Part shown: piece by piece, positions 1-64,000 of the stretch | How positions within the stretch are numbered: the stretch's first letter is position 1 | Layout: each line of letters starts with the position of its first letter | IMG/VR virus record: IMGVR_UViG_3300042553_000685 | Length of the DNA stretch: 64,000 nucleotides | Reading direction: 5' to 3' (one strand) | Origin: a virus | Position numbers and translations under genes: made by a program | The notes under the pieces: model-generated | Database searches by the model: none | The model's input: only the letters and a program-made list of their open reading frames with translations | Told to the model about the DNA's origin: nothing

Positions 1-1927
1 GCGCTAGGTCTGTTGAGTTATCACTTATTCTTAGCCCGCGGGCCGTGGTGTCTAGATCACTTAGTTCTAGGAAACCAATAGATAATAGCGATAGGGCGTC
101 TTTAATCTCATTGATTATATAAGTCTTGAGTGAAGGAGAATTAAGAAACAATTGCTTCAATTCTGCGGGCACTAGATCCTGACTGGTCCCGCCCTCTAGC
201 ATGGCTATGGGATCTATACTATTATTTCTACTGATAGTTAGTACCTGATTGACTAGAGTGGTTACCTGAGTGGCAGATACACTGAGCCCCAATCGTTGTA
301 GACCCTCTCCTACCTTTTGTACCTCTAGTTGCACGTCCCCCGCTATATCTATAAGGGGCGTATTGATAGATATAGTCAACTCTCCTACCGTTTCACCCTC
401 TCGTTCTAGATATACATCACTGGCTACTGATGATACTGCGGCCGGCTCTAGCGCTGCCAACGCTGGTGGATTCTTAGTTGTATCAGTAGCACTCTTAGCT
501 ATGTTCTCCTTACCTGGGTTCTTAGGAGTTACCTTAGAGGCTGATATAGAACGTCGTATATCCTCTCCTAGTGAGCCTATAGCATCGCCTCCTGGCGTAG
601 TGGCACCCGGCGTAGTGGCACCCGGCGTAGTGATAGAGTCATTAGGCTGAGTGGGTACTTGAGCGCCATCTGGATCAGACTGCTCTATATCAGACTGAGT
701 TGGTTTATCAGGAGTATTTGTATTTTCAAGTATGTCCCCGCATCCCTTAGGTAAATCAGGTAGTTTAGGGAACTCTGGTATGTGTGGGATGAGGTCGAGG
801 ATCAACTCTATCTCATCAGGTATAGGCGGCAGTGTATTAAGAGATATAACTCCGCTTATGGAGAATACAGAACCCGCGCCCTGGAATATGCTGAGCCCCA
901 CAGTTATGTGATTGTGAGTTATGCCCTGGAAGGCGCTCTTCAGTGCATAGGAGTTCATACCTTCAGGACTGAAGGTCATACCTGATAGACCGCCTCCTGG
1001 TATCGATGAGTATATATTGACGCGGCCCACTGGTATCTCAGCTGGCTCCTCTTTATCATCTGCAGCAGGCTCTCCTATAGGTGATGCGGCTGCTATTAGA
1101 TCTACGTTAGTGGCTCTTGCTACCATCCCGCCGTAGCTATAGAGCTTCATTTCATTTAATGATGTGCTAGTGTGTGTAGTAGCATAACTCTTGTAATCAT
1201 TAGAGACCCGTTCCATATCGCCTAGCGCCGTAGCCTTATCTACTTGGGCTACTGTCTCACTTCTATTTGATAGGCGTAGTCTATTACCGGCTCGCTGTAA
1301 GTCGTCGCCCTCTATAATTCGAGTACTATCCTTACCCATTGCGTAGTGGTGGTCGCTAATGTGATTAATGGAGTTCCCGGACTGCACTACATAGTTATCG
1401 GTGACGGACTGCATGAAGGGGGCCCGTTGCGTGATATTGGTATCACTCACAAACTGTATGTTGTTGGCTACCTGCGTGAGTCTATTGGCAGGGGCAATAT
1501 TGACATTGCCCTGACTTATATCAGCTAGCTCTGCTCTATCACTAAGGAGTGAGCTCTCCTTGAGCTTACGGATTCCATCTAGTGATTGCTCAGTATTACC
1601 ATTAACTGCCGTACCTACAGCATTAATATTCTGTTCTGTATTAGACGCTATGCCCTCCCGCAGAACCTGATTGGCCTGTAAGTTCATGTCTCTTAATTCT
1701 AATAGCCCCTCTACTGCCCGTACGGGCTCCACTATAATCTGAGAGCTGATGCGACGAGGTTCAAACGGAGTGGTAGAGGCCGTTGCCTGCCCTAGTGTCT
1801 CTGCTGCTTGTTGGTATGCTGTGTTCTTGGATATCTTATTGAGATCACTGAGCGCGGGCCCCAACGTAGGAGTGTTGCGGCCCGCCCCTAGATCTCCTTT
1901 CAGTAGTTGATCTTCTATTTTACTCAT
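1..1927 (-). CDS. Large virion (tail/baseplate module) protein, N-terminal 642 codons; ORF runs off the left edge
   Basis: I checked every codon of the minus-strand frame from ATG 1927..1925 (MSKIEDQLLKGDLGAGRNTPTL...) down to position 1 and found no stop. It is missing from the ORF track only because its stop lies outside the window. ATGA start/stop overlap with ORF 1924..3018. Confidence 0.8.
   Translation of the reverse strand, partial: MSKIEDQLLKGDLGAGRNTPTLGPALSDLNKISKNTAYQQAAETLGQATASTTPFEPRRISSQIIVEPVRAVEGLLELRDMNLQANQVLREGIASNTEQNINAVGTAVNGNTEQSLDGIRKLKESSLLSDRAELADISQGNVNIAPANRLTQVANNIQFVSDTNITQRAPFMQSVTDNYVVQSGNSINHISDHHYAMGKDSTRIIEGDDLQRAGNRLRLSNRSETVAQVDKATALGDMERVSNDYKSYATTHTSTSLNEMKLYSYGGMVARATNVDLIAAASPIGEPAADDKEEPAEIPVGRVNIYSSIPGGGLSGMTFSPEGMNSYALKSAFQGITHNHITVGLSIFQGAGSVFSISGVISLNTLPPIPDEIELILDLIPHIPEFPKLPDLPKGCGDILENTNTPDKPTQSDIEQSDPDGAQVPTQPNDSITTPGATTPGATTPGGDAIGSLGEDIRRSISASKVTPKNPGKENIAKSATDTTKNPPALAALEPAAVSSVASDVYLEREGETVGELTISINTPLIDIAGDVQLEVQKVGEGLQRLGLSVSATQVTTLVNQVLTISRNNSIDPIAMLEGGTSQDLVPAELKQLFLNSPSLKTYIINEIKDALSLLSIGFLELSDLDTTARGLRISDNSTDLA
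591..633. repeat. 15-bp tandem repeat (about 2.9 copies) inside the partial ORF
   Basis: cctggcgtagtggca / cccggcgtagtggca / cccggcgtagtga. Encodes TTPGA-type repeats on the minus strand. Confidence 0.85.
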
Positions 1928-3018
1928 AGGTCTAGATCCTGTATGGCTCCTCGTTGATTATCTATTTCAGATATGGCTGCTAGGTTATTACCCATTATTA
2001 CCCAGTGATCTAGCGTAGACCGCCGCAAATACTGCGAGGCGGTATATAGTAGATTACGTACCCGTCCTAGGCGTGTTCTCTCTTCATCATCAGCGAGAAC
2101 GTATACCTCTACATCGGGTCGAGGGGAATTATAAGCATGTATGTAAGCCAGGTTGGTCATGTGTGCCGCCATAGCCACCAGGTGCGTATTAAGGCCCCCT
2201 GGATATGGTAATGAGGTTATGATACTGCTGCTTACCTGCCGTAGTAGGCCGGGCTCTGTAGGTATCAACCACTCCCGTAACTCATCTGGTGGGTCCTGGC
2301 TTAGGTCCTCATAGAGATTAAATAACGCTGGGTCTATCTGCCCGTGCCATAGATCCCATAGTAGATCCGGCCCGCCTGGCACCACCCAGTAGCGTTCTAG
2401 ATAGGGAGCCTCTATATTCTGTATGGCGTTCAGGAAACCAGCTACGCGAGTTATACCAGTGGGTTGAGATAGAAATGCCTTGAAGAAGCGGTGGCTATCT
2501 AGTAGTTCCTCTACTCCTAGTGTTGCATAATACTCCTTCCAGTTGGGCTGCATGCTCCATAGAGTACGAGTGGCTTCATATACTAGACGACAGGGGCTGG
2601 CATAGTGCATCCTATAGCCTCCCAGTAGTAGGTAATAGCCTATGCTACTGGCAGAGGTCCCCCATACTCGCCTATCAGTTAGTAGTAGTGTCTCACTATA
2701 GTCATTGGGTGGTAGCCAATTAGGCCTCTCTGCTATACGCCGGTATCTATCTGCGTGCTGCGTAATGACTGTGTAGTCCAGATTACTCGATGTAGGTAGT
2801 GATAGTAACAGTATGAGCTGCTCTTCTAGAGAGCGAGTTATATCTCCCCACGTAGGACGGGTACGAGGGGCCGGCACGTTACGCATGATACTGGCTAGTC
2901 TCTCGTGAGAGCCCGCTATTAGAATAGATAGATTATTAATAGCCGCTTCATCTATGCGTGTTACAGCATCTGTATTAGCCCCGGGTAATTGAGGTACGGC
3001 CTCTAGGTTAATTAGCAC
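1924..3018 (-). CDS. Hypothetical virion/baseplate-module protein
   Basis: 364-codon ORF with a GTG start, overlapping the end of 3008..3520 and ending in an ATGA overlap with the next ORF. No motif recognised. Confidence 0.6.
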   Translation of the reverse strand: MLINLEAVPQLPGANTDAVTRIDEAAINNLSILIAGSHERLASIMRNVPAPRTRPTWGDITRSLEEQLILLLSLPTSSNLDYTVITQHADRYRRIAERPNWLPPNDYSETLLLTDRRVWGTSASSIGYYLLLGGYRMHYASPCRLVYEATRTLWSMQPNWKEYYATLGVEELLDSHRFFKAFLSQPTGITRVAGFLNAIQNIEAPYLERYWVVPGGPDLLWDLWHGQIDPALFNLYEDLSQDPPDELREWLIPTEPGLLRQVSSSIITSLPYPGGLNTHLVAMAAHMTNLAYIHAYNSPRPDVEVYVLADDEERTRLGRVRNLLYTASQYLRRSTLDHWVIMGNNLAAISEIDNQRGAIQDLDL

Positions 3019-3520
3019 GATATACTGCTCCTACTATGCTTTGCACTGACTCCTCCGAGTAGCCGAACCAGCGCGCTAGTTGAGCTGCCACTATTGGTCT
3101 ATTAGCCGAGTTAGCTAGCATCATAAAGTTGTTAATTAGTGGTGTATCAGGCATTCGTTTTCTTATTAGCACTTCGAGACCCTCGGCGTTTACGTTGGGC
3201 CTCTCTCTACTATCAGCTCGCATCTGTATGGTCTGTGGCAGTCTTACACCTATAGTAGCTGCATTCAGCGCTAGTACCTGGCCAGGCATCATACGACGGG
3301 GGCTACTAACTAACTCTATACCACTCAGTAGCCATACAGCATCTAACCAATAGGGCCTTGGTATTATTACTATTAATGCGTAGCCCGCACGCGCATCACG
3401 GGTATCCGCATCGTACGTATATTGTGTTAGGAGCCTGAATTGATTTACGTGAGTGCTAATACCGCCCGCGCGGGCTATAGCTCTCTCTAGTTCATCCCCA
3501 TCTCTACTAGTAGTTCTCAT
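3008..3520 (-). CDS. Hypothetical virion-module protein
   Basis: 170-codon ORF with an ATG start 5 nt after the stop of 3525..4718, in the same operon. No motif recognised. Confidence 0.55.
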   Translation of the reverse strand: MRTTSRDGDELERAIARAGGISTHVNQFRLLTQYTYDADTRDARAGYALIVIIPRPYWLDAVWLLSGIELVSSPRRMMPGQVLALNAATIGVRLPQTIQMRADSRERPNVNAEGLEVLIRKRMPDTPLINNFMMLANSANRPIVAAQLARWFGYSEESVQSIVGAVYRAN

Positions 3521-3524
3521 TAGT

Positions 3525-4718
3525 CTATATTAATCCCTTTAATACACTAAGGCGCGGGTCTACCGCATTCAGACCCCCACCTATACCAGATCTTACTCTC
3601 CACTCGAAGTGAAGATGGGGGCCAGTGCTACGGCCAGTACTGCCTACTTCGCCTATTACCTGTCCCTGCTTCACTATGTCTCCTAATTTAACAGCAAACT
3701 TACTCATATGCGCGTACCAACTCTGATTGCCCCCTACGTGTTCTAGTTTAACTATATTACCAAATCCATTATTCTCAAATCCGGCTGATATCACCTTGCC
3801 TGCCATAGTGGCTAATATAGGTGTGCCTATCGGAGCCCCTATGTCTATACCGTTGTGCATCCTACCCCAACGCCAGCCAAACCCACTAGTCAGAGATCCC
3901 TTAGAGGGTACTATGCCACTCCCAGAGCCTGGCCTACCAGGCATTACCTGACCTGCTAATGCGCTTACCTCATTGAACTGAAACCCGGGGGCTCCTGCTC
4001 CATAGGATAGAGTATTATTAGTCATAGCTCTATTAACCTGAGGTACAGAACCTGTATGAATAATAGCATCGCGTTGGTTATAGGGCCACTTGAACTCTCC
4101 TGTACGGTTGAATATAGCATTAACAAATCCATCTATACCCTCTGCTAGTGCCTGCGCCAACTGTTCAGTAGAATAAGCACTATCGCCCGGTATAGTGGGA
4201 GCATTACCCCCACCACCACTCAAAGTAGATGGTGCCGGGCCCTGTCCTCGCCTATAGGCTAGATACTGTTTATATAGAGTAGCTAGCGTATTCTCTCCAC
4301 CTCGTGCTTCAGAGGCCCCCGGTAGACTAGTCCATTGTTTCCGTAGCTTGTTATAGTAGCTTAGTATGTTACCACTCATGACCTCCTCTACCGTAGTACC
4401 AGTCTCATCGAGTATTAAATATAGTATGGCTAGATCCTGGTTCAGAGGGCTGAAGTCAGATAGCATTCCCCCAGTCTCTCTATTAATACCATCCCATGTC
4501 ACATCTAAGATCTGGTATCTACCTGCAGCCGTGGTGTAGTTCCCTCGACCTCCTATTGGGAATCTCTGGCGGGGGTGGTCCTCGTAACTACTGAATTTAG
4601 ATCCACCGTATAGTGTATTGTAATCGGCCCCCTCAAATTGTCCATCACTGATTACATCCAGGAGGGCCCTAAACTCAGGCCTATTCAGAAGAGGTTGTAG
4701 ATTCTCTCTATTCCACAT
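3525..4718 (-). CDS. Tail-associated lysin: lysozyme/lytic-transglycosylase-like N-domain + M23 peptidase C-domain
   Basis: NYTTAAGRYQILDVTWD resembles the lambda R-type AAGRYQ. The C-terminus has HNGIDIGAPIGTPI...WYAHMS...GSTGRSTGPHLHFEWR (the M23 HxxxD and HxH signatures). Confidence 0.8.
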   Translation of the reverse strand: MWNRENLQPLLNRPEFRALLDVISDGQFEGADYNTLYGGSKFSSYEDHPRQRFPIGGRGNYTTAAGRYQILDVTWDGINRETGGMLSDFSPLNQDLAILYLILDETGTTVEEVMSGNILSYYNKLRKQWTSLPGASEARGGENTLATLYKQYLAYRRGQGPAPSTLSGGGGNAPTIPGDSAYSTEQLAQALAEGIDGFVNAIFNRTGEFKWPYNQRDAIIHTGSVPQVNRAMTNNTLSYGAGAPGFQFNEVSALAGQVMPGRPGSGSGIVPSKGSLTSGFGWRWGRMHNGIDIGAPIGTPILATMAGKVISAGFENNGFGNIVKLEHVGGNQSWYAHMSKFAVKLGDIVKQGQVIGEVGSTGRSTGPHLHFEWRVRSGIGGGLNAVDPRLSVLKGLI

Positions 4719-6283
4719 TATTTTGGTGTTCCTCCCTTCAGGGACTGTAAAATAGCACGGGCCTTCCCTTCGAAATAGGCATTTTGTGCTGCTGTATCAT
4801 TACCTCTCATTAGGGCCTCTACCTGTGCATTCAATATTCCTACCTCAACTAGCGGTACCCCTCTATTGGGCCCGTATAAGCCGTTGCGGTGATTTCTGGT
4901 GAAGGCGCCGAATGTTTGAGCTAGTCTATCCTCGTATGGTAGTATCTCCTTACGGCTAGGTATGACGCCAGTGGCACCCCTATACTCTCCTGCCGCACCT
5001 GCGTCGAAGTGTATCTCTAGAACACCCGCGCCATTGGTCTTCTCCTGCACGGCTCTATCTAACACTGATTGCCAGGAGGTACCTATTGGTGGTAAGAATA
5101 TAGATAGTTGGAGACCGTAAGAGGGGGCCAGTCTCTCCATTATCTTGAGGACCTGTTCATTCATCCAACTCTCCGCCGACTGACCTGGGGCCTGGGGTAG
5201 AGGTGTGCCAGCAGCTCCACTAGTACCTGATTTACCATCGCGGTGGCCGGCTGTTATGAACCAGCGAGTAGGCTCCTTATTAGTAGCACTCTGCCAGTCC
5301 TTATCATTCTTACGGCTTTCATTATATGTATCAGATACCTCAGGCCCCCTCTGTGTAGGTATGTCTTGTGCTTTATCCTCAACGCGCGCTATGCCCTCAG
5401 CCTGTCGTTGTAGATTCTGGCGGCTAGCCTCTAGGTAAGCCTGACATAACCGCCTCTCCTCTTGTATACGATAGGAAACTGTTATAGCAGTAGTCGTAGA
5501 TACAGGCTCCTCCTCTTGCCCCGCTACCATAGGTGTTATGCCGCTAGGCAGTGACTCCGTGGTAGCCGATGTAGGCCTGATACCCTGCATCCTCTCTAGT
5601 CCATCCGCTCGGGCGCAGTGTCGTGCTGATAGCTGCATGAGATGATTGACACTGCTGCGGCGGTCGCCGTTAGCTACCAGGTAAATGTTACTATCACTGA
5701 ATAGTATATTCTCTCCGCTTGTATAGAGAGAGCGGGTGCCTTCGTCATTGCGTATCTCTATAACACCGGGGCGGGGCTGTCTATCATAGGCCTCTGCTAG
5801 TGAGCCATAATCAGGGCTATCATACGCCGTATCTAGTGAATTGATGCCTGTTACGTGGAAGAAGGCATTGGGCTGTGTTATGCGATTAGGGTGCCCTAGT
5901 GGTTGGTTGAATGTCTGACCCTCGGGGCCGCGCTGATTAGGCTTCTGTAAATCACCATCTACGTATAGCTTATCGTAATTACCCTCTGAGGTATATCCGC
6001 CTAGGATGAAGGCATCCTCCATCTTCCCATCATTGAAGCCCACTATGACTGGCTGTCCTATCTCGAGAGGGTTGTATACGCCTAGCCCATTATGACCAAA
6101 GGGGCCGCTTATCCTAACATTATCCAGGATCATACCCTTCAATAGGCGCACCGAGCAGAAGTTACCTAGGCGGCCCTCCCTAGTGATACTATGGACTATA
6201 CCGCGCTGTATGCCCCACTGGCTCTTACTGTACTTATAGGAATGGGGCTCAGAGTATAGGCCGCCATTGTTATTAGCAAACAT
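4718..6283 (-). CDS. Baseplate spike-like protein (gpV/gp45-type N-terminus) with amidase-like C-terminus
   Basis: N-terminus has YNPLEIGQPVIVGFNDGKMEDAFILGGY (OB-fold spike pattern). C-terminus has ITAGHRDGKSGTSG ... VLEIHFDAGAAGEYRGATG, resembling MurNAc-L-Ala amidase (Amidase_3) signatures. Motif-level evidence only. Confidence 0.5.
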   Translation of the reverse strand: MFANNNGGLYSEPHSYKYSKSQWGIQRGIVHSITREGRLGNFCSVRLLKGMILDNVRISGPFGHNGLGVYNPLEIGQPVIVGFNDGKMEDAFILGGYTSEGNYDKLYVDGDLQKPNQRGPEGQTFNQPLGHPNRITQPNAFFHVTGINSLDTAYDSPDYGSLAEAYDRQPRPGVIEIRNDEGTRSLYTSGENILFSDSNIYLVANGDRRSSVNHLMQLSARHCARADGLERMQGIRPTSATTESLPSGITPMVAGQEEEPVSTTTAITVSYRIQEERRLCQAYLEASRQNLQRQAEGIARVEDKAQDIPTQRGPEVSDTYNESRKNDKDWQSATNKEPTRWFITAGHRDGKSGTSGAAGTPLPQAPGQSAESWMNEQVLKIMERLAPSYGLQLSIFLPPIGTSWQSVLDRAVQEKTNGAGVLEIHFDAGAAGEYRGATGVIPSRKEILPYEDRLAQTFGAFTRNHRNGLYGPNRGVPLVEVGILNAQVEALMRGNDTAAQNAYFEGKARAILQSLKGGTPK

Positions 6284-8154
6284 TAATCAGCGCTTCCTTG
6301 AATAGTAGTAGTGTAATCTCTGTGTGTTAACTTATGACGAATCGAGCGTACTTTGTACTTCGGTAGTACCGCGTTAGCTAGATCAGCGTCTACATTGCTG
6401 ACTATGCGGCCACTATTAGGATCAGCATAGTTATCATCAGTGGCATTGACGTGGGCCCCCACGTACCGTGTTAGTATATCACTGCCATCAGGAAAGGGCA
6501 CGGCCCGCGCCGAGGGACTACTTGCTACGTGCTCTCGCATGCGCGCTGATAGTTCACTCAACTTCTTCTTAGTAGCGTGCATGGTGCTCTCCTCTGCTAT
6601 AGAGTCGTATGCTGATATAATCTGCCTATCGTGTATCAATGTATTATATACCTGAAACATCTCATTTGGATACCAGGTGGGGTCTCCTACTATCGTGATT
6701 TGTATCGTGCTAATATCTCTACTGGTACGGCGGGCCATGCCTAAGCCAACTAATAAAGCCCCTGTCTCTTTACTGATGCCTGCGTCAGTATAGGCGCTTA
6801 GGTTCTTATCCTCAACGACAGTGGCCCTACATGCAATACGGGGCTTTCTATCAGCGTACTTATAGGGCGTGGCCTGTAATGTAACCTCAATGGCGTCATT
6901 GAATGAATCAGATGCACCGTTACCTCCATCATCAGTTACTATAAAGCGGTTAGTTGTGGCTATACTACTACTTACTACCCGCATGGAGAGTATGCGCTGT
7001 CTCTCATCAGGGCATATGTTAAGCCCCGCCGGTAGGCTGCGGAAGAAATAGGTTCTATACAGTCTATTGGGATCTTGGAAGCCACTAGTATCGCCGCTAT
7101 TAGGCGCTATTATAAAATCACCATTGATATGACTGAATGAGGCGTCTACTACACGCTCCTCCTTGAGTAGAAACGCCGCTTGTATTATATCAGCGGGGCT
7201 CTCATTAATGAAGTTGAATACCCCGCGGTTCTGCCCCTGCTCGATAGGCGGACGCTGTAACCATATATGAGTACGGGGGTTACCCCCTGGGCTCATAGGC
7301 GTGAACATAGCAGCCCGTGTCCAACGCGGCGCATCTACTAGCTCTTCGCCTGGCGTAAGCTTATTCATGTCCTGTATGATCTTAACCTCAGAATTACTCG
7401 CATCTCCGGCTATTAGTTTATTAGCGAATAAGTATTCTATCTTACCATCTGCGCCTATGTCGTAGCCGCGTACAGTCATACCCTCCTTGAACTCTTTCCA
7501 GCAGCTGGCTACCTGCGGGCCGCTCTCTGTTTCAATAGGGGAGTAACCTACTGCAAAGTTCAGTATCTTACGCAGTATAAGGGCTCTATCGCCCTTCTGT
7601 TCCGGTGTGGGGGCACTGAATAAGGTATCTGGGTTAGATAGAACACGCGTGTTGTGTAGTAGCCTCATACGATCTTGACACGATAACACTACCTGCACAC
7701 CTGTATTAGCATCAGCCGTTACCTCTACCTTCTCAATGAAGCCCCAGAATACAGGGAATAGAGTAGCGCCCTCCTTCGGTTTCATATCTGTATTTGGTAT
7801 AGGAAATGGTATATCAGATAGATTACTGATATCCAGTACCTGCTTATCTGACCCTACCATCCCCATGTAAATTCGTATCTCATCCTCCTCGCTGAGGTAG
7901 GGGTAGCGCCCGCCTCTGTACTTACTAACATCAGGTAACGCTGGTAGTAATCCCGGTGCATCTGGTACGGTTAGCGTTACGCGAGCTCTATTTATATTCC
8001 AGTTATCGGCGTTGATTATAACATCTACGGCGCGTACAGTCCAGCGACTCTTGTTTATATCTGTAGCGCATGTCTGAGTGCCAAATAATATAGGTTGTAT
8101 ATCACTAACAGCTGTGGCCAGCGTTATTACTGCAGCAGGTGTCTTAGGACGCAT
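6283..8154 (-). CDS. Virion protein, possibly baseplate hub (gpD/gp27-like)
   Basis: 623-codon ORF between the tube-position gene and the spike gene. Assigned by position only. No tape-measure-like protein is evident. Confidence 0.4.
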   Translation of the reverse strand: MRPKTPAAVITLATAVSDIQPILFGTQTCATDINKSRWTVRAVDVIINADNWNINRARVTLTVPDAPGLLPALPDVSKYRGGRYPYLSEEDEIRIYMGMVGSDKQVLDISNLSDIPFPIPNTDMKPKEGATLFPVFWGFIEKVEVTADANTGVQVVLSCQDRMRLLHNTRVLSNPDTLFSAPTPEQKGDRALILRKILNFAVGYSPIETESGPQVASCWKEFKEGMTVRGYDIGADGKIEYLFANKLIAGDASNSEVKIIQDMNKLTPGEELVDAPRWTRAAMFTPMSPGGNPRTHIWLQRPPIEQGQNRGVFNFINESPADIIQAAFLLKEERVVDASFSHINGDFIIAPNSGDTSGFQDPNRLYRTYFFRSLPAGLNICPDERQRILSMRVVSSSIATTNRFIVTDDGGNGASDSFNDAIEVTLQATPYKYADRKPRIACRATVVEDKNLSAYTDAGISKETGALLVGLGMARRTSRDISTIQITIVGDPTWYPNEMFQVYNTLIHDRQIISAYDSIAEESTMHATKKKLSELSARMREHVASSPSARAVPFPDGSDILTRYVGAHVNATDDNYADPNSGRIVSNVDADLANAVLPKYKVRSIRHKLTHRDYTTTIQGSAD

Positions 8155-8161
8155 AATTAAT

Positions 8162-8192
8162 AAAAAGGGGACTCAGGAAATCCTGAGTCCCA
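8162..8192 (-). terminator. Rho-independent terminator after the tube-position gene
   Basis: gggactcagga/tcctgagtccc inverted repeat (8168-8178 / 8181-8191), followed on the minus strand by a T run (plus-strand aaaaa 8162-8166). Confidence 0.6.
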
Positions 8193-8212
8193 TAAGCGGA
8201 GAGAATGTGGGA

Positions 8213-8923
8213 TTATTGTGTAATACTATTCCCAAACGATGAAGAAGAGCTTCCCACAGATAAAGGACGAGTATTGTTTTTGAACTGCTGAACAGATTCA
8301 GGAATATACCGAATACCTTCAGCTACACCCTCCCAACGTTGTGCAGGTACGCGACGACCAGGCATGAAGCCGACGCTGTAATTATCTACCTTGCATCTAG
8401 TTATTTCATATCTGAACTTCGCCCTACGATTACGACTAGCAGCACTATTACTAGGGAACTCTATGCCGCTCTGATTATCGCCATTAGAAGCGATATTCCA
8501 GAAGTCGAGGGATCCTAATCTACGACTATCTGTTCCACTACGAGTTAGTGGATTAGTTACTAACTCAGACGCATTAGCATCGAAGGTAATCTGGAACCGG
8601 GGGCTCCGACCTAGTATTTGATCACGACCAATTTCATTAGTGCCGAACGTGCGGCCCATAAATTCACCATCAACTAAACCTTGTTCTAGTACCCACGCGA
8701 TGTTATATTCCCCGTCTAGATAGACAGGTACGCGTTGGCCTAATTCTAAATAGGTCTCAGTCGAATTTCTAATACTGAGCGTCAGGGACTGGAACTTACC
8801 GAACCAGGCAACCTGTCCGCTACTAGTGTCATTAACCCAGACCTCGAAGTCAAACCCACTAAAGGGATCGAGACCAAAGTTATTGACAGCAGGAGTGAGG
8901 AAAAGAGCATCTTTAGATGACAT
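8213..8923 (-). CDS. Putative tail tube protein (by position)
   Basis: 236-codon ORF immediately downstream of the sheath-like gene and followed by a terminator. Confidence 0.45.
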   Translation of the reverse strand: MSSKDALFLTPAVNNFGLDPFSGFDFEVWVNDTSSGQVAWFGKFQSLTLSIRNSTETYLELGQRVPVYLDGEYNIAWVLEQGLVDGEFMGRTFGTNEIGRDQILGRSPRFQITFDANASELVTNPLTRSGTDSRRLGSLDFWNIASNGDNQSGIEFPSNSAASRNRRAKFRYEITRCKVDNYSVGFMPGRRVPAQRWEGVAEGIRYIPESVQQFKNNTRPLSVGSSSSSFGNSITQ

Positions 8924-8927
8924 TATA

Positions 8928-11252
8928 TTACTCGCCTAAGGGACTGGTTTCTGTGTCGCGGCTAATCGTCACATAGATATAATCCGCGCTATAAAGGGGC
9001 TGGAATTGTAAACTAACGTATAGTTCGCGGCTAAAGTAAGACGCTGTGCTATTATTGCTGCCATCGATGATGGCAGGCCGGAAGCTAACAATGTTGCCAT
9101 TCCGCTTGAGCTCGCCCATAAAGGCATTAAGAGCAGCGGCTATCTGATTACGGACTAAACGACTATTAGGCATAGCCACATAATTCCGTAGGATAGCGTG
9201 CGCCCCCTGCCTAACAACGTCGTGAACCCGGCGTAGATATATACGCTCCCACGCAGGATCAGTAGATAGTGTAACACCACTAGCAAAGCGGTATGTACGG
9301 TCAACTGTATCCAGACTCAGTACCTCTAACCGCGCAGCTGAATAGATGTCCTGATTGCTGCGGCTAGTATAGTTATCCGTATCAGACTCTATGATGTTAA
9401 AGAGGGGCCCGACAAGAGACCGCGCTGCAGGACTGACAAAGAAGTCAATAGCAGCTAATTTACCTGCGTAAACAGCAGCACCAGGCACGCCATAGCGACT
9501 ACTATTAGGTTGGCCGGCGTACGTAAACCAGCCTGCTACCATAACCGCACGGGTGGAGTTGAATCCACGCGTAACACTGGCAGCCAGAGTAGGGGTAGTG
9601 CGCGGAGGAGCGGCTAATACTGCAATACGAAGGCCATCACTATCACTAGCACGTTCGGCTTCAGTAATAAGAGCCTGCTGAACACCTACGTTGGTAGTGC
9701 CCACTAGGAGAATATGCACAGGTTGGTTCTCTAGAGTACGGATGATGCTAACATAGTCATCATTAGTTACAGGAGGCCCGTCGTATCCATTCTCTAGTGT
9801 TACATCCACTAACACATTAGGACCATAAAAGTCCACGTGGGCAGGGTTCTCAACATCAGTCTCACTCTCGTCAGGCGGGGCTAGTCTCAGCGGTGACTGA
9901 CGTACTAGAGCGGCGTCGTAATTAATCGAGTCGATGGACTTAGGTAAGAAGAAGCCTCGGATAAACTTCGAATCGAGGAGTGCATTTAATTCACCTGATT
10001 CGTTTGTATCCCCCAGTTTAACAGTGTAAACTTCATCGGCGAGAGGTGGGTTGAAGGCACTACCATTTAGATCTTGTACAGTAAGGCGAAACTCGCTATT
10101 ATTCACAGGATAGATACTAACCGTAACTTGATTACCCCAGTTACCCTCACTGACTGCCTGGAGGCGCAGGAGGGGGGTACCATTGAAGGTATAGAAATCA
10201 CGGAATGCACTACGAGGACCATCCAATCCGCCCTGGAATGAGGTGAAATGAATAGCGGGATCCGGAATAGTAGTGACTAATGCAGGACTAGTGGTAAAGC
10301 CTCTATTAGCAGTGTTGTCGTTTGCCGTTACGTAGAACGAGAAGCGATTGCTGATAGAACCAGTGAGAGCAGGCTCTAATTGAATGACTACTCCGTTGTC
10401 CTCAACATTACGAGTAATCTCACCAAAGGGCTCCACACCTGCACAGGCACTGATCAGGCTAGTGACAATCTGGTTAGGTAGGTCGCCGCTAAAGATGGGC
10501 ACAGAGACTACATACTTGTTAACTCTAATACTCCAGCTATTACCCTCTACTAGATTGAGGGCCGCACCGACTACAGTACCGAAACGAACGCTGATGTTAT
10601 TACTAGTTAGTGGGATGAGAACGTTACTAGAACTACCTGCACCAGCAGCAATATTAACATCAATATCCGTAGTGACAGCCGCCCAGTTAAGTGGATTCTG
10701 ACCCAGTGGTACAAATTGCCATTTAATAGTAGCTACACCAGCAGCGACATCATCAACGCGAAGGAAATATCGGCCACTGGTAGAACCAGTATACGGGCCC
10801 GTCGCGGCTACTGTCTCTTTACTATTGACTACAGGCGCTACGGCAGTATTAGTGAGCATAGGCCATACTATATCAGCAGGTGCATCCTCGCGAGCAATAA
10901 CCTCTCCCACGAAATTGGTGTGGATATTGAGAGTGTTATTAACTCCCGCTACACCAGAGAATGTGAGGGATGCAGAAGCAGGGCGGCCCCGGCCAGTAAC
11001 TCGTACTAAGGCAATGTTAGCATCATCTTGATTAGCGAATTGATCATATACAGCCTGGTACTGTAATGAACCTGGACTAGTGTCGGAGCCATAGCGATAC
11101 GCAAAGTCCGAGAAGTTACCAATGTAGGTCAGGATGTTAGCCGGCCCTCGATTAAATCGGTCTATGATGGCGATCCGATTCAATACGTTCGGCCGCGGCA
11201 AGGCAAAACCTACATTAGTATCTTGAAATTCTATAAAGGGGGCGCGAGCCAT
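8928..11252 (-). CDS. Putative contractile tail sheath protein
   Basis: 774 codons. The C-terminal part (...AVMVAGWFTYAGQPNSSRYGVPGAAVYAGKLAAIDFFVSPAARSLVGP...) resembles the conserved sheath C-domain pattern (P.GA.AG..A......W.APAG). A tube-sized gene follows. Confidence 0.6.
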   Translation of the reverse strand: MARAPFIEFQDTNVGFALPRPNVLNRIAIIDRFNRGPANILTYIGNFSDFAYRYGSDTSPGSLQYQAVYDQFANQDDANIALVRVTGRGRPASASLTFSGVAGVNNTLNIHTNFVGEVIAREDAPADIVWPMLTNTAVAPVVNSKETVAATGPYTGSTSGRYFLRVDDVAAGVATIKWQFVPLGQNPLNWAAVTTDIDVNIAAGAGSSSNVLIPLTSNNISVRFGTVVGAALNLVEGNSWSIRVNKYVVSVPIFSGDLPNQIVTSLISACAGVEPFGEITRNVEDNGVVIQLEPALTGSISNRFSFYVTANDNTANRGFTTSPALVTTIPDPAIHFTSFQGGLDGPRSAFRDFYTFNGTPLLRLQAVSEGNWGNQVTVSIYPVNNSEFRLTVQDLNGSAFNPPLADEVYTVKLGDTNESGELNALLDSKFIRGFFLPKSIDSINYDAALVRQSPLRLAPPDESETDVENPAHVDFYGPNVLVDVTLENGYDGPPVTNDDYVSIIRTLENQPVHILLVGTTNVGVQQALITEAERASDSDGLRIAVLAAPPRTTPTLAASVTRGFNSTRAVMVAGWFTYAGQPNSSRYGVPGAAVYAGKLAAIDFFVSPAARSLVGPLFNIIESDTDNYTSRSNQDIYSAARLEVLSLDTVDRTYRFASGVTLSTDPAWERIYLRRVHDVVRQGAHAILRNYVAMPNSRLVRNQIAAALNAFMGELKRNGNIVSFRPAIIDGSNNSTASYFSRELYVSLQFQPLYSADYIYVTISRDTETSPLGE

Positions 11253-11303
11253 TTATCTATATATCCGTAGGGACTTAGTAGTCTTATCAGTTATTAGATA
11301 GAC

Positions 11304-12002
11304 TCAAGTAGGATCTAGTATAGTAAATCTCTCTAGGGGTTGTCTTAATCTATCCCGCCAGCCCTTGCTGACGTAACTATCTAGAGCTATTAATAGACTA
11401 CCCTGATGAAAGTAAACGTTACCACTGTCCTCCCATTTACTAGTTGAGTAATTACTACTCAATACCTGTATATTATCACCTGGTAGCGCTATGCTGTGTT
11501 CATTATCGTATAATGCAAGGCGCGTTAACTCCATGTAGTTACTGATAATAGCTAGTGGAGGACTAATAGCCAGTCTAGCAGTAGATACTATGGGTTCTTG
11601 TAGGCGTGGCTCTAAATTATCAGTTATAAGTACAGGACACTCCTCTATATCGAGATCATCGAAGCTAACCTCTTGCATAGAGAATCGTATTATGAAGTTA
11701 AAGCAGGCCTGTTCATAGCCCCCCATTCCTCCCATAGTATGGGGTTTATATACACTACTAACCTCATAACCTATAGAGCTATGAGGTGTGCTAGTCTCCG
11801 CTTCATTATTAGGGAATATAGAACAAACGAGGCCCGGCTGTGTAGCTAGTCCCGCTGCCTGTCTCCAGTACTCTATATTCACTACGGCTCCAGTGACAGG
11901 GTGCTTTACTAATGGGTAGTAGAGTAGAGGGTGATTAGATAAATATGTGAATAGACAGCGGCTGATGTCGTATAGTGAGTTCTCTATCCTGAGATCTGTC
12001 AT
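11304..12002 (-). CDS. Hypothetical virion-module protein
   Basis: 232-codon ORF with an ATGA overlap with the upstream ORF. Confidence 0.55.
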   Translation of the reverse strand: MTDLRIENSLYDISRCLFTYLSNHPLLYYPLVKHPVTGAVVNIEYWRQAAGLATQPGLVCSIFPNNEAETSTPHSSIGYEVSSVYKPHTMGGMGGYEQACFNFIIRFSMQEVSFDDLDIEECPVLITDNLEPRLQEPIVSTARLAISPPLAIISNYMELTRLALYDNEHSIALPGDNIQVLSSNYSTSKWEDSGNVYFHQGSLLIALDSYVSKGWRDRLRQPLERFTILDPT

Positions 12003-13876
12003 TTTAATCTCCTGAGACGGTCAAATACATCCTGGAGGCGTGGGCTCATATCTCCTGTAGTTACTCTAACTACCTTACCGCCCTTCTTATTAGAGTCTAG
12101 TATGGCGGCCCTATTCTCATTTAAGTTATCTTGCTTCTTAGCCATTATAATTAGAGAGCGGGGGTTCGTTGTATAGGCTGATCTATTGGCTACCTCATCC
12201 CCTACTCCTACCTCGAGTTTGCTAGGGAAGCCACCATCTCCTGCTAGTAGATCGATTATCTCTCTTATCTCAAGAGCTGATTCTCTAAAGGACGTGAAGG
12301 TTATGCCCGGCACGCCATCTCTATCAATATGTATAGCGCCTAGTACCCCAGTGTAAGGGCTTATAGAGTATGTAGCCTGTAGTAGAGTCTCTACTAGTGC
12401 CATAGGTGTTAAACCATTTACCTCTATGAGTAATGTATCGTCCGTATCTAAGAATGTATAACTCTCTTCTGTAGGTTGACTACTACTAATACGAAGTCGT
12501 ACGGTTCCTTCTAAGGGGCCCGTAGTTCTGAAGTAAAACGTATTGAGCTCATAATCGGTAGTCGGTGTGGGCTCCATAGCCTTATAATTACCCTCCTTGA
12601 CCTCGAGTATAAGAGAACGACTCCCCCATTCCCCCATAGAACTAAAGTCGGGTTCCGTACTATGGAGTAGCCCTGGGATGTGATACTCACTAGAGGCACG
12701 GGCTGCTATAGCCATGGCAGGTGTTATAGTAACAACTTCCCACCGTGCGTTGGGAGGGGCTGGATTTAGACCTGCTACTAGCGCTCGGTAGAATAGGCCA
12801 TTATATCTGACTACATTACCAATAGCGTATGTAGTGCCTGCGGTCCACTCGCCTAGATAGCCTGGTAATATAGCGCTTAGTGCTATAGTATGGGCCGACA
12901 TTATCACCAGCTCTTTACCAATAGTGGCATCGTGGCGCCGTACTCCCAGGCTCATACCTACCGTCTCGAACCATACAGAGGCCCTCGTGCGCTTAGGTAA
13001 TTCATTCGGGAAATAACTCTTACTATCTATGTCTAGTTGCACAGAGCGGGGCCTCTTACTATTAGGGCCCACCAATAGGTTGGTGCAGTCTAGTGCGCCT
13101 AGCGTAGCATTATTAATAGCCATAGTAACACTAGATATGACGTCGTGAATAGTATAGCCATCTACCATAGGCACTATGACTTCTACTGCACTAGAGTTAC
13201 TTACTACGTATCCGTCGGTGGGGCCCGTTTTATTAGATAAGTAGAGATATACATAGCTATAGTTATCGCTATCTATATGTAGTGTCTCTAACTGTCGTAT
13301 TGGTGAGTTGGGCCGGCTCGTATCTAGATTGATAGATGTGAAATCAGTATAGGACAGTGAGTCTAGGTTGAGGTTAAGTGCAAAGTAGAAAGTACGTTCC
13401 TTATCAGTATCTAGCTCTCGTGTCCCGTCTCCTGATACTAAACCATCCTTATAGAGAGTTATGATACGCTCTAGATCGGTTATAGCCGCCTTCTCTAGAT
13501 TTTCCGCTAGCGTTATATTCTTAACATTAGCATCAATAGGAATGGAGGCTATTAGACGACTAGCAGTGAGAGTAGCTGCTATGGCCAGTAGACCCTCTTG
13601 GAATGGTCCGCTAGAATCACTGAGTATCTCGACTACTCGCTGGAATACTATGGGATACGTATCGCCGAATAGATATGTGTTATCCAGGGCGCGGGCTGCG
13701 CTCAGTATCAAGCCCATGCGCGGATAGGCCTGTTGCAGCGCTACAGCCACTACCTCATCCTGCCGTCGTCTATAGGCTGATAATAGAACACTGTGAGAGA
13801 CTACCATATCGAGGAATGCCTCGCGGTTAGTCTCTATATAGGTGCGGATGGGACCACTCTGGCCAAAACTGTTCAA
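11999..13876 (-). CDS. Hypothetical virion-module protein
   Basis: 625-codon ORF. TTG start with GGAGG 6 nt upstream. Confidence 0.55.
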   Translation of the reverse strand: MNSFGQSGPIRTYIETNREAFLDMVVSHSVLLSAYRRRQDEVVAVALQQAYPRMGLILSAARALDNTYLFGDTYPIVFQRVVEILSDSSGPFQEGLLAIAATLTASRLIASIPIDANVKNITLAENLEKAAITDLERIITLYKDGLVSGDGTRELDTDKERTFYFALNLNLDSLSYTDFTSINLDTSRPNSPIRQLETLHIDSDNYSYVYLYLSNKTGPTDGYVVSNSSAVEVIVPMVDGYTIHDVISSVTMAINNATLGALDCTNLLVGPNSKRPRSVQLDIDSKSYFPNELPKRTRASVWFETVGMSLGVRRHDATIGKELVIMSAHTIALSAILPGYLGEWTAGTTYAIGNVVRYNGLFYRALVAGLNPAPPNARWEVVTITPAMAIAARASSEYHIPGLLHSTEPDFSSMGEWGSRSLILEVKEGNYKAMEPTPTTDYELNTFYFRTTGPLEGTVRLRISSSQPTEESYTFLDTDDTLLIEVNGLTPMALVETLLQATYSISPYTGVLGAIHIDRDGVPGITFTSFRESALEIREIIDLLAGDGGFPSKLEVGVGDEVANRSAYTTNPRSLIIMAKKQDNLNENRAAILDSNKKGGKVVRVTTGDMSPRLQDVFDRLRRLK

Positions 13877-13888
13877 TGTAACCTCCGG

Positions 13889-14521
13889 TTACTCAAGGTT
13901 CATTAGGGCATCAATAGTACGCGCCTTACCGATGAAACGAATACCTTTTTCTACAGCTATATCCTTGATTTCGTTAGATGTCAGTTTTTCTAACTGGGCT
14001 CGTCTATCTAAATTAGCAGCATTAATGAGGGTAGGGCTGTTAACGGTGCTAACCTCAATCTCCTTTCCATCTGCTGTCAGGAAGACCGTAGTCTCGTCAT
14101 CATCCTCATCGTAGATCTCAGGCTCTACGGGAGGCATACCGGACTCTCCTAACTCAGGAGCCTTTTCTTCAATAGGTACTAGAGGCTCTCCTGGTAAACC
14201 CACTGGGATATCATATACTTCGTAACTGATGAGACTCTCTTCTTGAGTAGAGACGCCGTGGGTAACCTCGCCTTCAATGTAATCGTAGTTAGCGCCCTCG
14301 CGGTTTACTTCATCCATCAATTCCTTATAGCCCTGTTGATACTCATCGAGATAGAAGTAATCTAGATGAATAGACTGCGGGCTAACTAGAAACTTGAGCT
14401 CCTCTTTCGCCTGTACATCATTAAGGTCGAAGTGAGGTCTATCTCCTGTGAAGTAAGCGCGACTTTTGCCCCCGAACTCATAGTCAAAGGGACTTAGGAT
14501 GGTCAGTACTAATGTAGTCAT
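13889..14521 (-). CDS. Hypothetical acidic protein
   Basis: 210-codon ORF with an ATG start and an acidic central region (IYDEDDDETT). Confidence 0.55.
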   Translation of the reverse strand: MTTLVLTILSPFDYEFGGKSRAYFTGDRPHFDLNDVQAKEELKFLVSPQSIHLDYFYLDEYQQGYKELMDEVNREGANYDYIEGEVTHGVSTQEESLISYEVYDIPVGLPGEPLVPIEEKAPELGESGMPPVEPEIYDEDDDETTVFLTADGKEIEVSTVNSPTLINAANLDRRAQLEKLTSNEIKDIAVEKGIRFIGKARTIDALMNLE

Positions 14522-14567
14522 ATATTTGGAAAATAGATATCATATACAATTTAACACATTCCATAAT

Positions 14568-14600
14568 ATAAAACGCTAGGAGAAATCCTAGCGTTTTATA
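14568..14600 (-). terminator. Hairpin terminator after ORF 14615..15721
   Basis: aaaacgctagga (14570-14581) pairs with tcctagcgtttt (14586-14597). A/T runs on both sides make it potentially bidirectional. Confidence 0.55.
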
Positions 14601-14614
14601 TAAGCATCGCACTA

Positions 14615-15721
14615 CTAGATTAAGCTTCTGTAGATAGTGCGGGAGATAGTGAGAGCATCAGATGGGCCTACAGTCACTTCAACTAGGTCAGTGGGATCAG
14701 CCCATTTAGTCAGGCGAGAGTCACCTGGTTTTCCGACCTTACGCATAGGAGCCTCATTCGCTAAGTAGATAGGATTGATGCGACCTAGTAATGCAGAGTC
14801 AGAACGAGTTAATACGCGCTGGATAGCTGGTTCGTTACCAGTCTGAGCAGACGCAGTAGTGCTGGGCATGTAATACTCAAACACAGAGACATGAGTACCA
14901 GACACAGCGTTGATGTTATTGATGTCAGCAACAACAGTACCCGCAGTGCCAGAGTTAGCGTTGCCAATGTTGGCGTAATGGAACGCAGTGCCGGGCTTAA
15001 TTAAGAAGGATTTACCAGCAGTGTTATAGCGGGCTACAGCCTCAGCCTTAGTAAATACCTTACGGACTGCAGGGAACTCAGGTACCTGAGCGCTCAACTC
15101 GAGAAATGCAGTAGAGGTGATGTTCTCTAAGAGATTCTGGGATGCTGCATTGGTCTGGGGAATTACTTCCTTGAGAACTAGGCGCACGCCAGAAGGAACG
15201 AGAGGATAAGGAGCATAAGGACGGCTGGTACTCTTAGCTCGCTCTTCTTCGTAATTGTTGAAGGCTACAATATCAGCTGCGCTAGCCGATCCCTTGAATA
15301 CGCGGTTACGCACATTATCGATACCACCAAGAGCAGCTACAGCAGCCTCGGCAGCGGGGCTGATGAATACCTCAGCGTAGGCCTCAAGATTAGCATCGTA
15401 GTTAACGAAGTAATTGACGCCAGCGGCGACAGCAGCAGTTTTATCAGTAGGTTCTAAGTAACTGGGTACTGCGCTAATGACGAAGCGCTGTCCTTGTGCT
15501 ACAAGAGAACCAAGAGCGCCAAAATCAAGAGATAAGCCATTAAGAGAAATAGGGATACCATCGAACTCGATGGTCCCACCAGTGAAGTTAATCGTGTCCT
15601 CGTTAGGAGAGGCCTGTACAGTTGCGGTGGGGGCGGTAGTTACCCCACCCAGCACATACAGCGTATCGTAGATCGGCTTACGCGCTCCAGGGAGAGCCTG
15701 CCAAACATTCTGGATAGACAT
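14615..15721 (-). CDS. Hypothetical, probably abundant head-associated protein
   Basis: 368-codon ORF directly after the capsid-like gene and followed by a strong hairpin terminator. No motif recognised. Confidence 0.45.
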   Translation of the reverse strand: MSIQNVWQALPGARKPIYDTLYVLGGVTTAPTATVQASPNEDTINFTGGTIEFDGIPISLNGLSLDFGALGSLVAQGQRFVISAVPSYLEPTDKTAAVAAGVNYFVNYDANLEAYAEVFISPAAEAAVAALGGIDNVRNRVFKGSASAADIVAFNNYEEERAKSTSRPYAPYPLVPSGVRLVLKEVIPQTNAASQNLLENITSTAFLELSAQVPEFPAVRKVFTKAEAVARYNTAGKSFLIKPGTAFHYANIGNANSGTAGTVVADINNINAVSGTHVSVFEYYMPSTTASAQTGNEPAIQRVLTRSDSALLGRINPIYLANEAPMRKVGKPGDSRLTKWADPTDLVEVTVGPSDALTISRTIYRSLI

Positions 15722-15749
15722 AGTTTAAAGATATGTGGGGGGTGAGGAA

Positions 15750-17063
15750 TTATAAACCAGGGAAGAATAGGTCTCCTTGGATACCTAGACGCTCATTGAT
15801 TTGCTGTACGGTACAGGGAGTTACATGGCAGACGCGATAGGGGAACTTGAAGTAGGGAAGACCCGCATTACCCATCTGAACCGCGATACCAGGTGCTGCC
15901 GGAGGAGGAACATCAGTAACAGTACGAGTCCATAAGCCGGGGCTATCAATGCTGTTTTCACTAGAGCAATACTGAGTTCTACCCGGTGCTTCTACGTTAC
16001 CATTGCTATCGCGGAAGCTGACAGCTACAATTTTGTTCTTAGGCCATACGCGCTTCTCAACACCATCAACTGGGTCCTTGTAGATAGTATCTACTACGTG
16101 AACGTTGATTCCCGCAATAGAGAGGATCTCGCCGCGGGTACCTAATACTAGGCCCATGCCAGTTCCTAATCCACCAGGAGGGAGGGGACCAAAGGACCCA
16201 CCACTGCCGCTGGAGTCAATTGTACTGTCTCCAAACACTGCGCCGAGCCTAGGGATAATACCGCCTTGTGCGAGACGAGCTTCTTCAGACATGAGAATAA
16301 CGTCACGCATCTCGGGACCCATATACATATCGGTGATATCCGATTTATTGGTATCCTTAAACCAACGGTTTAGTCGACGTGCAAAGTTGGAGAGAGCAAA
16401 CTGAGGATCAGTGATAGGAATACCTGAACTGGGAGTACCGCCTGCGTTTAAATCAACGAGGTTACGGAATAAACGGGCCTCATTACGGCCACGGTAACCT
16501 TGGGTAGTGTTGAAGTTAAAGAAGTTACGCGCGGGGATGTACGCAGGGGCCTTAACACGAACTCCAGAACGAGGATCAGTGTAATTGATGCCGCCGAGCA
16601 TCATAGCAGCCTGGAACACGTTCCAGGTTAATTGATGCTTCTGCATTTGACGGGTGAGTTTCTTCTCAATCTGTTCAGCAGCAGTAGCGCGTTCATTAGT
16701 AGTACCCTCTCTCACAGTGTTATTGAGTTGGGCATAACTCATGTACATCGATTGACGGATAGGAAGGGGTTGGTAGGATTGGCGATACACTGTATAGCCA
16801 TCGTCATCAACGAATAGGTCAGGTGCACCCCATTCAACCACAGGGAAAATAGTATCGACGCCTTCAATGACGTGTTCAGCAATGACAATACGCTCAGCAA
16901 TAGTCTCATCGGGGAATACAGTGCTGAGAGGGGTCGCAGGTAACTTAGCGAGAATAGAGCGGGCTAACTCAGTGTATACAGGCTCCCGAGGGAACGTAGT
17001 GTTGTCTACTAAGTAGGGGCTGCTGATAAGCGCTTGAAAGTTGGGGCTCGGAATATCTGCCAT
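15750..17063 (-). CDS. Putative major capsid protein (lambda gpE-like/HK97-fold class)
   Basis: 437 codons, located after the protease/scaffold-like gene. The overall pattern and C-terminus (..PGLWTRTVTDVPPPAAPGIAVQMGNAGLPYF..) resemble gpE-family capsid proteins. This is from memory, not a search. Confidence 0.5.
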   Translation of the reverse strand: MADIPSPNFQALISSPYLVDNTTFPREPVYTELARSILAKLPATPLSTVFPDETIAERIVIAEHVIEGVDTIFPVVEWGAPDLFVDDDGYTVYRQSYQPLPIRQSMYMSYAQLNNTVREGTTNERATAAEQIEKKLTRQMQKHQLTWNVFQAAMMLGGINYTDPRSGVRVKAPAYIPARNFFNFNTTQGYRGRNEARLFRNLVDLNAGGTPSSGIPITDPQFALSNFARRLNRWFKDTNKSDITDMYMGPEMRDVILMSEEARLAQGGIIPRLGAVFGDSTIDSSGSGGSFGPLPPGGLGTGMGLVLGTRGEILSIAGINVHVVDTIYKDPVDGVEKRVWPKNKIVAVSFRDSNGNVEAPGRTQYCSSENSIDSPGLWTRTVTDVPPPAAPGIAVQMGNAGLPYFKFPYRVCHVTPCTVQQINERLGIQGDLFFPGL

Positions 17064-17089
17064 ATTAGTGGGAAGTTAGTAAATTAGGA

Positions 17090-18463
17090 CTAGACCTTGG
17101 ATTTCTTAGCTGAATCCCAGTTCTTCTGGGCTAGCTCGCGGAGCTGGGCTTCTAGACCAGATGGGCGGGTGGCTGCGCTCTGGCCATACTGTTGTACTTC
17201 TACGGGCTTACTGTTAACAGCAGTATTTAATAGCTCTTCTAATTCATCGGTTACATCACGCTCGCCGCCAGCCTCTGTAGAAAGCTTAATAACACGAGAA
17301 CCACCGTGGAGTGCATCGGCTAATAAACTGAAACGCTCAATTAACGCAGGGGGTACACCTCTGCTTTGTAAGCGCTTAGTACGGTTGGCCTTCTCTCTAA
17401 CACTCACCTCAGTAGAATAGGCCTGAGCTACAGATTGGGTCATCGATAGCTTTTCCTCGATAGCCTCTAACTGTTTAGTGAGGGTAGCTATTACATCAGA
17501 CTGAGCCTTAGTCATAGCTGCTAGCTTCTCTTCGTATACCGCCTCTAAATTAAGGCGCATACTCTCAAGGGCATCTTTAGCCACTGCTAGTGAGGGCTCC
17601 GTTGCCGGGACAGTACCGATCTCGGTCTCGGGAGTTTCCATAATAATCTCATCCGACATAGTTGTTTGATTAGAAATTGTTTGTTCAGGTATAACTGCGC
17701 TTAATTTAAACACTGCTCCGGCTATTGTTTGTGGGCTCTGGCTAAGTGCCACTACCTTCTCTCTATGAGGAATGAATGGGGCATTAGTTAATGCAGTTCT
17801 AACTAATACAGTTCCTCGATTAACTCCTGTATTCTTATCAGTGAAATTAGTCAGGAATTCGCCTGAGCTGTATTCGTACTCTCCCCTGCTAACTGCATCA
17901 TAGGCTTCTGACTTAGGTGTGTAGTATCCCACCAGCATGTCGCCCTCAATGCGTAACTGCTCAAGGTCCCCACGCTTACGCTGGCCATCAAGTGCTTCTG
18001 CAGTCTCTATAAATTCATCGTAGCTATTAACGTCGGAGCTCTCAATAGGGTGGCCGAATGTAAGGTATGGCTCAAAGCCTAGTACATCATTCTCGAAGTT
18101 AGTGATGGCCTCTGTGAATTTCTCCATGGTGAAGGTTACTTCACCGTAGGTGTTGTGCTTCCAGGTGCCTATCTTGGCCTGCGGTACTCTTAGTTTACCC
18201 TTTAATAACTCTATACTGGCGTCTCCTACAGCAGCTGAGCTGAATAGTCTGGGGCCGTTATGCTCTATGTTGACTGGACAGAAGTCATCAGTGCACTCTC
18301 TAGCCGCTTCAACCTCGATAAGCGTAGTCTCAACCAATGGGGCTTCGGCTGCGCTAGGTGGGGTCTCTGATATCTCGAAGGTAGGGTTATCTATACTTAA
18401 ATTATCCTCTACAATAGAGGTATCAATAGTCTCGGGCATAAGCGTAATTGCTGGTGGCTTCAT
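17090..18463 (-). CDS. Putative prohead protease/scaffold (Mu gpI-like)
   Basis: The central segment GTWKHNTYGEVTFTMEKFTEAITNF...FGHP...GDMLVGYYTPKSEAYDAVSRGEYEYSSGEF resembles the Mu gpI family pattern. The C-terminus is coiled-coil-like. Located between the portal-like and capsid-like genes. Confidence 0.45.
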   Translation of the reverse strand: MKPPAITLMPETIDTSIVEDNLSIDNPTFEISETPPSAAEAPLVETTLIEVEAARECTDDFCPVNIEHNGPRLFSSAAVGDASIELLKGKLRVPQAKIGTWKHNTYGEVTFTMEKFTEAITNFENDVLGFEPYLTFGHPIESSDVNSYDEFIETAEALDGQRKRGDLEQLRIEGDMLVGYYTPKSEAYDAVSRGEYEYSSGEFLTNFTDKNTGVNRGTVLVRTALTNAPFIPHREKVVALSQSPQTIAGAVFKLSAVIPEQTISNQTTMSDEIIMETPETEIGTVPATEPSLAVAKDALESMRLNLEAVYEEKLAAMTKAQSDVIATLTKQLEAIEEKLSMTQSVAQAYSTEVSVREKANRTKRLQSRGVPPALIERFSLLADALHGGSRVIKLSTEAGGERDVTDELEELLNTAVNSKPVEVQQYGQSAATRPSGLEAQLRELAQKNWDSAKKSKV

Positions 18464-18500
18464 TAGTTTGTATTAATTGACATCACTAAAGGTAGGAAAT

Positions 18501-18899
18501 ATGCAATTAGAAAGATTATTGGCTTTAGAGGCTCTAGAGCGACTTCTTGTTCGCCGTATTCGTAATGCGACTATTGAAGATACCTCTCTGGTATTCAACC
18601 TCAATGAGGGGTTGAGTACCAAACCTTATAAAATAGATATAGCTTCCTTACTACAAGGTACGCTCGAGTCTACATATTATAATTACCTGGCCGGCCGCAT
18701 GCTAACTGAGGGCTACACTTATACTGCAGTTGAGGGAGGTGAGATAGTAGAGTCACCTCGTGGTGATATCTATCAAATACATGGCACAGACTGTAGTTGC
18801 CCTCAGCGAGGTTACTGTAAACATCTCATACTGCGAGACTGGCACCTAACATACCGAGCGCGGCAGAATGATCTACGTCATCGCGTAAAACCTAGGTAG
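18501..18899 (+). CDS. SWIM zinc-finger protein
   Basis: CSCPQRGYCKHLI fits the SWIM CxC...CxH signature. ATG 18501 is preceded by aggtagg; the ORF track starts at an upstream TTG at 18477. It is the only plus-strand gene inside the minus-strand head operon. Confidence 0.6.
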   Translation: MQLERLLALEALERLLVRRIRNATIEDTSLVFNLNEGLSTKPYKIDIASLLQGTLESTYYNYLAGRMLTEGYTYTAVEGGEIVESPRGDIYQIHGTDCSCPQRGYCKHLILRDWHLTYRARQNDLRHRVKPR

Positions 18900-20232
18900 A
18901 GCTAATGGCATCGGGTAATCCAGTAATGGAACGTATGTGATCCTTATCTCCATCTACTAGGAAGCCCATGTCATGCATCTGCTTAATGGCATCTATCAGT
19001 GCTGCTAGATCAGTGGCCCTCCCCGGTAAACGAGTTATATAGCCCGTGTTGTTAGCCAGTGGGTATAGTGCAGGATCGAAGTTCAACCTGATTAGATTGC
19101 CTATGACCTGCTCAGTGAAGGCGTGTATCACTGTATCGAATATACTGTTGATCTTACCATCGAAGAGTTCTAGTTGAATCTCACTGGCCCGGCCTGTACC
19201 AAAGGTAGTCTCTCTATTCTGCATCAGTAGATTAGGAATACCCATACCCATTAGCATATTGTTATCGCAGAGTGATATGGCTCTTTCGAATGAGTCGCTG
19301 AAGTTATTACCTGTAGTTAGGGCCCCCACCTGTACCGGCTGCTCCTTACTGAGCTGTGTTAATACTAAACCAGAGTCGGTGCTTAGACGACGGAGTGCGT
19401 CCTCTGCCTGCTCCGCTATAGTAGTGGTTATCTCTGTACCATCGGGGGCCTCCTCTACTACGCCCGTATTACCGGGTGGCACTATTACGTATATGAGAGG
19501 GGTACCATAGCGGTCTAGAGCTATGAGCATCATATCTCGAAAGGCCCGCTTAAAGATAGAGTAGTCTAGCACGCTAGTGAGGCAACTGGTACCCCAGGGA
19601 TTATTACCCTTAGTGTTGTAATTAATGAATAGCCGTTTGTGACTAGGGAGTCGTACATGACTACCTACCACGTCTACTCTCTTAGGGGGGTCTCCTATTC
19701 TATAGGGAGGCAGAGGCACCCAGTAGCCCGACTTGTATTGACTAGCTGTTACTGTATCACCATCTACTATACGGCCATTGTCGTTAGTGATGAGCATGAC
19801 CTGTAGTGGGTGATAATTAACTATGTCATCTAATACCGTAGCCGGCATACTATCTCGCGTGCCGTGGGCGTATATCTGCTCGCTTAGACTGAAGCCATAC
19901 GTCATAATAGACTTCACGCAATGAGATATCCATGTCTTGGCTCTATTGCGTAGTTGGTCATCTATGAAGTTCTTAATGCGTTTATCCCCGTGTTGATAGG
20001 GCCCGACCTTATTAAGTACGCTCAGTGCTATAGAGTCGAGGCCCTGCGCTATGATAGGCTCCGCCTGCGCTGCCTCATCCCAGGCACTCAGCTGCTGATA
20101 GGTAGGCTTGCCTGCTCGTTTATAGCCACCATCCTCAGATAGATAACTAGTGGCTAGGCCTAGGTGCTCCATAGCGTAGATAGTGCGCCGGCGTATTGCT
20201 GGCGTGGTGGTATTACGTACTTCCATATTCAC
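18892..20232 (-). CDS. Putative portal protein
   Basis: 446 codons, upstream of the protease/scaffold and capsid genes. The segment NPWGTSCLTSVLDYSIFKRAFRDMMLIALDRYGTPLIYVIVP resembles portal (DUF935/Mu gp29-like) core patterns. Based on position plus a weak motif. Confidence 0.5.
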   Translation of the reverse strand: MNMEVRNTTTPAIRRRTIYAMEHLGLATSYLSEDGGYKRAGKPTYQQLSAWDEAAQAEPIIAQGLDSIALSVLNKVGPYQHGDKRIKNFIDDQLRNRAKTWISHCVKSIMTYGFSLSEQIYAHGTRDSMPATVLDDIVNYHPLQVMLITNDNGRIVDGDTVTASQYKSGYWVPLPPYRIGDPPKRVDVVGSHVRLPSHKRLFINYNTKGNNPWGTSCLTSVLDYSIFKRAFRDMMLIALDRYGTPLIYVIVPPGNTGVVEEAPDGTEITTTIAEQAEDALRRLSTDSGLVLTQLSKEQPVQVGALTTGNNFSDSFERAISLCDNNMLMGMGIPNLLMQNRETTFGTGRASEIQLELFDGKINSIFDTVIHAFTEQVIGNLIRLNFDPALYPLANNTGYITRLPGRATDLAALIDAIKQMHDMGFLVDGDKDHIRSITGLPDAISST

Positions 20233-20477
20233 CAGAATGAGGGTCTCTTAATATCAGATAGTGGGTTAGAGTTCATATTCTCTAAAGATTTAGTCATTTC
20301 TTCTAGGGATTGCTGTTGTTTCTTATTCTGATTCTGAATATAGTTAGACGCCGCTTGATAAGCGGCCTCCTGCATATATTCGTCTTGCTGAATGAACTCC
20401 TGCAATCCTATACCAGTGACGCTAGCTATTATAACCCACTTCTCTAGCTGATAGTACTTGGTATAGTTCTGCGCCAC
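20229..20477 (-). CDS. Downstream (-1) frame of a candidate frameshift pair; stand-alone start would be GTG 20477
   Basis: This frame is open from 20738 to 20229. The 87 codons between 20738 and 20478 contain no ATG/GTG/TTG (checked by hand). Confidence 0.5.
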   Translation of the reverse strand: MAQNYTKYYQLEKWVIIASVTGIGLQEFIQQDEYMQEAAYQAASNYIQNQNKKQQQSLEEMTKSLENMNSNPLSDIKRPSFW

Positions 20478-20659
20478 CTGAACTACATAGTTATGTTTAA
20501 TAACGGGTAGATAGGGGTCAGGTGGCGGCGGTACTATAAACCTAGCACTAGGGAATATACTGCCGGCAATTTGTAGCAGAGGGTCGGCTATACGCTGGAG
20601 CGCGGCATTCTTACAGAATAACTCAGTGTTTATTAGGTGGAAGTACGTTAGATGAATGT

Positions 20660-21022
20660 TTAGATGGCTTGCTTCGATTTTGTAGTCGTAGCTCGCGTGG
20701 AAACACCCATAAGCTTTTTTGCCTCCGCTTGGGCCTTCTCACGCCCTTTATCGTCAATGAGATATAGGGTACTGAATACCTCCATGAAGTATTGTTGGTC
20801 CTCGACACACCAGTCGTCGGTGATACCATCGGGTTCGTAGTCGTAGGCATCGCTATCCAGAACCCGGCCATTGATGTTAACAATACAACGGATAGCTAGT
20901 ACTTCTTCAGGTAATAGGCCGCACTCCTTATTATAATGCTTGATCATCTCGCGACGGTCGTGAACCAGGGGCGGCTTGAAGCTAACCTCGAATTGGCCCT
21001 TCGGTAATGTGATAGTGTGCAT
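20660..21022 (-). CDS. Hypothetical protein, zero-frame product of the candidate frameshift pair
   Basis: 120-codon ORF. First gene of the minus-strand virion operon in this window. Confidence 0.6.
   Translation of the reverse strand: MHTITLPKGQFEVSFKPPLVHDRREMIKHYNKECGLLPEEVLAIRCIVNINGRVLDSDAYDYEPDGITDDWCVEDQQYFMEVFSTLYLIDDKGREKAQAEAKKLMGVSTRATTTKSKQAI
20714..20720 (-). promoter_or_regulatory. Candidate -1 slippery heptamer A_AAA_AAG
   Basis: Minus strand reads GGAGG C A AAA AAG. The zero frame of ORF 20660..21022 reads GCA AAA AAG. The -1 frame is open on both sides of it. Confidence 0.5.
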
Positions 21023-21078
21023 AACGTCTCTCCATGTATGTGCTATAAGATATCAGATAAGCTGATTGATATAATCCT

Positions 21079-24000
21079 ATGAGGCCACTGCCCGCTAAAG
21101 TAGGCAGTTTTTCAGCTATAGCTCTATTTAATAGGTTTTGTACTCTACTGATGGATATCAATAGCTCACTATTCTCTAGTAATCGATTTAATGACAGTGC
21201 TCGTTGGAATGCTCTCTACCGTATTCCTGAGGATACGCGCAGTAGATTATTACAGGGCTATAATCCTCTAGAAGTATTAATGGACCCTAACTTTATACCG
21301 CCTGGTACCGACGCCTCTATGGAGATGGTGCTAGCTGATGCTTTCTATGATAGGGTAGTTGATACTAGTAGTAGTCGAGCTGCTATCTCGAGTCTGTGGG
21401 ATAGTATGGAGGGCCCCGCTCGTCAGGAGTACTTCGAATACATGGCAGGTATGGGGGGTACAGCTACTCCTGCCCGTACCCAGACCGATGATATGCTTAA
21501 TTGGATGGCCCAGCGAGATCAGCTCACTATGCGGTCTAACCTAGAGGGCATAGACGATGAACGCCGCCTACTACTAGAGAATCGCTCTAGCATGTTGGAT
21601 CTAATATCTGATGATGGTTATAATGTACGGCCCGGCTTACTACCTATTGCCGCGCTAGTAGATACAGCAGAGAGAGAACTGCGTATAGACATTTATCAGT
21701 TCCAGAATGAGCGCGCTATAGATATGGTGGGTGAAGCTGTAGAGAGAATGGCTGGTAGTGGCCAGGGCGGCCGTGTGGTAGTTCGTATGGCTGCTCCATC
21801 TGAGACTGATGGAGACTCTCGTAAGAATTATGATATCCTGGGCCCCAACATTATGTTTTATAAGCGGCTGTCTTATCTACGGGACCGCTTCGGGAGTAAT
21901 GTAGATATAGATATCCAATGGGCTGATAGACGTAATCACCCTAAGTTCTTCGTTAGTGATAGGGCCGCTCTCATAGGTACGATGAACGTGACGCGGCCAC
22001 TAGGACAATCGCTAGAACAGGCGGGCTCTAATGTAGAGTTCACGCGGACTATACGCACTAACCTGACCTATAGCCAAATACAGGATGCCGATAGGGGTAT
22101 ACTGCCTGACATTATAACGCGAGCTGATAAGTTATACCTACAGGCCCGTGATGTTATGGATAGATTAGATGGTGGCGATAGAGTTCTATTCACGGGGCAG
22201 GATAGTATAGGTGGTGCTGGTGATGTTAATACTGCTCTACGCCGCCATATAGGTGAGCTCATTAATAGGCCTACTATCGATGGTAAAACGGGCCGCCTCT
22301 ATATGGTACTCAATCAGGTGTTCCTGCTCAAGCACGATAAGACCCTGATGGCAAGCCAGCTTAAAGGAGAGATGGGAGAGAATCCTGAGCATGAGAGAAC
22401 ACTATCGGGTTACCAGGCATACATGCAAGCCAGAGAGCAGGAATACTCTAAGCTCCAGGCTAATGTATTAGATCTGGTTATAGAGGGCCGCGCTCGTATA
22501 GGAGTAGATGTACATACCTATCGAGAGGATGTGCAGGACCCTATGAGCCGCTTACTACTGAGCAACCAGAAACTAGCTGCTGAGTTATCTCAATCTAATT
22601 ATGACGTGGCCCGCTGGATTAAGGAAAGCCGGGGTACTGATGTTAGTGATATGGCTAACGTGCTGAGCACGTATGGTTTCTATAGTGGAGATCTCGAAGG
22701 CCGGCAGCGTATGGCCCGACAATTATTAGCTATAGCTAGCGGTAATATAGAGCCGACCGCAGTACCGCGCAGCCACGTTAAGGCATACCTGGCAACCTAC
22801 GAGAATGATGTCATAAATCAAGGGGCCGGGCCTGGCATGCAGAATATAAACAATCGTCAGGCCTTCGATATCCTGGGTGGTAGTCAGGGATCTAGTAACT
22901 ATGGCCTTAATTCTCTGGCAGATAATGATGATCCCCTGAGCCGCCGACTCGTTAACCAGGAGATCAATATAATTTACGATAGGGTGGGTGGGACAAGCCT
23001 TCTCAGTCTCTCTGATGAGGAGCGTGATGAGGAGAATAGGGAATACGCGCGGGCCTTCTATAAATTACAGAGCTCCCTGGGAATACAACGAATAGGTGAG
23101 ACTCCTTATATTGGTCGGGACCGTAGGTCTATGTATGGTAATAGGGTAGATAGAGGAGCCATACTGGACCTAATCAGCGAAATAGAGAGAGTTAATGCGG
23201 CTGTCGGCTCTGAGATTATAGGCGTACAGCGAGACTACGATGGTCTTAACCTAGAGGGCGCTACTCTAACACTCAATAAGGGCCTACCTACTCAGCGTGT
23301 ATATAGATGGGGTGCCTATAAGAACGCTAGTGGACGGGGGCCCGCCGCCTTCATAGATATAAGTGGGGGTCGTCAGATAGAGTCAGCTGAGCTATTCAAT
23401 ACTGGCACAATGCGTATGGAGCTGGCTATGGAACGTGATGGTCTTGGTGTGGGTCTGGATCCTCGTAGACGCCTGCGCCTTAATCCACTGGATGTAGTAG
23501 TGGGTCTTATGAGCTCTATTGCGTTAGAGAGTGAGACTACTCGTTTAGTGCGGGCCCCACTTATGGAGTACCAGAGGTACTATAGCCCTGATAATATACG
23601 CGCCGCCCAGGCCGTACAGCGCGACCCCGGCGCTCAGTATCAGAGTGCCATAAACTTCTTCGAGAAGCTATTGGGTGTGAGTGGTCTTGACCTAACCACA
23701 GACGAGGGTACTAGTAGAGTACAGCAGGGCCTCAGTAACCTGACCTCCTTGTTCTACTCTAGTGACCCTGATCTAGATCGTATACGAGACCTAGCGAGTA
23801 TATCTCGTATTGATAGCCGCCGTAGAGTGGCCTTCGAGGAACTATCTAACATATTTCTTACCTATGCGCGGTCTGTAGATGAGAGAGGCCTACCCATAAT
23901 AGACCTAGAGGCACACCGTAGAGGGGCCCTTAATCTTGCCGCTAATAAGCTATATGAGATTATGGATCAGGGCCCTATGTTCGCTGATGTGTTATTCAAG

Positions 24001-27000
24001 TTTATCGAATCCCAGAATGATAGCCGTTATAAGACTGATGTGCGCGAGAGGTTAAAGGAGATACATGATAGTGCATTCGCCGCGTTCCTTACTCCTACAC
24101 AGGCTCGTAATTATGGTTCTACACAAGCAAGTAATCGTTTACTGGCCTATGGCTTTGGTCAGGGTAGGCAGCCCGCTGGTATATCTATAGTTAATGCTGC
24201 ACTACGTCGTATTAAGGCTAATGAGACTGCCTTTAGTAATCTGAGTGCCTTTGCTTATACTGCTAGCCCACTGCCTATAGGTCCGGTATCTGACCTTGGT
24301 GTAGGCGATGACTTCCTCTTTGTACGAGTTGCTGAAGGTAATATAGACTCTACGGCTACTGATGAGAGCCAGTACTTTACTGGCTATAGTAATGTGCTAC
24401 CTCTATCTCGCCGTGCCACTGCCAGTGAGGTCTTCGACCTATCCATCATACGCAGTACTGGTGTGGGGGATATCATACGGCGAGATGAGCTGAGCGAATA
24501 CATGAAGGCAGTGAGTCATTTGGGTATAGACCGCTCCCTGCTAGAGGCAGAGTTTGATGCCCGCGGCGATAACCTACTCCGGTTCTTCTTTGATCCTAAT
24601 AAGCCGGATCAGGTGCCTCAGCGTCTTAAGAACGTGATTGGTATGCGCCCGCTCATGGATATAAGCGAGGGTTATACCCAGGTATTGGAGTTAGTTAGTC
24701 CCACTAATACTGGTAAGGTCATACCTGAGTTGACCCCCGTTAGGTATCGAGCCCGTTACGGAGGTAGCGATGTAGATGTACTGCAGGGCAGTATGTATCA
24801 GGACGCATACCTAGCTGACCTGCGCGCCGGGTTAGATGCACGTGGACTAGATAGTAGTATCGTAGATGATAGCTATCGCTATGGTGCTATATTCAGTGGT
24901 AGAATATCTCGCTTTATGAGTAGTGAGGCGGCTGTAGAATTAGAGGCTATACGGTATGAATTAGCCGACCGCCTGGGTATCGATAGTGAGGATATACCCA
25001 CTGAGGATGATAGCGTACTGGCCGAGCTATTCCGCGCTACTATAGTGCAATCTCAACTCTTCGCTAGTAGAGAGCGTGGATTGATAGGCTCTGGACGGGC
25101 CCGCCCTACTGTTATGATTATGGCACTGGAGGGAGCCTATAGTGACTACGCGTATGCTAACCCTCTACATAGGGTAAGACGCGGCTTCCTAGATCAGGCT
25201 ACTAAGAGTAGTAAGGCTAGTCTATTAGGACGAGACTGGACATTCGATAATGTACTAGTGAGTAGCGATGACCGTATTGTATTCGATGAGAGAGAGCAGC
25301 GCTACTATCTACTAGATAGAGAGGGGCGTCGTAAGCAGGCTATCACTAGTCGTAGTGAGATGCGCGTGTTCCTAGACCAGATAGAGAGTACATCTCGTAA
25401 TCCTAATATGGGGGCCGCTATGGCTACTAGTGCCGCAGCCGGTATACGCGGCGAGTACGCTATTGAGCAGCTACTACAGGTTAGTAGGCTGACTGGTAGC
25501 GATGCTACTAATGAAGTGCAGGTGCAGATACAATTCCTACGCACTCTACTTGAGGGTGGCTCTCGACGGGTAGAGGCAGAGCGCGGTCTGGCTAAGATAG
25601 TCCCTGTGTTCCTGAGCGAGGATATTATGCGTAGTGAGGTGTTCCCCACTATACAGCAAGGGGGCTATCATAGTGCCCTCGAGATAGAGGACATCCAGTA
25701 TATAATCAGCCCTACTAACCTGAAGAGCTACGCATTCAACCACGGGGCTACTCTACTTACTTATAATGGCGGGGAGCTATTCCGTCGGGGGGTACTAGAA
25801 CGGAATGATCAGCAGATAGCGGCCGCTCTCCTTTCCATAACTGATTCGCGTCTCTTTAGTAATAATAGCAATATCAATATAGACAGTGTCTATATAGAGA
25901 TAGCACAGTTGGCAGCGCAGGGGCGGCTCGGTAATTACTATCGTGACCTCTATATGTCTACTATGCTGGAACTTATGCGGAGTGATAAGCTAGGAGATGG
26001 CTCCCCTCATCTCGAAATAGGTAGGAAGCTAGTACGCGGGGGTGATGGTGCTATTAATAGACTACAGAGTCCTGTTCTAGGGGCCATTGATATATCAGAG
26101 ATAATGACAGCCCTGCGTAGTGGAACTAGTAGCGGGGCATTATCCGATAAGGTAGGTCTGATAGTAGATGCAGCAGATGCAGCGCGCAGGGGTTATGTAG
26201 ATACTGGGGCTATGGGCCGCGGCTTTGAGCGCGCTGCTATAGCCGGTAATCTAGAGATTATGATGCAGCTCATGTCGCTTAATAATACCCTAGAGCTCAA
26301 GACTACGCCAGTGACTGGTAGCGATAGTATATCTCGTCATGCGTATGCGGCTATGAGCGCTATAGCAGGTGTTACGCAGGCAGATGAGATAAGCGTAGGC
26401 CAGGAGAACGTGGCCGTTATGCTCGATAGATTGAGTAATTACTCTCGCTATGTAGTGCTATATAATGCCGTGATGGGTAGTAGCTCTAAGGTGCCATTGA
26501 GTAGTAAGGACACTGCGCAACTAGAAATGCAGCATATAGTATCTAGTCCCTTCATGGCTAACGTGGATAAATTCAAGCGTGATGGTAGTGTTGATAGTAT
26601 GCGTAGGGCTATCCTTGGCGTCATGAAGATGGCCATAGGGGCAGACCCCAATAAGATAGCGGTGGATGACATCCCTATGTATGACCTGGCTAGTCTGGAC
26701 TTCCACGCTAACTCTACGTTGGGAGAAATACTACTAGGGGCCTATAACGATGCGCGGGCCCCATTAAGCGATATAACTAATCTACGCGAACGATACAGGC
26801 AGTTCCACACTGCCTTGTCTCTACTCGAGAGTGCCAGTGATACTGACATGGTGTCATATACTAGAGGGTCGGGCCTCGATATTACTAATGTTACTCATAC
26901 TATACTTGATGAGATAGCGACATGGATGGGGCAACCTGCTGGGACTGATAGAGATACTCTGCGTAATGTAGTGCGCCAGTCACTTCGTGTCCTGAAGAAT

Positions 27001-30000
27001 GATATATATGCCCATGCGTCTCGCTGGCGTCTAGCAGGGGATAAGGTACTGGGTGTAGAGGCTACTGAAGCTACCGTGCAGTCAATGGGCCAGAGGGGTC
27101 TTCGTCGTATAGCTTATGAGTTCCCCTCCTTCCGTATAGAGGGGAATAACGTTGTATTCAATACAACTATTAAGGATAGGGGATTTATCCTGAGTCCTGA
27201 GGACGTGAGGATAGCAGGTATCCAGTTCGGTAGCCACGAGAATGAGATAGCTGCTGCTACGGTAGATAAGTGGATTATGCTGGCCCCCGGTAGTGCAGTA
27301 CGCGATATCTTCGAGAAGGTGGCCATTGAGTCTGGCTCGAGGACTACTGTTGAACTGGAGGGCCTCAGTGACTTCCAGATACAGGAGTTGACTCGGTTCC
27401 AGGAACTCAACAACACTTATGAGGCCCGCGTTTATAATGACCTGGCGAGCGCATATCTGCAGTCTATCACTGGTAATAAGATAGGCGTGACAGGTACTAC
27501 TGGTGTGGGGGCCGCTAGCTGGTATGTACCTGTGCGCGGCGCCGTACTAGCAGAGGCCACTATGGAGCGCTTCGGTACGCGAGGTAGTCAGACACGAGAG
27601 GAGATACTTACTAGATTAGGGGACCATCTTAAGAATAACCTGTCTGTTATTGGCCAGTCAGGTGATAAGAGAATTGGTCGTAGGTTAATACAACAGCAGA
27701 TATACGCTATAACTGAGGGCCTCAGTATAGCGGGCATGTATGGGCTGGAGGCAATAGTAGATAAAAGTAAGAACTTCCAGAGCAAAGCGGCCGGTATAAG
27801 AAAACTGGCTCCTGATTCACAGGCAGCTGAATACGCTCAACTAGAGATAGAAATTAAAGTTGAGATGGATAGATTCAGTAGCATGAAATTCAGCGGTAGC
27901 GGGGATTCTCTGATATCTACTCTAGGTGAAGCCGAGATGGGCACAATACTAGAATCTCTGCCTGGAGCTGAAACTCATAAGTATAGAGATCTGGGTCACT
28001 TACCTGTTATTATCTCCGGGCTCATGATAGGTAGTCATGGCCCGTCCCGCTCTATCATACCTGATAATATGCGTATCTACATTGACACTAATGCATTAGG
28101 TAATAGGTTTGATAACCTGGATCTACTACAGGGCCGCATACGTAAGAATCCCATAGACCTATCCTTCTTCAGTGATACGCGTGGTAAGGATGGTGCTGAG
28201 ATGCTGAATATATTCTCTACTAGACTAGATAGTCTAGAGAGAACTATTAATGCCGTGACCTCTGCTGTAGATACGTATTTAGAAGGTAAGAGCCCCCGGG
28301 GCACTGATTTACATAATAGAGGCGTGGCTCTCATAGCTCAGTATAGGAAGCTGGTAGATAACGCAAACGCCGCCTATGCAGTGGAACTAGATACAGTAAT
28401 GGCTAATCGTGCAGCGCGCGATTCATTATTCATAATGAATAGTACTCTGCAGGCTGATATGAGTATGTTCTTCACTGAGCTGGAGTTAACGAGAGCCTGG
28501 ATTCAACGTAGCCCGCCCCCTGGGAACACCCATCTCGATAAGCTGGTGTTCGGCTTAGATACACTCAATAGTATTAATAACATATACCGGGACCTAACTG
28601 GCAGTGGCTTTAACTTCTTTGATGATACTCGTAATAAGTCGTTGACTCTACTTAATCCTATTAGCTTTATAACTAGTAACCTAGGGGACTTCGATGGGGA
28701 TACCTTCAGCGCTATATTCTTCAATTACTCTCAAATGAAGTTGCAGCGCGATGATATGCTGGAACGAGCTAAGGAACGGCGGGAGATGGCATCTCAGGCC
28801 GCTGATCCCGCTAAGCGTACCATTCTAGAGAAGCAAGCTAATGACCTAGATATGCGCGCCAGTGCTTTACTGGATACTATACAGCAGGTAACCACTAATG
28901 CTAATTGGAATGAGTATACCGACTCAGTGTATAGCTGGGTAGCGGGCTATATGAAATTAGATAAGGGTATGCTGGAACAGCGAGGTATAGAACATGCCCT
29001 GGTATTAGTAGAACAGTCCCGCGGTCTCTTTGGTATGATGGAGGACGTATACGCGCGTATACAGCCGGCCCATGAGCCCCTATTAGAATTAATACAGCAG
29101 AGCAGAACTGATAATGCAGTTGATATAGTTAATAGATTATCTACCTCTACAGACCAGAACATACTAACCGATCTCGTTAATAACCCTGATACGGGGCCAT
29201 TCGTGCGGGCTAGTCTACATGATATCCTGAGCGCTACAGGTAATGATCAAGAAGAGAAGGCCTATGACTTCCTGCATAAACTAACTGCTGTTAATGCCCG
29301 CGATAATCTCAGCAAGTACATGAAGCGCGCTGATGGTAGTGTCATGAGCGGCGGCCAATTCGATATGATGCAGAAGGTACTGGGCCAGGCAGGTAGTGTA
29401 ATCCTCGGTAAGACGTATAACACTACCGTGGGTATGCTATACGAGCGCTCCCCTATCATGGCTGTGTCTCACGCACTAGAGAATAGCCCGGCTCTACAGG
29501 ATGACATGCGCCGTATACTAATCGATCAGGGTATGGCAGGAGGCATGAGCGCGAGTGATGCTAACCTAGAGGCCGATAGTAAGATAGTGGATATACAGAG
29601 ACTGGCTCGCCAGAGTAGAACAGAGGTAGGCGAGGTAGGCACATTCCTGCAAGAGATACAACAAATGCTACGGGACGCTATTAAGCCTAAGATGGGGGGT
29701 GCTGAGTTCCTAGAGAACTTATCGCAGTACCATAAGCGCTTTGTAGATGCTGTCGATGATGTGGAGCGCCAGCGTGTAGTAGATGATATGAGTAGACTAC
29801 TACCATCTATAACTCCTCTATTTAAGTTAGATGCGTATATAGGAGCTCATAAAGAATTACTGGCATCAGCTACTAATGATGCCCAGGACTCTAAGATTAA
29901 TGATCTGCTGACTAAGCTATCCATTGGAGAAACTGAGCAGTTAGATTTATCTCGTCGATTGAGCGTACTGCGAAGAGATGAGATAGGTACCCATAGCCGC

Positions 30001-31767
30001 GCCCTCATAGCCAGTTATCAGCTACGTCAGGACCTAGTAGGTATGACGGCTGTATTCGCCTTCGAGCGGGCTATGCCAACCGATAAGGCAGGTAACCCCA
30101 TTAGCTCTGGTAGAGGCCTAGCAGAGAGTGTAGAGACCTACATAAATAGTGAGCCCGCGCGGGCCGCTCAGATAGATGCTCTCATAGCCGGCGGCATCAC
30201 TAATGGCCTCACCGAGATGGAGATAGAAGTAGAAGAGTTTCAGAACTTCACTCGTGACGTAATAGGAGATAAGCGCTTCCAGGATATGGGAGCGGATACT
30301 AAGCGTATATTAGCTATGAACTTCCTACGTAGTAGGGAGAGTGCATCACTCTGGGCTAATATTGATGGTAGTAAACTACTGCGCTTCGCTATTAATGATA
30401 GTACCCGCTCCACACTATACGGAGGACAACTAGAGGATGTACTTGGTCAGGATCTGATTACTGCCGCTGGTGACCTTACTGGCTCAGGAGCTAGTCCGCT
30501 GGTTAGATCACTGTTACAGGCTGTATCGGCCGGGAAGATAAACGAGCCTGAGCAGGTAACACGGGCTCTCGAGTCTCTTATGGATACCTTCACTCACGCT
30601 GATGGTAAGCGCTATGAAATAGCAGACATCTTTAGCGTATTACTCAATAGCGGTACCCCTAGCCCAGCTGATAAGGAGATAGCAGAGTTTATTCAGAAGA
30701 CAGTTCTCACAGATGAGACAGCCACTAGTCGATTAGTTACTTATGTTCGCGCTACAGCGCTAGGTCAACAGGTAGATACAGCCGATAGACTAGTAGAAGA
30801 GCTACGGGACTATGAGAGTCGTGACGTCGATACGCGCTATATAAAACTGCTACAGGATATGGGTGTCGCTCCAGATAGGGCTAAGGAGTTATCAGCTCGT
30901 CGGCGCGACTATCTACTGGCCGGCTCACCCCCTGATGTGGACCCACTGGATCCTCGCCCGCGACCAGATCGCCCCCTCTTACGCGTAGTAGATGATCTAC
31001 CTATTCTTAACAATACTGCCGGTAATCTAATGGATGTACTTCTATTCCCCTTATTAGCGTTGGCAGGAGATATGATTAGTAGTGGCGGAGCCCGCCCCGA
31101 GGCAATGCAGCAGACTATGGGTAATATGCTAGGCGCTATGGCCTACGTAAGCGCCCCAGCAGGTAACCAGATGGGACGTTTCGCTGCAGGTACTCTGATG
31201 AGTATGGGATTCAAGGGCCGCTTAGCAGGTCAACTACACGAGGACTATACAATTGGTGTCGGTATGCTATTAGCACAGGAGATAGCCTTTGGCGCAACAG
31301 CTCAACTCGCAGGCCGCTATATCATCAACCCATTCGTAGAGAAGACACTCGGTAAGGCTCCCACAATAGACTCTGACCCATTCGCGGGCCTGCGTAATGT
31401 AGCTAGCAACGTCATCACGGGGGCATTGAGCCTCGTATCAGCAGGCTTCGTAAATAAATTACTCCATCGTGGGCTAGAGGTCAGTATGCAGCGTAGTGTA
31501 GCCCCCGTGGCTCTAGACGCTGTTAGTGCCGGTATACGCGCTACTCAAGAAGCTATTAATCAGGCTCGCATGGAACGAGAGGATAATGCTGAAACCGAGG
31601 TCGTAGATGACGCGGGCTCCCCTGTTGAGTTCTTCGTACAAACTATATTCAATGGTGATGAATACGACACCTATGACGCCCTCTATATGAGTGACCTAAC
31701 ATTAGATCGTCCTAATAGTATGGCCTATCGAGATGAGAGCGAGAGTTACTCTATGGATCTGGTTTAA
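21079..31767 (+). CDS. Giant multidomain protein: HKD/PLD motif + beta-prime-like double-psi-barrel (DFDGD) motif + hydrophobic Gly-rich C-terminus
   Basis: Uninterrupted 3,562-codon ORF (alternative start ATG 21151). HPKFFVSDRAALIGTMNVT at 21937-21993 fits HxK(x)4D(x)6G(S/T)xN. QRSPPPGNTHL...LLNPISFITSNLGDFDGDTF lies at 28504-28710. The C-terminus has LLFPLLALAGDMISSGG...GALSLVSAGFV. Confidence 0.85.
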   Translation: MRPLPAKVGSFSAIALFNRFCTLLMDINSSLFSSNRFNDSARWNALYRIPEDTRSRLLQGYNPLEVLMDPNFIPPGTDASMEMVLADAFYDRVVDTSSSRAAISSLWDSMEGPARQEYFEYMAGMGGTATPARTQTDDMLNWMAQRDQLTMRSNLEGIDDERRLLLENRSSMLDLISDDGYNVRPGLLPIAALVDTAERELRIDIYQFQNERAIDMVGEAVERMAGSGQGGRVVVRMAAPSETDGDSRKNYDILGPNIMFYKRLSYLRDRFGSNVDIDIQWADRRNHPKFFVSDRAALIGTMNVTRPLGQSLEQAGSNVEFTRTIRTNLTYSQIQDADRGILPDIITRADKLYLQARDVMDRLDGGDRVLFTGQDSIGGAGDVNTALRRHIGELINRPTIDGKTGRLYMVLNQVFLLKHDKTLMASQLKGEMGENPEHERTLSGYQAYMQAREQEYSKLQANVLDLVIEGRARIGVDVHTYREDVQDPMSRLLLSNQKLAAELSQSNYDVARWIKESRGTDVSDMANVLSTYGFYSGDLEGRQRMARQLLAIASGNIEPTAVPRSHVKAYLATYENDVINQGAGPGMQNINNRQAFDILGGSQGSSNYGLNSLADNDDPLSRRLVNQEINIIYDRVGGTSLLSLSDEERDEENREYARAFYKLQSSLGIQRIGETPYIGRDRRSMYGNRVDRGAILDLISEIERVNAAVGSEIIGVQRDYDGLNLEGATLTLNKGLPTQRVYRWGAYKNASGRGPAAFIDISGGRQIESAELFNTGTMRMELAMERDGLGVGLDPRRRLRLNPLDVVVGLMSSIALESETTRLVRAPLMEYQRYYSPDNIRAAQAVQRDPGAQYQSAINFFEKLLGVSGLDLTTDEGTSRVQQGLSNLTSLFYSSDPDLDRIRDLASISRIDSRRRVAFEELSNIFLTYARSVDERGLPIIDLEAHRRGALNLAANKLYEIMDQGPMFADVLFKFIESQNDSRYKTDVRERLKEIHDSAFAAFLTPTQARNYGSTQASNRLLAYGFGQGRQPAGISIVNAALRRIKANETAFSNLSAFAYTASPLPIGPVSDLGVGDDFLFVRVAEGNIDSTATDESQYFTGYSNVLPLSRRATASEVFDLSIIRSTGVGDIIRRDELSEYMKAVSHLGIDRSLLEAEFDARGDNLLRFFFDPNKPDQVPQRLKNVIGMRPLMDISEGYTQVLELVSPTNTGKVIPELTPVRYRARYGGSDVDVLQGSMYQDAYLADLRAGLDARGLDSSIVDDSYRYGAIFSGRISRFMSSEAAVELEAIRYELADRLGIDSEDIPTEDDSVLAELFRATIVQSQLFASRERGLIGSGRARPTVMIMALEGAYSDYAYANPLHRVRRGFLDQATKSSKASLLGRDWTFDNVLVSSDDRIVFDEREQRYYLLDREGRRKQAITSRSEMRVFLDQIESTSRNPNMGAAMATSAAAGIRGEYAIEQLLQVSRLTGSDATNEVQVQIQFLRTLLEGGSRRVEAERGLAKIVPVFLSEDIMRSEVFPTIQQGGYHSALEIEDIQYIISPTNLKSYAFNHGATLLTYNGGELFRRGVLERNDQQIAAALLSITDSRLFSNNSNINIDSVYIEIAQLAAQGRLGNYYRDLYMSTMLELMRSDKLGDGSPHLEIGRKLVRGGDGAINRLQSPVLGAIDISEIMTALRSGTSSGALSDKVGLIVDAADAARRGYVDTGAMGRGFERAAIAGNLEIMMQLMSLNNTLELKTTPVTGSDSISRHAYAAMSAIAGVTQADEISVGQENVAVMLDRLSNYSRYVVLYNAVMGSSSKVPLSSKDTAQLEMQHIVSSPFMANVDKFKRDGSVDSMRRAILGVMKMAIGADPNKIAVDDIPMYDLASLDFHANSTLGEILLGAYNDARAPLSDITNLRERYRQFHTALSLLESASDTDMVSYTRGSGLDITNVTHTILDEIATWMGQPAGTDRDTLRNVVRQSLRVLKNDIYAHASRWRLAGDKVLGVEATEATVQSMGQRGLRRIAYEFPSFRIEGNNVVFNTTIKDRGFILSPEDVRIAGIQFGSHENEIAAATVDKWIMLAPGSAVRDIFEKVAIESGSRTTVELEGLSDFQIQELTRFQELNNTYEARVYNDLASAYLQSITGNKIGVTGTTGVGAASWYVPVRGAVLAEATMERFGTRGSQTREEILTRLGDHLKNNLSVIGQSGDKRIGRRLIQQQIYAITEGLSIAGMYGLEAIVDKSKNFQSKAAGIRKLAPDSQAAEYAQLEIEIKVEMDRFSSMKFSGSGDSLISTLGEAEMGTILESLPGAETHKYRDLGHLPVIISGLMIGSHGPSRSIIPDNMRIYIDTNALGNRFDNLDLLQGRIRKNPIDLSFFSDTRGKDGAEMLNIFSTRLDSLERTINAVTSAVDTYLEGKSPRGTDLHNRGVALIAQYRKLVDNANAAYAVELDTVMANRAARDSLFIMNSTLQADMSMFFTELELTRAWIQRSPPPGNTHLDKLVFGLDTLNSINNIYRDLTGSGFNFFDDTRNKSLTLLNPISFITSNLGDFDGDTFSAIFFNYSQMKLQRDDMLERAKERREMASQAADPAKRTILEKQANDLDMRASALLDTIQQVTTNANWNEYTDSVYSWVAGYMKLDKGMLEQRGIEHALVLVEQSRGLFGMMEDVYARIQPAHEPLLELIQQSRTDNAVDIVNRLSTSTDQNILTDLVNNPDTGPFVRASLHDILSATGNDQEEKAYDFLHKLTAVNARDNLSKYMKRADGSVMSGGQFDMMQKVLGQAGSVILGKTYNTTVGMLYERSPIMAVSHALENSPALQDDMRRILIDQGMAGGMSASDANLEADSKIVDIQRLARQSRTEVGEVGTFLQEIQQMLRDAIKPKMGGAEFLENLSQYHKRFVDAVDDVERQRVVDDMSRLLPSITPLFKLDAYIGAHKELLASATNDAQDSKINDLLTKLSIGETEQLDLSRRLSVLRRDEIGTHSRALIASYQLRQDLVGMTAVFAFERAMPTDKAGNPISSGRGLAESVETYINSEPARAAQIDALIAGGITNGLTEMEIEVEEFQNFTRDVIGDKRFQDMGADTKRILAMNFLRSRESASLWANIDGSKLLRFAINDSTRSTLYGGQLEDVLGQDLITAAGDLTGSGASPLVRSLLQAVSAGKINEPEQVTRALESLMDTFTHADGKRYEIADIFSVLLNSGTPSPADKEIAEFIQKTVLTDETATSRLVTYVRATALGQQVDTADRLVEELRDYESRDVDTRYIKLLQDMGVAPDRAKELSARRRDYLLAGSPPDVDPLDPRPRPDRPLLRVVDDLPILNNTAGNLMDVLLFPLLALAGDMISSGGARPEAMQQTMGNMLGAMAYVSAPAGNQMGRFAAGTLMSMGFKGRLAGQLHEDYTIGVGMLLAQEIAFGATAQLAGRYIINPFVEKTLGKAPTIDSDPFAGLRNVASNVITGALSLVSAGFVNKLLHRGLEVSMQRSVAPVALDAVSAGIRATQEAINQARMEREDNAETEVVDDAGSPVEFFVQTIFNGDEYDTYDALYMSDLTLDRPNSMAYRDESESYSMDLV
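21087..21150 (+). promoter_or_regulatory. Hairpin + TTTTTC element upstream of ATG 21151 (weak variant of the early cassette)
   Basis: actgcc (21087-21092) pairs with ggcagt (21103-21108), followed by tttttcagctatagctctatttaatagg. It lies inside the 5' extension of the giant ORF and argues for a start at 21151 (MDINSS...). Confidence 0.35.
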
Positions 31768-32026
31768 CTAGCTTCTCTATCATACGCAGTGGCACTATAT
31801 TGCAGGTAGCCACTAGCGTAGTACTGTGCACATATTGATTAGATAACTCTATTAAATTACCTGACTTATCGAATAGTGAAAAACGGCACTCGATAGGACC
31901 ATTAATAGGGGGCACCTCAAAGCGAGTGAAGTGAAATGGCTCATCCGCCGCGGTCATCCCAGCGAATATTATAGTCGGTAGTGATGTTATCTCGTATGTG
32001 AGTCTGTAGTCTGATAGTGTTACCAT
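31751..32026 (-). CDS. Hypothetical protein
   Basis: 91-codon ORF with an ATG start. Converges on and overlaps the giant ORF end by 17 nt. Confidence 0.5.
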   Translation of the reverse strand: MVTLSDYRLTYEITSLPTIIFAGMTAADEPFHFTRFEVPPINGPIECRFSLFDKSGNLIELSNQYVHSTTLVATCNIVPLRMIEKLVKPDP

Positions 32027-32283
32027 GCTAATTGAGTAGGACTTATGTGAACATTAAATTCTACTACGCCGTGCTCTATTAGCATGGCGCATATATATCC
32101 TATATTATCCGCTATATCATCTTCTATAGCTAGTACTGCCTCGTATGGTTCTAACTTCTCTACTATAATATTGTCCTCCCCCGCTGTCTGTAGCCAACCA
32201 AAGGCATCCTCTCCTACTGTATGTGACCAATCAGACCAATCAAGGGACTGATGCTGTGAGAATGTAATTGATATATAAATCAA
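32020..32283 (-). CDS. Hypothetical acidic protein
   Basis: 87-codon ORF with a TTG start in a TTGA overlap with the upstream stop. Confidence 0.45.
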   Translation of the reverse strand: MIYISITFSQHQSLDWSDWSHTVGEDAFGWLQTAGEDNIIVEKLEPYEAVLAIEDDIADNIGYICAMLIEHGVVEFNVHISPTQLAW

Positions 32284-32528
32284 CGTATAACTCCTGATTT
32301 CTTAAGGTAGTGTCCTAAGTAAACATATAGTAGCTTAAGGTGCTGAAGATAGGTACGGTTAACTCCGCGTAGTAATCTCTTACTTATTCTAATCCTAAGG
32401 ATATCTATATCAGCTGGTGTATCTAAGTAATATAAGCGTAGGAGCTGGTGTATGTCCTCTGGCTCCAGCTCCTCTAACTTCACCTTATCTAGTGGCGCTA
32501 GCTTATCTAGTAGTGTTAGCTTGTCCAT
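32280..32528 (-). CDS. Hypothetical protein
   Basis: I prefer ATG 32528 (MDKLTLLDKL...) over the track's TTG at 32552. Confidence 0.45.
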   Translation of the reverse strand: MDKLTLLDKLAPLDKVKLEELEPEDIHQLLRLYYLDTPADIDILRIRISKRLLRGVNRTYLQHLKLLYVYLGHYLKKSGVIR

Positions 32529-33418
32529 GATCCATTTCCCTGGCGAGCCCAATAATTATCTACTAATGGGGCTGTATCCCCACCGTTATTCCAGAAGTTC
32601 TGCGGCATACCACTCCTATTGGGGGGTAATAATCTGGTCGCTAGACTAGAGCCTACAGGGTGCTGTAGTATATCGCTCTCTCCTGAGTGATTTATCTCGG
32701 GACTGAAGCGAGAGAATAGATACTCTCCCCAAAACTCCACGGTTACGGTAGAGGGGGCCCCTAGTAATAATTCTAGTAGTTTAATACGTATAATAGGCCA
32801 GTGCAATAAGAATATACCGCTGACTACCTGGGCCGGCCCATCAAGAGTCTGTAGTATCTCTACCGTGTGAGATACGGGGGGATCTACGACTACACGGGCG
32901 GCCACCCTCTTACCTACATTGACTAGAGGTAGTACATAGGGTGTAGGAGGAAAGGTACCCTGCTCTTGTCCTAGTGATGGCCAATCAACGGGGCGCTGCC
33001 ATACCAGCGTATTCACACGCTTAGGTCTATAGTGCTTCTCCTGCCTATACGTATTAATACGCTTCTGCCACTGCAGGAAATCACTATCACTGGGCGGGCC
33101 CATATTATAGGGATTAGACACTGAGCCATAGTATACGTCCTCGTAGAAGGGGCGTATGAGTCTATAGTAGTGATCTGCTTCATATACACGAGAATATTGG
33201 CCCAGGCTGACCATATCTAATCGTACGAGATCTGTCTCGTTGAAGCGTATCTCGTGATATCGTCTACTATACACGCGGGCCCCCTGTGTGGTAACCTGCT
33301 GCTCTCCTACTACCCATTCCTCCTCCAATTCACTATTGAACTGCTGTATGACGGCATTAGTAGTAGTGGGGGGTGCGCTTATGGTGGCAGGCTGTGGATC
33401 TCTATTAAATGTAAGCAT
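32516..33418 (-). CDS. Hypothetical protein
   Basis: 300-codon ORF. Its ATG overlaps the PAAR gene stop. Confidence 0.55.
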   Translation of the reverse strand: MLTFNRDPQPATISAPPTTTNAVIQQFNSELEEEWVVGEQQVTTQGARVYSRRYHEIRFNETDLVRLDMVSLGQYSRVYEADHYYRLIRPFYEDVYYGSVSNPYNMGPPSDSDFLQWQKRINTYRQEKHYRPKRVNTLVWQRPVDWPSLGQEQGTFPPTPYVLPLVNVGKRVAARVVVDPPVSHTVEILQTLDGPAQVVSGIFLLHWPIIRIKLLELLLGAPSTVTVEFWGEYLFSRFSPEINHSGESDILQHPVGSSLATRLLPPNRSGMPQNFWNNGGDTAPLVDNYWARQGNGSWTS

Positions 33419-33675
33419 TAGTTTATGAAGGTGTCCTCACTACCTGTTATTATAACGCCACAGAAGACCTGATCTATAATACTCACGGCGGGTATGCCAT
33501 TAATAAGTGTGCGCGGGCTACCAGTGATAGCAGGGCCCGGCACTGACATATCTCCTATTCGTATGGCGGGTCTACCATTAATCATAGTATCAGGACTACC
33601 TGTGTAGAAGGGCCCGTCGGGTATCCTGGGGCATATGCTCCTCACCATATCCCCTATCCTGCACGCTGGAAACAT
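33418..33675 (-). CDS. PAAR-repeat spike-tip protein
   Basis: MFPACRIGDMV...TMINGRPAIRIGDMSVPGP..TLINGIPAVSIIDQ...GSEDTFIN shows the typical three-fold PAAR-like repeat pattern in an 85-aa protein. Confidence 0.7.
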   Translation of the reverse strand: MFPACRIGDMVRSICPRIPDGPFYTGSPDTMINGRPAIRIGDMSVPGPAITGSPRTLINGIPAVSIIDQVFCGVIITGSEDTFIN

Positions 33676-33845
33676 CTGGTCTACTGTCCTCCTTGTGATT
33701 GCAATTAATCATCATATGATTACTGGTATCTATACTCAACTCCCCCTGACCTACACGGATTATCACTCCCTCGTAGTCTACTGTGAGATACGGGCCGGCC
33801 CATGTAAGATGGGCTCGACTCAGTAGGCGTACTAGAGCTATTAAA

Positions 33846-34208
33846 CTACTTAAGAATCGTATTAGTTTCACCATCATACTCCAATTTACCGTACGTGTGT
33901 TCTAGGGCCTGTTCTGTTACAAAGATACCCTCGTCTTCTAGTGCTTGCATTAAGACCTCCTGGTTAACCTCGGCTGAGGGGCAGTCTAGCAATTCTATCT
34001 GCTCCTGAAGCCAGTCACATCCACTCTCATCTAGGCTATTGTAAGCCATATGAGCTGCTTCTACCTGCTCGGCCTCGCTGAATAATAGGGCGATGACATC
34101 TAGAATAGCCTCAGTGGCCTCCTCATCTCTCTTGATTACTGCTGCTACTAGTAGTTGACTAGCACAGTCTTCGAGTTGTGTGTGCATATTTTTCAATGAT
34201 AATACCAT
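33846..34208 (-). CDS. Hypothetical acidic protein
   Basis: 120-codon ORF with an ATG start. Confidence 0.5.
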   Translation of the reverse strand: MVLSLKNMHTQLEDCASQLLVAAVIKRDEEATEAILDVIALLFSEAEQVEAAHMAYNSLDESGCDWLQEQIELLDCPSAEVNQEVLMQALEDEGIFVTEQALEHTYGKLEYDGETNTILK

Positions 34209-34235
34209 ACCTCAATCCATTCTAGACTATATTCT

Positions 34236-34949
34236 ATGTATAAAAGTAGTACCCTCGTGATATGGAGTGGCCTTTCTCTCTGGGACAGTCAACCTATAAT
34301 AGTTCTCGCCAGTGGATTCCAACGCCCCAGTATGAATCGTAAGACGGGCTTTATGATACAGACATATATTCTGCGTCAGGAGGGCTCACCTATATCTAAT
34401 ATACAGTCTGGTGCTGATAGTAGTATATGCGGTGATTGTCCCCTGCGGAAACGGGTGTGTTATGTGGATCCGCGGGCCTCTAATAACCTATGGCGTATGT
34501 GGGAACGTGGTGATCTCGATACCTGGAAGAACACTACGCTACCATTCCCCCTACGCCTGGGAGCCTATGGCGATCCAGCTATGGTGCCCCTCTCTGCCTG
34601 GCTACCTCTGATTAATAAGGCACCGGGATGGACTGGTTATACCCATCGATGGCGTGATTGTGACCCTGAGTGGCGCAACTATCTCCATGCTAGTGTAGAG
34701 TCACGTGAGGATTTAAAGCTGGCCCACTCTATGGGCTGGGCTACCTATCGGGTTGCTATAGATGGTGAGCTACCTATTAGGGGAGAGCAGGCCTGTCTCT
34801 ATTCAGTTAACGAGACTCAGTGTAGCGCGTGCCTTAAATGTAATGGTAATACAGGTAAGAACATAGTCATACCGGTACACGGCGTGGTCCATAAGATACA
34901 AGCATTTAACAAGCTTAAGCCACCTATGCCAGACCTAACTCAAGGCTAA
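34236..34949 (+). CDS. Cys-rich hypothetical protein
   Basis: 237-codon ORF with CGDCPLRKRVCYVD and CSACLKCNG clusters. A lone plus-strand gene in a minus-strand block. Confidence 0.55.
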   Translation: MYKSSTLVIWSGLSLWDSQPIIVLASGFQRPSMNRKTGFMIQTYILRQEGSPISNIQSGADSSICGDCPLRKRVCYVDPRASNNLWRMWERGDLDTWKNTTLPFPLRLGAYGDPAMVPLSAWLPLINKAPGWTGYTHRWRDCDPEWRNYLHASVESREDLKLAHSMGWATYRVAIDGELPIRGEQACLYSVNETQCSACLKCNGNTGKNIVIPVHGVVHKIQAFNKLKPPMPDLTQG

Positions 34950-35006
34950 TTAGTATTGATTGACAGTTAAGTGTTGCGCCCTCAATCAATCTGGTGTTTA
35001 CTACTT

Positions 35007-35948
35007 TTATGGCAAAGAGTAATTTTCAGTAATAATTGGCATCAACAGGCTGCCGCCACCAGAACCATTACTAACTACTATGTGAAAGTGATCTTCTGGT
35101 GTCGGTGAGTCTGAATTTATAATTCTTACTACACTATTCACTGCTAGATTTTGGTTACTAAATACTAAAAAGGGTCTGGCTCTTCCTAGGGGATAATTAA
35201 TGCCGTAATCGGTAGCGCCGTCATCTCTAAACATAAGATCACTAATATTGGCACCAGGAGTAGGGGTAGTACAGTTTATAGAAGTAATCGGTAATACAGA
35301 TTGAGGAGCTACAGTGCCTGGTGGTGATAGTCCAGGTAACGTCATTTCTTTCATCCTTCCGAACCCTAATCCGCTACCCAATCCACGATAAGCAGCAATG
35401 TAATCCAGTGGATAGGAATTATTGTTCCCAAAATAAGCAACTGATGCCGGATTATCGCAGTATCCGAAATAATGGAATGAAGAATTATTGCCAAAAGTAT
35501 TCAATCCAGTATTATTAATCGCAAACATAGCGATCCCTTTGCTATCCCCACAAGCGTAAAAATATCCTGACTCCGCACCATAGTTACCAAGAATTGAAGC
35601 TCTATTATCGTTAAGTTGAGTTTTTGTTTGGTAAGTGTGGCCTAAGCAGCCCCAAAAAAAGGGGTTTTGTCCAATAGTATTGCTAAAGAAGATTTGCGCC
35701 CGATATCGTCCATCATTAAAACTGTCATTGACGTTTCCTAGCTGTATTAAATCACTATCAACTGCTGGAAACCGAATATTAATCTGATTATCTGGGCTAG
35801 TCTTGACAAACCGATGAGTCGAGGTGATGCCAATGGCATCCAAAAATAAAAGAAAATCAGCCAAATTGAAGTGAACTCCGCCAGCGTCAGCGGTACGCCA
35901 GCCATAAGTTGCGAATCCGTATCTCGAGCCGACAATAGGTAACGTCAT
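35007..35948 (-). CDS. Hypothetical protein (lower-GC, possibly fibre/receptor-binding related)
   Basis: 313-codon ORF, Gly/Asn/Ser-rich. No motif recognised. Confidence 0.5.
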   Translation of the reverse strand: MTLPIVGSRYGFATYGWRTADAGGVHFNLADFLLFLDAIGITSTHRFVKTSPDNQINIRFPAVDSDLIQLGNVNDSFNDGRYRAQIFFSNTIGQNPFFWGCLGHTYQTKTQLNDNRASILGNYGAESGYFYACGDSKGIAMFAINNTGLNTFGNNSSFHYFGYCDNPASVAYFGNNNSYPLDYIAAYRGLGSGLGFGRMKEMTLPGLSPPGTVAPQSVLPITSINCTTPTPGANISDLMFRDDGATDYGINYPLGRARPFLVFSNQNLAVNSVVRIINSDSPTPEDHFHIVVSNGSGGGSLLMPIITENYSLP

Positions 35949-36031
35949 GAATTACTCCTAATTAAATTTTGTGGACAATAATTAAATTGCAGAGGAACTA
36001 CAATAAATTTGCGGGGCCGCCTCTGCCAATA

Positions 36032-36442
36032 CTATCTGTATCTCTTGTGTATATACGCCCCTATCTGGCTCATTACCGTACCTAGCGTATATGCTAGTGT
36101 CTCTTCATCATCATCTATATCTTCTCCTAGTTTAAGTAGACCCTTCAGTCTCAGATATGATGTGGCTATGTGTAGAGCCTCGTGCGCTATTATACCGGCA
36201 TCTAAGTAGGGGAGACATAACCCTACCCATCCCACTCTACTATGTATATAGCCATCTTCATTTACATTATAGTCTGGTATTACTATGGCCTTATAGTCTA
36301 CTGTATGGCCCCCTCTCTTCTGGTGCCCCCATAATAGTAGAGATCCCACGGTGTCGTGAATGCGGGCCTCATAGTAGTGACCATCTTCCTCTAACATAGA
36401 GTTGTCTCTACTCGGATATATACGGAACCTTCCTGTTATCAT
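36032..36442 (-). CDS. Small HExxH-motif protein
   Basis: 136 codons with IAHEALHIA (HExxH). ATGA overlap with the endolysin gene stop. Confidence 0.5.
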   Translation of the reverse strand: MITGRFRIYPSRDNSMLEEDGHYYEARIHDTVGSLLLWGHQKRGGHTVDYKAIVIPDYNVNEDGYIHSRVGWVGLCLPYLDAGIIAHEALHIATSYLRLKGLLKLGEDIDDDEETLAYTLGTVMSQIGAYIHKRYR

Positions 36443-37194
36443 GTCAGCACCGCCTGTATTCTCTTCCAGTGCTCTAGTCTATCTGATAACCCTATCAGCC
36501 CGCCATTGATACGTCGTGTTACCTGCCTGAATGCGTTTATATCATTCTTGTCTGCTATTTCATTTAGCCCCCGTGTTCTCCAGTAGTGCGCTGCTATGCG
36601 TGCTGAGTTGATGGGCTCCCTTGCTAGTTCTGGGTTATCTACTAGCGGTAGCCCTAGCATATTCCCCATGTTTTGGTAATTGGCCCGGCCCGTTAACTGA
36701 AATAAACCTCTACCTCTGAATCTTCGCCCATCTCCTACCTTTATATTACCGAGGTCTCTCCTGCCCTCGTATCCCCTCTGTATTGGTGTGGGCCCCCATA
36801 TCTCCTCATCGTAGCGTAGGTTCCCTGACTCGTGCATCAGCTGAGCTAAGAACATCGCCATACGCGCGGGCCCTTTTATATTACACTCCTCCATCGCTGC
36901 CATTAGAGGCCTGTAGTATCGGTCCCTATCTTTCTTAGAGGCGGGAGCTAACGCTAGATCGTACTCTCCTCTCGTCATTACTTCCTCATCTGATAGTAAT
37001 AGACGCACAGAGCCTGGTCCTATTAGGTCGGGCTCCGCTTGATTATTTGCCTTCTTCCACTCCTTCCACCTAGTCTCTGTCCTCGGCCCCATTACTCCAT
37101 CTACTACTAAACCACCTAGCTCTTGTTGTAGCTCCCGCACCTGCTGACTATTTAACTCTTGCAACCGCATTGCTCTATCAATGTTTCTTAGCAT
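36439..37194 (-). CDS. Endolysin: PG_binding_1-like N-domain + GH19 (chitinase-class lysozyme) domain
   Basis: LNSQQVRELQQELGGLVVDGVMGPRTETRW (PG-binding repeat). FLAQLMHESGNLRYDEE and GRGLFQLTGRANYQNMG are GH19 signatures. Confidence 0.85.
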   Translation of the reverse strand: MLRNIDRAMRLQELNSQQVRELQQELGGLVVDGVMGPRTETRWKEWKKANNQAEPDLIGPGSVRLLLSDEEVMTRGEYDLALAPASKKDRDRYYRPLMAAMEECNIKGPARMAMFLAQLMHESGNLRYDEEIWGPTPIQRGYEGRRDLGNIKVGDGRRFRGRGLFQLTGRANYQNMGNMLGLPLVDNPELAREPINSARIAAHYWRTRGLNEIADKNDINAFRQVTRRINGGLIGLSDRLEHWKRIQAVLT

Positions 37195-37251
37195 ACTTCT
37201 ATTCGTATCAATGTGCTAATGCTCCTTGTCTTGTATGGGGAGGGGTAGGCA

Positions 37252-37878
37252 TTAGTATCTCCAGCGGGGCCCCTTCTTTCCTCCTGCTCTCCACCCCTTC
37301 GTTAACCCTAGGTGCGTGAAGCCTCTCCCACTCTGGGCCCCCCACCCCAGCGGCCCGTACCAATGCTCGTCTAACCACCTCTCGAACTCGATTAGCTCGG
37401 CGGGGTCTATGGACGCTATGTCTACCGCTAGCCCCTCTATATGCTGACTATTATCCACTCCTCCTACTGCCCTGTTAATCGCGAGGGGCCTATACCAACT
37501 CGTTACTATAATGAGCTTACCCCACTCCTCCCTTATCTTATCTAACTCCTTAGCTAGTCTCACTATATTGTCCTGGATGACCTTACTCGTTGGTATGCGC
37601 GCCGCCTGCCGCTTCGTTACCTCCCTCACAGTAAAGTACTTGCTTACCTTACTCGTCATATTTGTCCAGTCTATCTCCTCTAGTAATAGACCTATAGAAC
37701 CCGGCCCTATTAACCCCGGTTCCCCCATACCCTTACTCCTCTTCCAGTCCTCCCAGGCCTTCCTCGTCATTGGCCCCATTATTCCTGTCTGCTGTATCCC
37801 TAGCCTCCTCTGTAATTCTATTACCTGTATCTCACTCAACTTCTCTATACTAACCGCTCCCTTGATGTCCTTTAACAT
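37252..37878 (-). CDS. Endolysin: PG_binding_1-like N-domain + M15 zinc peptidase domain
   Basis: SWYRPLAINRAVGGVDNSQHIEGLAVDI is an M15 signature. I moved the start to ATG 37878 (MLKDIKGAVSIEKLSEIQVIELQRRLG, GGAGG 7 nt upstream) because it parallels the N-terminus of the neighbouring endolysin. The track start 38001 runs into a 70-bp repeat. Confidence 0.8.
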   Translation of the reverse strand: MLKDIKGAVSIEKLSEIQVIELQRRLGIQQTGIMGPMTRKAWEDWKRSKGMGEPGLIGPGSIGLLLEEIDWTNMTSKVSKYFTVREVTKRQAARIPTSKVIQDNIVRLAKELDKIREEWGKLIIVTSWYRPLAINRAVGGVDNSQHIEGLAVDIASIDPAELIEFERWLDEHWYGPLGWGAQSGRGFTHLGLTKGWRAGGKKGPRWRY

Positions 37879-37933
37879 ACCATTACCTCCTATATAACTG
37901 CTCCATACTGCCACACCTCTACAGCTTATTACT

Positions 37934-38003
37934 GAGCTCTTAGATTCTTGATATTTGCTGGCGGTATTTTGGTCTATTATAAGGTATACCCCCTCCCCCA
38001 CCC
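37934..38003. repeat. 70-bp direct repeat, copy 1
   Basis: gagctcttagattcttgatatttgctggcggtattttggtctattataaggtataccccctcccccaccc. Confidence 0.9.
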
Positions 38004-38043
38004 TCCTGCTGGCGGTATTAAACTATATACGTATTAATACCTA

Positions 38044-38113
38044 GAGCTCCTAGATTCTGGATATTTGCTGGCGGTATTTTGGTGTATTATAGGGTATACC
38101 CCCTCCCCCACCC
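38044..38113. repeat. 70-bp direct repeat, copy 2
   Basis: gagctcctagattctggatatttgctggcggtattttggtgtattatagggtataccccctcccccaccc. It has 4 mismatches to copy 1, a 110-bp period, and a partial third ctgctggcggtatta at 38007-38021. Confidence 0.9.
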
Positions 38114-38208
38114 AGGGGCTATCCATTTCAACTAATATAGGGATGCTCGATCCTCTTGGGTATTGGTATCACCTGCTTCAAGTAGATGGTGGTATGGCAT
38201 TAATAATA

Positions 38209-38260
38209 GGGCCTGCGGGCCCCTTTTTCCTTCTGGTGAATTTTAATCCTAGGAGGATAC
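38209..38260 (+). promoter_or_regulatory. Early cassette A (hairpin + TTTTTCC-TTCTGGTGA...TTTTAATCCTAGGAGG)
   Basis: gggcctgcgggccc ctttttccttctggtgaattttaatcctaggaggatac ATG(38261). Confidence 0.6.
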
Positions 38261-38599
38261 ATGATCTACAAACATTTGCCACGAGAATTTGACTACGCCT
38301 ACCGTGGTCATACTCACACCGACCTCGATTGGGGTCGGTGTGGCGAAGTTCTTTACGCCAGCCGCAGTCTGGCAGTGGCCAAGGACTTCGCTCGTGGAGG
38401 GCATGGGGCTGTGCTCATTCTCGCCTTCGACGGCGACGTCGAAGGCGACCGACCTTGGTGGTACGTAGAGGATGACCCCTCCTACTACGACGAAGTAGTC
38501 CTTCCGACCAGACTATGCGTCTGGTCTAAGTTAGTAATATTCGGCGGTGAGATCATCGCCGAACCAGTGATTAACTGGAACCCAGGTTATACCAAGTAA
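38261..38599 (+). CDS. Early protein, unknown; weak R-S-E (ADP-ribosyltransferase-like) motif pattern
   Basis: 112 codons with a cassette and SD upstream. YAYRGHT ... LYASRSLAVAKDF ... YYDEVVLP occur in ART-like order. Confidence 0.6.
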   Translation: MIYKHLPREFDYAYRGHTHTDLDWGRCGEVLYASRSLAVAKDFARGGHGAVLILAFDGDVEGDRPWWYVEDDPSYYDEVVLPTRLCVWSKLVIFGGEIIAEPVINWNPGYTK

Positions 38600-38613
38600 C
38601 CTGGGGTAATTTA

Positions 38614-38669
38614 GGGAGTGTAATGCTCCCTTTTTCCTCGTAGTGAACCTTATCTCTAAGGAGGAGATT
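38614..38669 (+). promoter_or_regulatory. Early cassette B
   Basis: gggagtgtaatgctccc tttttcctcgtagtgaaccttatctctaaggaggagatt ATG(38670). Confidence 0.6.
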
Positions 38670-38993
38670 ATGCTTTACGTTTTGAACTCTTTTCCCAATT
38701 CTTTGTACCCCACCACGCCGGGTGGGGTTATAACCAGCACTTGTATTTCAGAGGAAGAGGCCCGCGCTCTCCTCTCCATTACTGACTGGACAAGTGCTAT
38801 AGGGCACCTCTCTACGGCGGAGCTACTCTCCGCCCGTCTCGGAGTAACCGTACCCGATTCACGGGTACAGGTGCCCCCAGGGGCCGAGTATATTGTATGT
38901 TTATTTGTCAGCCCTCGGCGGCTGGCAGAAGGAGAACGATGGACGGAGGAGGATATACTCCAGTTCGACATCAACTACATCCTTGTTAAATAG
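38670..38993 (+). CDS. STIV B116-like (DUF1874-type) protein
   Basis: MLYVLNSFPNSL...TSAIGHLSTAELLSARLGV...SRVQV... matches my memory of the B116 family (NAFSINML ... AIGH.ST ... NR). I prefer ATG 38670 with AAGGAGG over the track's GTG at 38643. Confidence 0.55.
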   Translation: MLYVLNSFPNSLYPTTPGGVITSTCISEEEARALLSITDWTSAIGHLSTAELLSARLGVTVPDSRVQVPPGAEYIVCLFVSPRRLAEGERWTEEDILQFDINYILVK

Positions 38994-39002
38994 TTGATAG
39001 AA

Positions 39003-39055
39003 GGGGCACAGTGCCCCCTTTTCTTCTAGTGATCTTTATACCCAAGGAGGGTATT
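39003..39055 (+). promoter_or_regulatory. Early cassette C
   Basis: ggggcacagtgcccc cttttcttctagtgatctttatacccaaggagggtatt ATG(39056). Confidence 0.6.
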
Positions 39056-39190
39056 ATGAATACTAAACTATCAATTGTTATTGCTGTCAGTGCCGTTTTA
39101 CTAACATGCTCTGCCATCATTGGTGGAGTATACGTAGGCATTTGTCACAGTAACTACCCCGTGACGGCGTGCGAGGTAGACAAAGAGTAG
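39056..39190 (+). CDS. Small membrane peptide (44 aa), paralog 1
   Basis: MNTKLSIVIAVSAVLLTCSAIIGGVYVGICHSNYPVTACEVDKE. Below the ORF-track size cut-off. Has its own cassette and SD. Confidence 0.6.
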   Translation: MNTKLSIVIAVSAVLLTCSAIIGGVYVGICHSNYPVTACEVDKE

Positions 39191-39197
39191 TAGTTAA

Positions 39198-39253
39198 GGG
39201 GCCTGGGTGAGGCCCCTTTTTCCTTCTAGTGATCTATAACCCTAGGAGGGATT
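39198..39253 (+). promoter_or_regulatory. Early cassette D
   Basis: ggggcctgggtgaggcccc tttttccttctagtgatctataaccctaggagggatt ATG(39254). Confidence 0.6.
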
Positions 39254-39388
39254 ATGAAATACACATTATCTTACATAGCAGCTATTGCGGTAATTCTTGG
39301 CACATGCGGTGCCATCATTGGTGGAGTATACCATGAGGCCTGTTATGGGCCTCTACCTACCTCACTATGTAAGGTAGACAAAGAGTAG
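39254..39388 (+). CDS. Small membrane peptide (44 aa), paralog 2
   Basis: MKYTLSYIAAIAVILGTCGAIIGGVYHEACYGPLPTSLCKVDKE. Shares ..C.AIIGGVY...C......C.VDKE with paralog 1. Confidence 0.6.
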   Translation: MKYTLSYIAAIAVILGTCGAIIGGVYHEACYGPLPTSLCKVDKE

Positions 39389-39395
39389 TAGTTAA

Positions 39396-39451
39396 GGGGC
39401 CTGGGCAGGCCCCTTTTTCCTTCTAGTAGTTTATAATCCTAGGAGTACATC
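39396..39451 (+). promoter_or_regulatory. Early cassette E
   Basis: ggggcctgggcaggcccc tttttccttctagtagtttataatcctaggagtacatc ATG(39452). Confidence 0.6.
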
Positions 39452-39967
39452 ATGAATGGTCTACAAATGGAGAAAGTAGTGTTGCGTGTGATTGAAGAAT
39501 TAGGTTTTAAATGTCCCAAGCCCCGTGAGGTATGGGGGGAGGGTTACTTGTATAACGCCGCCCATGAGCTCGCGAATAAGCATCTAGAGCTCAACTCCCG
39601 AGGCGGTGTCCTTCGTCGTCTCGTCCCCACTGATGATTGGGGAGTCCTAGACCGGGTATACAAGGTGGACGTAATAGTCCGCCAGTATACTGGGGAATTA
39701 TGGGCTCTTCAGCTTACTACCGATGCCGAGGCGGTATATAAGAAGCTGGGCCAGCTTTATAGTACCGATAGTCTTCGTCTGGCTGTTGGCATCGCCAAGA
39801 CCTGCTTGGTGGAGATTAAACCCCCTCAGCCTACCTGGGAGGGGCTCGGCCTGACTAGCCGGGTGGACCGGGATCAAGTAGAGGAGTGCCTCTATGAAAT
39901 GTTCGAGACAGTAGAAAAGAGTGACAAGCTCTTTCACTACCAGCTAGACCTAAGCTGGTTAAAGTAA
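39452..39967 (+). CDS. Early protein, unknown
   Basis: 171-codon ORF with a cassette upstream. Confidence 0.65.
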   Translation: MNGLQMEKVVLRVIEELGFKCPKPREVWGEGYLYNAAHELANKHLELNSRGGVLRRLVPTDDWGVLDRVYKVDVIVRQYTGELWALQLTTDAEAVYKKLGQLYSTDSLRLAVGIAKTCLVEIKPPQPTWEGLGLTSRVDRDQVEECLYEMFETVEKSDKLFHYQLDLSWLK

Positions 39968-40017
39968 TTTAAGAGTATAGGCAAATCCTCAGAGTAAATG
40001 GGATGCCTACGCTACCT

Positions 40018-40082
40018 GAGTGGAGTCACGGCTGTGGTTCCACTCGCTTGATTACATAGACGCTAAGTGCATCTATGTAATC
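40018..40082 (+). ncRNA. Two strong hairpins in a 180-nt ORF-free spacer (candidate small RNA or processing site)
   Basis: gagtgga(40018-24) pairs with tccactc(40039-45). gattacataga(40050-60) pairs with tctatgtaatc(40072-82). Confidence 0.3.
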
Positions 40083-40093
40083 AATTAATACTC

Positions 40094-40149
40094 AGGAGGG
40101 CCCACTCCCCTTTTCTTTCTAGTGAATATTTACTCTAGGAGGTAAATCC
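40094..40149 (+). promoter_or_regulatory. Early cassette F
   Basis: ggagggcccactcccc ttttctttctagtgaatatttactctaggaggtaaatcc ATG(40150). Confidence 0.55.
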
Positions 40150-40299
40150 ATGTCCCCTTATCACACTTATCTTCAATTAAATCATCAAACGATTCAACTC
40201 CGGTCCGTAGATGGGCCAGCATGTCATCTAGACCTGGATGGTCACCGCTGGTATGTTCTACCAGATGGTGACTTCGAGATCATCACTCTAATAGACTAA
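40150..40299 (+). CDS. Small early protein (49 aa)
   Basis: MSPYHTYLQLNHQTIQLRSVDGPACHLDLDGHRWYVLPDGDFEIITLID. Has a cassette and SD upstream. Below the ORF-track cut-off. Confidence 0.55.
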   Translation: MSPYHTYLQLNHQTIQLRSVDGPACHLDLDGHRWYVLPDGDFEIITLID

Positions 40300-40306
40300 C
40301 ACTATA

Positions 40307-40361
40307 GGGGGCTATATGCTCCCCTTTTTCCTTCTGGTGAATTTTAGTCCCAGGAGGACAC
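40307..40361 (+). promoter_or_regulatory. Early cassette G
   Basis: gggggctatatgctcccc tttttccttctggtgaattttagtcccaggaggacac ATG(40362). Confidence 0.6.
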
Positions 40362-41120
40362 ATGTACAAAATCCTAGCAACGTCAATCTACGCCGCACTA
40401 CAGGCAGCAGGCATCTACGTCCACCCAACGACGTGGGCGTTCATCTCGTACTATTTCATGGGCGGTTCCCAACCCCCAACCCTCTCTGAGGCCGACATCG
40501 CTGAGACACGCGACGCGGTAATACGAAACCTCAAGGCTCGTCTTAAGGACGAAGAAATGAGCCGCCGCTCTCTAGTTACTTTCGTGGACATAAATATAGA
40601 AAACGGTTGGTGGTCTTCTTTAAAGGGGGCCATCGGTAACTTCAACTACCGCATTTTGGCGGTAGGTCCCGACACGATTAAGGTGGAGTGTCGTGACACG
40701 TGGGACTTCAATCCCAACTCCCATTACATAGAGCTACCCTGTTCGCCTCGTTTAGCGAGTGCAATATCTTCTCTGGCTAAGAAGGTAGGTATAGAGGTCT
40801 TCTACAATAAAAATAAAAGAGAGCTAATTTTCTGTGAAAAGGATCTGGTCAAGCTCAATCCTGGTCGCGCCTTCACGACCGTGTGGAAAGTAGAGGTCCC
40901 CACAGCGGAGGTAATTCCTGAGTGGGCTACTTACTGGGAGGTGGCTACCTGGAATGAAGGTAACTATGCCTTCATTCGGCCTCTCAAGTACGTACCCTTA
41001 CCCCTCTGCCGCTACCAGCGGGGTAATGGAGTTTATGTTGGACGGGACTACCATCCCGACATCGATTACGTGTCGATGTTAGAAGCAGGTTGGGCTCCCG
41101 CTGTAGATTTACCTGAATAA
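40362..41120 (+). CDS. Early protein, unknown
   Basis: 252-codon ORF with a cassette upstream. Confidence 0.65.
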   Translation: MYKILATSIYAALQAAGIYVHPTTWAFISYYFMGGSQPPTLSEADIAETRDAVIRNLKARLKDEEMSRRSLVTFVDINIENGWWSSLKGAIGNFNYRILAVGPDTIKVECRDTWDFNPNSHYIELPCSPRLASAISSLAKKVGIEVFYNKNKRELIFCEKDLVKLNPGRAFTTVWKVEVPTAEVIPEWATYWEVATWNEGNYAFIRPLKYVPLPLCRYQRGNGVYVGRDYHPDIDYVSMLEAGWAPAVDLPE

Positions 41121-41146
41121 TTAAACATTTATTCTAGGAGGTAAAT

Positions 41147-41251
41147 TCAGCATCGGTCTGTAAATGGGCCGGCATGTCATCTAGACCTCAATGGTCATCG
41201 CTGGTATGTTGCACCAGATGGTGATTTGGAGATTATTACTCTAATAGGGTA
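41147..41251 (+). pseudogene. 5'-truncated duplicate of the 40150..40299 gene
   Basis: aggaggtaaattcagcatcggtctgtaaatgggccggcatgtcatctagacctcaatggtcatcgctggtatgtt... would encode RSVNGPACHLDLNGHRWYVAPDGDLEIITLIG. The ATG and first ~17 codons are missing. Confidence 0.6.
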
Positions 41252-41366
41252 ATGCTATGGGCCCGTCTCTACTTCTTATTCAAGATAGAGGCGGGCCCCT
41301 CGTCTCTAAATGATAGCGCCTTAAAAAGAAGAGGAATGAAGTTCAGCACCTGAGTTCGTTAAGTAC

Positions 41367-41419
41367 GCCAGCAATTGGCCCCTTTTCTTTTAGTAGTCCT
41401 ATACACCCAAGTATACACA
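41367..41419 (+). promoter_or_regulatory. Early cassette H (degenerate, no SD)
   Basis: gccagcaattggcccc ttttcttttagtagtcctatacacccaagtatacaca ATG(41420). Confidence 0.45.
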
Positions 41420-42157
41420 ATGAGAAACAACAACAACAACGACAACCAGGCCTCTAATCAAGCCTCTAACCAAGCCTCTAACTCCAAAAGCTACGTATTT
41501 ACCCTTAACGTAAGTCGCACTGCCAGCACTAAGTCTGGCGTTCTTGCTTACGTGCACAATGGTGCTATCAAGCGCCGCCTGGATGGGTCTAGCTACTGGC
41601 TGGAGTTCCGGCTGATATCCATTAAGAACGGGGAGGTACCTCTCACTACCTCCGATGGTCGTAGTTTATGTACGTCCGAGTTTGTAAAGCTTCTCTCTGG
41701 AGACGCTAGCGATGACGTGATAATGTCTGTAGAGTTATCTACAGATTTCGAAGACGGGTGGGATAGCTCGTGGGGATGTGTAAAAGTTAGCTTCAACGCA
41801 GAAGACCTCCGCGTTGGGCGCGAAACAGAGTACAAGGGCACAATAACCCAGTACCTTCACCTTGAAGGTGCGGAAATCCAACTTCATCGGGAAGTTGTCC
41901 GTCCGAAAATAGACCCGTCTATACTAGATGGGTTTGAAAGTATCGCAAAGCCTAACGTAGTAACTGCGGAACAGTTACATAGTAAAGCGGCCGCCCGCAA
42001 ACGCAAACGGGAGGCTGCTAAGGCTGCACGAGATGCTGCAGCAATAGTATCTAAGCCAGGTACTGTTGTTGAGTCAGTAGTAGCGTCTAATGATACTGAT
42101 ACTGATTGGGAAGTGCCGGCTGCCCTATCCGTCGACATCGACTATATACTTGACTAA
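41420..42157 (+). CDS. Early protein with N/Q-rich N-terminus and basic Ala-rich tail
   Basis: I prefer ATG 41420 (MRNNNNNDNQASNQ...) after the cassette. The C-terminus has AAARKRKREAAKAARDAAA. Confidence 0.6.
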   Translation: MRNNNNNDNQASNQASNQASNSKSYVFTLNVSRTASTKSGVLAYVHNGAIKRRLDGSSYWLEFRLISIKNGEVPLTTSDGRSLCTSEFVKLLSGDASDDVIMSVELSTDFEDGWDSSWGCVKVSFNAEDLRVGRETEYKGTITQYLHLEGAEIQLHREVVRPKIDPSILDGFESIAKPNVVTAEQLHSKAAARKRKREAAKAARDAAAIVSKPGTVVESVVASNDTDTDWEVPAALSVDIDYILD

Positions 42158-42162
42158 TAAAA

Positions 42163-42215
42163 GGGGCCCTGCTTGGGCCCCTTTTTCCTTTAGTGGCTAT
42201 ATATTACCACTAACC
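42163..42215 (+). promoter_or_regulatory. Early cassette I
   Basis: ggggccctgcttgggcccc tttttcctttagtggctatatattaccactaacc ATG(42216). Confidence 0.55.
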
Positions 42216-45200
42216 ATGAATACCATCAACTCTATCGTCTTCCAATCCAATGTTCTCGTAGCCTCTATCGGCGCCGTTATCGCAAACACTCGTGTTACTA
42301 CACGACGTGTAGGCCCTGGTCGCCGTGCTCAGCAGATAGCAAGCCGCCGCGCTAATCGCGTAGTACGCCGTCGCTCTCGTCGTATTGCGTCGGCTGGTCG
42401 TCCTATCCGCTCCTTACCTCAAAGCCAACGCCCCTGCGTTGTAAAATCGGCACGACGTACGCTACGTCGTGCCGCAGCTGCCACAGTCTTAGCCGCTCGC
42501 AAACCCGTGTTACGTAACCGTAACGTCGTAGACAAACTTATCTTACGACAACGTAAGGCCAAACCTATAATGCGCGCTGTCAGCGCAGTATTTGCGCGTC
42601 CCTCGCGTCCTACTAACACCGGCACCGGCACTAAAGCCGTTGCTACCGTAGTTAATAATGCTGCTGGTAGTATTATCGCTGCCCTCGACCAAGGGCGCCT
42701 AAACTATCGTGGCAACGGCCGCACATGTGTGGGCAAGAAGTACAAAACTAAAAACGCTAAAGCCGTTTTAGCGATAGCTAAAGCTGCTAAAGCTACTGAT
42801 AAAGCAGCACGCGTTAAACGCTGTATGAGCGTTGTAGTACCAGAATTACCAAGTGATGTACTGGCTTGCCGCATGAGAGTCGTAGGCAAACTATGCGGTG
42901 TGACCTTTGTACAAGGGGACATAGCGTCTTATTGTGACAATGTCGTTACTATACCTTCATTCGAAGATATATACGCGATAACTCACGAGCTTGTCCACCA
43001 CTGCCAAGCTCTAGGTCTTACTGAAGACCTAGATATAGCTCTGGTGTCTGAGGCCGCTATTGGCGCGGGCTCGGCTCAATGGCATGACACTAAATCGTTC
43101 TACGAAGGTACTGAGCATGAGAATGATGAATACGAAGCAGCTCTGCTTATGTACGACCCGGCGTTAGTGGCCCGCCTCTTATGCACTCACTACCTCATGA
43201 CCGCGTTTGTAGAAAGCGGGGCACCTGGTCCTGATGATACATGGATGGATGTGGTAGATAGTTTAGATCCTGCGATTTGTCGTGAAGTCGTAGGTCTCGA
43301 TGATCGCGTACTCGATTATAAAACCTATGGCGAATATGCTGAAGCCGTTGGATATGATGACACTAATACGTTATTAGACTGGGAATTTGTCTTTAACAAT
43401 AGTGTCAACAACGATAATGCTGTTGCGCTAACCATTCAAGCAATTGATGGTCTTATTGGTGCGGCGCCCGCAGCAGTAACTCCTACCCACCCGCTCTCTA
43501 ACATAGGAGCCCCTACTAAGGGGTTAGAGAGTGATAGCTCCTCTAACAATACCACCAACACTAGCACTACCATGAAGAGCATTATCGAGATGTTAATTCC
43601 TGACCCTAGTACTCTCGGTGGAGCCGTGTCTCCTAAGCAGGAGGCGCGCATTACGGGAGCTCGTAAAGAGTTAACCCGCTTGTTTGGGGCTAATAACTTC
43701 GACCTTCTGCCTGAAGGTCCGATTCTCTATGTCGTATCTGGTTACAACCGTATGTGTAAGAAGTTCCTTGCGCTTCTAGACCATCGGGTTGTTTACACCA
43801 CGGATTCTAAAATGAATCCTAAGGTCATTAACTTAGGTGTAACTAAGTCTATTCCCTATGAAGACGACAAGCATACCTATACTACTAAGACCGAATGCTT
43901 AGTTAGCATGTATAGTGAGCACTTCCTCACTAAATTAGCCACGTGGTCTGGTGATGACCTGGCCGCTCTTGTAGGCTGCCTGTGTATTAAACAACACCGT
44001 ATTGTTAGTGTTGAGGGCCCCTGTGTTGTCATCAAGGGTAATAACCGTAACACTACTTTCAACTTTAGTACAGGTACCGTCAATGACGGCCGTCAGAGTC
44101 GCATCGCTAATGAGCTAGTTAAAGTAGGAGGCAAAGACTACAGTGGTCGTGTAGCCCTTGTAGCGCTCTGTATGAAGGTAGTGTATAACGCTACTGGTGC
44201 GCGTGCTATCCTCAATGAGGTAACTAACCTATGGCGCGAGGACATCAACTACGGCGCTCAGCCTAAAGAGGGTCAATCTCTATTTGAGATTAATCGCTGT
44301 ATGTCCCGTCCTGTTGTTTTCAAGCCTTGGGATAAGGCCTTCCCGTTCCTGCAAGTGGAGAACGTTGGCCTCGCACCCAGCGATCTTGAATTGTCGCTCA
44401 AAGCCGGTGTCATAGCAGCACCTGATAAATACAATTCAAAATGGATCGCTGTAGGTAAGGGTGCCAAGGCCATGTTCCTCGGACTTAAGGATAGTAAGAT
44501 ATACTCCATCCATGACTTCAGCAAGCCCACTAAGGTATACAACCGTCCACCTAGCTCGGGTAAATACACCCGTGCTGAGGTGGTAGGTCGTCATGATAGC
44601 CTACTTCGCGTTGATTTAGGTGATGGTAGCTATAGTTGTGGTGGTGGCCTCTATCTACGCACCGCATTCACCAATAGCCGCTTTGGCTTTGGCAGTGGTG
44701 TTGCTGCTATACGCCGCGACCTTGAGTTCGAATACACCGTACCGAAGACCATTACTAAGGAGTTTCACGTACTCCGTATTCCTAGCGAAGTCCGCGCTCT
44801 TATGGCTGCTGATCTAGATGACCCTATGAGTAAACTCATGGAAGTCATCGAAGGCAAAATAGAGAAGGCAAAGGGGCAGGTCTATGCTCCTGGTAACCCT
44901 ATCATTAGCATTATGCGGGGCAAGTACTGCATAGTGAAGAACGAGACATTCGCGCAGGACATCCGCGTAATAGGCGGGACTGTCACGCGTAATGGCGTCG
45001 AGGGCCGCGCTGATAGCGTCACTATTCGACTTGAGACTGAGATGGTAGGGCGCGACCAAGCCCTCAAACTCCGCGGTCTAGGTAAGAAGCTTACCACTCT
45101 TCCCTATGACGTTGAGGGACTATCTCAACCCTGGGATATCATCCTAAATAACGAGACCACCAAGGGATGGCCCGCGCTCATAGAGATGTTCGCCATTGAG

Positions 45201-47297
45201 AAGAGAGGCTGCACCTATACTCCTGAGGGTGCGCTTCTCACCATCGATGCTACTGGTGAAGTTATTGATCTTATGACTAAGAGTAATACCTTTACTGAGT
45301 GGGCTCGAGCCAACAGTGTTAAAGAGGTCATCTCTTTTAATATGGCCCGCGACCTGTGGGATTCCATCTCCTCCGTAGTAACTAACGATGACATCAAGGT
45401 AATCGACATCGACGATACCAGCGTCCGTATCGAAGAAACAGTAGAGGTTATATACGGCTATCTGCCGTATGATATCGAGATAGCCACTCCTCGTGAGTCC
45501 GTAGCATTCTCCAAAATGACTATGGAACAGGTGGGTATTGTGGCTCTACAGAACCGCTCTTGGGGCGAAGCACTCATGGAGGAGGTTAAGTACGATAACG
45601 TCATGTCCATAGTTAGTATGATCACGTCTAAAAACTGTGCTGCTCACATTAACATCAGCACTACTGAGGGGCGTGACCATCTACGGAACATTATCGGCGT
45701 AGTTAACAACTACGTTTCTGATAGCACCCCCGGCAGTGACCGCAAACTGCTAGAGCGTTTTGCTACCATCTATCCAGATGGAGTGGATATCGTTGCCCAG
45801 AATAACGGTAATGAGGTCTCTCTTCATATCAATGGTAAGGCCCTAAGCGCGTTCGGTACCTTCTCTGGCGCCTCCGCTACTGGTATTATGCTAGACCTCT
45901 TGACACTGTTGGCCTACGTTACTGATGTAGGAATTGAAGACCAAAGCGGTTTGGATAGTAAAATCTACTCCATGACCGCTAAGGTCAGCCGCGGTTTACG
46001 CACATGGTGTAACACCATGGTTAAATCCAAAAGCATTCTGAAAAGTATGGCCCGCGCTGGCGATGTGGTCGTTGGTAAGGTCAAGACCAGCTATAGCCCC
46101 TTGCTCCATAGCTCTGATGGCGTGCCTGTAATTCTCATGCACCCCGATTGCCCTATGGTGCGTATGCTTGGCATCGAAGAAGGTCAGGTTATTGGGATAC
46201 AACGGACTCCTATGGGCTTCGTCCTATGCGGCCGCGTTAAGTTCTCTGCTACTGATGCCTTTATCGCACACTACACAATCAACCCTCTCCTATGGCACGC
46301 CGTTAACGAAGGCGATGCTGATGGTGACCAGTGCGGCGGCATTAATGCTCACAAGTATAGCATCGATGCTGAGAGTGCCCTCACTATCAATGCTAGTCTC
46401 ATGGGCATGGGCGGCTACTTCTACTGCTACGAAGCAGATGACCTGCCGTTCTTCGCCTTCATGAGTTATGAAGATAAGATGGGCAAGAAATCCCTCACTA
46501 AGTGGGATAAGCCTGTAGCTACTGCTATCGCTGTTGATAAGTATGTAAGCGATGCTGCTGAAGTGCACACGCATTATAAAGTAGCCGTAGGTGTCGGCTA
46601 CGGCATCTGCTCCGCACTTGCCTTCCAGACCTGGGATAGTATGTACCGCGCTAGCGGCGTCGATACCGACGCACTTAAAGCATGTGTTATCGCTTGGCGT
46701 TTCGTTTATGAAAGCATGGGTCTCGGGGGCTATACCCCTGAGGCTAAGATCTTCATGGCTACCTTAGTGCAAGCAGCTCGCGCCTGGGCTGCTGGCGTAT
46801 CTATGTATAAGTCGTTGCAAGACGGGTTATACTACTCTGCCAACTCCACTAAGCTTGCGGATACGGATCGCCAGGGAGGTAGTGTACCTCCTGCTCGGGT
46901 TATGGCTAACCTTATGCCTGCTAAACTAGCTAAGGAGCCCGCGGTAATCTACCATCTTATAAAGGCCCGCGCCCGTACTCTCACATACGGCGCTCTCGAA
47001 CGGGGCAACTTCGCTCGCAAGAGCCTTATCATGTCATCTGCCATATACGGAGCCTTCCGTCGTACTGGCCAGGGTCATGATCCTGTGGTTCCTATGACTC
47101 AGGATGACGCGGCCAGTTATGGCGCTGATGATATCGTCCCCGTTAGTGTGTTCGACATGGTAAGTGAGTTCCAACTCTCTAACTATGTCAAGAACCCTCA
47201 ACTCAAGCAGCTGTTGGAAATCGCAACTGCTGTACATCTCGATCTCGGTGACTACAAACTAGAACTCGCTGAAGCTGAAGATCATCCTGATTTCTAA
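42216..47297 (+). CDS. 1,693-aa protein: Arg-rich N-terminus + HExxH + beta-prime-like double-psi-barrel motif (DADGDQ)
   Basis: Uninterrupted ORF. I prefer ATG 42216 (MNTINSIVFQ) after cassette I. HELVH is at 42984-42998. IQRTPMGFV...TINPLLWHAVNEGDADGDQCGGINAH is at 46197-46352. E. coli beta-prime, for comparison, has [10 protein letters not shown]...[21 protein letters not shown]. Confidence 0.85.
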   Translation: MNTINSIVFQSNVLVASIGAVIANTRVTTRRVGPGRRAQQIASRRANRVVRRRSRRIASAGRPIRSLPQSQRPCVVKSARRTLRRAAAATVLAARKPVLRNRNVVDKLILRQRKAKPIMRAVSAVFARPSRPTNTGTGTKAVATVVNNAAGSIIAALDQGRLNYRGNGRTCVGKKYKTKNAKAVLAIAKAAKATDKAARVKRCMSVVVPELPSDVLACRMRVVGKLCGVTFVQGDIASYCDNVVTIPSFEDIYAITHELVHHCQALGLTEDLDIALVSEAAIGAGSAQWHDTKSFYEGTEHENDEYEAALLMYDPALVARLLCTHYLMTAFVESGAPGPDDTWMDVVDSLDPAICREVVGLDDRVLDYKTYGEYAEAVGYDDTNTLLDWEFVFNNSVNNDNAVALTIQAIDGLIGAAPAAVTPTHPLSNIGAPTKGLESDSSSNNTTNTSTTMKSIIEMLIPDPSTLGGAVSPKQEARITGARKELTRLFGANNFDLLPEGPILYVVSGYNRMCKKFLALLDHRVVYTTDSKMNPKVINLGVTKSIPYEDDKHTYTTKTECLVSMYSEHFLTKLATWSGDDLAALVGCLCIKQHRIVSVEGPCVVIKGNNRNTTFNFSTGTVNDGRQSRIANELVKVGGKDYSGRVALVALCMKVVYNATGARAILNEVTNLWREDINYGAQPKEGQSLFEINRCMSRPVVFKPWDKAFPFLQVENVGLAPSDLELSLKAGVIAAPDKYNSKWIAVGKGAKAMFLGLKDSKIYSIHDFSKPTKVYNRPPSSGKYTRAEVVGRHDSLLRVDLGDGSYSCGGGLYLRTAFTNSRFGFGSGVAAIRRDLEFEYTVPKTITKEFHVLRIPSEVRALMAADLDDPMSKLMEVIEGKIEKAKGQVYAPGNPIISIMRGKYCIVKNETFAQDIRVIGGTVTRNGVEGRADSVTIRLETEMVGRDQALKLRGLGKKLTTLPYDVEGLSQPWDIILNNETTKGWPALIEMFAIEKRGCTYTPEGALLTIDATGEVIDLMTKSNTFTEWARANSVKEVISFNMARDLWDSISSVVTNDDIKVIDIDDTSVRIEETVEVIYGYLPYDIEIATPRESVAFSKMTMEQVGIVALQNRSWGEALMEEVKYDNVMSIVSMITSKNCAAHINISTTEGRDHLRNIIGVVNNYVSDSTPGSDRKLLERFATIYPDGVDIVAQNNGNEVSLHINGKALSAFGTFSGASATGIMLDLLTLLAYVTDVGIEDQSGLDSKIYSMTAKVSRGLRTWCNTMVKSKSILKSMARAGDVVVGKVKTSYSPLLHSSDGVPVILMHPDCPMVRMLGIEEGQVIGIQRTPMGFVLCGRVKFSATDAFIAHYTINPLLWHAVNEGDADGDQCGGINAHKYSIDAESALTINASLMGMGGYFYCYEADDLPFFAFMSYEDKMGKKSLTKWDKPVATAIAVDKYVSDAAEVHTHYKVAVGVGYGICSALAFQTWDSMYRASGVDTDALKACVIAWRFVYESMGLGGYTPEAKIFMATLVQAARAWAAGVSMYKSLQDGLYYSANSTKLADTDRQGGSVPPARVMANLMPAKLAKEPAVIYHLIKARARTLTYGALERGNFARKSLIMSSAIYGAFRRTGQGHDPVVPMTQDDAASYGADDIVPVSVFDMVSEFQLSNYVKNPQLKQLLEIATAVHLDLGDYKLELAEAEDHPDF

Positions 47298-47304
47298 TTA
47301 CAAT

Positions 47305-47375
47305 GGGGTCATATGACCCCTGGGGCCACCTGGCCCCTTTTTCTTTTAGTGGAGCTCTTTACTCCATATGATAGG
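47305..47375 (+). promoter_or_regulatory. Early cassette J (double hairpin; no ORF follows)
   Basis: ggggtcatatgacccc t ggggccacctggcccc tttttcttttagtggagctctttactccatatgatagg. It lacks SD/ATG and leads into the repeat region. Confidence 0.5.
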
Positions 47376-47395
47376 TAGTATCTGGTATTGCCCAT

Positions 47396-47757
47396 GACAG
47401 CGAATGTTACTAGCGGCGGCTTATGCTCGTGACGGCGAATTCTATTAGCGGTGGCAATAAACTATCTGTTGGGTACTCCCTAAGCACCCAGCAAGAGCTG
47501 CGTTAGTTTCATTAGCCACTCCCTTTCAGAAGAGCTATTGTCGCGATAGCTACCATAGCTATATTAGCCACTCCCCAACGGAGGAGCTTATGGTACTCGA
47601 GCTGCGAAAGTAGCCAGTGCCACTCCCCAACAGAGGGGCTTGTGTCGCACTAGTCGTGATAACTACTATAGCTGCACTAGCTGCTCTAGCCACTCCGTTG
47701 GGGAGGGCCTATGGTACTCGAGCTGCGAAAGTAGTCGATACCACTCCCCAACGGAGG
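47396..47757 (+). repeat. Non-coding array of short repeats and hairpins (candidate structured RNA or origin/iteron region)
   Basis: A 25-nt pair at 47396-47420 / 47431-47455 (20/25 identical). gccactcc-ccaac-ggagg-type hairpin units at 47567, 47619 and 47740, plus one at 47689 with the loop inverted (gttgg). A 24-nt duplicate atggtactcgagctgcgaaagtag at 47590 and 47711 contains a GCUGC-GAAA-GUAGC hairpin. Confidence 0.7.
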
Positions 47758-47798
47758 GATATAACCTCTAATTACTCATTATTACCTATTAGCTAGCC

Positions 47799-48485
47799 AT
47801 GAGAACACAACGCGCCGCCAAAACCACCGCAGGAACCACCGCCAAAACCACTACTACTCTATCCCCTATAGAAGCATTCAAAGCAGCGGTAGCAGAACCT
47901 AAACCACAGGAATCCAAAGCGCAACTGCTTTTCTCAATAGCGTTTACAACTAAGTTCCTTCCAGAACGCATGTGGAGCAAAATGTGTGCCGATGGAACCG
48001 TCCGGCTAATCGGCACAGTCGCGCGGACTAATAACATTACCCATCAGGGCAACCCAGTCAACAACGACCAGTTAGCTGGTCTCACAGTTGAAGTCCGGGT
48101 AACACCGGACCAATTTGAGATTATCACTGATGGCGCTGAAGACATGGTAGGAGGGGGCGTCTCTATCCTGTTTGAAGTAGGGGAGCCCAGCTTATCTGAA
48201 CTCACCGCAGCAAACGGTGAGGAAGTCAATAGCATTGTCTTCTACGCTAAGTCCTTATTAGGCATAGAAGTCAATCAGACTGCTATCGGCAGCCTAGGCT
48301 TTGAGACAAAGGAAAAGATGGATGACTGGTTCTTAGCAGCGCGGTCTCAGAATAATAATCGGCAGAAGCGCCGGCAGGAGGAACGTACTTCCCGACTGCA
48401 AGCTGCTCGTGCAGCAGCAGATGCAGCAAATAATAATAATACGGAGTGGGCGGCCCCTGCCGCAAGCACCAATCCTATGGAATAA
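47799..48485 (+). CDS. Hypothetical protein with basic Ala-rich tail
   Basis: 228-codon ORF. The C-terminus NNNRQKRRQEERTSRLQAARAAADAANNNN parallels the tail of ORF 41420..42157. Confidence 0.6.
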   Translation: MRTQRAAKTTAGTTAKTTTTLSPIEAFKAAVAEPKPQESKAQLLFSIAFTTKFLPERMWSKMCADGTVRLIGTVARTNNITHQGNPVNNDQLAGLTVEVRVTPDQFEIITDGAEDMVGGGVSILFEVGEPSLSELTAANGEEVNSIVFYAKSLLGIEVNQTAIGSLGFETKEKMDDWFLAARSQNNNRQKRRQEERTSRLQAARAAADAANNNNTEWAAPAASTNPME

Positions 48486-48574
48486 GAATCAGCTGACCTT
48501 ATCGGAGGTCGGCTGATATACGCCTCTCTACCAGTAGAGAGGCGTATAAACCGTTCTACTACAGAGAGAAGGAA

Positions 48575-49585
48575 ATGAACGCTACACCACACACAATAAT
48601 ATCTAGACAGGGCGTCGAACAAAATAGAAGACAGTTTAAAGAACAACCCTTCGGGGAAGATTTGGGCAACGACATAACCTTAGAAATGGTTGCTATCCCA
48701 GGGGGAACTTTCCTGATGGGTTCATCGCCAAATGAGAAATATAGTTTTGATGATGAACACCCTCAACATCAAGTAAGTGTCCCACCCTTTTTCATGGGTA
48801 AATACCCCATCACTCAGGCTCAGTGGAAAGAGGTTGCCTCTCGCACAGATTTAAAAGTTGAAAGAGACCTTGATCTCAACCCAGCCTATTTTAAAGACCG
48901 TCCCGATAGTGATCGCCGCCCCGTAGAACAAGTCAACTGGTACGATGCCGTTGAATTTTGTGCGAGATTATCGATACTGACGGGAAGGGAATACCGACTA
49001 CCGAGTGAAGCGGAATGGGAATACGCTTGTCGTGCTGGAACTACTACCCCATTCTACTTTGGGGAAACCATTACAGGGGAATTGGCTAACTATGACGCCA
49101 GCGAAACAACTCCCGTGGGACAATTTACACCCAATGCCTTCGGACTGTACGATATGCACGGCAATGTCTGGGAATGGTGTGCTGATACTTGGCATGATAA
49201 CTATGACGGTGCGCCTAGTGACGGTAGTGTTTGGCTTGATAATAATCAAGAGGAAAATATTGATGGAAAGAGCAGATTCGGCACATATTCTGTCATGCGG
49301 GGCGGTTCTTGGTGCATACATCCGTCTTACTGCCGTTCCGCTTCCCGCAGCAGCCGCGATCGCCGCGACTACTTCAACCTCTACGGTTTTCGGGTAGTCT
49401 GCGTCGACCTTGATCGCGAGGGTGCTGATTCCCCTCGATTTTGGGATAAAGCTGATCGCTTGATGGTGGTGACGGTAGGAGGTGCAGCCCTAGGTGGATC
49501 GATTGCGGGAGTTTACGGTGCGGTTATTGGTGCGATATTAGCGGCGGGCTGCGGATGGTATATTACCTTTAGGAAAGCAAAATGA
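48575..49585 (+). CDS. FGE-sulfatase (SUMF1/formylglycine-generating-enzyme-like) domain protein with C-terminal TM segment
   Basis: MVAIPGGTFLMGS...HQVSVPPFFMGKYPITQAQW...VNWYDAVEFCARLS...YRLPSEAEWEYACRAGT...GLYDMHGNVWEWC...RGGSW...GFRVVC. The C-terminus has VVTVGGAALGGSIAGVYGAVIGAILAAGCGWYI. Confidence 0.85.
   Translation: MNATPHTIISRQGVEQNRRQFKEQPFGEDLGNDITLEMVAIPGGTFLMGSSPNEKYSFDDEHPQHQVSVPPFFMGKYPITQAQWKEVASRTDLKVERDLDLNPAYFKDRPDSDRRPVEQVNWYDAVEFCARLSILTGREYRLPSEAEWEYACRAGTTTPFYFGETITGELANYDASETTPVGQFTPNAFGLYDMHGNVWEWCADTWHDNYDGAPSDGSVWLDNNQEENIDGKSRFGTYSVMRGGSWCIHPSYCRSASRSSRDRRDYFNLYGFRVVCVDLDREGADSPRFWDKADRLMVVTVGGAALGGSIAGVYGAVIGAILAAGCGWYITFRKAK
49356..49363. repeat. HIP1 (GCGATCGC) site
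   Basis: The only GCGATCGC I noticed in the window. It lies inside the FGE-like gene. Confidence 0.6.
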
Positions 49586-49624
49586 AAACTTTGTTATCAG
49601 CAATCAAATAATAGAGGTTATGTC

Positions 49625-49990
49625 ATGTTGTCATTTGAAGAGCTTCAGAGTAAAGCATTAGCAGAGAAACAATTGCTGTCATATGAAGAGTTTCAGAATC
49701 GGGTCTTAGAGGTATTTAATGCCTCTGAAGAAGAGTGCGATTTTTATGATTTCTCGCGTAGTTTCGTTGCAGAAATTAGTTACACTAATCGCCAGTGGTT
49801 ACAGTTTGTGATCAAGTATATCACAGACCCTGAAAACTGTTACTGTGGCCACTGGATTACCGTAAAAAGGTACGACAAGGCCTGTAAGAGTATTACTGAG
49901 TTATTGCCTCAAGCAATAGAAGTTCTTGCACAAAGAACAGAGGAAAGTATAAAAGAAGAAATTGCTGTTTTTAACCAATTAAAGAAGTAA
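49625..49990 (+). CDS. Hypothetical protein
   Basis: 121-codon ORF with ATG and an SD-like agagg upstream. Lower GC, like the FGE gene. Confidence 0.55.
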   Translation: MLSFEELQSKALAEKQLLSYEEFQNRVLEVFNASEEECDFYDFSRSFVAEISYTNRQWLQFVIKYITDPENCYCGHWITVKRYDKACKSITELLPQAIEVLAQRTEESIKEEIAVFNQLKK

Positions 49991-50004
49991 TTAGGGAGTA
50001 AAAA

Positions 50005-50190
50005 ATGAGCCTCTGCCTATCATGCGCCCGTCCTAAAGATAAAGACCCGTGTATGGGTCAATTCTCTGACGGGCATTACTATTGGGGAACTCCAGTAGTT
50101 CGGTCCGAATTGGAGAAGGTACCTTCTTGGGTACGGGATAAAGAAGTATATTCTGTTAAGGAGTGCAGCAGATGGGAAGAAAACCCTTAA
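50005..50190 (+). CDS. Small Cys-containing hypothetical protein
   Basis: 61-codon ORF with agggag upstream. Confidence 0.45.
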   Translation: MSLCLSCARPKDKDPCMGQFSDGHYYWGTPVVRSELEKVPSWVRDKEVYSVKECSRWEENP

Positions 50191-50801
50191 GTGCCTTAAT
50201 AATATGTGCAATAACGGCACTCGGCGTAGCTGCATTCGCTGGCGTAGGATCTAACCTATCGAAGGCCTCGCCTTCCATATGTAGCGCTAATAATGACAAG
50301 GTAGTAGATAGAGTTAAGGTAATCACATCCACCGATCCCCTACTTGCCTCTAATAGGAGAGGCTGTTATGTATATATACCCTTAGATGGGCCCCCGCCTG
50401 AGATAGGCGAGCGGTTAACTATACGAGGGAGAATGGTGAATGGTGAGTTTAAGGGCACCTATAACCGTACTTATCTAGACTATGATAGTGATAGCAACCC
50501 TAGGCTTAAGAAGCGGTTCCTCAGAATAGAGGAGCCCTTACAAGAGACCGAACCTGGTTCTGGTTACTATCTGTTAGGTAACCTCAGCCTACGCGTCGAT
50601 GCGCTCGACGTGCGGGCCATCAATTATGCGTTACGACACGGCGGTGTCGTATACGCCATCATCGAATGGGACCAAGGTGTAGTTTATACTATGACCTTCG
50701 TTAACGAGACCGAGTTCTATGAGGCCATAAAACGTGCTAGATACACTACTCGCTCTTATACTAGGGAGGAGGCCCCCGCCCATACCAGTAGAGCTATGTG
50801 A
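50172..50801 (+). CDS. Hypothetical protein with N-terminal signal/anchor
   Basis: I prefer ATG 50172 (MGRKPLSALIICAITALGVAAFAG) with AAGGAG 8 nt upstream. Confidence 0.55.
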   Translation: MGRKPLSALIICAITALGVAAFAGVGSNLSKASPSICSANNDKVVDRVKVITSTDPLLASNRRGCYVYIPLDGPPPEIGERLTIRGRMVNGEFKGTYNRTYLDYDSDSNPRLKKRFLRIEEPLQETEPGSGYYLLGNLSLRVDALDVRAINYALRHGGVVYAIIEWDQGVVYTMTFVNETEFYEAIKRARYTTRSYTREEAPAHTSRAM

Positions 50802-51039
50802 TATAAAGCGCCATAATGGCGCCCACGTGACAATTAGGAAGGCCTGGGTTAAGAGCACTACATACTCTAACCCTCTACTACCCGACCATGCCTACGCCCT
50901 CCTATACGAGGACGTAGGCACTAGTAGGTGCAGTGTACTTATCCTGGCTAAAAGAATACGCAGCGGTAGGTTTATAGAAGTAACGGGTAACGTTAGTAAC
51001 GGCACGTTAATTAACGTTACCTTTAAAACATTACCTTAG
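50734..51039 (+). CDS. Hypothetical protein (start uncertain)
   Basis: 101-codon ORF overlapping the previous gene by 68 nt. Confidence 0.35.
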   Translation: MLDTLLALILGRRPPPIPVELCDIKRHNGAHVTIRKAWVKSTTYSNPLLPDHAYALLYEDVGTSRCSVLILAKRIRSGRFIEVTGNVSNGTLINVTFKTLP

Positions 51040-51049
51040 GGTAAGTCAC

Positions 51050-52093
51050 ATGACAATCGTATTGGGGGCACTGGCCCTCATAGTATCTCTGATACCATAT
51101 CTCAGTATCGAGATTCTGTTGATGGCGCTTATGCCGCTTATTAGCGGCGATAACGCGATGGGCGTATTAGCTATAGTGATAATTGGCACTATCACCAGTG
51201 AGGCCCGCATGAGTAACCCGGCCTTCACTGGTATGAGGGTAGTTACCGCCACTAGCGGGTACGACGCATCGGCTTCGCTGTTAATACGCATCACCAGCCT
51301 AATTGGTGGCATAGTAGCCAGTCTAGGCATAGTAGTCATGGACCAATACCTCGGTGTATCTCATATGTGGATAACGCCATTAATGATGGTCATCTTCATA
51401 TTGGTGCAGTGTTGGGGCCGCGCCGAGATGGTAGGTCTAGCCGTGATAACGGCTATCTTCCTATGGTTCCTGCATAGTCAGCCCCACGCTACTACCATCC
51501 TGGGTATGGGGGGCTACGTTATGGCCAGCCTAATACGCCCCGCTAGGCGTAAGACTGAGGACTGTGAGACCAGCAATGCGCTGGGCATCGCTATATCACT
51601 AGGACCATTCCTGGCTATTGGGTTACCTGTAGCCGCAGCCGCCCCTGATGGTAAGACTGAATCCTATCTCGAAGCGGTAGTGCGGGGCATATCATTGGGA
51701 CTAGTCATGTTAGGTAATAGTAGTGGGCGAGATGCCATGAGTTCCTATCTGGCCCTAACGGATGTAGATCAGTTGAATTGGCCCGCCTTCGTCGGCGTAG
51801 TAGTGTTACTGACGCCCCTATTCTTATCAGCCTATTGGCTGACCATCTGGATGATAAGGAGTCCTATGTGGCAACGCTGGTTACACGCCGGCCCCACTCG
51901 CCTTATCAATCTAGGTGTAACGGCGGCCGCGCTGGTCGTGTTGATGGCATCGGCTCACGTTAGTATTCTATTCCTACCGGGGGCCGTATGTCTAGGACTG
52001 ATGTATATGGTAGGGGAGTTATCAGGAATAGATAAGATGCTACCCTTCCCCATACTAATAGTCGTCAGTTATATAAGCCAATGGGTCTCCTAG
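51050..52093 (+). CDS. Polytopic membrane protein
   Basis: 347 codons with many hydrophobic stretches (about 8-10 predicted TM segments by eye). Confidence 0.6.
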   Translation: MTIVLGALALIVSLIPYLSIEILLMALMPLISGDNAMGVLAIVIIGTITSEARMSNPAFTGMRVVTATSGYDASASLLIRITSLIGGIVASLGIVVMDQYLGVSHMWITPLMMVIFILVQCWGRAEMVGLAVITAIFLWFLHSQPHATTILGMGGYVMASLIRPARRKTEDCETSNALGIAISLGPFLAIGLPVAAAAPDGKTESYLEAVVRGISLGLVMLGNSSGRDAMSSYLALTDVDQLNWPAFVGVVVLLTPLFLSAYWLTIWMIRSPMWQRWLHAGPTRLINLGVTAAALVVLMASAHVSILFLPGAVCLGLMYMVGELSGIDKMLPFPILIVVSYISQWVS

Positions 52094-52194
52094 TGTAATA
52101 CTAGGCCCCAGTGGGGCACTAGGGGACATCGACTGCGGCCTAATCGGCGGCACTGGGTGTACCCATCCATTAACTACATACGCCGGAGAGCTAT

Positions 52195-52434
52195 ATGCCT
52201 ATAGAATTAGATGCGCGTCACGTAGCGTATCTATCACTGTTCATGTTCGCGGTGATCGTGCTGGTCATCACGCATAGTGTAGCGGTATTGCTAATCGTAG
52301 CATTCCTGGCCCGCGCGCTCTATCTATCGAGCTCCAAGCGGAGCAATGCGCGTATCATACTATCACCTAATGGTGTAGAGAGTCGAGTAGGCGGGAAGAG
52401 CTACTGGAAGATAGGGGAGGTAGGAAATGTCTAG
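52195..52434 (+). CDS. Small membrane protein
   Basis: 79 codons with a TM stretch YLSLFMFAVIVLVITHSVAVLLIVAFLA. ggagag lies upstream. Confidence 0.5.
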   Translation: MPIELDARHVAYLSLFMFAVIVLVITHSVAVLLIVAFLARALYLSSSKRSNARIILSPNGVESRVGGKSYWKIGEVGNV

Positions 52435-52603
52435 CTACCCCATTCATCTATATAGTCTAGCCATTAAGCCGCGATATAAAGAACTAGTAGTTCTTGTATC
52501 CAAGGCATGTCTGGAGATGAAGAAGGCCCCCGCAGGGGGGACCAGCCGTCAAGTATGGCCATACTACGGAGCCCGCCGCGGAGAAGAGTGGCCGCACCAC
52601 TAA
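52427..52603 (+). CDS. Small hypothetical protein (58 aa)
   Basis: The ATG overlaps the previous stop, with ggggagg upstream. Below the ORF-track cut-off. Confidence 0.3.
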   Translation: MSSYPIHLYSLAIKPRYKELVVLVSKACLEMKKAPAGGTSRQVWPYYGARRGEEWPHH

Positions 52604-52649
52604 GGGGCACCAGGTCCCGCCTTATCAATTAACCAACTAACGAGGTAAT

Positions 52650-53159
52650 ATGAAGCTCAGAATCAAATTGACACGTAGCAACAAGACCCAGCAAGTAACA
52701 TTTACTACTAGTCCTAAGAATGGCAACACGGTGCTAACTGGCACCGTGGTGGGGGCCAGTGATTATCAATTGAACGTGAATGGTAACCTCGTTGATGTCA
52801 GTGAGTTAGCCATTGGGCTGACTGTTAATCTAGTATTCAGACCACAAGATACTGATACTATAGCCAAGCACGTAGCTAATGGTTACCGTATCCATGGAAA
52901 TGGCAGTCCATTCATCACGATGGTGATTGAATGTCAAACTAAGAAGCCCGCAGCCGGGGGCAACATAATCATCATGGGGGACGACATTGAGTCAATTGAC
53001 TATGAAGCATGGAATGACGATACCTTCGTGAATGAGGACGAGTTAGATATGCTCTTCAATAAGAAGGCAGAAACTAAGGGAGCAAGTGGAGCAGCGCGTG
53101 AAGCAAGTGCTCCTACTTCAGGTGCTCCCAACTGTTTCAACCGTAAGGTAACTCTCTAA
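52650..53159 (+). CDS. Hypothetical protein with acidic segment
   Basis: 169-codon ORF with gaggtaat upstream. Confidence 0.55.
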   Translation: MKLRIKLTRSNKTQQVTFTTSPKNGNTVLTGTVVGASDYQLNVNGNLVDVSELAIGLTVNLVFRPQDTDTIAKHVANGYRIHGNGSPFITMVIECQTKKPAAGGNIIIMGDDIESIDYEAWNDDTFVNEDELDMLFNKKAETKGASGAAREASAPTSGAPNCFNRKVTL

Positions 53160-53259
53160 GAGAGACACTAATAGAGAGCTAGAGTAGCCTAGCTATAAAT
53201 TACACGGCCCGCGGCTACTAGCGGGCCAACCCCGCTCATACCAGAGGGCGCGTAATACA

Positions 53260-53670
53260 TTGAGTAAACTAAACACAGCACTAGAGGTAATAGCAGAATG
53301 GTTAGAGGAGTATGGCCCCGCCCATCTCCCCATTCTAATGCGATACGCCTTACTAGAGAGATACACATTAACGAAGGCCCGAGAGATGGGCCACGATATT
53401 AATATATGTACAACAGCGTTCAAGAGCCTATGGATAGAGGCCAATGATGAGGAGGTGCAGATCGCGATATTACTGGGGAGGTATCTAGAGGGAAGAGGAA
53501 GAGTAGAATACTTCCGAGAGAGGCCCGAGTTAATAGAGGCGATGGGCTACTTCATGGCCCTAGGAGACCACGAGTTTTACAGAGGACTAGACAATAAGAC
53601 AATAAATGCGGCTAGAGAGAGAGCCGCGCGGGCAAGCAGTACTAGACTAAACAAATCATATGCAAACTAA
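53260..53670 (+). CDS. Hypothetical protein
   Basis: 136-codon ORF with a TTG start per the track. Confidence 0.45.
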   Translation: MSKLNTALEVIAEWLEEYGPAHLPILMRYALLERYTLTKAREMGHDINICTTAFKSLWIEANDEEVQIAILLGRYLEGRGRVEYFRERPELIEAMGYFMALGDHEFYRGLDNKTINAARERAARASSTRLNKSYAN

Positions 53671-53905
53671 ATACACAATACGAGCAAAGGATGGTAGGTA
53701 CCTCTCTCCCATTACTAGAGAGGAAGCAGAGGAGTTACTGAAGAGCGGTCTAATTAAGAAGGATAGCGAGGACGGGTACATAATGGTAGCAGACAGCGCG
53801 TTTGCCGTCAGTCAATACGTGATATATGATTGCCAGCACTTATGTGATGATTTAATAAATAATAATAAGACAACAGCTACCGCCGAACAGCCCCGCTCCT
53901 TATAA
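53660..53905 (+). CDS. Hypothetical protein
   Basis: 81-codon ORF with an ATG start. Confidence 0.5.
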   Translation: MQTKYTIRAKDGRYLSPITREEAEELLKSGLIKKDSEDGYIMVADSAFAVSQYVIYDCQHLCDDLINNNKTTATAEQPRSL

Positions 53906-53985
53906 GTAAACAGCCCCTATAAGGGATAGAGCCGAGAGGTAGAGGGGCCCGTCGTAATTGTGAGTACAGCCTCATAGCAACAGCG

Positions 53986-54312
53986 TCACACGTAGGCGGC
54001 CTGCTCACTCCTGAAGATATCAAGTAGGGGATCGATAGTAGATCTAAGGCCAGCCATGAGATGGCGAGCTGCATCAGTAGGTAGGCCCCGCCACCAGCGT
54101 TGCACCTTCTCCTGAGCCCAATCGAGGCCCAATCGCGTCATAGTGCACTGTAGTGTGCGCTCAAGCAGGCGGGTGAACTGAGCGAGGGGGCGTATATCAC
54201 CACTATCGGTACCGTAGTGTGCTACCCACTGAGAGGGGTCAGCGATAACCTCAGGATTCTGAGTAGCGTAGGCCAGGAGTTTATTCTCGATGGGGTTAAA
54301 TACAGAAGCCAA
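53986..54312 (-). CDS. Hypothetical protein; 5' end abuts the IS607 left end
   Basis: 108-codon ORF whose only start is TTG 54312. The frame is open only 8 codons further upstream, to a stop at 54339-54337. Confidence 0.45.
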   Translation of the reverse strand: MASVFNPIENKLLAYATQNPEVIADPSQWVAHYGTDSGDIRPLAQFTRLLERTLQCTMTRLGLDWAQEKVQRWWRGLPTDAARHLMAGLRSTIDPLLDIFRSEQAAYV

Positions 54313-54365
54313 AAACCTAACTAATATTATCCAAAATTACTCATGACTTGTGCTATAATAGTTCT

Positions 54366-54974
54366 ATGAGTAAGTTAACCATATCGGAAGCCGCTAAATT
54401 GAAAGGTGTAAGCGTATCGACGTTAAGGCGTTGGGAGTCTGAAGGTAAACTAATTCCAGAACGGACTGCTAATGGGCATCGTCGTTATACAATTTCTCAG
54501 TTGCTTGGTTTAAAAGAGAATCTCTCTTATACTGTTGGCTATTGCCGTGTTTCTAGTCATGACCAAAAGAAGGATTTAGAACGTCAAAAAGAAGTTGTCG
54601 AACTGTTTTGCGCTCAAAACGGTTGGCAAGTTGAAATTATAGACGACCTAGGTTCAGGACTTAACTACAACAAAAAAGGATTAAAGCGATTAATTCGGTT
54701 GATTGTTGATAGTAAAGTAGAGAGATTAGTCTTAACTCATAAGGATAGATTACTTAGATTTGGTAGTGAATTAATCTTTAGTCTGTGTGAGCAATTCGGG
54801 ACTGAAGTTGTCATTATTAATCGAACTGAAGACAGTACATTTGAGGAGGATTTAGCACAAGATGTCTTAGAGATTATTACGGTATTTTCCGCTAGATTGT
54901 ATGGCTCTAGAAGCCATAAAAATAGAAAAATCGTAGAGGAGTTAAGAGACGTTGCTACTAGGATTCAAGACTGA
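54366..54974 (+). CDS. tnpA: IS607-type serine recombinase transposase TnpA
   Basis: MerR-like HTH MSKLTISEAAKLKGVSVSTLRRWESEGKL plus the resolvase catalytic segment VGYCRVSSHDQKKDLERQ. I prefer ATG 54366. Confidence 0.9.
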   Translation: MSKLTISEAAKLKGVSVSTLRRWESEGKLIPERTANGHRRYTISQLLGLKENLSYTVGYCRVSSHDQKKDLERQKEVVELFCAQNGWQVEIIDDLGSGLNYNKKGLKRLIRLIVDSKVERLVLTHKDRLLRFGSELIFSLCEQFGTEVVIINRTEDSTFEEDLAQDVLEIITVFSARLYGSRSHKNRKIVEELRDVATRIQD

Positions 54975-56124
54975 GTTAAAACTAAATAATCAACAACGCT
55001 CATTATTAGCCCAACACGCAGGAACCGCACGTCATGCTTGGAATTGGGGTTTGGCTTTAACCAAGCAAATTTTAGACCATAATCAAGCTAACCCTGATGA
55101 AAAAATCAAGTTTCCTACGGCTATTGACCTTCACAAATGGTTGGTAGCATTGGTAAAATCAGAGCATGATTGGTATTATCAAGTGTCTAAATGCGCCCCC
55201 CAATGGGCGTTAAGAGCTTTATCCGATGCTTGGAAAAGATGCTTCAAGAAGATAGCCAAACCACCAAATTTCAAGAAGAAAGGTAAACAGGATAGTTTCA
55301 CTTTAGATGGGAGCATTAAAGTTGCTCATCAAAAGATAAAAGTTCCTGTAATTGGTTGGTTAAAAACTTACGAGCGGCTACCCTATGGATACCAGCCAAA
55401 ATCTGTCACTATTAGTAAAAAAGCTAATAGGTGGTTTATTAGTTTTAAGATGGAAGTTGAACAGCAAACAACCAATAAAACTCATGATGTAGTTGGTTGT
55501 GATCTGGGAATTAAATCTTTAGCTACTTTATCGACAGGGGAGACGTTTGAAGGCTCTAAAAGTTATCGTAAATACGAAAAACAATTAGCCAGACTTCAAT
55601 ACTTGAACCGACATAAGGTAAAAGGTTCAAATAATTGGAACAAAGCCCAACGGCAAATAGCTAAACTTCATTTTAAAATAGCTAATATCCGTAAAGATAC
55701 GTTACATAAACTCACCACTTATTTAGCCAAGAACCACGGCCAGATAGTAATTGAGGATTTAAATGTGTCTGGGATGATGGCTAATCACAAATTAGCTAAA
55801 GCCGTTCAGGATATGGGGTTTTACGAGTTCCGAAGACAACTTGATTATAAAACTCAGTTGTATGGTTCGGAATTAATCATAGCCGATAGGTGGTTTCCTA
55901 GTAGTAAAACCTGTTTTAATTGTGGGTACAAGAAAGAGTCTCTATCTTTAACTGAAAGAGTTTTTGAGTGTGAACAATGCCATGCAGTTTGCGGTCGAGA
56001 CTTGAACGCTAGTCTAAATCTAGCTTCTTTGGCGGTGAGTTCCACCGTGTCAGCTTGTGGAGTAGATAGTGCCGACACTACTACAGTGAAGCAGGAAGTT
56101 AACGTCAAATTTGCTCATGAGTAG
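54952..56124 (+). CDS. tnpB: TnpB (RuvC-like RNA-guided nuclease family), catalytic residues intact
   Basis: VVGCDLGIKSLA (RuvC-I D), IVIEDLNVSGM (RuvC-II E), and the zinc finger CFNCGY...CEQCHAVCGRDLNASLNLA (RuvC-III D). Confidence 0.9.
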   Translation: MLLGFKTELKLNNQQRSLLAQHAGTARHAWNWGLALTKQILDHNQANPDEKIKFPTAIDLHKWLVALVKSEHDWYYQVSKCAPQWALRALSDAWKRCFKKIAKPPNFKKKGKQDSFTLDGSIKVAHQKIKVPVIGWLKTYERLPYGYQPKSVTISKKANRWFISFKMEVEQQTTNKTHDVVGCDLGIKSLATLSTGETFEGSKSYRKYEKQLARLQYLNRHKVKGSNNWNKAQRQIAKLHFKIANIRKDTLHKLTTYLAKNHGQIVIEDLNVSGMMANHKLAKAVQDMGFYEFRRQLDYKTQLYGSELIIADRWFPSSKTCFNCGYKKESLSLTERVFECEQCHAVCGRDLNASLNLASLAVSSTVSACGVDSADTTTVKQEVNVKFAHE

Positions 56125-56150
56125 ATTTGAGTAGGTTTAATAGAACGGTC

Positions 56151-56179
56151 TTGAAACAGTGGGTCATTTGCTGTATAAT
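56151..56179 (+). promoter_or_regulatory. Near-consensus sigma70-type promoter 27 nt after the tnpB stop
   Basis: TTGAAA (56151-56156), a 17-nt spacer, then TATAAT (56174-56179). Confidence 0.5.
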
Positions 56180-56248
56180 TGGTTTATTGCGGGTGCGGCG
56201 CAAATGAACCTTGAAAACTCCATAGCGTATGGCCTTTACCACTGGGCG

Positions 56249-56285
56249 GTTCGAATTAATCTTAAACCCTACTAGGGATTGAAAC
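56249..56285 (+). CRISPR. Solitary 37-nt CRISPR-repeat-like unit
   Basis: GTTCGAATTAATCTTAAACCCTACTAGGGATTGAAAC. It has an internal CCCT/AGGG stem and the ATTGAAAC 3' handle typical of Cas6-processed repeats. It is close to a cyanobacterial repeat class I recall (unverified). No second copy occurs in the window. Confidence 0.45.
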
Positions 56286-56332
56286 CTCATAAGACGGCTC
56301 AAAGTGATTCGATTCCGCTATTCTGCATACAG
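56285..56332 (+). repeat. tRNA(CAT) fragment copy 1 (anticodon loop to 3' end plus trailer)
   Basis: 42/48 identical to 57478-57525. The first 15 nt (56285-56299) are identical. Counted by hand. Confidence 0.9.
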
Positions 56333-56724
56333 CGTTAGAGCAAAACCCACAACGTCATATAAGTTAAACCTATGAGTCACTATCAAAGTACCATTCCACC
56401 CTCTGGGGCAAACCTATTAACTATTGATTGCACTCTATGCTGGCGTTACTTAGTATAGAGTATAATATTGTATATCGATAAGTTATACTTATCAATTAAC
56501 CACAGCTTCTCTCACCTCAGATAGATATGCCCATAACATACAGTTATAATATATAACAATTCAAACATAAATAATTGGGGTTTTTAATACAGCGTTGTAA
56601 ATACGGCAAATATCGCCATATTTAGCTATATTTAAACAAATATTAAGCTATCAAATGCGAGCGAAACCTAGGCAGAGAGATAGACAAGAGTGAGTAGCCA
56701 CTCAATTATTAAGGAGATATAGGC

Positions 56725-56886
56725 ATGTCAAAAACAGTATTAGCTTTATATGTGACCCTTACCGTGTTCATAGTGATTCTAATGTATATAATGATATCAA
56801 TCATATCTGCTGGAGGGCCCGCCAGCGATACATGTAGTAGAGTGTGTAGCCACTCAATTATTAAGGATATACAAGCATGTCAATAA
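56725..56886 (+). CDS. Small hydrophobic peptide (53 aa), tandem paralog 1
   Basis: MSKTVLALYVTLTVFIVILMYIMISIISAGGPASDTCSRV..., with aaggag upstream. Below the ORF-track cut-off. Confidence 0.5.
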   Translation: MSKTVLALYVTLTVFIVILMYIMISIISAGGPASDTCSRVCSHSIIKDIQACQ

Positions 56887-57089
56887 CAGTAATAGCGTTA
56901 AATGTAGTCTTTATCGTATACATAGTGTTCCTGATGTATCTAATTCCTAGAGTAGGGCCCCGCGCTAGGTGGGGCCTTGTCGCGTTAATATGCGTCATAG
57001 CGTTGGTATGGATATCGATCATGTCTAATGGAGGGCCCGCCAGTGATACATGTAGTAGAGTGTTCCACTTCTCTATATCTAGGCTATAA
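56877..57089 (+). CDS. Small hydrophobic peptide (70 aa), tandem paralog 2
   Basis: MSITVIALNVVFIVYIVFLMYLI...ISIMSNGGPASDTCSRV... It has the same upstream box gtagccactcaattattaagga (56694 and 56846). Confidence 0.5.
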   Translation: MSITVIALNVVFIVYIVFLMYLIPRVGPRARWGLVALICVIALVWISIMSNGGPASDTCSRVFHFSISRL

Positions 57090-57112
57090 CACTACTTAAT
57101 ACTTGTAGCGCG

Positions 57113-57142
57113 GTAGTAGTAGTAGTAGTGGTAGTGGTAGTA
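57113..57142. repeat. GTA/GTG trinucleotide microsatellite
   Basis: gtagtagtagtagtagtggtagtggtagta. Confidence 0.85.
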
Positions 57143-57150
57143 TATAGAAC

Positions 57151-57190
57151 GAGGCCCGCGTCATAATAAGGAGGCCCGCGCCATAATAAG
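57151..57190. repeat. 20-bp tandem duplication
   Basis: gaggcccgcgtcataataag / gaggcccgcgccataataag (19/20 identical). Confidence 0.9.
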
Positions 57191-57210
57191 GATAAGTGGA
57201 ATAGTGTAAC

Positions 57211-57236
57211 CGACTCCGCTGTCCTGCATACAGTAA
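57211..57236 (+). repeat. tRNA(CAT) fragment copy 2 (T-loop to 3' end plus trailer)
   Basis: cgactccgctgtcctgcatacagtaa is 23/26 identical to 57503-57528. Confidence 0.8.
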
Positions 57237-57266
57237 ACCTTATCAAGAATTAAACTCAGGAGGAAG

Positions 57267-57398
57267 ATGTTGATTTTATTGCTTTCGCGGATTGGTGGAT
57301 TAATCTTCTCTATGATTTTGCTTCACAGGCTGTTACATCACTTCTATGTAGCGGCGTGGGACAAGAATACAGATAGATTGATAAGAAAGGGTAAGTAA
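57267..57398 (+). CDS. Small hydrophobic peptide (43 aa)
   Basis: MLILLLSRIGGLIFSMILLHRLLHHFYVAAWDKNTDRLIRKGK, with aggagg 5 nt upstream. Below the ORF-track cut-off. Confidence 0.45.
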   Translation: MLILLLSRIGGLIFSMILLHRLLHHFYVAAWDKNTDRLIRKGK

Positions 57399-57447
57399 CA
57401 ACATACTAGATATAACGCGGCCCCCCCCAATTAGGGCCGCACCACAA

Positions 57448-57520
57448 GCAGGATTGGCCGATAGGTGGAGGCACCGTCCTCATAAGACGGCTTAGAGCGG
57501 TTCGATTCCGCTATCCTGCA
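57448..57520 (+). tRNA. tRNA with CAT anticodon (elongator Met or Ile2 type), no encoded CCA
   Basis: Hand-folded cloverleaf. Acceptor gcaggat/atcctgc (7 bp). D-arm gcc-gataggtgga-ggc. Anticodon arm ccgtc-CTCATAA-gacgg. Variable loop cttag. T-arm agcgg-TTCGATT-ccgct. Discriminator A. The G1-C72 pair and the lack of three G-C pairs in the anticodon stem argue against an initiator tRNA. Confidence 0.9.
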
Positions 57521-57574
57521 TTCAGTAATATAAGGGGCCCCCCTATTAGAAATACCATAATACTAAGGAGAGCT

Positions 57575-57865
57575 ATGAAAGTATTAACCTCTTACGTCTT
57601 ATATCCATCACCAGACGAGCAGATCAACATTAAGAGGTATGCGTGCTTTGTGAAGCATATCATCAGTGTAGAGATTGATATGGTAATGTGGCCCAATAAT
57701 AGGGCCCGCAGTGTCCAGCTGATGAGATACCTGTTCGACACACTGAAGCTACAGTATACAGAACACGAGGATGGGTTTATGATCAGATTGCATAAGTTAG
57801 TATATACTGATGGCTCTACAGCACTAATAGTGCCAACGGCATATACAGACAAACTACTACGTTAA
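57575..57865 (+). CDS. Hypothetical protein
   Basis: 96-codon ORF with aaggagag upstream. Confidence 0.55.
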   Translation: MKVLTSYVLYPSPDEQINIKRYACFVKHIISVEIDMVMWPNNRARSVQLMRYLFDTLKLQYTEHEDGFMIRLHKLVYTDGSTALIVPTAYTDKLLR

Positions 57866-57998
57866 TCAGACACGTGTATACAGCGCAGCGTAATGTATCA
57901 CTAGGGGCCCGCCTCACTCTCAACTACATACAGCTCTAATAGACATAGTCTATTATTGATATACCTCTCTGTCAGCAGAGAAGTATATCAATAGCTAA

Positions 57999-58937
57999 TC
58001 AGCTCCATAAGCGAGGTAGCATCTCCTTGCACTTATGTATATACCAGTGGCCTTCAGGAGGAGTGTTATCTAATGCTTCCTGGAATAACATATCGCGTAA
58101 CCCTTGTACAGACATAAATGAAACAGGCTCGTGCAATAAACGTTGTGCTTGAGGGGTAATGCTGGGCCCCACAAATATAAACTCAACTGGTGTATCAAAG
58201 TGGTTATTGGCTAGTTCTATATAACCCTTATCAGCTATAGTAGATACTACGTCCTCTACGCCAATAGGGTTAATCTTAATCTCAATGACCTGTGTCTTAC
58301 CATTGCTAGAACGGCATAGGTCAAAGCGACGAGTGCGGGCCCGACTCTCTAGTGTGTTGATTACTGTTAACTCCCTAGTGAAGGGGTTAGTAGTATAACT
58401 AGCTAATAATACTAGATCCATCTGTAACTCAAGCTCAGAGTTATAGGTGGGGCCCGTCTCTACGTTACGTATAGATGTAGCTCGTGGTGCAGGTGCTGTC
58501 TTAGTTCCCTCTACACGAGAGAGAGCGGGGCCCAGCCTAATATTATTATGGAGGGCTATACGTCCATAAGCCGCTGTCCAATTACATACCCATAAGTGAT
58601 TATTATAGTAATTGACATCGTAATAAGTACATAGTGCTCTTTGAAATGGTTTAATAGCTAAGGCATCTAGTTTAATCAAACGCGGTTTAGGTAGGCCAGG
58701 TCTATCTGCCCAGGTGCGTACAATAGGGTTAAATAAGTTCCTGACATTGCTAGTCGACATCTTGAGTCTTTGCGCTATTTCAGGCATTAAGAAGTAAGCA
58801 TCTTTACCGTCTCTATCAGGTACCCAGGTGAGTTGGTATTCATCAACCCAATGAACTAATTGATCTAGTATGGGGCCCGCGCAATTAGGGTATTCTTTAA
58901 GTATGGCCGTAGATAAATCTGGCAGTGCAGCTGGCAT
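57999..58937 (-). CDS. Hypothetical protein with PD-(D/E)xK nuclease-like motif
   Basis: 312 codons. ...ELELQMDLVLL...RRFDLCRSSNGKTQVIEIKINP fits an E...D...ExK arrangement. Confidence 0.5.
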   Translation of the reverse strand: MPAALPDLSTAILKEYPNCAGPILDQLVHWVDEYQLTWVPDRDGKDAYFLMPEIAQRLKMSTSNVRNLFNPIVRTWADRPGLPKPRLIKLDALAIKPFQRALCTYYDVNYYNNHLWVCNWTAAYGRIALHNNIRLGPALSRVEGTKTAPAPRATSIRNVETGPTYNSELELQMDLVLLASYTTNPFTRELTVINTLESRARTRRFDLCRSSNGKTQVIEIKINPIGVEDVVSTIADKGYIELANNHFDTPVEFIFVGPSITPQAQRLLHEPVSFMSVQGLRDMLFQEALDNTPPEGHWYIHKCKEMLPRLWS

Positions 58938-58980
58938 ATTTGAATCCTAAAGTAATTATTCTAATAATAACACACAACTA

Positions 58981-59014
58981 TTAATAGCACACAAGTCAAT
59001 TTGTGTGCTATTAA
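58981..59014. repeat. Long palindrome 1 (14-bp arms)
   Basis: ttaatagcacacaa gtcaat ttgtgtgctattaa, between the genes 57999..58937 and 59043..59285. Confidence 0.9.
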
Positions 59015-59042
59015 TTAAACAAATAGTTACTATACAATCTTT

Positions 59043-59285
59043 CTATGCGGCTGTATGATTGGCATTCATTATACTAAGCATTTTATCTGCTTCTAGAATA
59101 TCACTCTGCTGCTCGCTGTTTAGAAGCATGAGGTAATCAGTATTCATCTGTCTAGCCCACCTCTTTACCAGTGATGCGGGTATCGTTACAGAGCCGTCAC
59201 TATTTACTATAGATTTTGAAAAGAGATAGCGCATCCACCTTGACCAAGCTTCGTGGGCATATTCTGCAAGTTTTTCTCTGAGCAC
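59043..59285 (-). CDS. Hypothetical protein
   Basis: 80-codon ORF with a GTG start per the track. Confidence 0.45.
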   Translation of the reverse strand: MLREKLAEYAHEAWSRWMRYLFSKSIVNSDGSVTIPASLVKRWARQMNTDYLMLLNSEQQSDILEADKMLSIMNANHTAA

Positions 59286-59331
59286 AGATAATCTCCGAAG
59301 ATTAAATCAATTAATAATCCACAAATAATTA

Positions 59332-59363
59332 TAATAGCATACAAGCTAGCTTGTATGCTATTA
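59332..59363. repeat. Long palindrome 2 (perfect 32 bp), homologous to palindrome 1
   Basis: taatagcatacaagctagcttgtatgctatta. It shares TAATAGCAyACAAG...CTTGTrTGCTATTA with palindrome 1. Confidence 0.9.
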
Positions 59364-59391
59364 ATATATTGCCGTTAATATCAATGTGTCA

Positions 59392-59574
59392 CTAGTCTCC
59401 TAATCCAGTATACGCTTTTCTTTCTGCTTTATCAAGCTCGTCAGTTAATAATTTAATATGAGACTTTAACTCATACACTTCATCTTCTAAAGCTTTAATT
59501 CTCTCCACTTCAGTCATATTGGTGATTACGACACTGTCATTAGAGTCAGAAACAACATAAGCTTTTAGCGACAT
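59392..59574 (-). CDS. Small coiled-coil-like protein
   Basis: 60-codon ORF with ATG and agagg upstream. Confidence 0.5.
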   Translation of the reverse strand: MSLKAYVVSDSNDSVVITNMTEVERIKALEDEVYELKSHIKLLTDELDKAERKAYTGLGD

Positions 59575-59754
59575 AATTACCTCTTGGCTTTACTATATTC
59601 TATCAATAATAAATTAGTTTTAACTACAATAGTGAGCATCTATTATTTTCTTTACTACAAACTAAAAAAAATCAAGACAGCGCCATACAAATGTACTGTT
59701 CTTTTAAAAAAAGGACAACTTTAAAAATAACCACCCTAGTTGCGCTGATTAATT

Positions 59755-59904
59755 ATGAACATCATTCTTAATGTTATTTTATCTATTGTAGTATTCACAA
59801 TACTTGTACTAATTGTTGCTTTTATTATGGTTTATACAATTAGTTTTTTTGATGGGTTTATTAAAGCTCTTAAAGATTTTGTCAATACTCGAAAAAATAA
59901 ATAA
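59755..59904 (+). CDS. Small membrane peptide (49 aa)
   Basis: MNIILNVILSIVVFTILVLIVAFIMVYTISFFDGFIKALKDFVNTRKNK, in a very AT-rich spacer. Below the ORF-track cut-off. Confidence 0.35.
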   Translation: MNIILNVILSIVVFTILVLIVAFIMVYTISFFDGFIKALKDFVNTRKNK

Positions 59905-59993
59905 TATAATCCCTCTCTAGAATAATTTGCTGATACTCAAGAGAGGAACTATACGCTAAGTCAATTAATCAGTGGCAAGATTTTGCCACTCTC

Positions 59994-60482
59994 TCAAGAG
60001 ATTAGAATATCAATAAAGTGACTAGGTAGGTTACAGATCTGAGCATACCCAGCCCATTGACTTTTATGCTCCGGCGCGATGTTAGGAGTAGCCAGGCTCC
60101 AAACCATTGCAAAAGATTCTGCCCGCCCCAGACTTGCTTGAGATAGAGCTACTTGTAGACTCCCTGCAAGTAATGGATTTAAAGGAAGCAATTGCTGATA
60201 GAATTGGTTGAACTCGGCATCTACTAATATTAGCCGGGCAAATTCTACCCAATCAGGAGTAGGAATAGAAGGGGGAATTAATTCTAAACTAAATTCCAAT
60301 CCGTTCCAGTTTAATTGATGAGTAGTTGGGTCATAATCCGGTTCTTCGACTGCAAAATAGCCAGCATCGGCTATCTCTTCAGCGGTGTAATTTCCCCCAG
60401 TACGGGAGAACCCATCACTGAGAAAAATTCTATCGGGTAGTTGTTGAGGGTATTGCCCTCTTAAGGAATACAGAGTAGTCAT
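59994..60482 (-). CDS. Hypothetical protein, last gene of the fibre-like operon (possible fibre chaperone by position)
   Basis: 162-codon ORF directly after the LamG-like gene. Confidence 0.5.
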   Translation of the reverse strand: MTTLYSLRGQYPQQLPDRIFLSDGFSRTGGNYTAEEIADAGYFAVEEPDYDPTTHQLNWNGLEFSLELIPPSIPTPDWVEFARLILVDAEFNQFYQQLLPLNPLLAGSLQVALSQASLGRAESFAMVWSLATPNIAPEHKSQWAGYAQICNLPSHFIDILIS

Positions 60483-60490
60483 AGTTGCAA

Positions 60491-61243
60491 TTAGCTCATA
60501 TAAGTGTCGGTTTCAGGATTAAAGTTTGTTAGATACCGAGCAGCTTTAGTGACTCGGAAATTGTCGATATTGGCACCCCAGCAATAACCTGTAGAGAAAT
60601 AAATTCCAATATTATAAAAAGTTTGAGTATAATTAATGGCATTAGTGGCTTGATTGATTAAGGCTCCATTTAAATATAATCTTGATTGGTTAGCTCCCGT
60701 GCCCTGACGAACATAAGCAAGGTGAAACCAACTACCGAGAGGAATTGTCGCTATATTACTAGCATTAGATAATTGTAACAAATTACTAGAAACAAACAAA
60801 ATAGAAGTAAAAGTGCTATTACTTGTACCAAATGATAGAAGTCCGTGACTAGAGCGAGAGGTGGCGGCAAATAGCCACATCTCAATAGTAAAATTCCCAG
60901 TTCCCAATGCTAAATTAGGGTGATTGACACTTAAATACCCGTTTGTATCAGGAAACAAGCCAGAAGCAGCTCCGTATTTAGATCGAGTGGTACTCGTTGT
61001 TACCCCCGTGGTTCCCAGTCGCGAAACTGGTAGTAACAGTGGACCACTGTCAGCAAACACGATCCCATTGTTTGCGCCATCAAATCGAAGATCGCAAACA
61101 ACACTATTAATGAAAGGATCATTAGATCGAATCCAAAGATTTCGCCTTTGCCGATTATAAACATCAAGAACACTCCAATTCCCTGGTCTATTGGCTCCAT
61201 CCCAAGGGGGTTGAGAGCCCATGAAGCCACCTTCACGTGTCAT
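60491..61243 (-). CDS. LamG/concanavalin-like domain protein (fibre/receptor-binding candidate)
   Basis: GNFTIEMWLFAATSRSSHGLLSFG...GSWFHLAYVRQGTGANQSRLYLNGALI fits the Laminin_G_3 pattern. I prefer ATG 61243 (ATGA overlap with the upstream stop). Confidence 0.6.
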   Translation of the reverse strand: MTREGGFMGSQPPWDGANRPGNWSVLDVYNRQRRNLWIRSNDPFINSVVCDLRFDGANNGIVFADSGPLLLPVSRLGTTGVTTSTTRSKYGAASGLFPDTNGYLSVNHPNLALGTGNFTIEMWLFAATSRSSHGLLSFGTSNSTFTSILFVSSNLLQLSNASNIATIPLGSWFHLAYVRQGTGANQSRLYLNGALINQATNAINYTQTFYNIGIYFSTGYCWGANIDNFRVTKAARYLTNFNPETDTYMS

Positions 61244-61563
61244 AAAAACTCCGTACAACCTATTAACATATCCATTACATTAGGGGCAGAAGCTGAAGCC
61301 CTTAACTTCTGATTCGGCTTGACGATAATAGGGCTAGAAATAGGAACAAAACTAGACCCAACTGGGATAGGTATCGTAAAGCTAATGAAACACAAAATCG
61401 TGTTTTCGCTATTAGTTAAAACCAGATTTAAGTCGGTTGCCGTCGACGCCCTATTACAACAAAGAATTGAGAAGACAGATACGACTGATACGCCGCTAGG
61501 AGGGACGTACACATCCTGAAAGGATGTCGTCAGTCCTGAAAAAGTAGCGTTATTTAGTGCCAT
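61240..61563 (-). CDS. Hypothetical protein (fibre operon)
   Basis: 107-codon ORF with an ATG start. Confidence 0.5.
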   Translation of the reverse strand: MALNNATFSGLTTSFQDVYVPPSGVSVVSVFSILCCNRASTATDLNLVLTNSENTILCFISFTIPIPVGSSFVPISSPIIVKPNQKLRASASAPNVMDMLIGCTEFL

Positions 61564-61566
61564 TTA

Positions 61567-61794
61567 TTATCCTAATCCTATAGCTAGGAGGTACTCGTAA
61601 GTAGCCAGAGAGGTAATTTCAGAGCCGCCGCCGCCGCCGCCCCCATTCTCTTGATTTATAGGATAAGCTACGCTTCCCGTGGCATCTGACGCGTAAATCG
61701 TAAACCCAGCTCCTACCCGTACGAAGTATATGGCATTAGGTGTGAGAGTAGCAGGCAGGCCTCCTGTTACTTTTTGAGGGTGAAAAACTACCAT
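61567..61794 (-). CDS. Small protein with poly-Gly tract
   Basis: 75 codons. GGGGGG is encoded by (GCC)5 on the plus strand at 61624-61638. Confidence 0.5.
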   Translation of the reverse strand: MVVFHPQKVTGGLPATLTPNAIYFVRVGAGFTIYASDATGSVAYPINQENGGGGGGGSEITSLATYEYLLAIGLG

Positions 61795-62366
61795 GCGATG
61801 GGCCCCTCCCAGCCAATTTTGGGCAAGGCATTATTATAGGTAAAAAGTCCGTCAGCATTTTCTCCTATTTTATTAAGTTGGCTCAAATTCCCATTGTGAA
61901 CGTGGCTATTAGATACTGCCGTATCGATAGCACTAGGAGAGCTAATAGGCCTTCCCTGAATATTAGCCCACTGGAGAATTAGATCGAGTGATTCCGCTTC
62001 ACTTATTTTAATCCAAGAAGTTGTAGAAAATCGATAGATATAAGTGGCTGCGCCGCTTGCCACAGTGGCATCGCCAGTTGCGTCTAGTACCAGAACCTGA
62101 GTATTCTCAGTTGGAGATAGGGCATTTCTAGCTGCTATATTAGCTACAATCGGCATTTCACCAGCTAATCCAGAAATTGAAGCATCGATTAATGCCTGAA
62201 TATCTACATCTGTCAATAGTCGCTTTAGAGCAGTCCCAGAAGTATTGCTTACATATATTTCAATATAGTTCGGTTTGCCCTGAGGCGCAACAAAAAATAC
62301 AGCGTTACCCTCGCAGGGTAGCGATGGGACTGCAGTTAATTTAGAGGGCTTAAAAGTTGTACTCAT
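61788..62366 (-). CDS. Hypothetical protein (fibre operon)
   Basis: I prefer ATG 62366 (MSTTFKPSKL), 5 nt after the upstream stop. The track uses TTG 62387. Confidence 0.5.
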   Translation of the reverse strand: MSTTFKPSKLTAVPSLPCEGNAVFFVAPQGKPNYIEIYVSNTSGTALKRLLTDVDIQALIDASISGLAGEMPIVANIAARNALSPTENTQVLVLDATGDATVASGAATYIYRFSTTSWIKISEAESLDLILQWANIQGRPISSPSAIDTAVSNSHVHNGNLSQLNKIGENADGLFTYNNALPKIGWEGPIAW

Positions 62367-62370
62367 ATTT

Positions 62371-62847
62371 TTACCAGTCTGTAACAATCCATTGTTGTTT
62401 TAGGCTATCGAGCCATTCTTGCTCCGTGCCAATAAAACTATTGTTCAAGGCTACTTGATAAGCGGATAGCCCAATAGGGCCCTGTAGTTGTCCACCATTA
62501 ATCCACGCTATACCCGACCAAGTGTAAAGAATACCTTGAATTAGGTAACCATGTCCTATAGAGGGGTTAGTAGGCAGATCGCCTATAGAATTAAGATTAC
62601 CTTTAATTAATAGAGGCGGGCCAGGCGGGCCAGGAAATCCAGGAGGAACATCTTTAAGCACTAATGCACTTAGGCGCTGTTCTCCTTGAAGACTACCTAT
62701 CTTGTCGCGTATACCAATAGCACTGGCAGCCTCTGATAGATTACCTCCACCTATGGCGATGAGGTCGCTGGGCGTATCCGTTATTATTAAACTGGTCTGA
62801 CCCGAATCCGGGATTACTAGAGTAATTGGTGGGCTCATGAGAGACAT
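62371..62847 (-). CDS. Collagen-like-repeat fibre protein
   Basis: The PGFPGPPGPP segment is followed by a Gly-rich beta-like C-terminus. First gene of the operon. Confidence 0.55.
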   Translation of the reverse strand: MSLMSPPITLVIPDSGQTSLIITDTPSDLIAIGGGNLSEAASAIGIRDKIGSLQGEQRLSALVLKDVPPGFPGPPGPPLLIKGNLNSIGDLPTNPSIGHGYLIQGILYTWSGIAWINGGQLQGPIGLSAYQVALNNSFIGTEQEWLDSLKQQWIVTDW

Positions 62848-63209
62848 CGTTGATTATAATTTACACATACAGGATTAGGCAGGCACTAGGCAGGCATGCA
62901 CTAACTAAAACTATGCGTGGCTAGTTTTATAGCAAAGGCTATTCACACAAAACACAGTCATATTATGACTGACGTTCTAGATTACATCACTATCTATGTT
63001 TCATAGCTAGTTATAATTCCTGCGGAAGGTTTATCTTGTGGCATCCACGACACACTCTACAGCGTGACGGCTTTAGTTGATTTGTCTCTAGAGTTGCCGA
63101 CGGCGAAAGAGATATACAATGTTTACAAAAACAATAACGCCCATTTCAGCGTAGAGGTTATAAAAAGTGGCTATCACTTTTACAGCATTTGGTAACAAGC
63201 AATTAAGTC

Positions 63210-63233
63210 AAAACGGGAATAATTTCCCGTTTT
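63210..63233. terminator. Symmetric hairpin (bidirectional terminator-like)
   Basis: aaaacggga (63210-18) pairs with tcccgtttt (63225-33). Confidence 0.4.
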
Positions 63234-63752
63234 ATGTTAACACTAGCATTAACAAAGATTATGAACATATACAAAAGATTGGGCGCAAAAACGGTATCTT
63301 TGGCTAATATGTGGAACGCAAAACCTCCGTTTATCGGGGAAGACGGTAATCCCTGTGAAGAAACTGTAAAATGGGCATTAAACAAACAAGGTTTTGTCGA
63401 TACAGATAATATTAAGTTTGATTCTTGCTGTTATTTAAAAGATGCCTGGACGGATTCTGTTGTCGCTGTCGTTCCTGCTACAGCTACTAGAAATGAAGAA
63501 ACGATCTACTTGCATCCTAGTCTTAGCGGTATCTTAGGGGAGTTTTACGCTGAATGTTGCCGGGTCGATAGTCAAGAAATTATTATCGGACCATATCAAC
63601 CACATCAAATAGAAAAAGCTTTTGATGACTGCATAAAAAAGCGCAAGATGTACTTGAGTACATCAAAAGTAAGTGTATTTATACCAAAGGTGCTAATCTT
63701 GATAAAAGATTTACTTTTTTACATGATGATGGCTGGTATTGCGATGGTATAA
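63234..63752 (+). CDS. Hypothetical protein
   Basis: 172-codon ORF. ATG 63234 abuts the hairpin; an alternative ATG is at 63261. Confidence 0.5.
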   Translation: MLTLALTKIMNIYKRLGAKTVSLANMWNAKPPFIGEDGNPCEETVKWALNKQGFVDTDNIKFDSCCYLKDAWTDSVVAVVPATATRNEETIYLHPSLSGILGEFYAECCRVDSQEIIIGPYQPHQIEKAFDDCIKKRKMYLSTSKVSVFIPKVLILIKDLLFYMMMAGIAMV

Positions 63753-64000
63753 AAGTTGTTTTTTTGCCTGTTAGTTTTAATTGTCTTCCAGCAATTAAAG
63801 GATTTTTCTATTTACCTCAAGAGTGATTTGCAACTTTATAATCTTAATTATGTTTCTTAGATAAGAAGATTTTGAAGTTTTAAAATCTTCTGTCTTAAAT
63901 ATTGTTAAGTTACAAGATCACTCTCTATCAGGCGTACCGCTGACAAGAATAGCTTTAATCTGTGATAAGCATCCTGAGATAATCAAAAAGCAAGGGATTA

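Follow-up and report, generated by a model that had tools for sequence, protein, structure and literature searches.

A probable -1 frameshift uniting gp081 and gp082 of Ma-LMM01-type Microcystis phages, with likeness to tail assembly chaperone genes

The gp081-gp082 locus

The window, by which we mean the whole 64 000-nt stretch of viral DNA that was analysed, is from a Ma-LMM01-type Microcystis myophage (Fukuivirus). Its minus strand carries a pair of reading frames that are annotated as separate genes in phages of this type. ORF1 (20660..21022, 120 aa) is the homologue of Ma-LMM01 gp081 and falls in PHROG family phrog_32670; we call its zero-frame product the 'G-like' domain. An 82-codon ORF, annotated from a GTG at 20477, is gp082. 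The Mu-type portal gene gp083 (18892..20232; PF06074 Portal_Mu, E 1.5e-26) follows on the same strand. On the other side the giant gene gp080 (21079..31767, plus strand, 3562 aa) is divergently transcribed, 56 nt from the ORF1 start. The sheath gene (8928-11252) and the putative tube gene gp092 (8213-8923) lie ~9 kb from the pair. We found no annotation of a frameshift at gp081/gp082 in searchable database records or literature.

Slip site. The zero frame of ORF1 reads GCG GAG GCA AAA AAG CTT, which places the slippery heptamer A_AAA_AAG at 20720..20714 (minus strand) in X_XXY_YYZ phase, on the codons GCA AAA AAG for A101 K102 K103. The first-pass annotation had proposed this heptamer, with a GGAGG at 20726..20722, as a programmed -1 frameshift site, and both positions are borne out by the sequence, as is its claim of an open -1 frame between 20738 and a TGA at 20231..20229. 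The tract read after a slip would span 20229..20720 on the minus strand, with 161 sense codons (20714-20232) before the TGA. A start-codon census put the first ATG, GTG or TTG of the -1 frame at the GTG 20477, so the 87 start-less codons counted before were counted correctly. The predicted fusion is 264 aa, made of ORF1 residues M1-K103 and 161 -1-frame residues; the earlier size estimate was right for the second part, while the ORF1 share is 103 rather than ~102 residues. The junction would read ...AEAKK|AYGCFH..., and the predicted tryptic peptide of the fusion is AYGCFHASYDYK, joined to ...AEAKK.

Such a site is rare in this DNA. Just two in-frame A_AAA_AAG heptamers occur in the 49 long ORFs of the window (17 830 codons), and the one in gp081 has by far the longer open -1 frame behind it (161 codons). 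No other combination of slippery heptamer and open -1 frame was found in the tail module of the window. The location just upstream of the portal gene, also pointed out before, holds to the nucleotide: gp083 starts at GTG 20232 or ATG 20226, overlapping or abutting the -1-frame TGA, so that translational coupling would be possible.

Linker and C-terminal domain. The -1-frame part of the predicted fusion has two segments. The first is a linker (20553..20713, minus strand) currently annotated as the 3' end of ORF1 plus an intergenic gap; it is predicted to be disordered (pLDDT <55 in the model) and in the window holds no ATG, GTG or TTG. Among relatives it varies in length and sequence and is always open (12 loci). 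Each of the 11 distant relatives described below has an ATG or GTG, without a Shine-Dalgarno (SD) sequence, after the ORF1 stop and ahead of the conserved domain, so ORF2, the downstream frame, could also be made independently there. The second segment is a conserved, all-helical 'T-like' domain (20232..20552, minus strand) that begins at the motif RFIVPPPPDPYLPVIKHNYV, ~25 codons upstream of the annotated gp082 GTG, and is modelled with pLDDT >90 at model residues ~60-150.

HMMER comparison of the -1-frame translation with 1.8 billion representative sequences gave 18 homologues. The distant ones (102-150 aa, 27-41% identity) align from query residues 55-74, and their alignments reach 14-33 residues upstream of the annotated GTG, across the motif RF..PP.DPDLP.IK.NWV. 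Because distant gp082 homologues (25-41% identity) align into the start-less tract, by at least 22 codons upstream of the GTG, that tract is coding, and on this homology the 'gap' between gp081 and gp082 is coding sequence. With no ATG, GTG or TTG ahead of the domain, slippage appears to be the sole canonical route to a complete gp082 C-terminal domain in this phage lineage.

Conservation of the slip site and the open frame

Comparison set. We compared the window with 11 deeply divergent metagenomic lineages, 12 loci in all, whose ORF1 proteins are merely 29-49% identical pairwise, so that synonymous sites are saturated. Relative to ORF1, ORF2 is shifted to the -1 frame in 11 of 11 relatives, 12 of 12 with the window. 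Every one of the 11 also carries a slippery heptamer, in phase, on the codons that correspond to A-K-K; in the GC-rich relative L030, where the residues are L-G-K, the heptamer is G_GGA_AAG, the site of phage lambda itself. Given residues A-K-K, the codons GCA AAA AAG would be expected in ~5% of lineages. Gene order is the same in the 11 relatives, with ORF1, ORF2 and a Mu-type portal gene in succession, and a giant gene of 3500-4600 aa adjoins the pair wherever the contig reaches that far.

Stop codons. Upstream of the heptamer within ORF1, the -1 frame of the 12 loci has 141 stops in 1331 codons (10.6%). Past the heptamer this frame is free of stops, over 328 codons to the end of ORF1 and over 583 to the called ORF2 start, against 57 stops in 571 codons for the +1 frame as a control. 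The closest upstream -1-frame stop is 1-10 codons ahead of the heptamer at every one of the 12 loci. The earlier annotation would have been undone by relatives that had -1-frame stops or that were without the heptamer; the outcome was the opposite, 11 of 11 keeping the heptamer, the -1-frame ORF2 and a stop-free frame.

Conservation in distant relatives is, as far as comparative sequence evidence goes, decisive that the signal exceeds chance. Seventeen closer relatives (nine in GenBank and eight in IMG/VR) all retain the signal too, which carries no weight since they are 96-100% identical. We found no homologue in which ORF1 and ORF2 are fused in a single ORF. One candidate, P0030, with a match of 246 aa, was rejected as a fusion, being a tandem duplication of the ORF1 domain.

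The alternative of two separate genes supposes no recoding: ORF2 would start by itself, either at a non-canonical codon in this phage (the in-frame candidates are ATA 20591, CTG 20579, ATT 20570 and ATA 20558) or in truncated form from GTG 20477, and the heptamer would merely encode a conserved Ala-Lys-Lys. The start codons that relatives carry past the ORF1 stop, ahead of the conserved domain, agree with it, as does a promoter for gp082 that BPROM predicts inside the linker, at ~20642-20607 of the window (Morimoto et al., PMC5780444 supplement). The variable gap sites of strains that are 97-99% identical fall at third, first and second codon positions as 5:3:3, a ratio without clear codon-position bias and uninformative. 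Separate genes leave unexplained why all 12 lineages have ORF2 in the -1 frame, why the overlap is stop-free when the same frame upstream is not, why at every locus that frame starts to be open 1-10 codons ahead of the heptamer, and why synonymous GCA AAA AAG is kept and gives way to G_GGA_AAG when the residues change. In the window, moreover, ~25 of the 87 codons without a canonical start encode conserved domain. We regard separate genes as very improbable.

The same fusion could arise if RNA polymerase added one A within the A-run. A run of six or seven A's is present at the slip site in 11 of the 12 lineages, and one extra A yields the identical protein sequence. The GGGAAAG of L030, in contrast, has homopolymers too short for polymerase stuttering, yet fits the X_XXY_YYZ pattern of a classic ribosomal slip site. 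In all lineages the heptamer keeps its phase with respect to the ORF1 frame, which is relevant to ribosomes and not to polymerase, and a run of six A's is short for polymerase to slip on efficiently (review PMC5009743). Transcriptional slippage is an explanation to which we give hardly any credence. Comparison with relatives strongly supports the reading as a ribosomal frameshift, and gp081 and gp082 are very probably a single gene, recoded by a -1 slip on A-AAA-AAG.

RNA stimulators. The site had been called dnaX-type, which is right for the heptamer and does not extend to the SD and stem-loop elements. GGAGG lies 1 nt upstream of the heptamer and is missing from that place in relatives; both its spacing and its poor conservation led us to reject it as a dnaX-like stimulator. 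A possible hairpin downstream (20652..20710, minus strand; 5' arm AUGGGUGUUU, 4 nt after the heptamer, and 3' arm AAACAUUCAU) is weak. The 55-nt tract downstream of the heptamer has a folding z of -1.12 in the window; over the 12 loci z averages about -0.6 (range +0.71 to -2.70), marginally better than shuffles, and the 136-nt fold around the site has z -0.34. A hairpin whose 5' arm starts from UGGG, 4 nt past the heptamer, recurs at about half of the loci, and is not significant. Examination of the upstream SD and of downstream folding at the 12 loci found no convincing stimulatory element, a point that also counts for separate genes.

Predicted folds and function of the pair

The AlphaFold2 model of ORF1 (mean pLDDT 83.7) is folded over residues 1-106 and then has a disordered T/S-rich tail; the slip at K102/K103 falls at the end of the last helix (91-106). 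VIA-align of this model against 48 161 PDB chains ranked YqbN at the top (3klu, Z 6.4), followed by the HK97 tail assembly chaperone (2ob9, Z 5.2), 5ir0 (5.0) and 3fgx (4.5), all others being <4. The top matches, 3klu and 2ob9, are to tail assembly chaperones (TACs); they stand 1-2 Z units above unrelated chains and below the level of a safe match. Foldseek likewise gave 2ob9 as the best PDB match, with E-values of 0.007 or weaker. Matches in BFVD include many proteins named 'tail assembly chaperone' and T4-like baseplate-hub assembly proteins, those in the ESM Atlas PF12322 T4_baseplate (TM 0.60) and Phage_TAC_7 (TM 0.56), and the nearest named language-model clusters are Phage_TAC_1 and Phage_TAC_2.

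Sequence profiles gave less. For 24 ORF1 family members no TAC model was matched in Pfam (E <= 5) or PHROGs (E <= 0.1), the sole match of the family being its own phrog_32670, whose function is unassigned. Neither the ORF1 profile nor the putative tube protein matched anything among PDB sequences. The complete Ma-LMM01 genome has no match to the Pfam models of two tape measure protein (TMP) families, to PF10109 (TAC) or to PF12322 T4_baseplate. A fold search with the C-terminal domain returned only generic helix-loop-helix and coiled-coil matches besides the gp082 homologue itself.

Proposed mechanism. In our best explanation the majority of ribosomes would finish ORF1 and make the 120-aa protein. 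A fraction would slip back one base on A_AAA_AAG (20720..20714) by tandem re-pairing of the P- and A-site tRNAs, then read the 161 -1-frame codons for the disordered linker and the conserved helical domain, giving a 264-aa product with residues 1-103 common to both forms. We infer that ribosomes do slip, and that the frequency of slipping would determine how much short form is made relative to long form. A_AAA_AAG slips most readily where no tRNA-Lys with a CUU anticodon is present. The shared N-terminal domain, with its TAC-like predicted fold, would bind a long protein of the tail or of ejection, and the domain added by the frameshift would bring in a second partner.

The pair would thereby work as a tail assembly chaperone, in the manner of lambda gpG/gpGT. 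The predicted short and long forms of 120 aa and 264 aa agree with the G/GT pattern of a product of ~90-150 aa and another about twice its size, and all 12 lineages share the sequence anatomy of a G/GT pair, the products being predicted. The resemblance to G/GT suggested before has gained the support of a TAC-like predicted fold for ORF1, at modest scores. Taken whole, one gene recoded by a -1 slip and acting most likely as a G/GT-like chaperone pair is the account we favour, with fair confidence.

A real -1 frameshift could also serve head or portal assembly, or the packaging or ejection of the giant protein, in a new class of genes that reuses a TAC-like fold. The pair precedes the portal gene, whose start the -1-frame stop overlaps, and its adjacency to the giant gene (56 nt in the window) is conserved, with the sheath and tube genes ~9 kb off. 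G/GT pairs are expected to be flanked by tube and tape-measure genes; here the flanks are gp080 and the portal gene. In a G/GT pair the short domain is expected to bind the tape measure and the frameshift domain the tube protein, with neither product present in virions. ORF1 is outside the TAC families by sequence, its fold matches reach just Z 5-6.4, and the C-terminal domain has no informative fold match. Against such a role, all structural and language-model leads point to one functional class, TACs and T4-type hub assembly proteins; the size ratio, the slip where the folded domain ends and the disordered linker are all as in G/GT; and no other candidate TAC was found in the phage (signature scan of the window, PF10109 on the Ma-LMM01 genome). 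We consider a head or ejection role possible and rather unlikely.

Candidate client. The giant gp080 protein may be the client of the chaperone pair. Family searches to identify gp080 as a tape measure came to nothing: no TMP or other family was matched in Pfam, in PHROGs (whole protein and six chunks) or in one ESM Atlas search. We advance, tentatively and with considerable doubt, that the pair is a dedicated chaperone of the gp080 family of giants with PLD/DFDGD motifs (3500-4600 aa), itself a tape measure or ejected tail-lumen protein. If so, gp080 would be the myovirus counterpart of the tape-measure-fused polymerase of P23-45, and the trio of giant protein, chaperone pair and portal would be a module for loading an enzyme-bearing ruler protein. 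Since the client of a chaperone can be pulled down, the pair offers an experimental handle on this unexplained giant gene.

For annotation, the frameshift reading would make gp081 and gp082 one gene in every record of Ma-LMM01 type (Fukuivirus), the 'intergenic' 182 nt coding and the gp082 GTG start wrong. The fusion is cleanly testable in this lineage, where no start codon is available for the second domain alone. A deeply conserved family of sequence orphans would join the recoded assembly genes of tailed phages, and a G/GT-type device could then occur outside a tail module. Homologues are on contigs of 230-256 kb, so that the family extends to jumbo-sized phages.

Comparison with known systems

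The E. coli dnaX gene (tau/gamma) has the identical A_AAA_AAG heptamer in the same phase as gp081. In dnaX an SD-like element lies ~10 nt upstream and a strong stem-loop ~6 nt downstream, and a slipped ribosome reads one codon before a stop, giving a shorter product. In gp081, unlike dnaX, a slip would add 161 residues, the GGAGG lies 1 nt from the heptamer without being conserved, and no strong hairpin was found.

Tail assembly chaperone genes have a conserved -1 frameshift, as in lambda gpG/gpGT (Levin 1993; Xu, Hendrix & Duda 2004, 2013, 2014, as cited in Atkins et al. 2016, PMC5009743). Lambda G/GT is like gp081/gp082 in its small upstream ORF, a slip near the 3' end, a heptamer ending A_AAG (G_GGA_AAG, that of L030), a fusion about twice the length of the short form with a common N-terminal domain, and no strong RNA stimulator evident. 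It differs in that gp081/gp082 lies between a divergent giant gene and the portal gene, and belongs to no known TAC sequence family.

Among myoviruses, the P2 gpE/gpE+E' and Mu gp41/gp42 (Phage_TAC_7) chaperones combine a contractile tail with a -1 slip in the chaperone gene, as is proposed here. PBSX XkdN, YqbN of the skin element (3klu) and the HK97 TAC (2ob9) represent the class that gave the best structural matches to the ORF1 model. Sequence profiles do not connect the myovirus TACs to ORF1, Z is only 5-6.4, and the gene position differs.

The T4-type hub assembly proteins (gp26/gp51, PF12322) have an N-terminal domain that can be superposed on that of ORF1 (BFVD probability 1.0, rmsd 3-4 Å over ~87-90 columns) and are 226-271 aa long, near the 264 aa of the predicted fusion. 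They are single unshifted products, and PF12322 has no match in the Ma-LMM01 genome.

For the giant neighbour, gp96 of Thermus phage P23-45, a tape measure protein fused to the virion RNA polymerase (PMC10770324), is a precedent for a giant tail-lumen protein with enzyme domains, and gp080 could be such a protein. P23-45 is a siphovirus with an ~800-nm tail, unlike the contractile-tailed phage described here.

The slip site and the -1 frame

This region of the window is 97-98% identical to the Microcystis phages Ma-LMM01, MaMV-DC, MaMV-DH01 and others. ORF1 (21022..20660, minus strand) is gp081 of Ma-LMM01, and the 82-codon ORF at 20477..20229 (minus strand) is gp082, which is without any annotation in MaMV-DC (KF356199). 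RefSeq (NC_008562) calls the next gene, gp083 (18892-20232, minus strand), a 'tail protein', but its PF06074 match (E 1.5e-26) clearly makes it a Mu-type portal. The first-pass annotation had placed the pair at an operon head just upstream of a portal-like gene, and it does head the portal-capsid operon. On the opposite strand, an interval of 56 nt separates the ORF1 start from the start of the giant gene gp080 (3562 codons).

A programmed -1 frameshift at 20720..20714 is, on the sequence evidence, very probably real. The zero frame of ORF1 reads GCG GAG GCA AAA AAG CTT, which sets A_AAA_AAG at these positions in X_XXY_YYZ phase, as first proposed. The -1 frame is open, again as proposed, from 20738 to a TGA at 20231..20229, and it holds no ATG, GTG or TTG in the 87 codons ahead of the GTG at 20477. 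A slip would append the 161 -1-frame residues predicted earlier to 103 residues of ORF1, rather than the earlier figure of about 102, giving 264 aa. Heptamers ending in A_AAG are highly shift-prone (Atkins et al., PMC5009743). Across the window, 49 long ORFs (17 830 codons) contain only two in-phase A_AAA_AAG heptamers, and the one at 20720..20714 has the longer open -1 frame.

The other, at 63634-63640 (TGC ATA AAA AAG CGC, codon 133 of 172 in the plus-strand gene 63234-63752), is followed by a -1 frame open for 61 codons, about 22 codons beyond the end of the ORF itself; Pfam gives no match for the protein, and the heptamer may be due to chance. An in-phase G_GGA_AAT, not a classic bacterial slippery site, lies at 32534-32540, eight codons ahead of the stop of gene 32516-33418 (minus strand); there the -1 frame runs for 84 codons without a stop and enters the next small ORF (32280-32552).

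Coding sequence upstream of gp082

A HMMER search of 1.8 billion cluster representatives, with the -1-frame translation (P0002) as query, yielded 18 homologues. Near-identical gp082 aside, the full-length homologues are 102-150 aa long with 27-41% identity, and their alignments begin at P0002 residues 55-74, that is, 14-33 residues ahead of the annotated GTG (residue 88). A common motif, RF..PP.DPDLP.IK.NWV (ARFIVPPPPDPYLPVIKHNYV in the window), falls entirely within the supposed intergenic region. An AlphaFold2 model of the -1-frame product, built on the family alignment, has pLDDT >90 across the C-terminal domain, starting about 25 codons before the GTG and continuing almost to the C-terminus; the roughly 55 residues that separate the heptamer from this domain stay at <55. 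Judged from homology and the model, the supposed gap is coding; the alignments, the motif and the confident model upstream of the GTG together mark the annotated gp082 start as wrong. In the window phage, the C-terminal domain lacks its own canonical start codon.

A BPROM-predicted late promoter has been assigned to gp082 (Morimoto et al., PMC5780444, supplement). It maps inside the linker, at about 20642-20607 (minus strand; -35 box TTCCAC, -10 box within AGTTATTCTGTAAGAAT), which is now coding sequence; transcripts from it, if real, would lack a canonical start for the full domain. In P0003, a metagenome gene call for gp082, the TGA is read through as W into the portal start region; this has the look of an artefact from calling genes under code 4 on a short contig.

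Conservation in divergent lineages

Comparison of contigs encoding the distant homologues gave 11 distinct lineages, which we pooled with the window as 12 loci. Gene order is the same in 11/11: giant gene on the opposite strand (3514-4634 aa where complete), ORF1 homologue, ORF2 homologue, Mu-type portal. Pairwise ORF1 identity across lineages is 29-49% (median 36%), a divergence at which synonymous sites are saturated. The -1 frame of ORF1 carries ORF2 in every lineage, and an in-phase slippery heptamer occurs at homologous codons, at the end of a conserved ...A-K-K-L/M motif. The heptamer is A_AAA_AAG in nine, A_AAA_AAA in contig L029, A_AAA_AAC in L025 (residues A-K-N) and G_GGA_AAG, the slip site of lambda G/GT itself, in GC-rich L030 (residues L-G-K). 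Local codon usage predicts GCA AAA AAG, given Ala-Lys-Lys, in about 5% of lineages.

The -1 frame has a stop 1-10 codons ahead of the heptamer in every lineage and is then open through ORF2. Over the 12 loci it contains 141 stops in 1331 codons (10.6%) in ORF1 upstream of the heptamer and 0 in 328 from there to the ORF1 stop, where the +1 control frame has 25 in 316; from the heptamer to the called ORF2 start the counts are 0 in 583 and, in the control, 57 in 571. A slippery heptamer and the open -1 frame, whose conservation the first-pass annotation had put forward as a check, are thus both kept in 11/11 lineages. The linker varies in sequence and in length (20-79 codons to the called ORF2 start), the pattern expected of a tether that would need only to stay open. 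We cannot account for this pattern unless translation passes from ORF1 into the -1 frame at the heptamer.

The fusion might instead originate with the polymerase, by stuttering (transcriptional slippage), and not with the ribosome. The L030 site has no homopolymer run yet still conforms to X_XXY_YYZ, and the phase of the heptamer in the ORF1 frame never varies; both observations favour tandem tRNA slippage over stuttering. Stimulators of such ribosomal slippage are inconspicuous. The GGAGG reported near the heptamer is present, 1 nt away, but absent from relatives. Downstream folding is unremarkable in the window (z -0.34 over 136 nt, -1.12 over 55 nt) and over the 12 loci (+0.71 to -2.70, mean about -0.6), and a hairpin beginning about 4 nt past the heptamer, in roughly half of the loci, is below significance.

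In every relative an ATG or GTG, with no SD-like motif, lies downstream of the ORF1 stop and ahead of the conserved domain, and the second domain might also be made separately from it. In the Ma-LMM01 lineage, with no canonical start in 87 codons, the domain would seem to depend on the fusion, barring a non-canonical start.

At L030:4001-4741 (P0030, 246 aa) the ORF1 domain is tandemly duplicated; the site is now G_GGA_AAG and the -1-frame ORF2 is kept. The ORF1 homologues P0025, P0026 and P0032 lie on contigs of 232-256 kb, so the recoded family reaches jumbo-sized phages. Three relatives also carry a ferritin-family gene (PF00210), encoded on the opposite strand and two or three genes downstream of the portal (L015:5890-6381, L018:6361-6396, L019:4306-4341).

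Resemblance to tail assembly chaperones

In sequence searches the one match of ORF1 is phrog_32670 (unknown function), and 24 family members gave no Pfam match even at lax thresholds. Its AlphaFold2 model (pLDDT 83.7), aligned with VIA-align to 48 161 PDB chains, ranks YqbN best (3klu, Z 6.4). YqbN is the XkdN-type chaperone that a B. subtilis prophage encodes between its tube and tape measure genes. Behind it stand the HK97 tail assembly chaperone (2ob9, Z 5.2), 5ir0 (Z 5.0) and 3fgx (Z 4.5); all remaining chains have Z <4. Foldseek also puts 2ob9 first in the PDB, weakly (E 0.78). Many BFVD matches are named tail assembly or tape measure chaperone, and the list includes T4-like baseplate hub assembly proteins (226-271 aa; E 0.007-0.5). 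PF12322 T4_baseplate (TM 0.60) and Phage_TAC_7 (TM 0.56) come up in the ESM Atlas structure search, and among named language-model clusters Phage_TAC_1 and Phage_TAC_2 are nearest (score 0.90). Each of these leads is weak, yet they all point to a single functional class. For the all-helical C-terminal domain, the structural matches are only generic.

The pair is about 9 kb from the sheath gene (8928-11252) and the putative tube gene (8213-8923), which is followed by an uncharacterised gene of 623 aa. The Pfam models tried recognised no tape measure protein in the whole Ma-LMM01 genome. A 397-aa baseplate-region protein (3525-4718, minus strand) has a lysozyme-like N-terminal part and an M23 peptidase domain (PF01551, E 1.9e-33); such domains are found at the tape measure protein end in many phages. 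The giant gene is the one neighbour, portal aside, conserved in all lineages. No search run gave gp080 tape-measure character, so the giant protein is put forward as client of the pair as a hypothesis only. A tape-measure-fused RNA polymerase has been published for P23-45 (PMC10770324).

The gp081 and gp082 ORFs are joined in none of the GenBank/RefSeq records inspected, and full-text literature searches turned up no account of a frameshift or tail assembly chaperone for Ma-LMM01 or Microcystis. The mechanism, programmed -1 frameshifting, is of a known kind; the gene family, its genome position and the partnership with a giant gene are new.

A G/GT-like assembly chaperone role is a reasonably probable reading of the models and the analogy. 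The likeness noted in the first-pass annotation holds in architecture, is tentatively suggested by the fold leads and fails in sequence families and gene position, the window pair, unlike the G/GT family, not lying between tube and tape measure genes. Lambda G-T frameshifting is low-level, with a molar ratio of 30:1 (Atkins et al., PMC5009743), so infrequent slipping without a stimulator would suit the proposed function. The predicted layout of the window pair agrees with that of lambda gpG/gpGT as reviewed in PMC5009743: a folded N-domain with the slip at its last helix, then a disordered linker ahead of a second domain that only a slip produces.

Follow-up and report, generated by a model that had tools for sequence, protein, structure and literature searches.

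The window analysed here, a stretch of 64,000 nucleotides from the IMG/VR virus record IMGVR_UViG_3300042553_000685, is a genome like that of Microcystis phage Ma-LMM01 (nucleotide identity 98%). Among the cultured lytic viruses of bloom-forming, toxin-producing Microcystis, the Ma-LMM01-type phages are the principal ones. The ORF listing places one unbroken open reading frame of 3,562 aa with an ATG start at 21079..31767 on the plus strand, which bears out an initial annotation of the DNA that had described a single uninterrupted 10.7-kb ORF. This ORF is the homologue of Ma-LMM01 gp080, a single gene that accounts for some 6% of the Ma-LMM01 genome (162 kb), and it shows 96-98% nucleotide identity across nine deposited Microcystis phage records. 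The protein (hereafter gp080) is assigned to PHROG 31006, which is singleton-like, and its UniProt name is 'PLD phosphodiesterase domain-containing protein'; PLD was the sole domain family recognised in it by Pfam. Its architecture comprises a two-HKD PLD head, a mostly α-helical body (AlphaFold, pLDDT 61-64) and a Gly/Ala-rich hydrophobic module. The features discussed below are as follows.

18892..20232, minus strand: portal gene (PHROG 113, E 1e-37), divergent from the giant ORF across a 120-aa ORF
21079..31767, plus strand: giant ORF, homologue of Ma-LMM01 gp080 (YP_851094, annotated 'hypothetical protein')
21586..22998, plus strand: two-HKD PLD-superfamily phosphodiesterase/nuclease-like domain, aa ~170-640 (Pfam PLDc_2, PDB profiles)
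21937..21987, plus strand: HKD motif 1, HPKFFVSDRAALIGTMN, with H287, K289, D294 and N303; H, K and N invariant
22774..22905, plus strand: HKD motif 2, degenerate, HVKAYL...GSSNYG, with H566, K568, S605 and N607; H, K, S, N and a downstream E invariant
25546..25608, plus strand: conserved loop GGSRRVEAERGLAKIV; R1497, L1504 and K1506 invariant
25705..25752, plus strand: conserved loop SPTNLKSYAFNHG; K1549, H1555 and G1556 invariant
26479..26556, plus strand: block S.SK.P...K.....E.QHL...PF, aa 1801-1826, conserved in the family
28507..28524, plus strand: RSPPPG (R-S-x-P-x-G), aa 2477-2482, invariant in the family
28630..28722, plus strand: block RNKSLTLLNPISFITSNLGDFDGDTFSAIFF, conserved in the family, with invariant D2537, D2539, G2540 and D2541
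29374..29466, plus strand: block K.LG.AGS.ILGKTYN..G.LY...P.LA; K2778, Y2780 and N2781 invariant or nearly so
29659..29688, plus strand: block QLLRDSIKPK; Q2862, R2865, D2866 and K2869 invariant or nearly so
31006..31698, plus strand: Gly/Ala/Leu/Met-rich C-terminal module, aa 3310-3540, conserved in the gp080 family
32516..33418, minus strand: gp076-like 300-aa ORF (PHROG 35244), downstream neighbour of the giant gene
42090..47297, plus strand: gp064 homologue, 1,735 aa, with '...GQVIGIQRTPMG-x29-NPLLWHAVNEGDADGDQC' at nt 46203-46328, a candidate related catalytic loop in a possible partner enzyme

The family of giant proteins (3,000-5,400 aa) that includes gp080 had not been described before, and occurs in Ma-LMM01-related cyanophages and uncultured relatives. 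It comprises 39 homologues or representatives at the 50% cluster level together with about 25 metagenomic loci, and its members are colinear along about 3,400 residues (aa ~170-3540); Pfam found no extra domains in the larger members P0036 and P0023. About 25 polar residues (R, K, H, D, N, Q, Y) are invariant or near-invariant in the body of the protein, among them an invariant D-b-D-G-D triad. When AlphaFold models are compared with the family alignment, the conserved motifs coincide with poorly modelled, low-confidence stretches that separate confidently helical bundles; for instance, aa 1801-1819, the first two-thirds of the block at aa 1801-1826, have a pLDDT <50 in model 2.

In the N-terminal domain, the initial annotation had pointed to a textbook HKD motif and to a possible degenerate second one, and both are upheld by conservation. 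HKD motif 1 is canonical (aa 287-303), with HPKFFVSD at aa 287-294 (nt 21937-21960) and the full HxK(x)4D(x)6GTxN ending at nt 21987. Motif 2 lies in the same chain about 280 residues away, with HVKAYL at aa 566 (nt 22774), followed by GSSNYG at aa 604 (nt 22888). In an alignment of 14 sequences with 23-51% identity, H287, K289 and N303 of the first motif and H566, K568, S605, N607 and E628 of the second are invariant. Pfam PLDc_2 matches 12 of the 14 family members at E <=0.1 (best E 5.7e-8), and the copy in the window scores E 2.1e-4 and 21.6 bits, which is under the 27-bit Pfam gathering cut-off. The best PDB profile matches, to the poxvirus nicking-joining enzyme and the PLD4 exonuclease, cover the HKD motif only (E 0.03-0.2). 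Because both HKD motifs are conserved and PLDc_2 is matched by most members, the prediction of a PLD-type nuclease domain, also part of the initial annotation, is supported at the level of sequence. Enzymes of the PLD superfamily (PLDc_2/PLDc, the poxvirus nicking-joining enzyme and the PLD3/PLD4 5'-3' exonucleases) carry two HxK(x)4D(x)6G(S/T)xN motifs per chain, as gp080 does, and the poxvirus enzyme is called a virion enzyme in its PDB entry; in the superfamily the two motifs may also be supplied singly by the subunits of a dimer. gp080 differs from the superfamily in that its PLD domain heads a protein of 3,562 aa, and its second motif departs from the canonical form by the missing Asp at +7 and a long insert between HxK and GSSN.

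Further downstream, QRSPPPGNTHL occupies aa 2476-2486 (nt 28504-28536), LLNPISF begins at aa 2524 and DFDGD lies at aa 2537-2541 (nt 28687-28701), in agreement with the 28504-28710 block described previously. D-[FYWL]-D-G-D is invariant in 38 of the 38 representatives that cover the site and in all metagenomic loci, at 17-48% identity, and R-x-x-P-x-G is likewise invariant, 55-65 residues upstream of the DbDGD triad. A protein of gp080 composition would be expected to contain D.DGD 0.12 times and DFDGD 0.004 times by chance, although this rarity on its own is weak evidence for the motif. The ORF and its motifs are confirmed as real, beyond chance. However, an exact, even invariant, DFDGD is by itself no evidence of a polymerase: a profile of the motif region searched against PDB sequences matched antibody CDR-L1 loops best ('SQSVDYDGDSY') and retrieved no polymerase, so the DxDxD motif alone is not diagnostic.

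The C-terminus had been described as Gly/Ala/Leu-rich, hydrophobic and membrane-active-looking. The enrichment is real, with G 10.5%, A 13.8%, L 11.9% and M 5.7% in aa 3291-3500 compared with 7.6, 9.2, 10.3 and 3.4% in the whole of gp080. A single stretch of transmembrane length, aa 3315-3338 (nt 31021-31092, Kyte-Doolittle 1.64), is the one segment of the module hydrophobic enough to span a membrane; the suggestion of membrane activity thus comes from that segment and the composition.

The surroundings of the giant gene may point to the virion. The adjacency of portal and giant genes recurs in the related lineages L026 (45% identical) and L019 (25%), and in the window, L026 and L019 the genes adjoining the giant gene encode the portal (PHROG 113), the Ma-LMM01-type major head protein (PHROG 30785) and PHROGs 32941 and 28926. 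The giant gene sits in a morphogenesis neighbourhood in three lineages, with varying orientation. The gp076-like ORF is also present in L026, L012 and L013. During infection, gp080 transcripts were undetected at 0 and 1 h and increased at 3 and 6 h, and the gene was placed in the 'middle' class (B5), as was the portal gene gp083, rather than among the early genes (PMC5780444 Table S3). From the portal and head adjacency and the B5 expression, delivery of gp080 by the virion is plausible. Virion proteomics for Ma-LMM01-type phages was sought in the literature and none was found.

The reading we favour is that gp080 is probably a virion-delivered multidomain enzyme of a Ma-LMM01-type Microcystis myovirus, combining a PLD nuclease with a putative second metal-dependent centre. 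The protein would be packaged in the head and enter the cell along with the DNA. Its PLD domain could then act as a phosphodiesterase or nuclease on host DNA, or on phage genomic DNA at its ends or at nicks, and the acidic triad with its surrounding basic residues might form a second, Mg2+-dependent site handling nucleic acid or nucleotides. The C-terminal module may aid membrane passage or capsid targeting. What the analysis adds on gp080 is a conserved family linked to the capsid module, a supported PLD-type nuclease domain and a putative second site of invariant acidic and basic residues.

Two other roles were weighed against this reading. gp080 might remain unpackaged and act inside the cell in the middle period, for example in DNA processing, recombination or host-genome degradation, its proximity to the portal gene being incidental. 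The middle expression class also includes replication genes (PMC5780444) and PLD-type nucleases often work on intracellular DNA, and the empty proteomics search leaves room for such a role; however, the adjacency to portal and capsid genes is kept down to 25% identity despite changed orientation, and the great size and hydrophobic C-terminal module seem to recall ejected proteins, which makes an unpackaged gp080 improbable. Another role is that of a tail tape measure protein with fused enzymatic domains, like gp96 of phage P23-45. The predicted body is long and helical, there is a hydrophobic C-terminal segment, and Foldseek matches in BFVD are mostly tape-measure proteins, albeit non-significant (E >=0.035). 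Nevertheless, the gp080 gene is found past the portal gene and on the other strand, outside the interval from the tail sheath/tube genes to the baseplate genes. A 623-aa ORF at 6283-8154 fills the tape-measure slot, which has the tail sheath gene on one side and the baseplate genes on the other. Tape measures correspond to about 1.5 Å of tail length per residue, and 3,562 residues would span a tail several times longer than that of Ma-LMM01, which we take to be roughly 90 nm. On gene position, the tape-measure identity was rejected, and we give it next to no credence.

The initial annotation had also gone beyond a virion-delivered PLD protein and proposed a two-barrel RNA polymerase core; the PLD part of that reading stands on the HKD motifs and PLDc_2, whereas the barrel core found backing in neither fold nor profile. 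In such a reading the centre of gp080 would be a single-chain two-barrel RNA polymerase, DFDGD would be the Mg2+ loop of a beta-prime-like barrel, and the enzyme would be injected for early transcription, in parallel with gp66 of phi14:2, a crAss-like phage, and P23-45 gp96. We regard this as possible but doubtful. In its favour are the invariance of the triad and of the upstream R-x-x-P-x-G, an 'NP' 11 residues ahead of the first Asp of the triad and a beta-like 'YT.IF' after it; the layout is that of E. coli beta-prime, 'NRAPTLH...HP..(8)..DFDGDQMAVH'. With hhalign, gp080 and an 81-sequence profile of the beta-prime barrel align over GDFDGD and the next strand only (P 2e-4). AlphaFold model 1 contains a hairpin around RSPPPG (E33-35, E51-53), and the invariant R1497 and K1506 stand nine residues apart in a 'G.L.KGV'-like loop. 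There is also precedent, given that both gp66 and gp96 were found through DxDxD, the one similarity that could be detected in either giant virion protein (PMC10770324), and the published genomes report no polymerase (PMC9927357). A prior polymerase call on gp080 was sought in the literature and none was found.

The structural and profile searches weigh on the other side. Two AlphaFold2 models were built from alignments of about 21 sequences (model 1, aa 2440-3010; model 2, aa 1465-2660). Together they cover aa 1465-3010, with a mean pLDDT of 61-64 and a pTM of about 0.4, and are mostly helical; a beta-barrel was sought in both and is absent, an outcome that the initial annotation had named as counting against its proposal. 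Between RSPPPG and DFDGD the models show helix and coil, and aa 2466-2542 have a pLDDT <50. Since confidence is that low exactly at the conserved loops, the models represent an absence of support and not a refutation, and the same applies to the Foldseek comparison around DFDGD that had been proposed as a check. Neither model gave a best E under 0.5 against the PDB, and the one polymerase among the matches listed is at chance level (E 5.5), a result whose weight depends on the presence of gp66, gp96, QDE-1 and cellular polymerases in the library; in BFVD, the significant matches of model 2 were to gp080 itself only. Pfam (20 family members) and PHROGs (17 members) returned no polymerase family, and hmmsearch of the family profile against E. 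coli RpoB, RpoC and P23-45 gp96 matched only GDFDGD. With hhalign there was no significant match to the gp96 core, RpoB or RpoC, and with the motif masked, the upstream flank aligned with beta-prime out of register (P 0.26). Across hmmsearch, PDB, Pfam, PHROG and hhalign searches, no polymerase family showed profile similarity to gp080 outside the motif. A by-eye mapping of ten gp080 blocks onto beta/beta-prime regions (QRQ, GYNFED, GDK..KGV, PSRM, bridge helix and trigger loop), fixed before scoring, was rejected, as its scores against E. coli RpoB/RpoC did not exceed those of shuffled controls. The likeness of the GGSRRVEAERGLAKIV loop to the beta-subunit motif 'GDK..R.G.KGV' is at chance level; the candidate basic pairs of a second barrel (R1497/K1506 and K1549/H1555) are invariant, but no barrel is modelled and their RpoB likeness does not exceed shuffled controls. 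RpoC scans with the candidate bridge-helix and trigger-loop blocks (aa 2640-2656, 2764-2796 and 2855-2870) are also at chance level. Furthermore, the early genes have sigma70-like promoters (PMC5780444). Profile similarity is not strictly defining for two-barrel polymerases, because families of the gp96 type fail such searches too (PMC10770324).

Alternatively, the polymerase-like enzyme, if there is one, may be gp064 and not gp080, or the two may pair in the manner of P23-45 gp96 and gp64; under the gp064 reading, the DFDGD loop of gp080 may be a metal site that arose by convergence, or else a distant paralogue. This too we hold only tentatively. Among all six-frame ORFs of >=100 aa in the window, D.DGD occurs in gp080 and gp064 only, and 'NP-x6-N-x-G-D-x-D-G-D' is common to both. 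gp064 is a second large gene with a related loop, and its RTP...NEGDADGDQ block is more beta-prime-like than the gp080 loop: in 'GIEEGQVIGIQRTPMG-(29)-NPLLWHAVNEGDADGDQC' R and the first D are 37 residues apart, compared with 35 in E. coli beta-prime. A Microcoleus phage homologue with 27% identity retains the block ('GDVVGIGRTP...NNGDTDGDPC'), and the gp064 gene lies directly upstream of the early gene cluster. In hhalign against the beta-prime profile, both elements fall in one 51-column stretch (P 0.03), and masking the motif leaves a flank alignment that is in register across 42 columns (P 0.06), although these P values are marginal and come from a query profile of two sequences. Pfam and PDB sequence searches with gp064 gave no matches, and a 201-aa gp064 query against an index of 5.8 billion proteins retrieved one fragment. 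A comparison of gp080 with gp064 detected no paralogy outside the 26-residue motif, where their detectable likeness ends.

The closest precedent is gp96 of Thermus phage P23-45, a tape-measure-fused virion two-barrel RNA polymerase with experimentally established activity and crystal structure (PMC10770324). Both gp96 (5,002 aa) and gp080 are giant phage proteins from a structural module. Each has the exact DFDGD sequence and, upstream of it, R-x-P ('FRNPVMGHG' in gp96), with no other sequence similarity to known polymerases; gp96 has hydrophobic segments toward the C-terminus and gp080 has one such stretch. P23-45 also encodes a second, smaller DxDxD protein, gp64, a possible counterpart of gp064. 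However, gp96 is a siphovirus tape measure with its polymerase at N-terminal aa 327-1124, whereas gp080 is a myovirus protein with its motif at aa 2537, outside the tape-measure position; the PLD domain is present in gp080 and absent from gp96, and gp080 has neither hhalign similarity to the gp96 core nor a predicted barrel. Similarly, phi14:2 gp66 is a large virion-module protein recognised via DFDxD and ejected for early transcription (bioRxiv 10.1101/2020.03.07.982082). It differs as a podovirus protein of 2,180 aa whose two-barrel fold has been solved (PDB 6VR4, cited in PMC10770324), and it was not retrieved by Foldseek with the gp080 models.

Transcription in Ma-LMM01-type phages is puzzling, and gp080 and gp064 may bear on it. 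Three temporal gene classes are expressed while the host transcriptome is barely changed, and neither a phage-specific promoter motif nor an annotated phage polymerase or sigma factor has been found (PMC5780444, PMC9927357). We consider it unlikely that these cyanophages have a pair of two-barrel RNA polymerases, both extremely divergent: a packaged, PLD-fused gp080 and an early-gene-adjacent gp064. If they did, the pair would mirror the virion and non-virion polymerases of P23-45, and the published view of total reliance on the host RNA polymerase at sigma70-like promoters would be incomplete.

Very large, multidomain proteins with several catalytic domains have also been described as 'polyvalent proteins' in phages and conjugative elements, with proposed delivery alongside the incoming DNA; the paper describing them makes no mention of Microcystis phage, HKD/PLD domains or the gp080 family (PMC5512222). 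gp080 differs from these proteins in having no Pfam-recognisable domain family except PLD. The virion RNA polymerase of coliphage N4, gp50, is a protein of about 3,500 aa that is packaged and injected, with a catalytic centre flanked by injection and encapsidation domains; it has a T7-like right-hand fold, not a two-barrel one, and is not known to have a DxDGD motif or a PLD domain. gp080 is near N4 gp50 in size and differs from it by its DxDGD motif and PLD domain.

A 3-kb piece of the giant ORF (gp080; 21079-31767, plus strand) shared 98% nucleotide identity with Microcystis phage Ma-LMM01 and 96% with MaMV phages, and the ORF is the counterpart of Ma-LMM01 gp080 (YP_851094; 3,562 aa), which is annotated as a 'hypothetical protein'. 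ORF listing and translation confirmed the giant ORF, and every motif assigned to it by the initial annotation was found in place on the translation. The description of a 'membrane-active' C-terminus held for its composition, which is enriched in Gly, Ala, Leu and Met; only one hydrophobic stretch of transmembrane length (aa 3315-3338) was found. A Pfam search with the whole protein gave no match, and a PHROGs search returned only its own family (31006). The giant ORF is a real feature and a member of a conserved, undescribed family.

An exhaustive HMMER search with gp080 aa 1900-3099 found 39 cluster representatives of this family, nearly all 3,000-5,400 aa in length. A further 36 loci, approximately 25 of which are distant, came from scans of IMG/VR, JGI metagenomes and GTDB genomes, and a Microcoleus phage has a 26%-identical copy. 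Local phmmer comparisons indicated that the representatives are colinear with gp080 from approximately aa 170 to 3540, except in two variable segments (aa 2200-2440 and 3000-3300) where conservation breaks off. Every family sequence covering the DFDGD site (aa 2537-2541) carries D-[FYWL]-D-G-D. Residues that are invariant or nearly so include R2477, P2480 and G2482, a downstream set (Y2624, L2650, K2778, Y2780, N2781, Q2862, R2865, D2866 and K2869) and an upstream set (R1497, L1504, K1506, K1549, H1555, P2016 and G2139). The family was filed among the giant multidomain proteins encoded in the virion module of phages.

The N-terminal phospholipase D (PLD)-type domain proposed initially is supported by sequence comparison. 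In a 14-sequence alignment of aa 170-700, H287, K289 and N303 of HKD motif 1 and H566, K568, S605, N607 and E628 of HKD motif 2 are invariant. PLDc_2 was matched in 12 of the 14 members (best E 5.7e-8), with the gp080 studied here scoring 21.6 bits, below the 27-bit cut-off. The best PDB matches of the alignment profile, located at the HKD motif, were the poxvirus virion nicking-joining enzyme and PLD4. This assignment is not new: in UniProt (via BFVD), gp080 bears the name 'PLD phosphodiesterase domain-containing protein'.

The neighbourhood of gp080 includes the following features:

6283-8154, minus strand: 623-aa ORF (PHROG 34291) between the tail sheath gene and the baseplate genes
18892-20232, minus strand: portal gene (PHROG 113), the nearest minus-strand neighbour of gp080
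32516-33418, minus strand: 300-aa ORF (PHROG 35244), the downstream neighbour of gp080

Outward from gp080, the minus strand encodes portal, major head, tail sheath, the 623-aa ORF, baseplate and lysozyme/M23 peptidase; the 623-aa ORF occupies the tape-measure position and is likely the tape measure protein. The portal gene is likewise upstream of and divergent from the giant gene at a relative's locus whose copy is 45% identical (L026). At a more distant locus (L019; 25% identical), the same-strand genes after the giant gene are portal, PHROG 32941, Ma-LMM01-type major head and PHROG 28926. The 300-aa ORF recurs at L026 and two further loci (L012 and L013), and may encode a functional partner. 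In the published transcriptome, gp080 falls in 'middle' class B5, is undetected at 0 or 1 h, and has a predicted sigma70-like promoter upstream (PMC5780444 Table S3). Both neighbourhood and middle-class expression fit a packaged protein, and delivery of gp080 in the virion is a reasonable inference.

The initial annotation further proposed a two-barrel RNA polymerase core. The triad is invariant across the family, and the layout R-x-x-P-x-G ... NP-x9-GD-b-DGD-x-[YF]-[TS]-x-[IV]-F resembles the barrels of beta-prime and of gp96, the giant virion polymerase of Thermus phage P23-45. Numerous invariant basic residues are located in loops, and there are two precedents for a giant-virion-protein RNA polymerase found by motif alone and invisible to sequence search (PMC10770324). 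However, family HMMs matched only GDFDGD when compared with RpoB, RpoC and gp96, and no polymerase family was detected by Pfam (20 members) or PHROGs (17 members). When the motif region was searched against the PDB as a 99-column profile, the best matches were antibody light-chain CDR-L1 loops, and no polymerase was found. Against a beta-prime barrel profile built from viral contigs (81 sequences), hhalign aligned 20 columns comprising the motif and the next strand (probability 45%, P 2e-4); once the motif was taken out, the flank upstream of it aligned out of register (P 0.26). A by-eye mapping of ten conserved blocks onto beta/beta-prime conserved regions, with predictions written down before scanning, was withdrawn, as none of the ten best matches fell where predicted and none of the scores rose above shuffled controls.

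Structural tests were weak. AlphaFold2 models of aa 2440-3010 (22 sequences; pLDDT 61.5, pTM 0.41) and aa 1465-2660 (21 sequences; pLDDT 64.4, pTM 0.39) were largely helical and contained no barrel, with pLDDT below 50 at the conserved-motif stretches (aa 1465-1510, 1798-1819, 2132-2170, 2353-2376 and 2466-2542). Foldseek searches of the PDB with both models gave a best E no better than 0.5, and no polymerase among the matches listed, bar one chance-level match at E 5.5. With sigma70-like promoters on the early genes, there is no obvious need for an injected polymerase. A polymerase core in gp080 is attractive as a hypothesis but failed every test run, and is considered rather unlikely.

Among all six-frame ORFs of 100 aa or more in the window, D.DGD occurs in only one protein besides gp080:

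42090-47297, plus strand: gp064 homologue (1,735 aa, 'hypothetical'), with an RTP...NPLLWHAVNEGDADGDQC block (motif 46203-46328)

Its motif reads '...GIEEGQVIGIQRTPMGFVLCGRVKFSATDAFIAHYTINPLLWHAVNEGDADGDQC', and the block is kept in a 27%-identical Microcoleus phage homologue. The R-to-triad spacing is 37 residues, compared with 35 in E. coli beta-prime. Using hhalign, both elements aligned with the beta-prime profile in one 51-column stretch (P 0.03), and masking the motif left 42 columns of the flank in register (P 0.06). The alignment is marginal but better than that of gp080, and in spacing and flanks the block resembles the beta-prime Mg loop more closely than gp080 does. Pfam and PDB sequence searches with gp064 gave no matches. 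The two proteins share an 'NP-x6-N-x-G-D-x-D-G-D' pattern and no similarity beyond it. The N-terminal ~250 residues of gp064 are extremely Arg/Lys-rich, and the early gene cluster lies directly downstream. In the Microcoleus phage (OR578708.1, 322-10554), the gp064-like annotated CDS is itself giant (~3,410 aa), giving a genome with two giant DxDGD proteins.

Between the gp064-like and gp063-like ORFs, the intergenic interval 47491-47758 holds 4-5 diverged copies of a ~46-52-nt unit with a common core, GCCACTCCCCAACGGAGG, a small hairpin with a CTCC/GGAG stem. One of the copies is inverted, CTCCGTTGGGGAG and CTCCCCAACGGAG being 100% complementary. These repeats correspond to the 42-bp repeat array annotated in Ma-LMM01 immediately upstream of the early operon, and the last of them contains the published early promoter (-35 TAGCCA). 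A 110-bp unit is repeated in tandem at 37934-38139 (1.9 copies, 84% identity), and both GC skew (-0.285) and AT skew (-0.247) are strongly negative in the 36-38 kb bin around it. Finally, G+C drops to 0.37-0.43 at 54001-64000, compared with 0.46-0.51 in most of the remaining window, and this region may be a module of different origin.

Follow-up and report, generated by a model that had tools for sequence, protein, structure and literature searches.

Does a cyanophage of the Ma-LMM01 type transcribe any of its genes with an RNA polymerase of its own? Ma-LMM01 is the reference phage of the toxic bloom-former Microcystis aeruginosa, and one paper describes its phage group as lacking an RNA polymerase and relying on host transcription. 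The Ma-LMM01 transcriptome paper reports sigma-70-like promoters in all three expression classes; a phage-specific motif was not found, and the timing mechanism was left open. The occurrence of sigma-70-like promoters in all three classes counts against a phage polymerase. The question is raised by a long reading frame in the stretch of viral DNA analyzed here (the window, 64,000 nucleotides), which comes from a relative of Ma-LMM01. The frame is present where the initial annotation had placed it, with a stop-free translation of 1,693 residues. Pfam, NCBIfam and PHROGs name no function for this protein or for gp080, the second candidate discussed below (nothing, or "unknown function"), and neither gp064 nor gp080 was named in any paper that a literature search returned.

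42216..47297, + strand: entire gene (1,693 codons and the stop), orthologous to Ma-LMM01 gp064 (PHROG 30979)
42162..42190, + strand: GC-rich hairpin and T-run, 30 nt 5' of the start codon; ends the upstream gene and is part of a repeated inter-gene cassette
47322..47346, + strand: GGGGCC-ACCT-GGCCCC hairpin and T-run, 25 nt past the stop codon; separates the gene from downstream early-gene homologs

The longest mechanical reading frame begins at ATG 42090. This start was rejected, and ATG 42216 is the sensible one, because the longer frame overlaps the upstream gene and spans the terminator-like hairpin at 42162-42190. A start at 42216 also agrees with the MaMV/Ma-LMM01 orthologs.

The candidate polymerase occupies the C-terminal three quarters of the protein, of which about residues 600-1685 are conserved family-wide. 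Its elements are as follows.

43569..47294, + strand: polymerase core, aa 452-1693; starts at the MKSIIEML position, where relatives without the N-terminal module join
45066..45170, + strand: beta-subunit-like barrel (DPBB-B) signature, aa 951-985
46197..46352, + strand: beta-prime-like barrel (DPBB-A) catalytic stretch, aa 1328-1379; modeled as helix, Asp loop and strand
46533..46640, + strand: aa 1440-1475, a helix of 36 residues that follows the catalytic barrel; bridge-helix candidate by position and length only
46665..46793, + strand: two helices, aa 1484-1526; trigger-loop candidate assigned by position

The beta-prime-like stretch, IQRTP...NEGDADGDQ, lies at 46197-46352 as first described (I1328 at nt 46197, H1379 at nt 46352) and is colinear with E. 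coli beta-prime 424-469; the beta-prime segment that the initial annotation quoted for this comparison is exact when set against PDB beta-prime chains. R1330, P1332, D1367, D1369, G1370 and D1371 are invariant in 36 sequences with a mean column identity of 18%, and N-E-G-D-x-D-G-D is kept in nearly every full-length family member (about 150 clusters). The claim of near-equal spacing also holds, with 37 residues from the Arg to the first Asp compared with 35 in beta-prime. Chaban et al. (2024, PMC10770324) filter for DPBB-A by requiring D-x-D-x-D with [RK]-x-P 20-100 residues ahead; here, R1330-T-P1332 lies 34 residues ahead of D1367-A-D-G-D1371. From residue frequencies, D.DGD is estimated to occur about 0.02 times by chance in 1,693 random residues.

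The second signature, about 410 residues upstream, is beta-subunit-like. It reads K951-L-R-G-L-G-K-K958-LTTLPYDVEGLSQPWDIILNNETT-K983-G, or K.R....K...PYD..G...DIILN...KG as a motif, and is colinear with E. coli beta 1063-1111 (K1065/R1069/K1073...R1106), with which it has the pattern K..R...K...PYD..G..P.DI(I/V)LN....(K/R) in common. K951, K958 and K983 are invariant in the 36-sequence alignment, and the AF2 model places them in strands of a domain rich in beta structure. Alignment and model together indicate that a second barrel with conserved basic residues is present. Downstream of the catalytic barrel, the long predicted helix has a near-invariant H1453 and an invariant Y1454, and the helical pair carries the motif AWR..YE.(L/M)GL.GY with E1499, L1503 and G1505 invariant.

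The Asp loop by itself could be read differently. DSDGDG looks like Ca-binding loops and every sequence match to solved RNA polymerases is statistically weak, so that D-x-D-G-D(G) might be an EF-hand/thrombospondin-type metal loop in a structural or Ca2+-binding protein, its likeness to beta-prime being coincidental. This reading is very improbable and was rejected: an independent polymerase signature, the beta-like Lys/Arg barrel motif, occurs with the expected order and spacing, the Asp loop has R-x-P 35-37 residues ahead of it, as beta-prime does, and the fold matches are almost exclusively to RNA polymerases.

These fold matches come from a confident AF2 model of residues 560-1693 (pLDDT 89.2, pTM 0.88). 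Among the top 50 Foldseek matches in the PDB, 48 are RNA polymerase chains (beta/Rpb2-type, beta-prime and P23-45 gp96) and the other two are unrelated. For beta/Rpb2-type chains, the Foldseek probability is 0.9-1.0. The scores are modest (best E 3.3e-3, none at or below 1e-3), and the TM-scores of 0.07-0.17 are low because only the core barrels superpose. QDE-1 and the crAss gp66 structure (PDB 6VR4), comparisons with which the initial annotation had proposed along with RpoC/RpoB barrels, fall outside the top 50. Matches in BFVD include a fragment of a crAss-like phage giant protein (E 1.3e-2), giant-virus and baculovirus RNA polymerase subunits, and a "minor tail protein."

Sequence profiles reach less far. 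A profile search of PDB sequences places the catalytic loop of P23-45 gp96 at the top, with an E of 1.1 that is not significant at database scale; pairwise hhalign against gp96 gives E 3.9e-4, and against P23-45 gp64 a negligible 2.8% probability. Direct phmmer of the protein against the PDB returned only noise, and Pfam searches of 36 family members found no RNA_pol domain, only scattered noise. The model supports fold homology to RNA polymerases, and the alignment shows the conservation of catalytic residues.

Taken together, the two invariant signatures, the confident model and the nearly exclusive RNA polymerase matches support the proposal of a beta/beta-prime-like enzyme. The 1,693-residue protein is probably a single-chain two-barrel nucleotide polymerase, and most probably a DNA-dependent RNA polymerase. 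In one polypeptide, the beta-like double-psi barrel would supply the basic residues K951, K958 and K983, and the loop D1367-x-D1369-G-D1371 of the beta-prime-like barrel would bind the catalytic Mg2+. After the catalytic barrel would come a long helix resembling a bridge helix and then a helical pair resembling a trigger loop.

We infer that the product is RNA rather than DNA and that the template is DNA. The two-barrel core is common to QDE-1-type RNA-dependent RNA polymerases and archaeal PolD (Chaban et al. 2024, PMC10770324), so that the enzyme might instead be a QDE-1-like RNA-dependent RNA polymerase or a PolD-like DNA polymerase/primase acting in replication or counter-defense. Such other chemistry is improbable, since the 48 polymerase chains in the top 50 are DNA-dependent enzymes and neither a PolD nor a QDE-1 chain is among them, and since the catalytic barrel is followed by candidates for a bridge helix and a trigger loop. 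The phage moreover encodes its own DNA polymerase I, primase, clamp-loader-like ATPase and accessory replication proteins, so a replicative role is not needed. A PolD-like replicative role was rejected.

Few single-chain relatives of cellular RNA polymerase are known: YonO, crAss gp66, P23-45 gp64/gp96 and QDE-1. The Thermus phage P23-45 enzymes (PDB 8H2M/8H2N; Chaban et al. 2024, PMC10770324) are single-chain two-barrel proteins with DPBB-B before DPBB-A and an R/K-x-P ... D-x-D-G-D catalytic stretch. The tail-tape-measure-fused virion polymerase gp96 is both the best PDB sequence-profile match of the gp064 family and among its Foldseek matches. However, sequence similarity is significant over no more than about 80-120 residues, the core spans about 1,100-1,240 residues here compared with 616 for the non-virion gp64, and the present protein is not fused to a tail protein as gp96 is. 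The crAss-like phi14:2 gp66 and QDE-1-type enzymes resemble the present protein in having two barrels in one chain, of a large phage protein in the case of gp66, but gp66 has DFDID, is virion-packaged and acts early, and cellular beta-type chains fit the present core better than either. Cellular RNA polymerase beta (RpoB/Rpb2) and beta-prime (RpoC/Rpb1) give the best fold matches with colinear local motifs; here, by contrast, one polypeptide takes the place of two, most peripheral domains are absent or unrelated, and no sigma-like or alpha/omega partners were identified.

The protein founds a large family of putative phage enzymes. An exhaustive HMMER search returned 156 homolog clusters at 50% identity, almost all of them metagenomic; 68 of the 156 reach E<=1e-30. 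Among isolated phages, tblastn with distant members of the family gave the Fukuivirus group only; the family is otherwise metagenomic. A word-indexed protein search found close relatives only, and a query with a short-region alignment found one protein. Most members are plain proteins of 1,200-1,400 residues, and some are giants of 2,900-3,400. At five family loci, the gene lies within co-directional arrays of small unknown reading frames, as is seen around phage early/middle regulators. The family has no annotation in Pfam, NCBIfam, PHROGs or the searched literature, and it may be among the 23 families of Chaban et al.

Ahead of the core, the window's protein carries an additional N-terminal module.

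42216..42905, + strand: Arg/Lys-rich N-terminal region, probably disordered, aa 1-230; accessory, missing in close relatives
42843..43217, + strand: candidate small zincin-like metallopeptidase, aa 210-334; present only in a subset of the family
43218..43568, + strand: linker, acidic and then Thr/Asn/Ser-rich, modeled with low confidence, aa 335-451

The basic N-terminus noticed in the initial annotation is as extreme as described: residues 1-230 contain 22% K+R (35 R, 16 K) and 2% D+E, with a calculated pI of about 12, and residues 230-460 are acidic (pI 4.05). The HELVH at 42984-42998 corresponds to aa 257-261. Among the 10-11 sequences carrying the module, H257-E-L-V-H261 is invariant, with conservation of E305 and M312 as well. 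The model of the module is mostly of low confidence (pLDDT 51.9), with low values over aa 140-209 and values of 70-88 over 125 residues only (aa 210-334). That stretch is predicted to form a helix, three strands, the HELVH helix and then helices with the conserved Glu and Met of DEYEAALLM, a local fold compatible with a zincin. ArdC and "polyvalent protein" zincins likewise have an HExxH helix after a short three-stranded sheet and a conserved downstream Glu and Met. The top Foldseek match is the ArdC metalloprotease (PDB 6SNA; E 0.33, prob 0.30), which is not significant, as is also the case for a thermolysin match (E 1.1), and Pfam gave no match to the module. The zincin identity is a candidate assignment from the model and serves as a lead only. 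Close relatives have no N-terminal module, their bare core being present as a tandem pair; the 450-residue Arg-rich and zincin-like module is an add-on that core activity would not need.

When such an enzyme would act is indicated by the Ma-LMM01 ortholog. There, gp064 belongs to expression class B5 (middle), with a log2 signal of 1.6 at 1 h, and the early genes gp061-063 reach 7.3-7.9 at the same time. In the window, the homologs of the early cluster (gp054-gp063) lie farther downstream, set off from the gene by a strong hairpin/T-run and a repeat array (47491-47760). The suggestion that the polymerase is made from the early array is contradicted by these data, the Ma-LMM01 gene being middle-class and the true early genes lying downstream. 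Non-virion polymerases such as N4 RNAPII, phiKZ nvRNAP and P23-45 gp64 are expected to be expressed early, which Ma-LMM01 gp064 is not; P23-45 gp64, for example, is made in the pre-early/early phase, and the Ma-LMM01 ortholog is transcribed in the middle one. A role like theirs in the early-to-middle switch is impossible because the gene is not early.

By analogy, a non-virion enzyme that acts late, as YonO does, is possible. YonO of the SPbeta prophage is a stand-alone, roughly 100-kDa-class single-chain two-barrel DNA-dependent RNA polymerase that transcribes late genes (Forrest et al. 2017, PMC5467207). By its described properties, it is the closest functional model for the reading preferred here. 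At the level of HMMER, the two families show no sequence relationship. As a middle-phase product, gp064 would recognize phage-specific signals and transcribe some of the late or middle phage genes, beside or in place of the host enzyme; we infer these target genes and a cellular, non-virion location.

Middle-class expression would also suit a polymerase that is made in the middle or late phase, packaged in the capsid and delivered into the host along with the DNA. Its targets would then be the gp063-gp054 homologs of the neighboring early cluster, read from the repeats at 47491-47760. The basic part of the N-terminus would serve in DNA binding or packaging, and processing of the protein would fall to the zincin-like domain, a role that has been proposed for "polyvalent" injected proteins. 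The expression class is that of gp080, terminase and most structural genes, and the gene lies directly upstream of the early cluster. The best, if weak, structural match of the Arg-rich and HExxH module is to a metalloprotease of a transferred plasmid protein, ArdC; some homologs are giants like N4 vRNAP or crAss gp66; one BFVD match is a "minor tail protein," and gp96, the nearest phage enzyme of solved structure, is fused to a tail protein. Packaging is nevertheless rather unlikely. Close relatives with two tandem bare cores dispense with the N-terminal module, most family members are of plain size, the matches to ArdC and thermolysin lack significance, and the gene stands outside the structural module, whereas gp080 adjoins tail and head genes. 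A literature search found no virion proteome for the Ma-LMM01 phage group.

The giant reading frame at 21079-31767 (3,562 aa) is a member of the gp080 family and had been taken for a distant paralog on the basis of a similar local pattern. The motif is there, AWIQRSPPPG...LLNPISFITSNLGDFDGDTF (aa 2477-2543), but its R-to-D spacing is 60 residues rather than about 37. Beyond this likeness, the gp064 family HMM matches gp080 only over the 45-residue catalytic loop (aa 2515-2561, 12.6 bits), hhalign of the family against gp080 gives 20% probability, and BLASTP is not significant. Foldseek of the core against piece 2 of Ma-LMM01 gp080 in BFVD gives E 2.8e-3 with prob 0.54. Paralogy of gp064 and gp080 is only partly supported, by motif-level similarity.

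A possible, if tentative, extension of the preferred non-virion reading is that two single-chain two-barrel enzymes, unrelated in sequence, make up a two-polymerase program in cyanophages of the Ma-LMM01 type (Fukuivirus) and in many of their uncultured relatives. In such a program, gp080 (DFDGD, by the head/tail genes) would be packaged and injected for the early cluster, and gp064 would be made later for late genes. If so, phage transcription would be largely independent of the host enzyme, which would explain why the Microcystis transcriptome is almost untouched by infection and why neither a sigma factor nor a modifier of the host RNAP is known from these phages.

The initial annotation knew of no comparable cyanophage system, which agrees with the paper denying the group an RNA polymerase, with a 2024 census of viruses with two RNA polymerases that has no Microcystis phage entry, and with a literature search that found no paper on a cyanophage two-barrel polymerase. 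A phage-encoded polymerase, if confirmed, would provide a concrete and testable answer to the question of transcription timing and would change how phage and host reads are interpreted in bloom metatranscriptomes. It would also mean that a two-barrel polymerase family of this size has gone unrecognized by the profile databases, and the fit to cellular beta-type chains bears on the evolution of the cellular enzyme. A distant Microcoleus phage carries the gp064/gp080 pair as well, and the inter-gene hairpin cassette that precedes the gene in the window also precedes both gene copies in a related locus (L006).

By megablast and tblastn, the window belongs to the Ma-LMM01/MaMV-DC group of Microcystis myoviruses (genus Fukuivirus), with 88-91% nucleotide identity over the 1,693-aa target ORF (42216-47297, plus strand). 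Its ortholog in Ma-LMM01 is gp064, annotated as a hypothetical protein; gp080 is the ortholog of the 3,562-aa giant ORF (21079-31767, plus strand). PHROGs assigns both to families of unknown function, and neither has a Pfam or NCBIfam match. The initial annotation described the target accurately: the ORF, its IQRTP...GINAH stretch and HELVH (42984-42998) lie where they were placed, the N-terminus is basic (22% Arg+Lys, pI about 12) and is followed by an acidic stretch, and the quoted E. coli beta-prime peptide is exact (residues 424-469). We prefer 42216 over 42090, the start of the mechanical ORF, since the two are separated by a GC hairpin and T-run (42162-42190).

Two signatures relate the target to two-barrel polymerases. 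The C-terminal one, noted in the initial annotation, is R-x-P followed after 34 residues by D-x-D-G-D, the same arrangement as in beta-prime. The second lies about 410 residues upstream (K951-L-R-G-L-G-K-K958-LTTL-P-Y-D-V-E-G-LSQ-P-W-D-I-I-L-N-NETT-K983-G) and is colinear with E. coli beta 1063-1111, a segment verified as exact. Its basic residues correspond to those of the barrel in the beta subunit. Single-chain two-barrel polymerases have this same order, with the beta-like barrel ahead of the beta-prime-like one (Chaban et al. 2024, PMC10770324).

An exhaustive HMMER search of 1.84 billion representatives with target residues 494-1693 defines a family of 156 clusters at E<=1e-3, 68 of them at E<=1e-30. 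Most members have 1,200-1,700 aa and a few about 3,000 aa; the only isolated phages with a member are the Fukuivirus group and one Microcoleus phage metagenome assembly. N-E-G-D-x-D-G-D is near-universal, and some distant members have NLGDFDGD. In an alignment of 36 family sequences (mean column identity 18%; full-protein numbering), the invariant residues are G811, G828, K951, K958, K983, E1088, R1330, P1332, D1367, D1369, G1370, D1371, Y1454, E1499, L1503 and G1505.

An AlphaFold2 model of residues 560-1693 built with this alignment has a mean pLDDT of 89.2 and a pTM of 0.88. A short helix and a strand flank the Asp loop. Downstream are a 36-residue helix (aa 1440-1475), a candidate bridge helix, and then a helical pair bearing an AWR..YE.GL.GY motif, which may be the trigger loop. 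RNA polymerase chains make up 48 of the 50 best Foldseek matches in the PDB. These are second-largest subunits, matched with prob 0.9-1.0, from bacteria, plastids, Pol I/II/III, vaccinia and ASFV, along with beta-prime chains of bacteria and P23-45 gp96. The best E-value is a modest 3.3e-3, and the TM-scores are low, as expected where the match is limited to the core. Against BFVD, Foldseek retrieves an Acinetobacter phage ME3 protein (7.6e-7), an uncultured siphovirus 'minor tail protein' (2.3e-5), a fragment of a crAss-like phage giant protein, and giant-virus and baculovirus RNAP subunits. The best sequence-profile match in the PDB is the P23-45 gp96 catalytic loop, at a non-significant E of 1.1; hhalign of the target family against gp96 gives E 3.9e-4 and a probability of 36%.

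Taken together, the signatures, model, Foldseek and profile matches support well the membership of the target in the two-barrel polymerase superfamily, to which it is very probably homologous, and the two-barrel reading of the initial annotation stands. RNA polymerase is the most likely predicted activity, and the target is probably a DNA-dependent enzyme of this kind, which could be either virion-borne or non-virion. Pol I, primase and replication accessories are encoded by the phage itself. One paper describes Ma-LMM01-group phages as lacking RNA polymerase, a 2024 list of viruses with at least two RNAPs includes no Microcystis phage, and our literature search found no paper naming gp064 or gp080. 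Within the literature covered, the family is probably new, but it may already be among the 23 catalogued RNAP families.

Residues 1-451 are an add-on. In a close relative, the 156-kb metagenomic ENA scaffold LIAN20-1, the core is duplicated in tandem:
LIAN20-1 5316-9122, first core copy, 92% identity to the target
LIAN20-1 10001-13717, second core copy, 84% identity to the target
Both copies lack the 450-aa N-terminal module, with neither basic nor HExxH region, and begin MNTTPNT...MSIIEML behind a hairpin cassette. A few kb further on are genes for IS605 OrfB and a Y1 transposase, on the downstream side. The HExxH context of the target (V-I-x-I...hhhHELhH, with E and M about 45 residues on) is common to only a few family members, including Microcoleus-type giants of 2,900-3,400 aa. 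AlphaFold2 is confident in this module only at aa 210-334 (a helix, three strands, the HExxH helix and further helices). Its best matches, the thermolysin active-site helix (E 1.1) and the ArdC metalloprotease (E 0.33), are leads rather than findings. Microcoleus phage My-WqHQDG (OR578708) encodes a 3,410-aa version of the target (contig L001, 4183-14415), in which an Arg-rich N-terminus is followed by the same HExxH module (near aa 1050) and then the core (roughly aa 1800-3350); a gp080-like giant lies on a separate contig (L004).

The giant ORF was suspected to be a distant paralog, and its proposed motif is present in the gp080 ortholog (R2477-S-P ... N-L-G-D2537-F-D-G-D2541). R...P and DFDGD are kept in seven gp080 homologs, namely six ORFs of >3,000 aa on IMG/VR contigs (L013-L018) and one partial Microcoleus phage ORF. 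Fukuivirus and the Microcoleus phage each have proteins of both types. The two families resemble each other only in the catalytic loop, so paralogy is plausible but unproven. Relative to Ma-LMM01, gp080 shows much stronger conservation than the target (97-98% versus about 87% aa identity). BFVD labels Ma-LMM01 gp080 'PLD phosphodiesterase domain-containing'.

The proposal that the target is made from the early array did not hold. An RNA-seq study of Ma-LMM01 assigns gp064, like gp080, to class B5 (middle), a coarse timing since 'middle' comprises 162 genes in that sampling. The gp064 log2 signal rises from 1.6 at 1 h to 7.5 at 3 h, and early genes gp061-gp063 already reach 7.3-7.9 at 1 h. The early cluster, gp054-gp063, is directly downstream on the same strand, and in the window two features precede its homologs:
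47322-47346, perfect hairpin and T-run dividing the target from the early cluster
47491-47760, direct repeats (four to five, each 46-52 nt long) sharing a TAGCCACTCCC core
Middle-class timing and the position of the early cluster behind this hairpin thus place the target outside the early array. The array meant was the hairpin/T-run cassettes at 38.2-42.2 kb, whose Ma-LMM01 counterparts are middle genes gp065-gp067. The timing data fit a late-acting YonO-type enzyme; a role as driver of the early-to-middle switch conflicts with the middle class of gp064. The repeats may be early promoters in tandem or sites of polymerase binding. Their counterpart in Ma-LMM01 is an annotated 42-bp repeat array before gp063, and the early promoter reported for gp063 contains TAGCCA.

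RefSeq labels the early gene gp062 'kinase'; its homolog in the window (48575-49585, plus strand) matches the FGE-sulfatase domain (PF03781, E 9e-56), with no kinase domain reported. In a distant relative (GCA_013565655.1 contig), the polymerase gene ends a co-directional small-ORF array with a Pkinase gene (2923-3549), recalling the early region of T7, whose kinase gene adjoins the RNAP gene.

The inter-gene cassette recurs in the window within these stretches:
38209-40371
41367-41394
42162-42215
47322-47350
It runs from a GC-rich hairpin through a T-run to CCTTCTAGTGAA..TTTAA.CCTAGGAGG and ATG; the inverted repeat made up of CCTTCTAG and CTAGGAGG would pair with the Shine-Dalgarno sequence. 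The cassette region holds 25 terminator-like sites (9.5 expected), and on LIAN20-1 each polymerase copy is preceded by the same cassette. Unlike the remaining window, 36001-38000 shows strong strand asymmetry (GC skew -0.285, AT skew -0.247) and spans two minus-strand ORFs (36439-37194 and 37252-38001).
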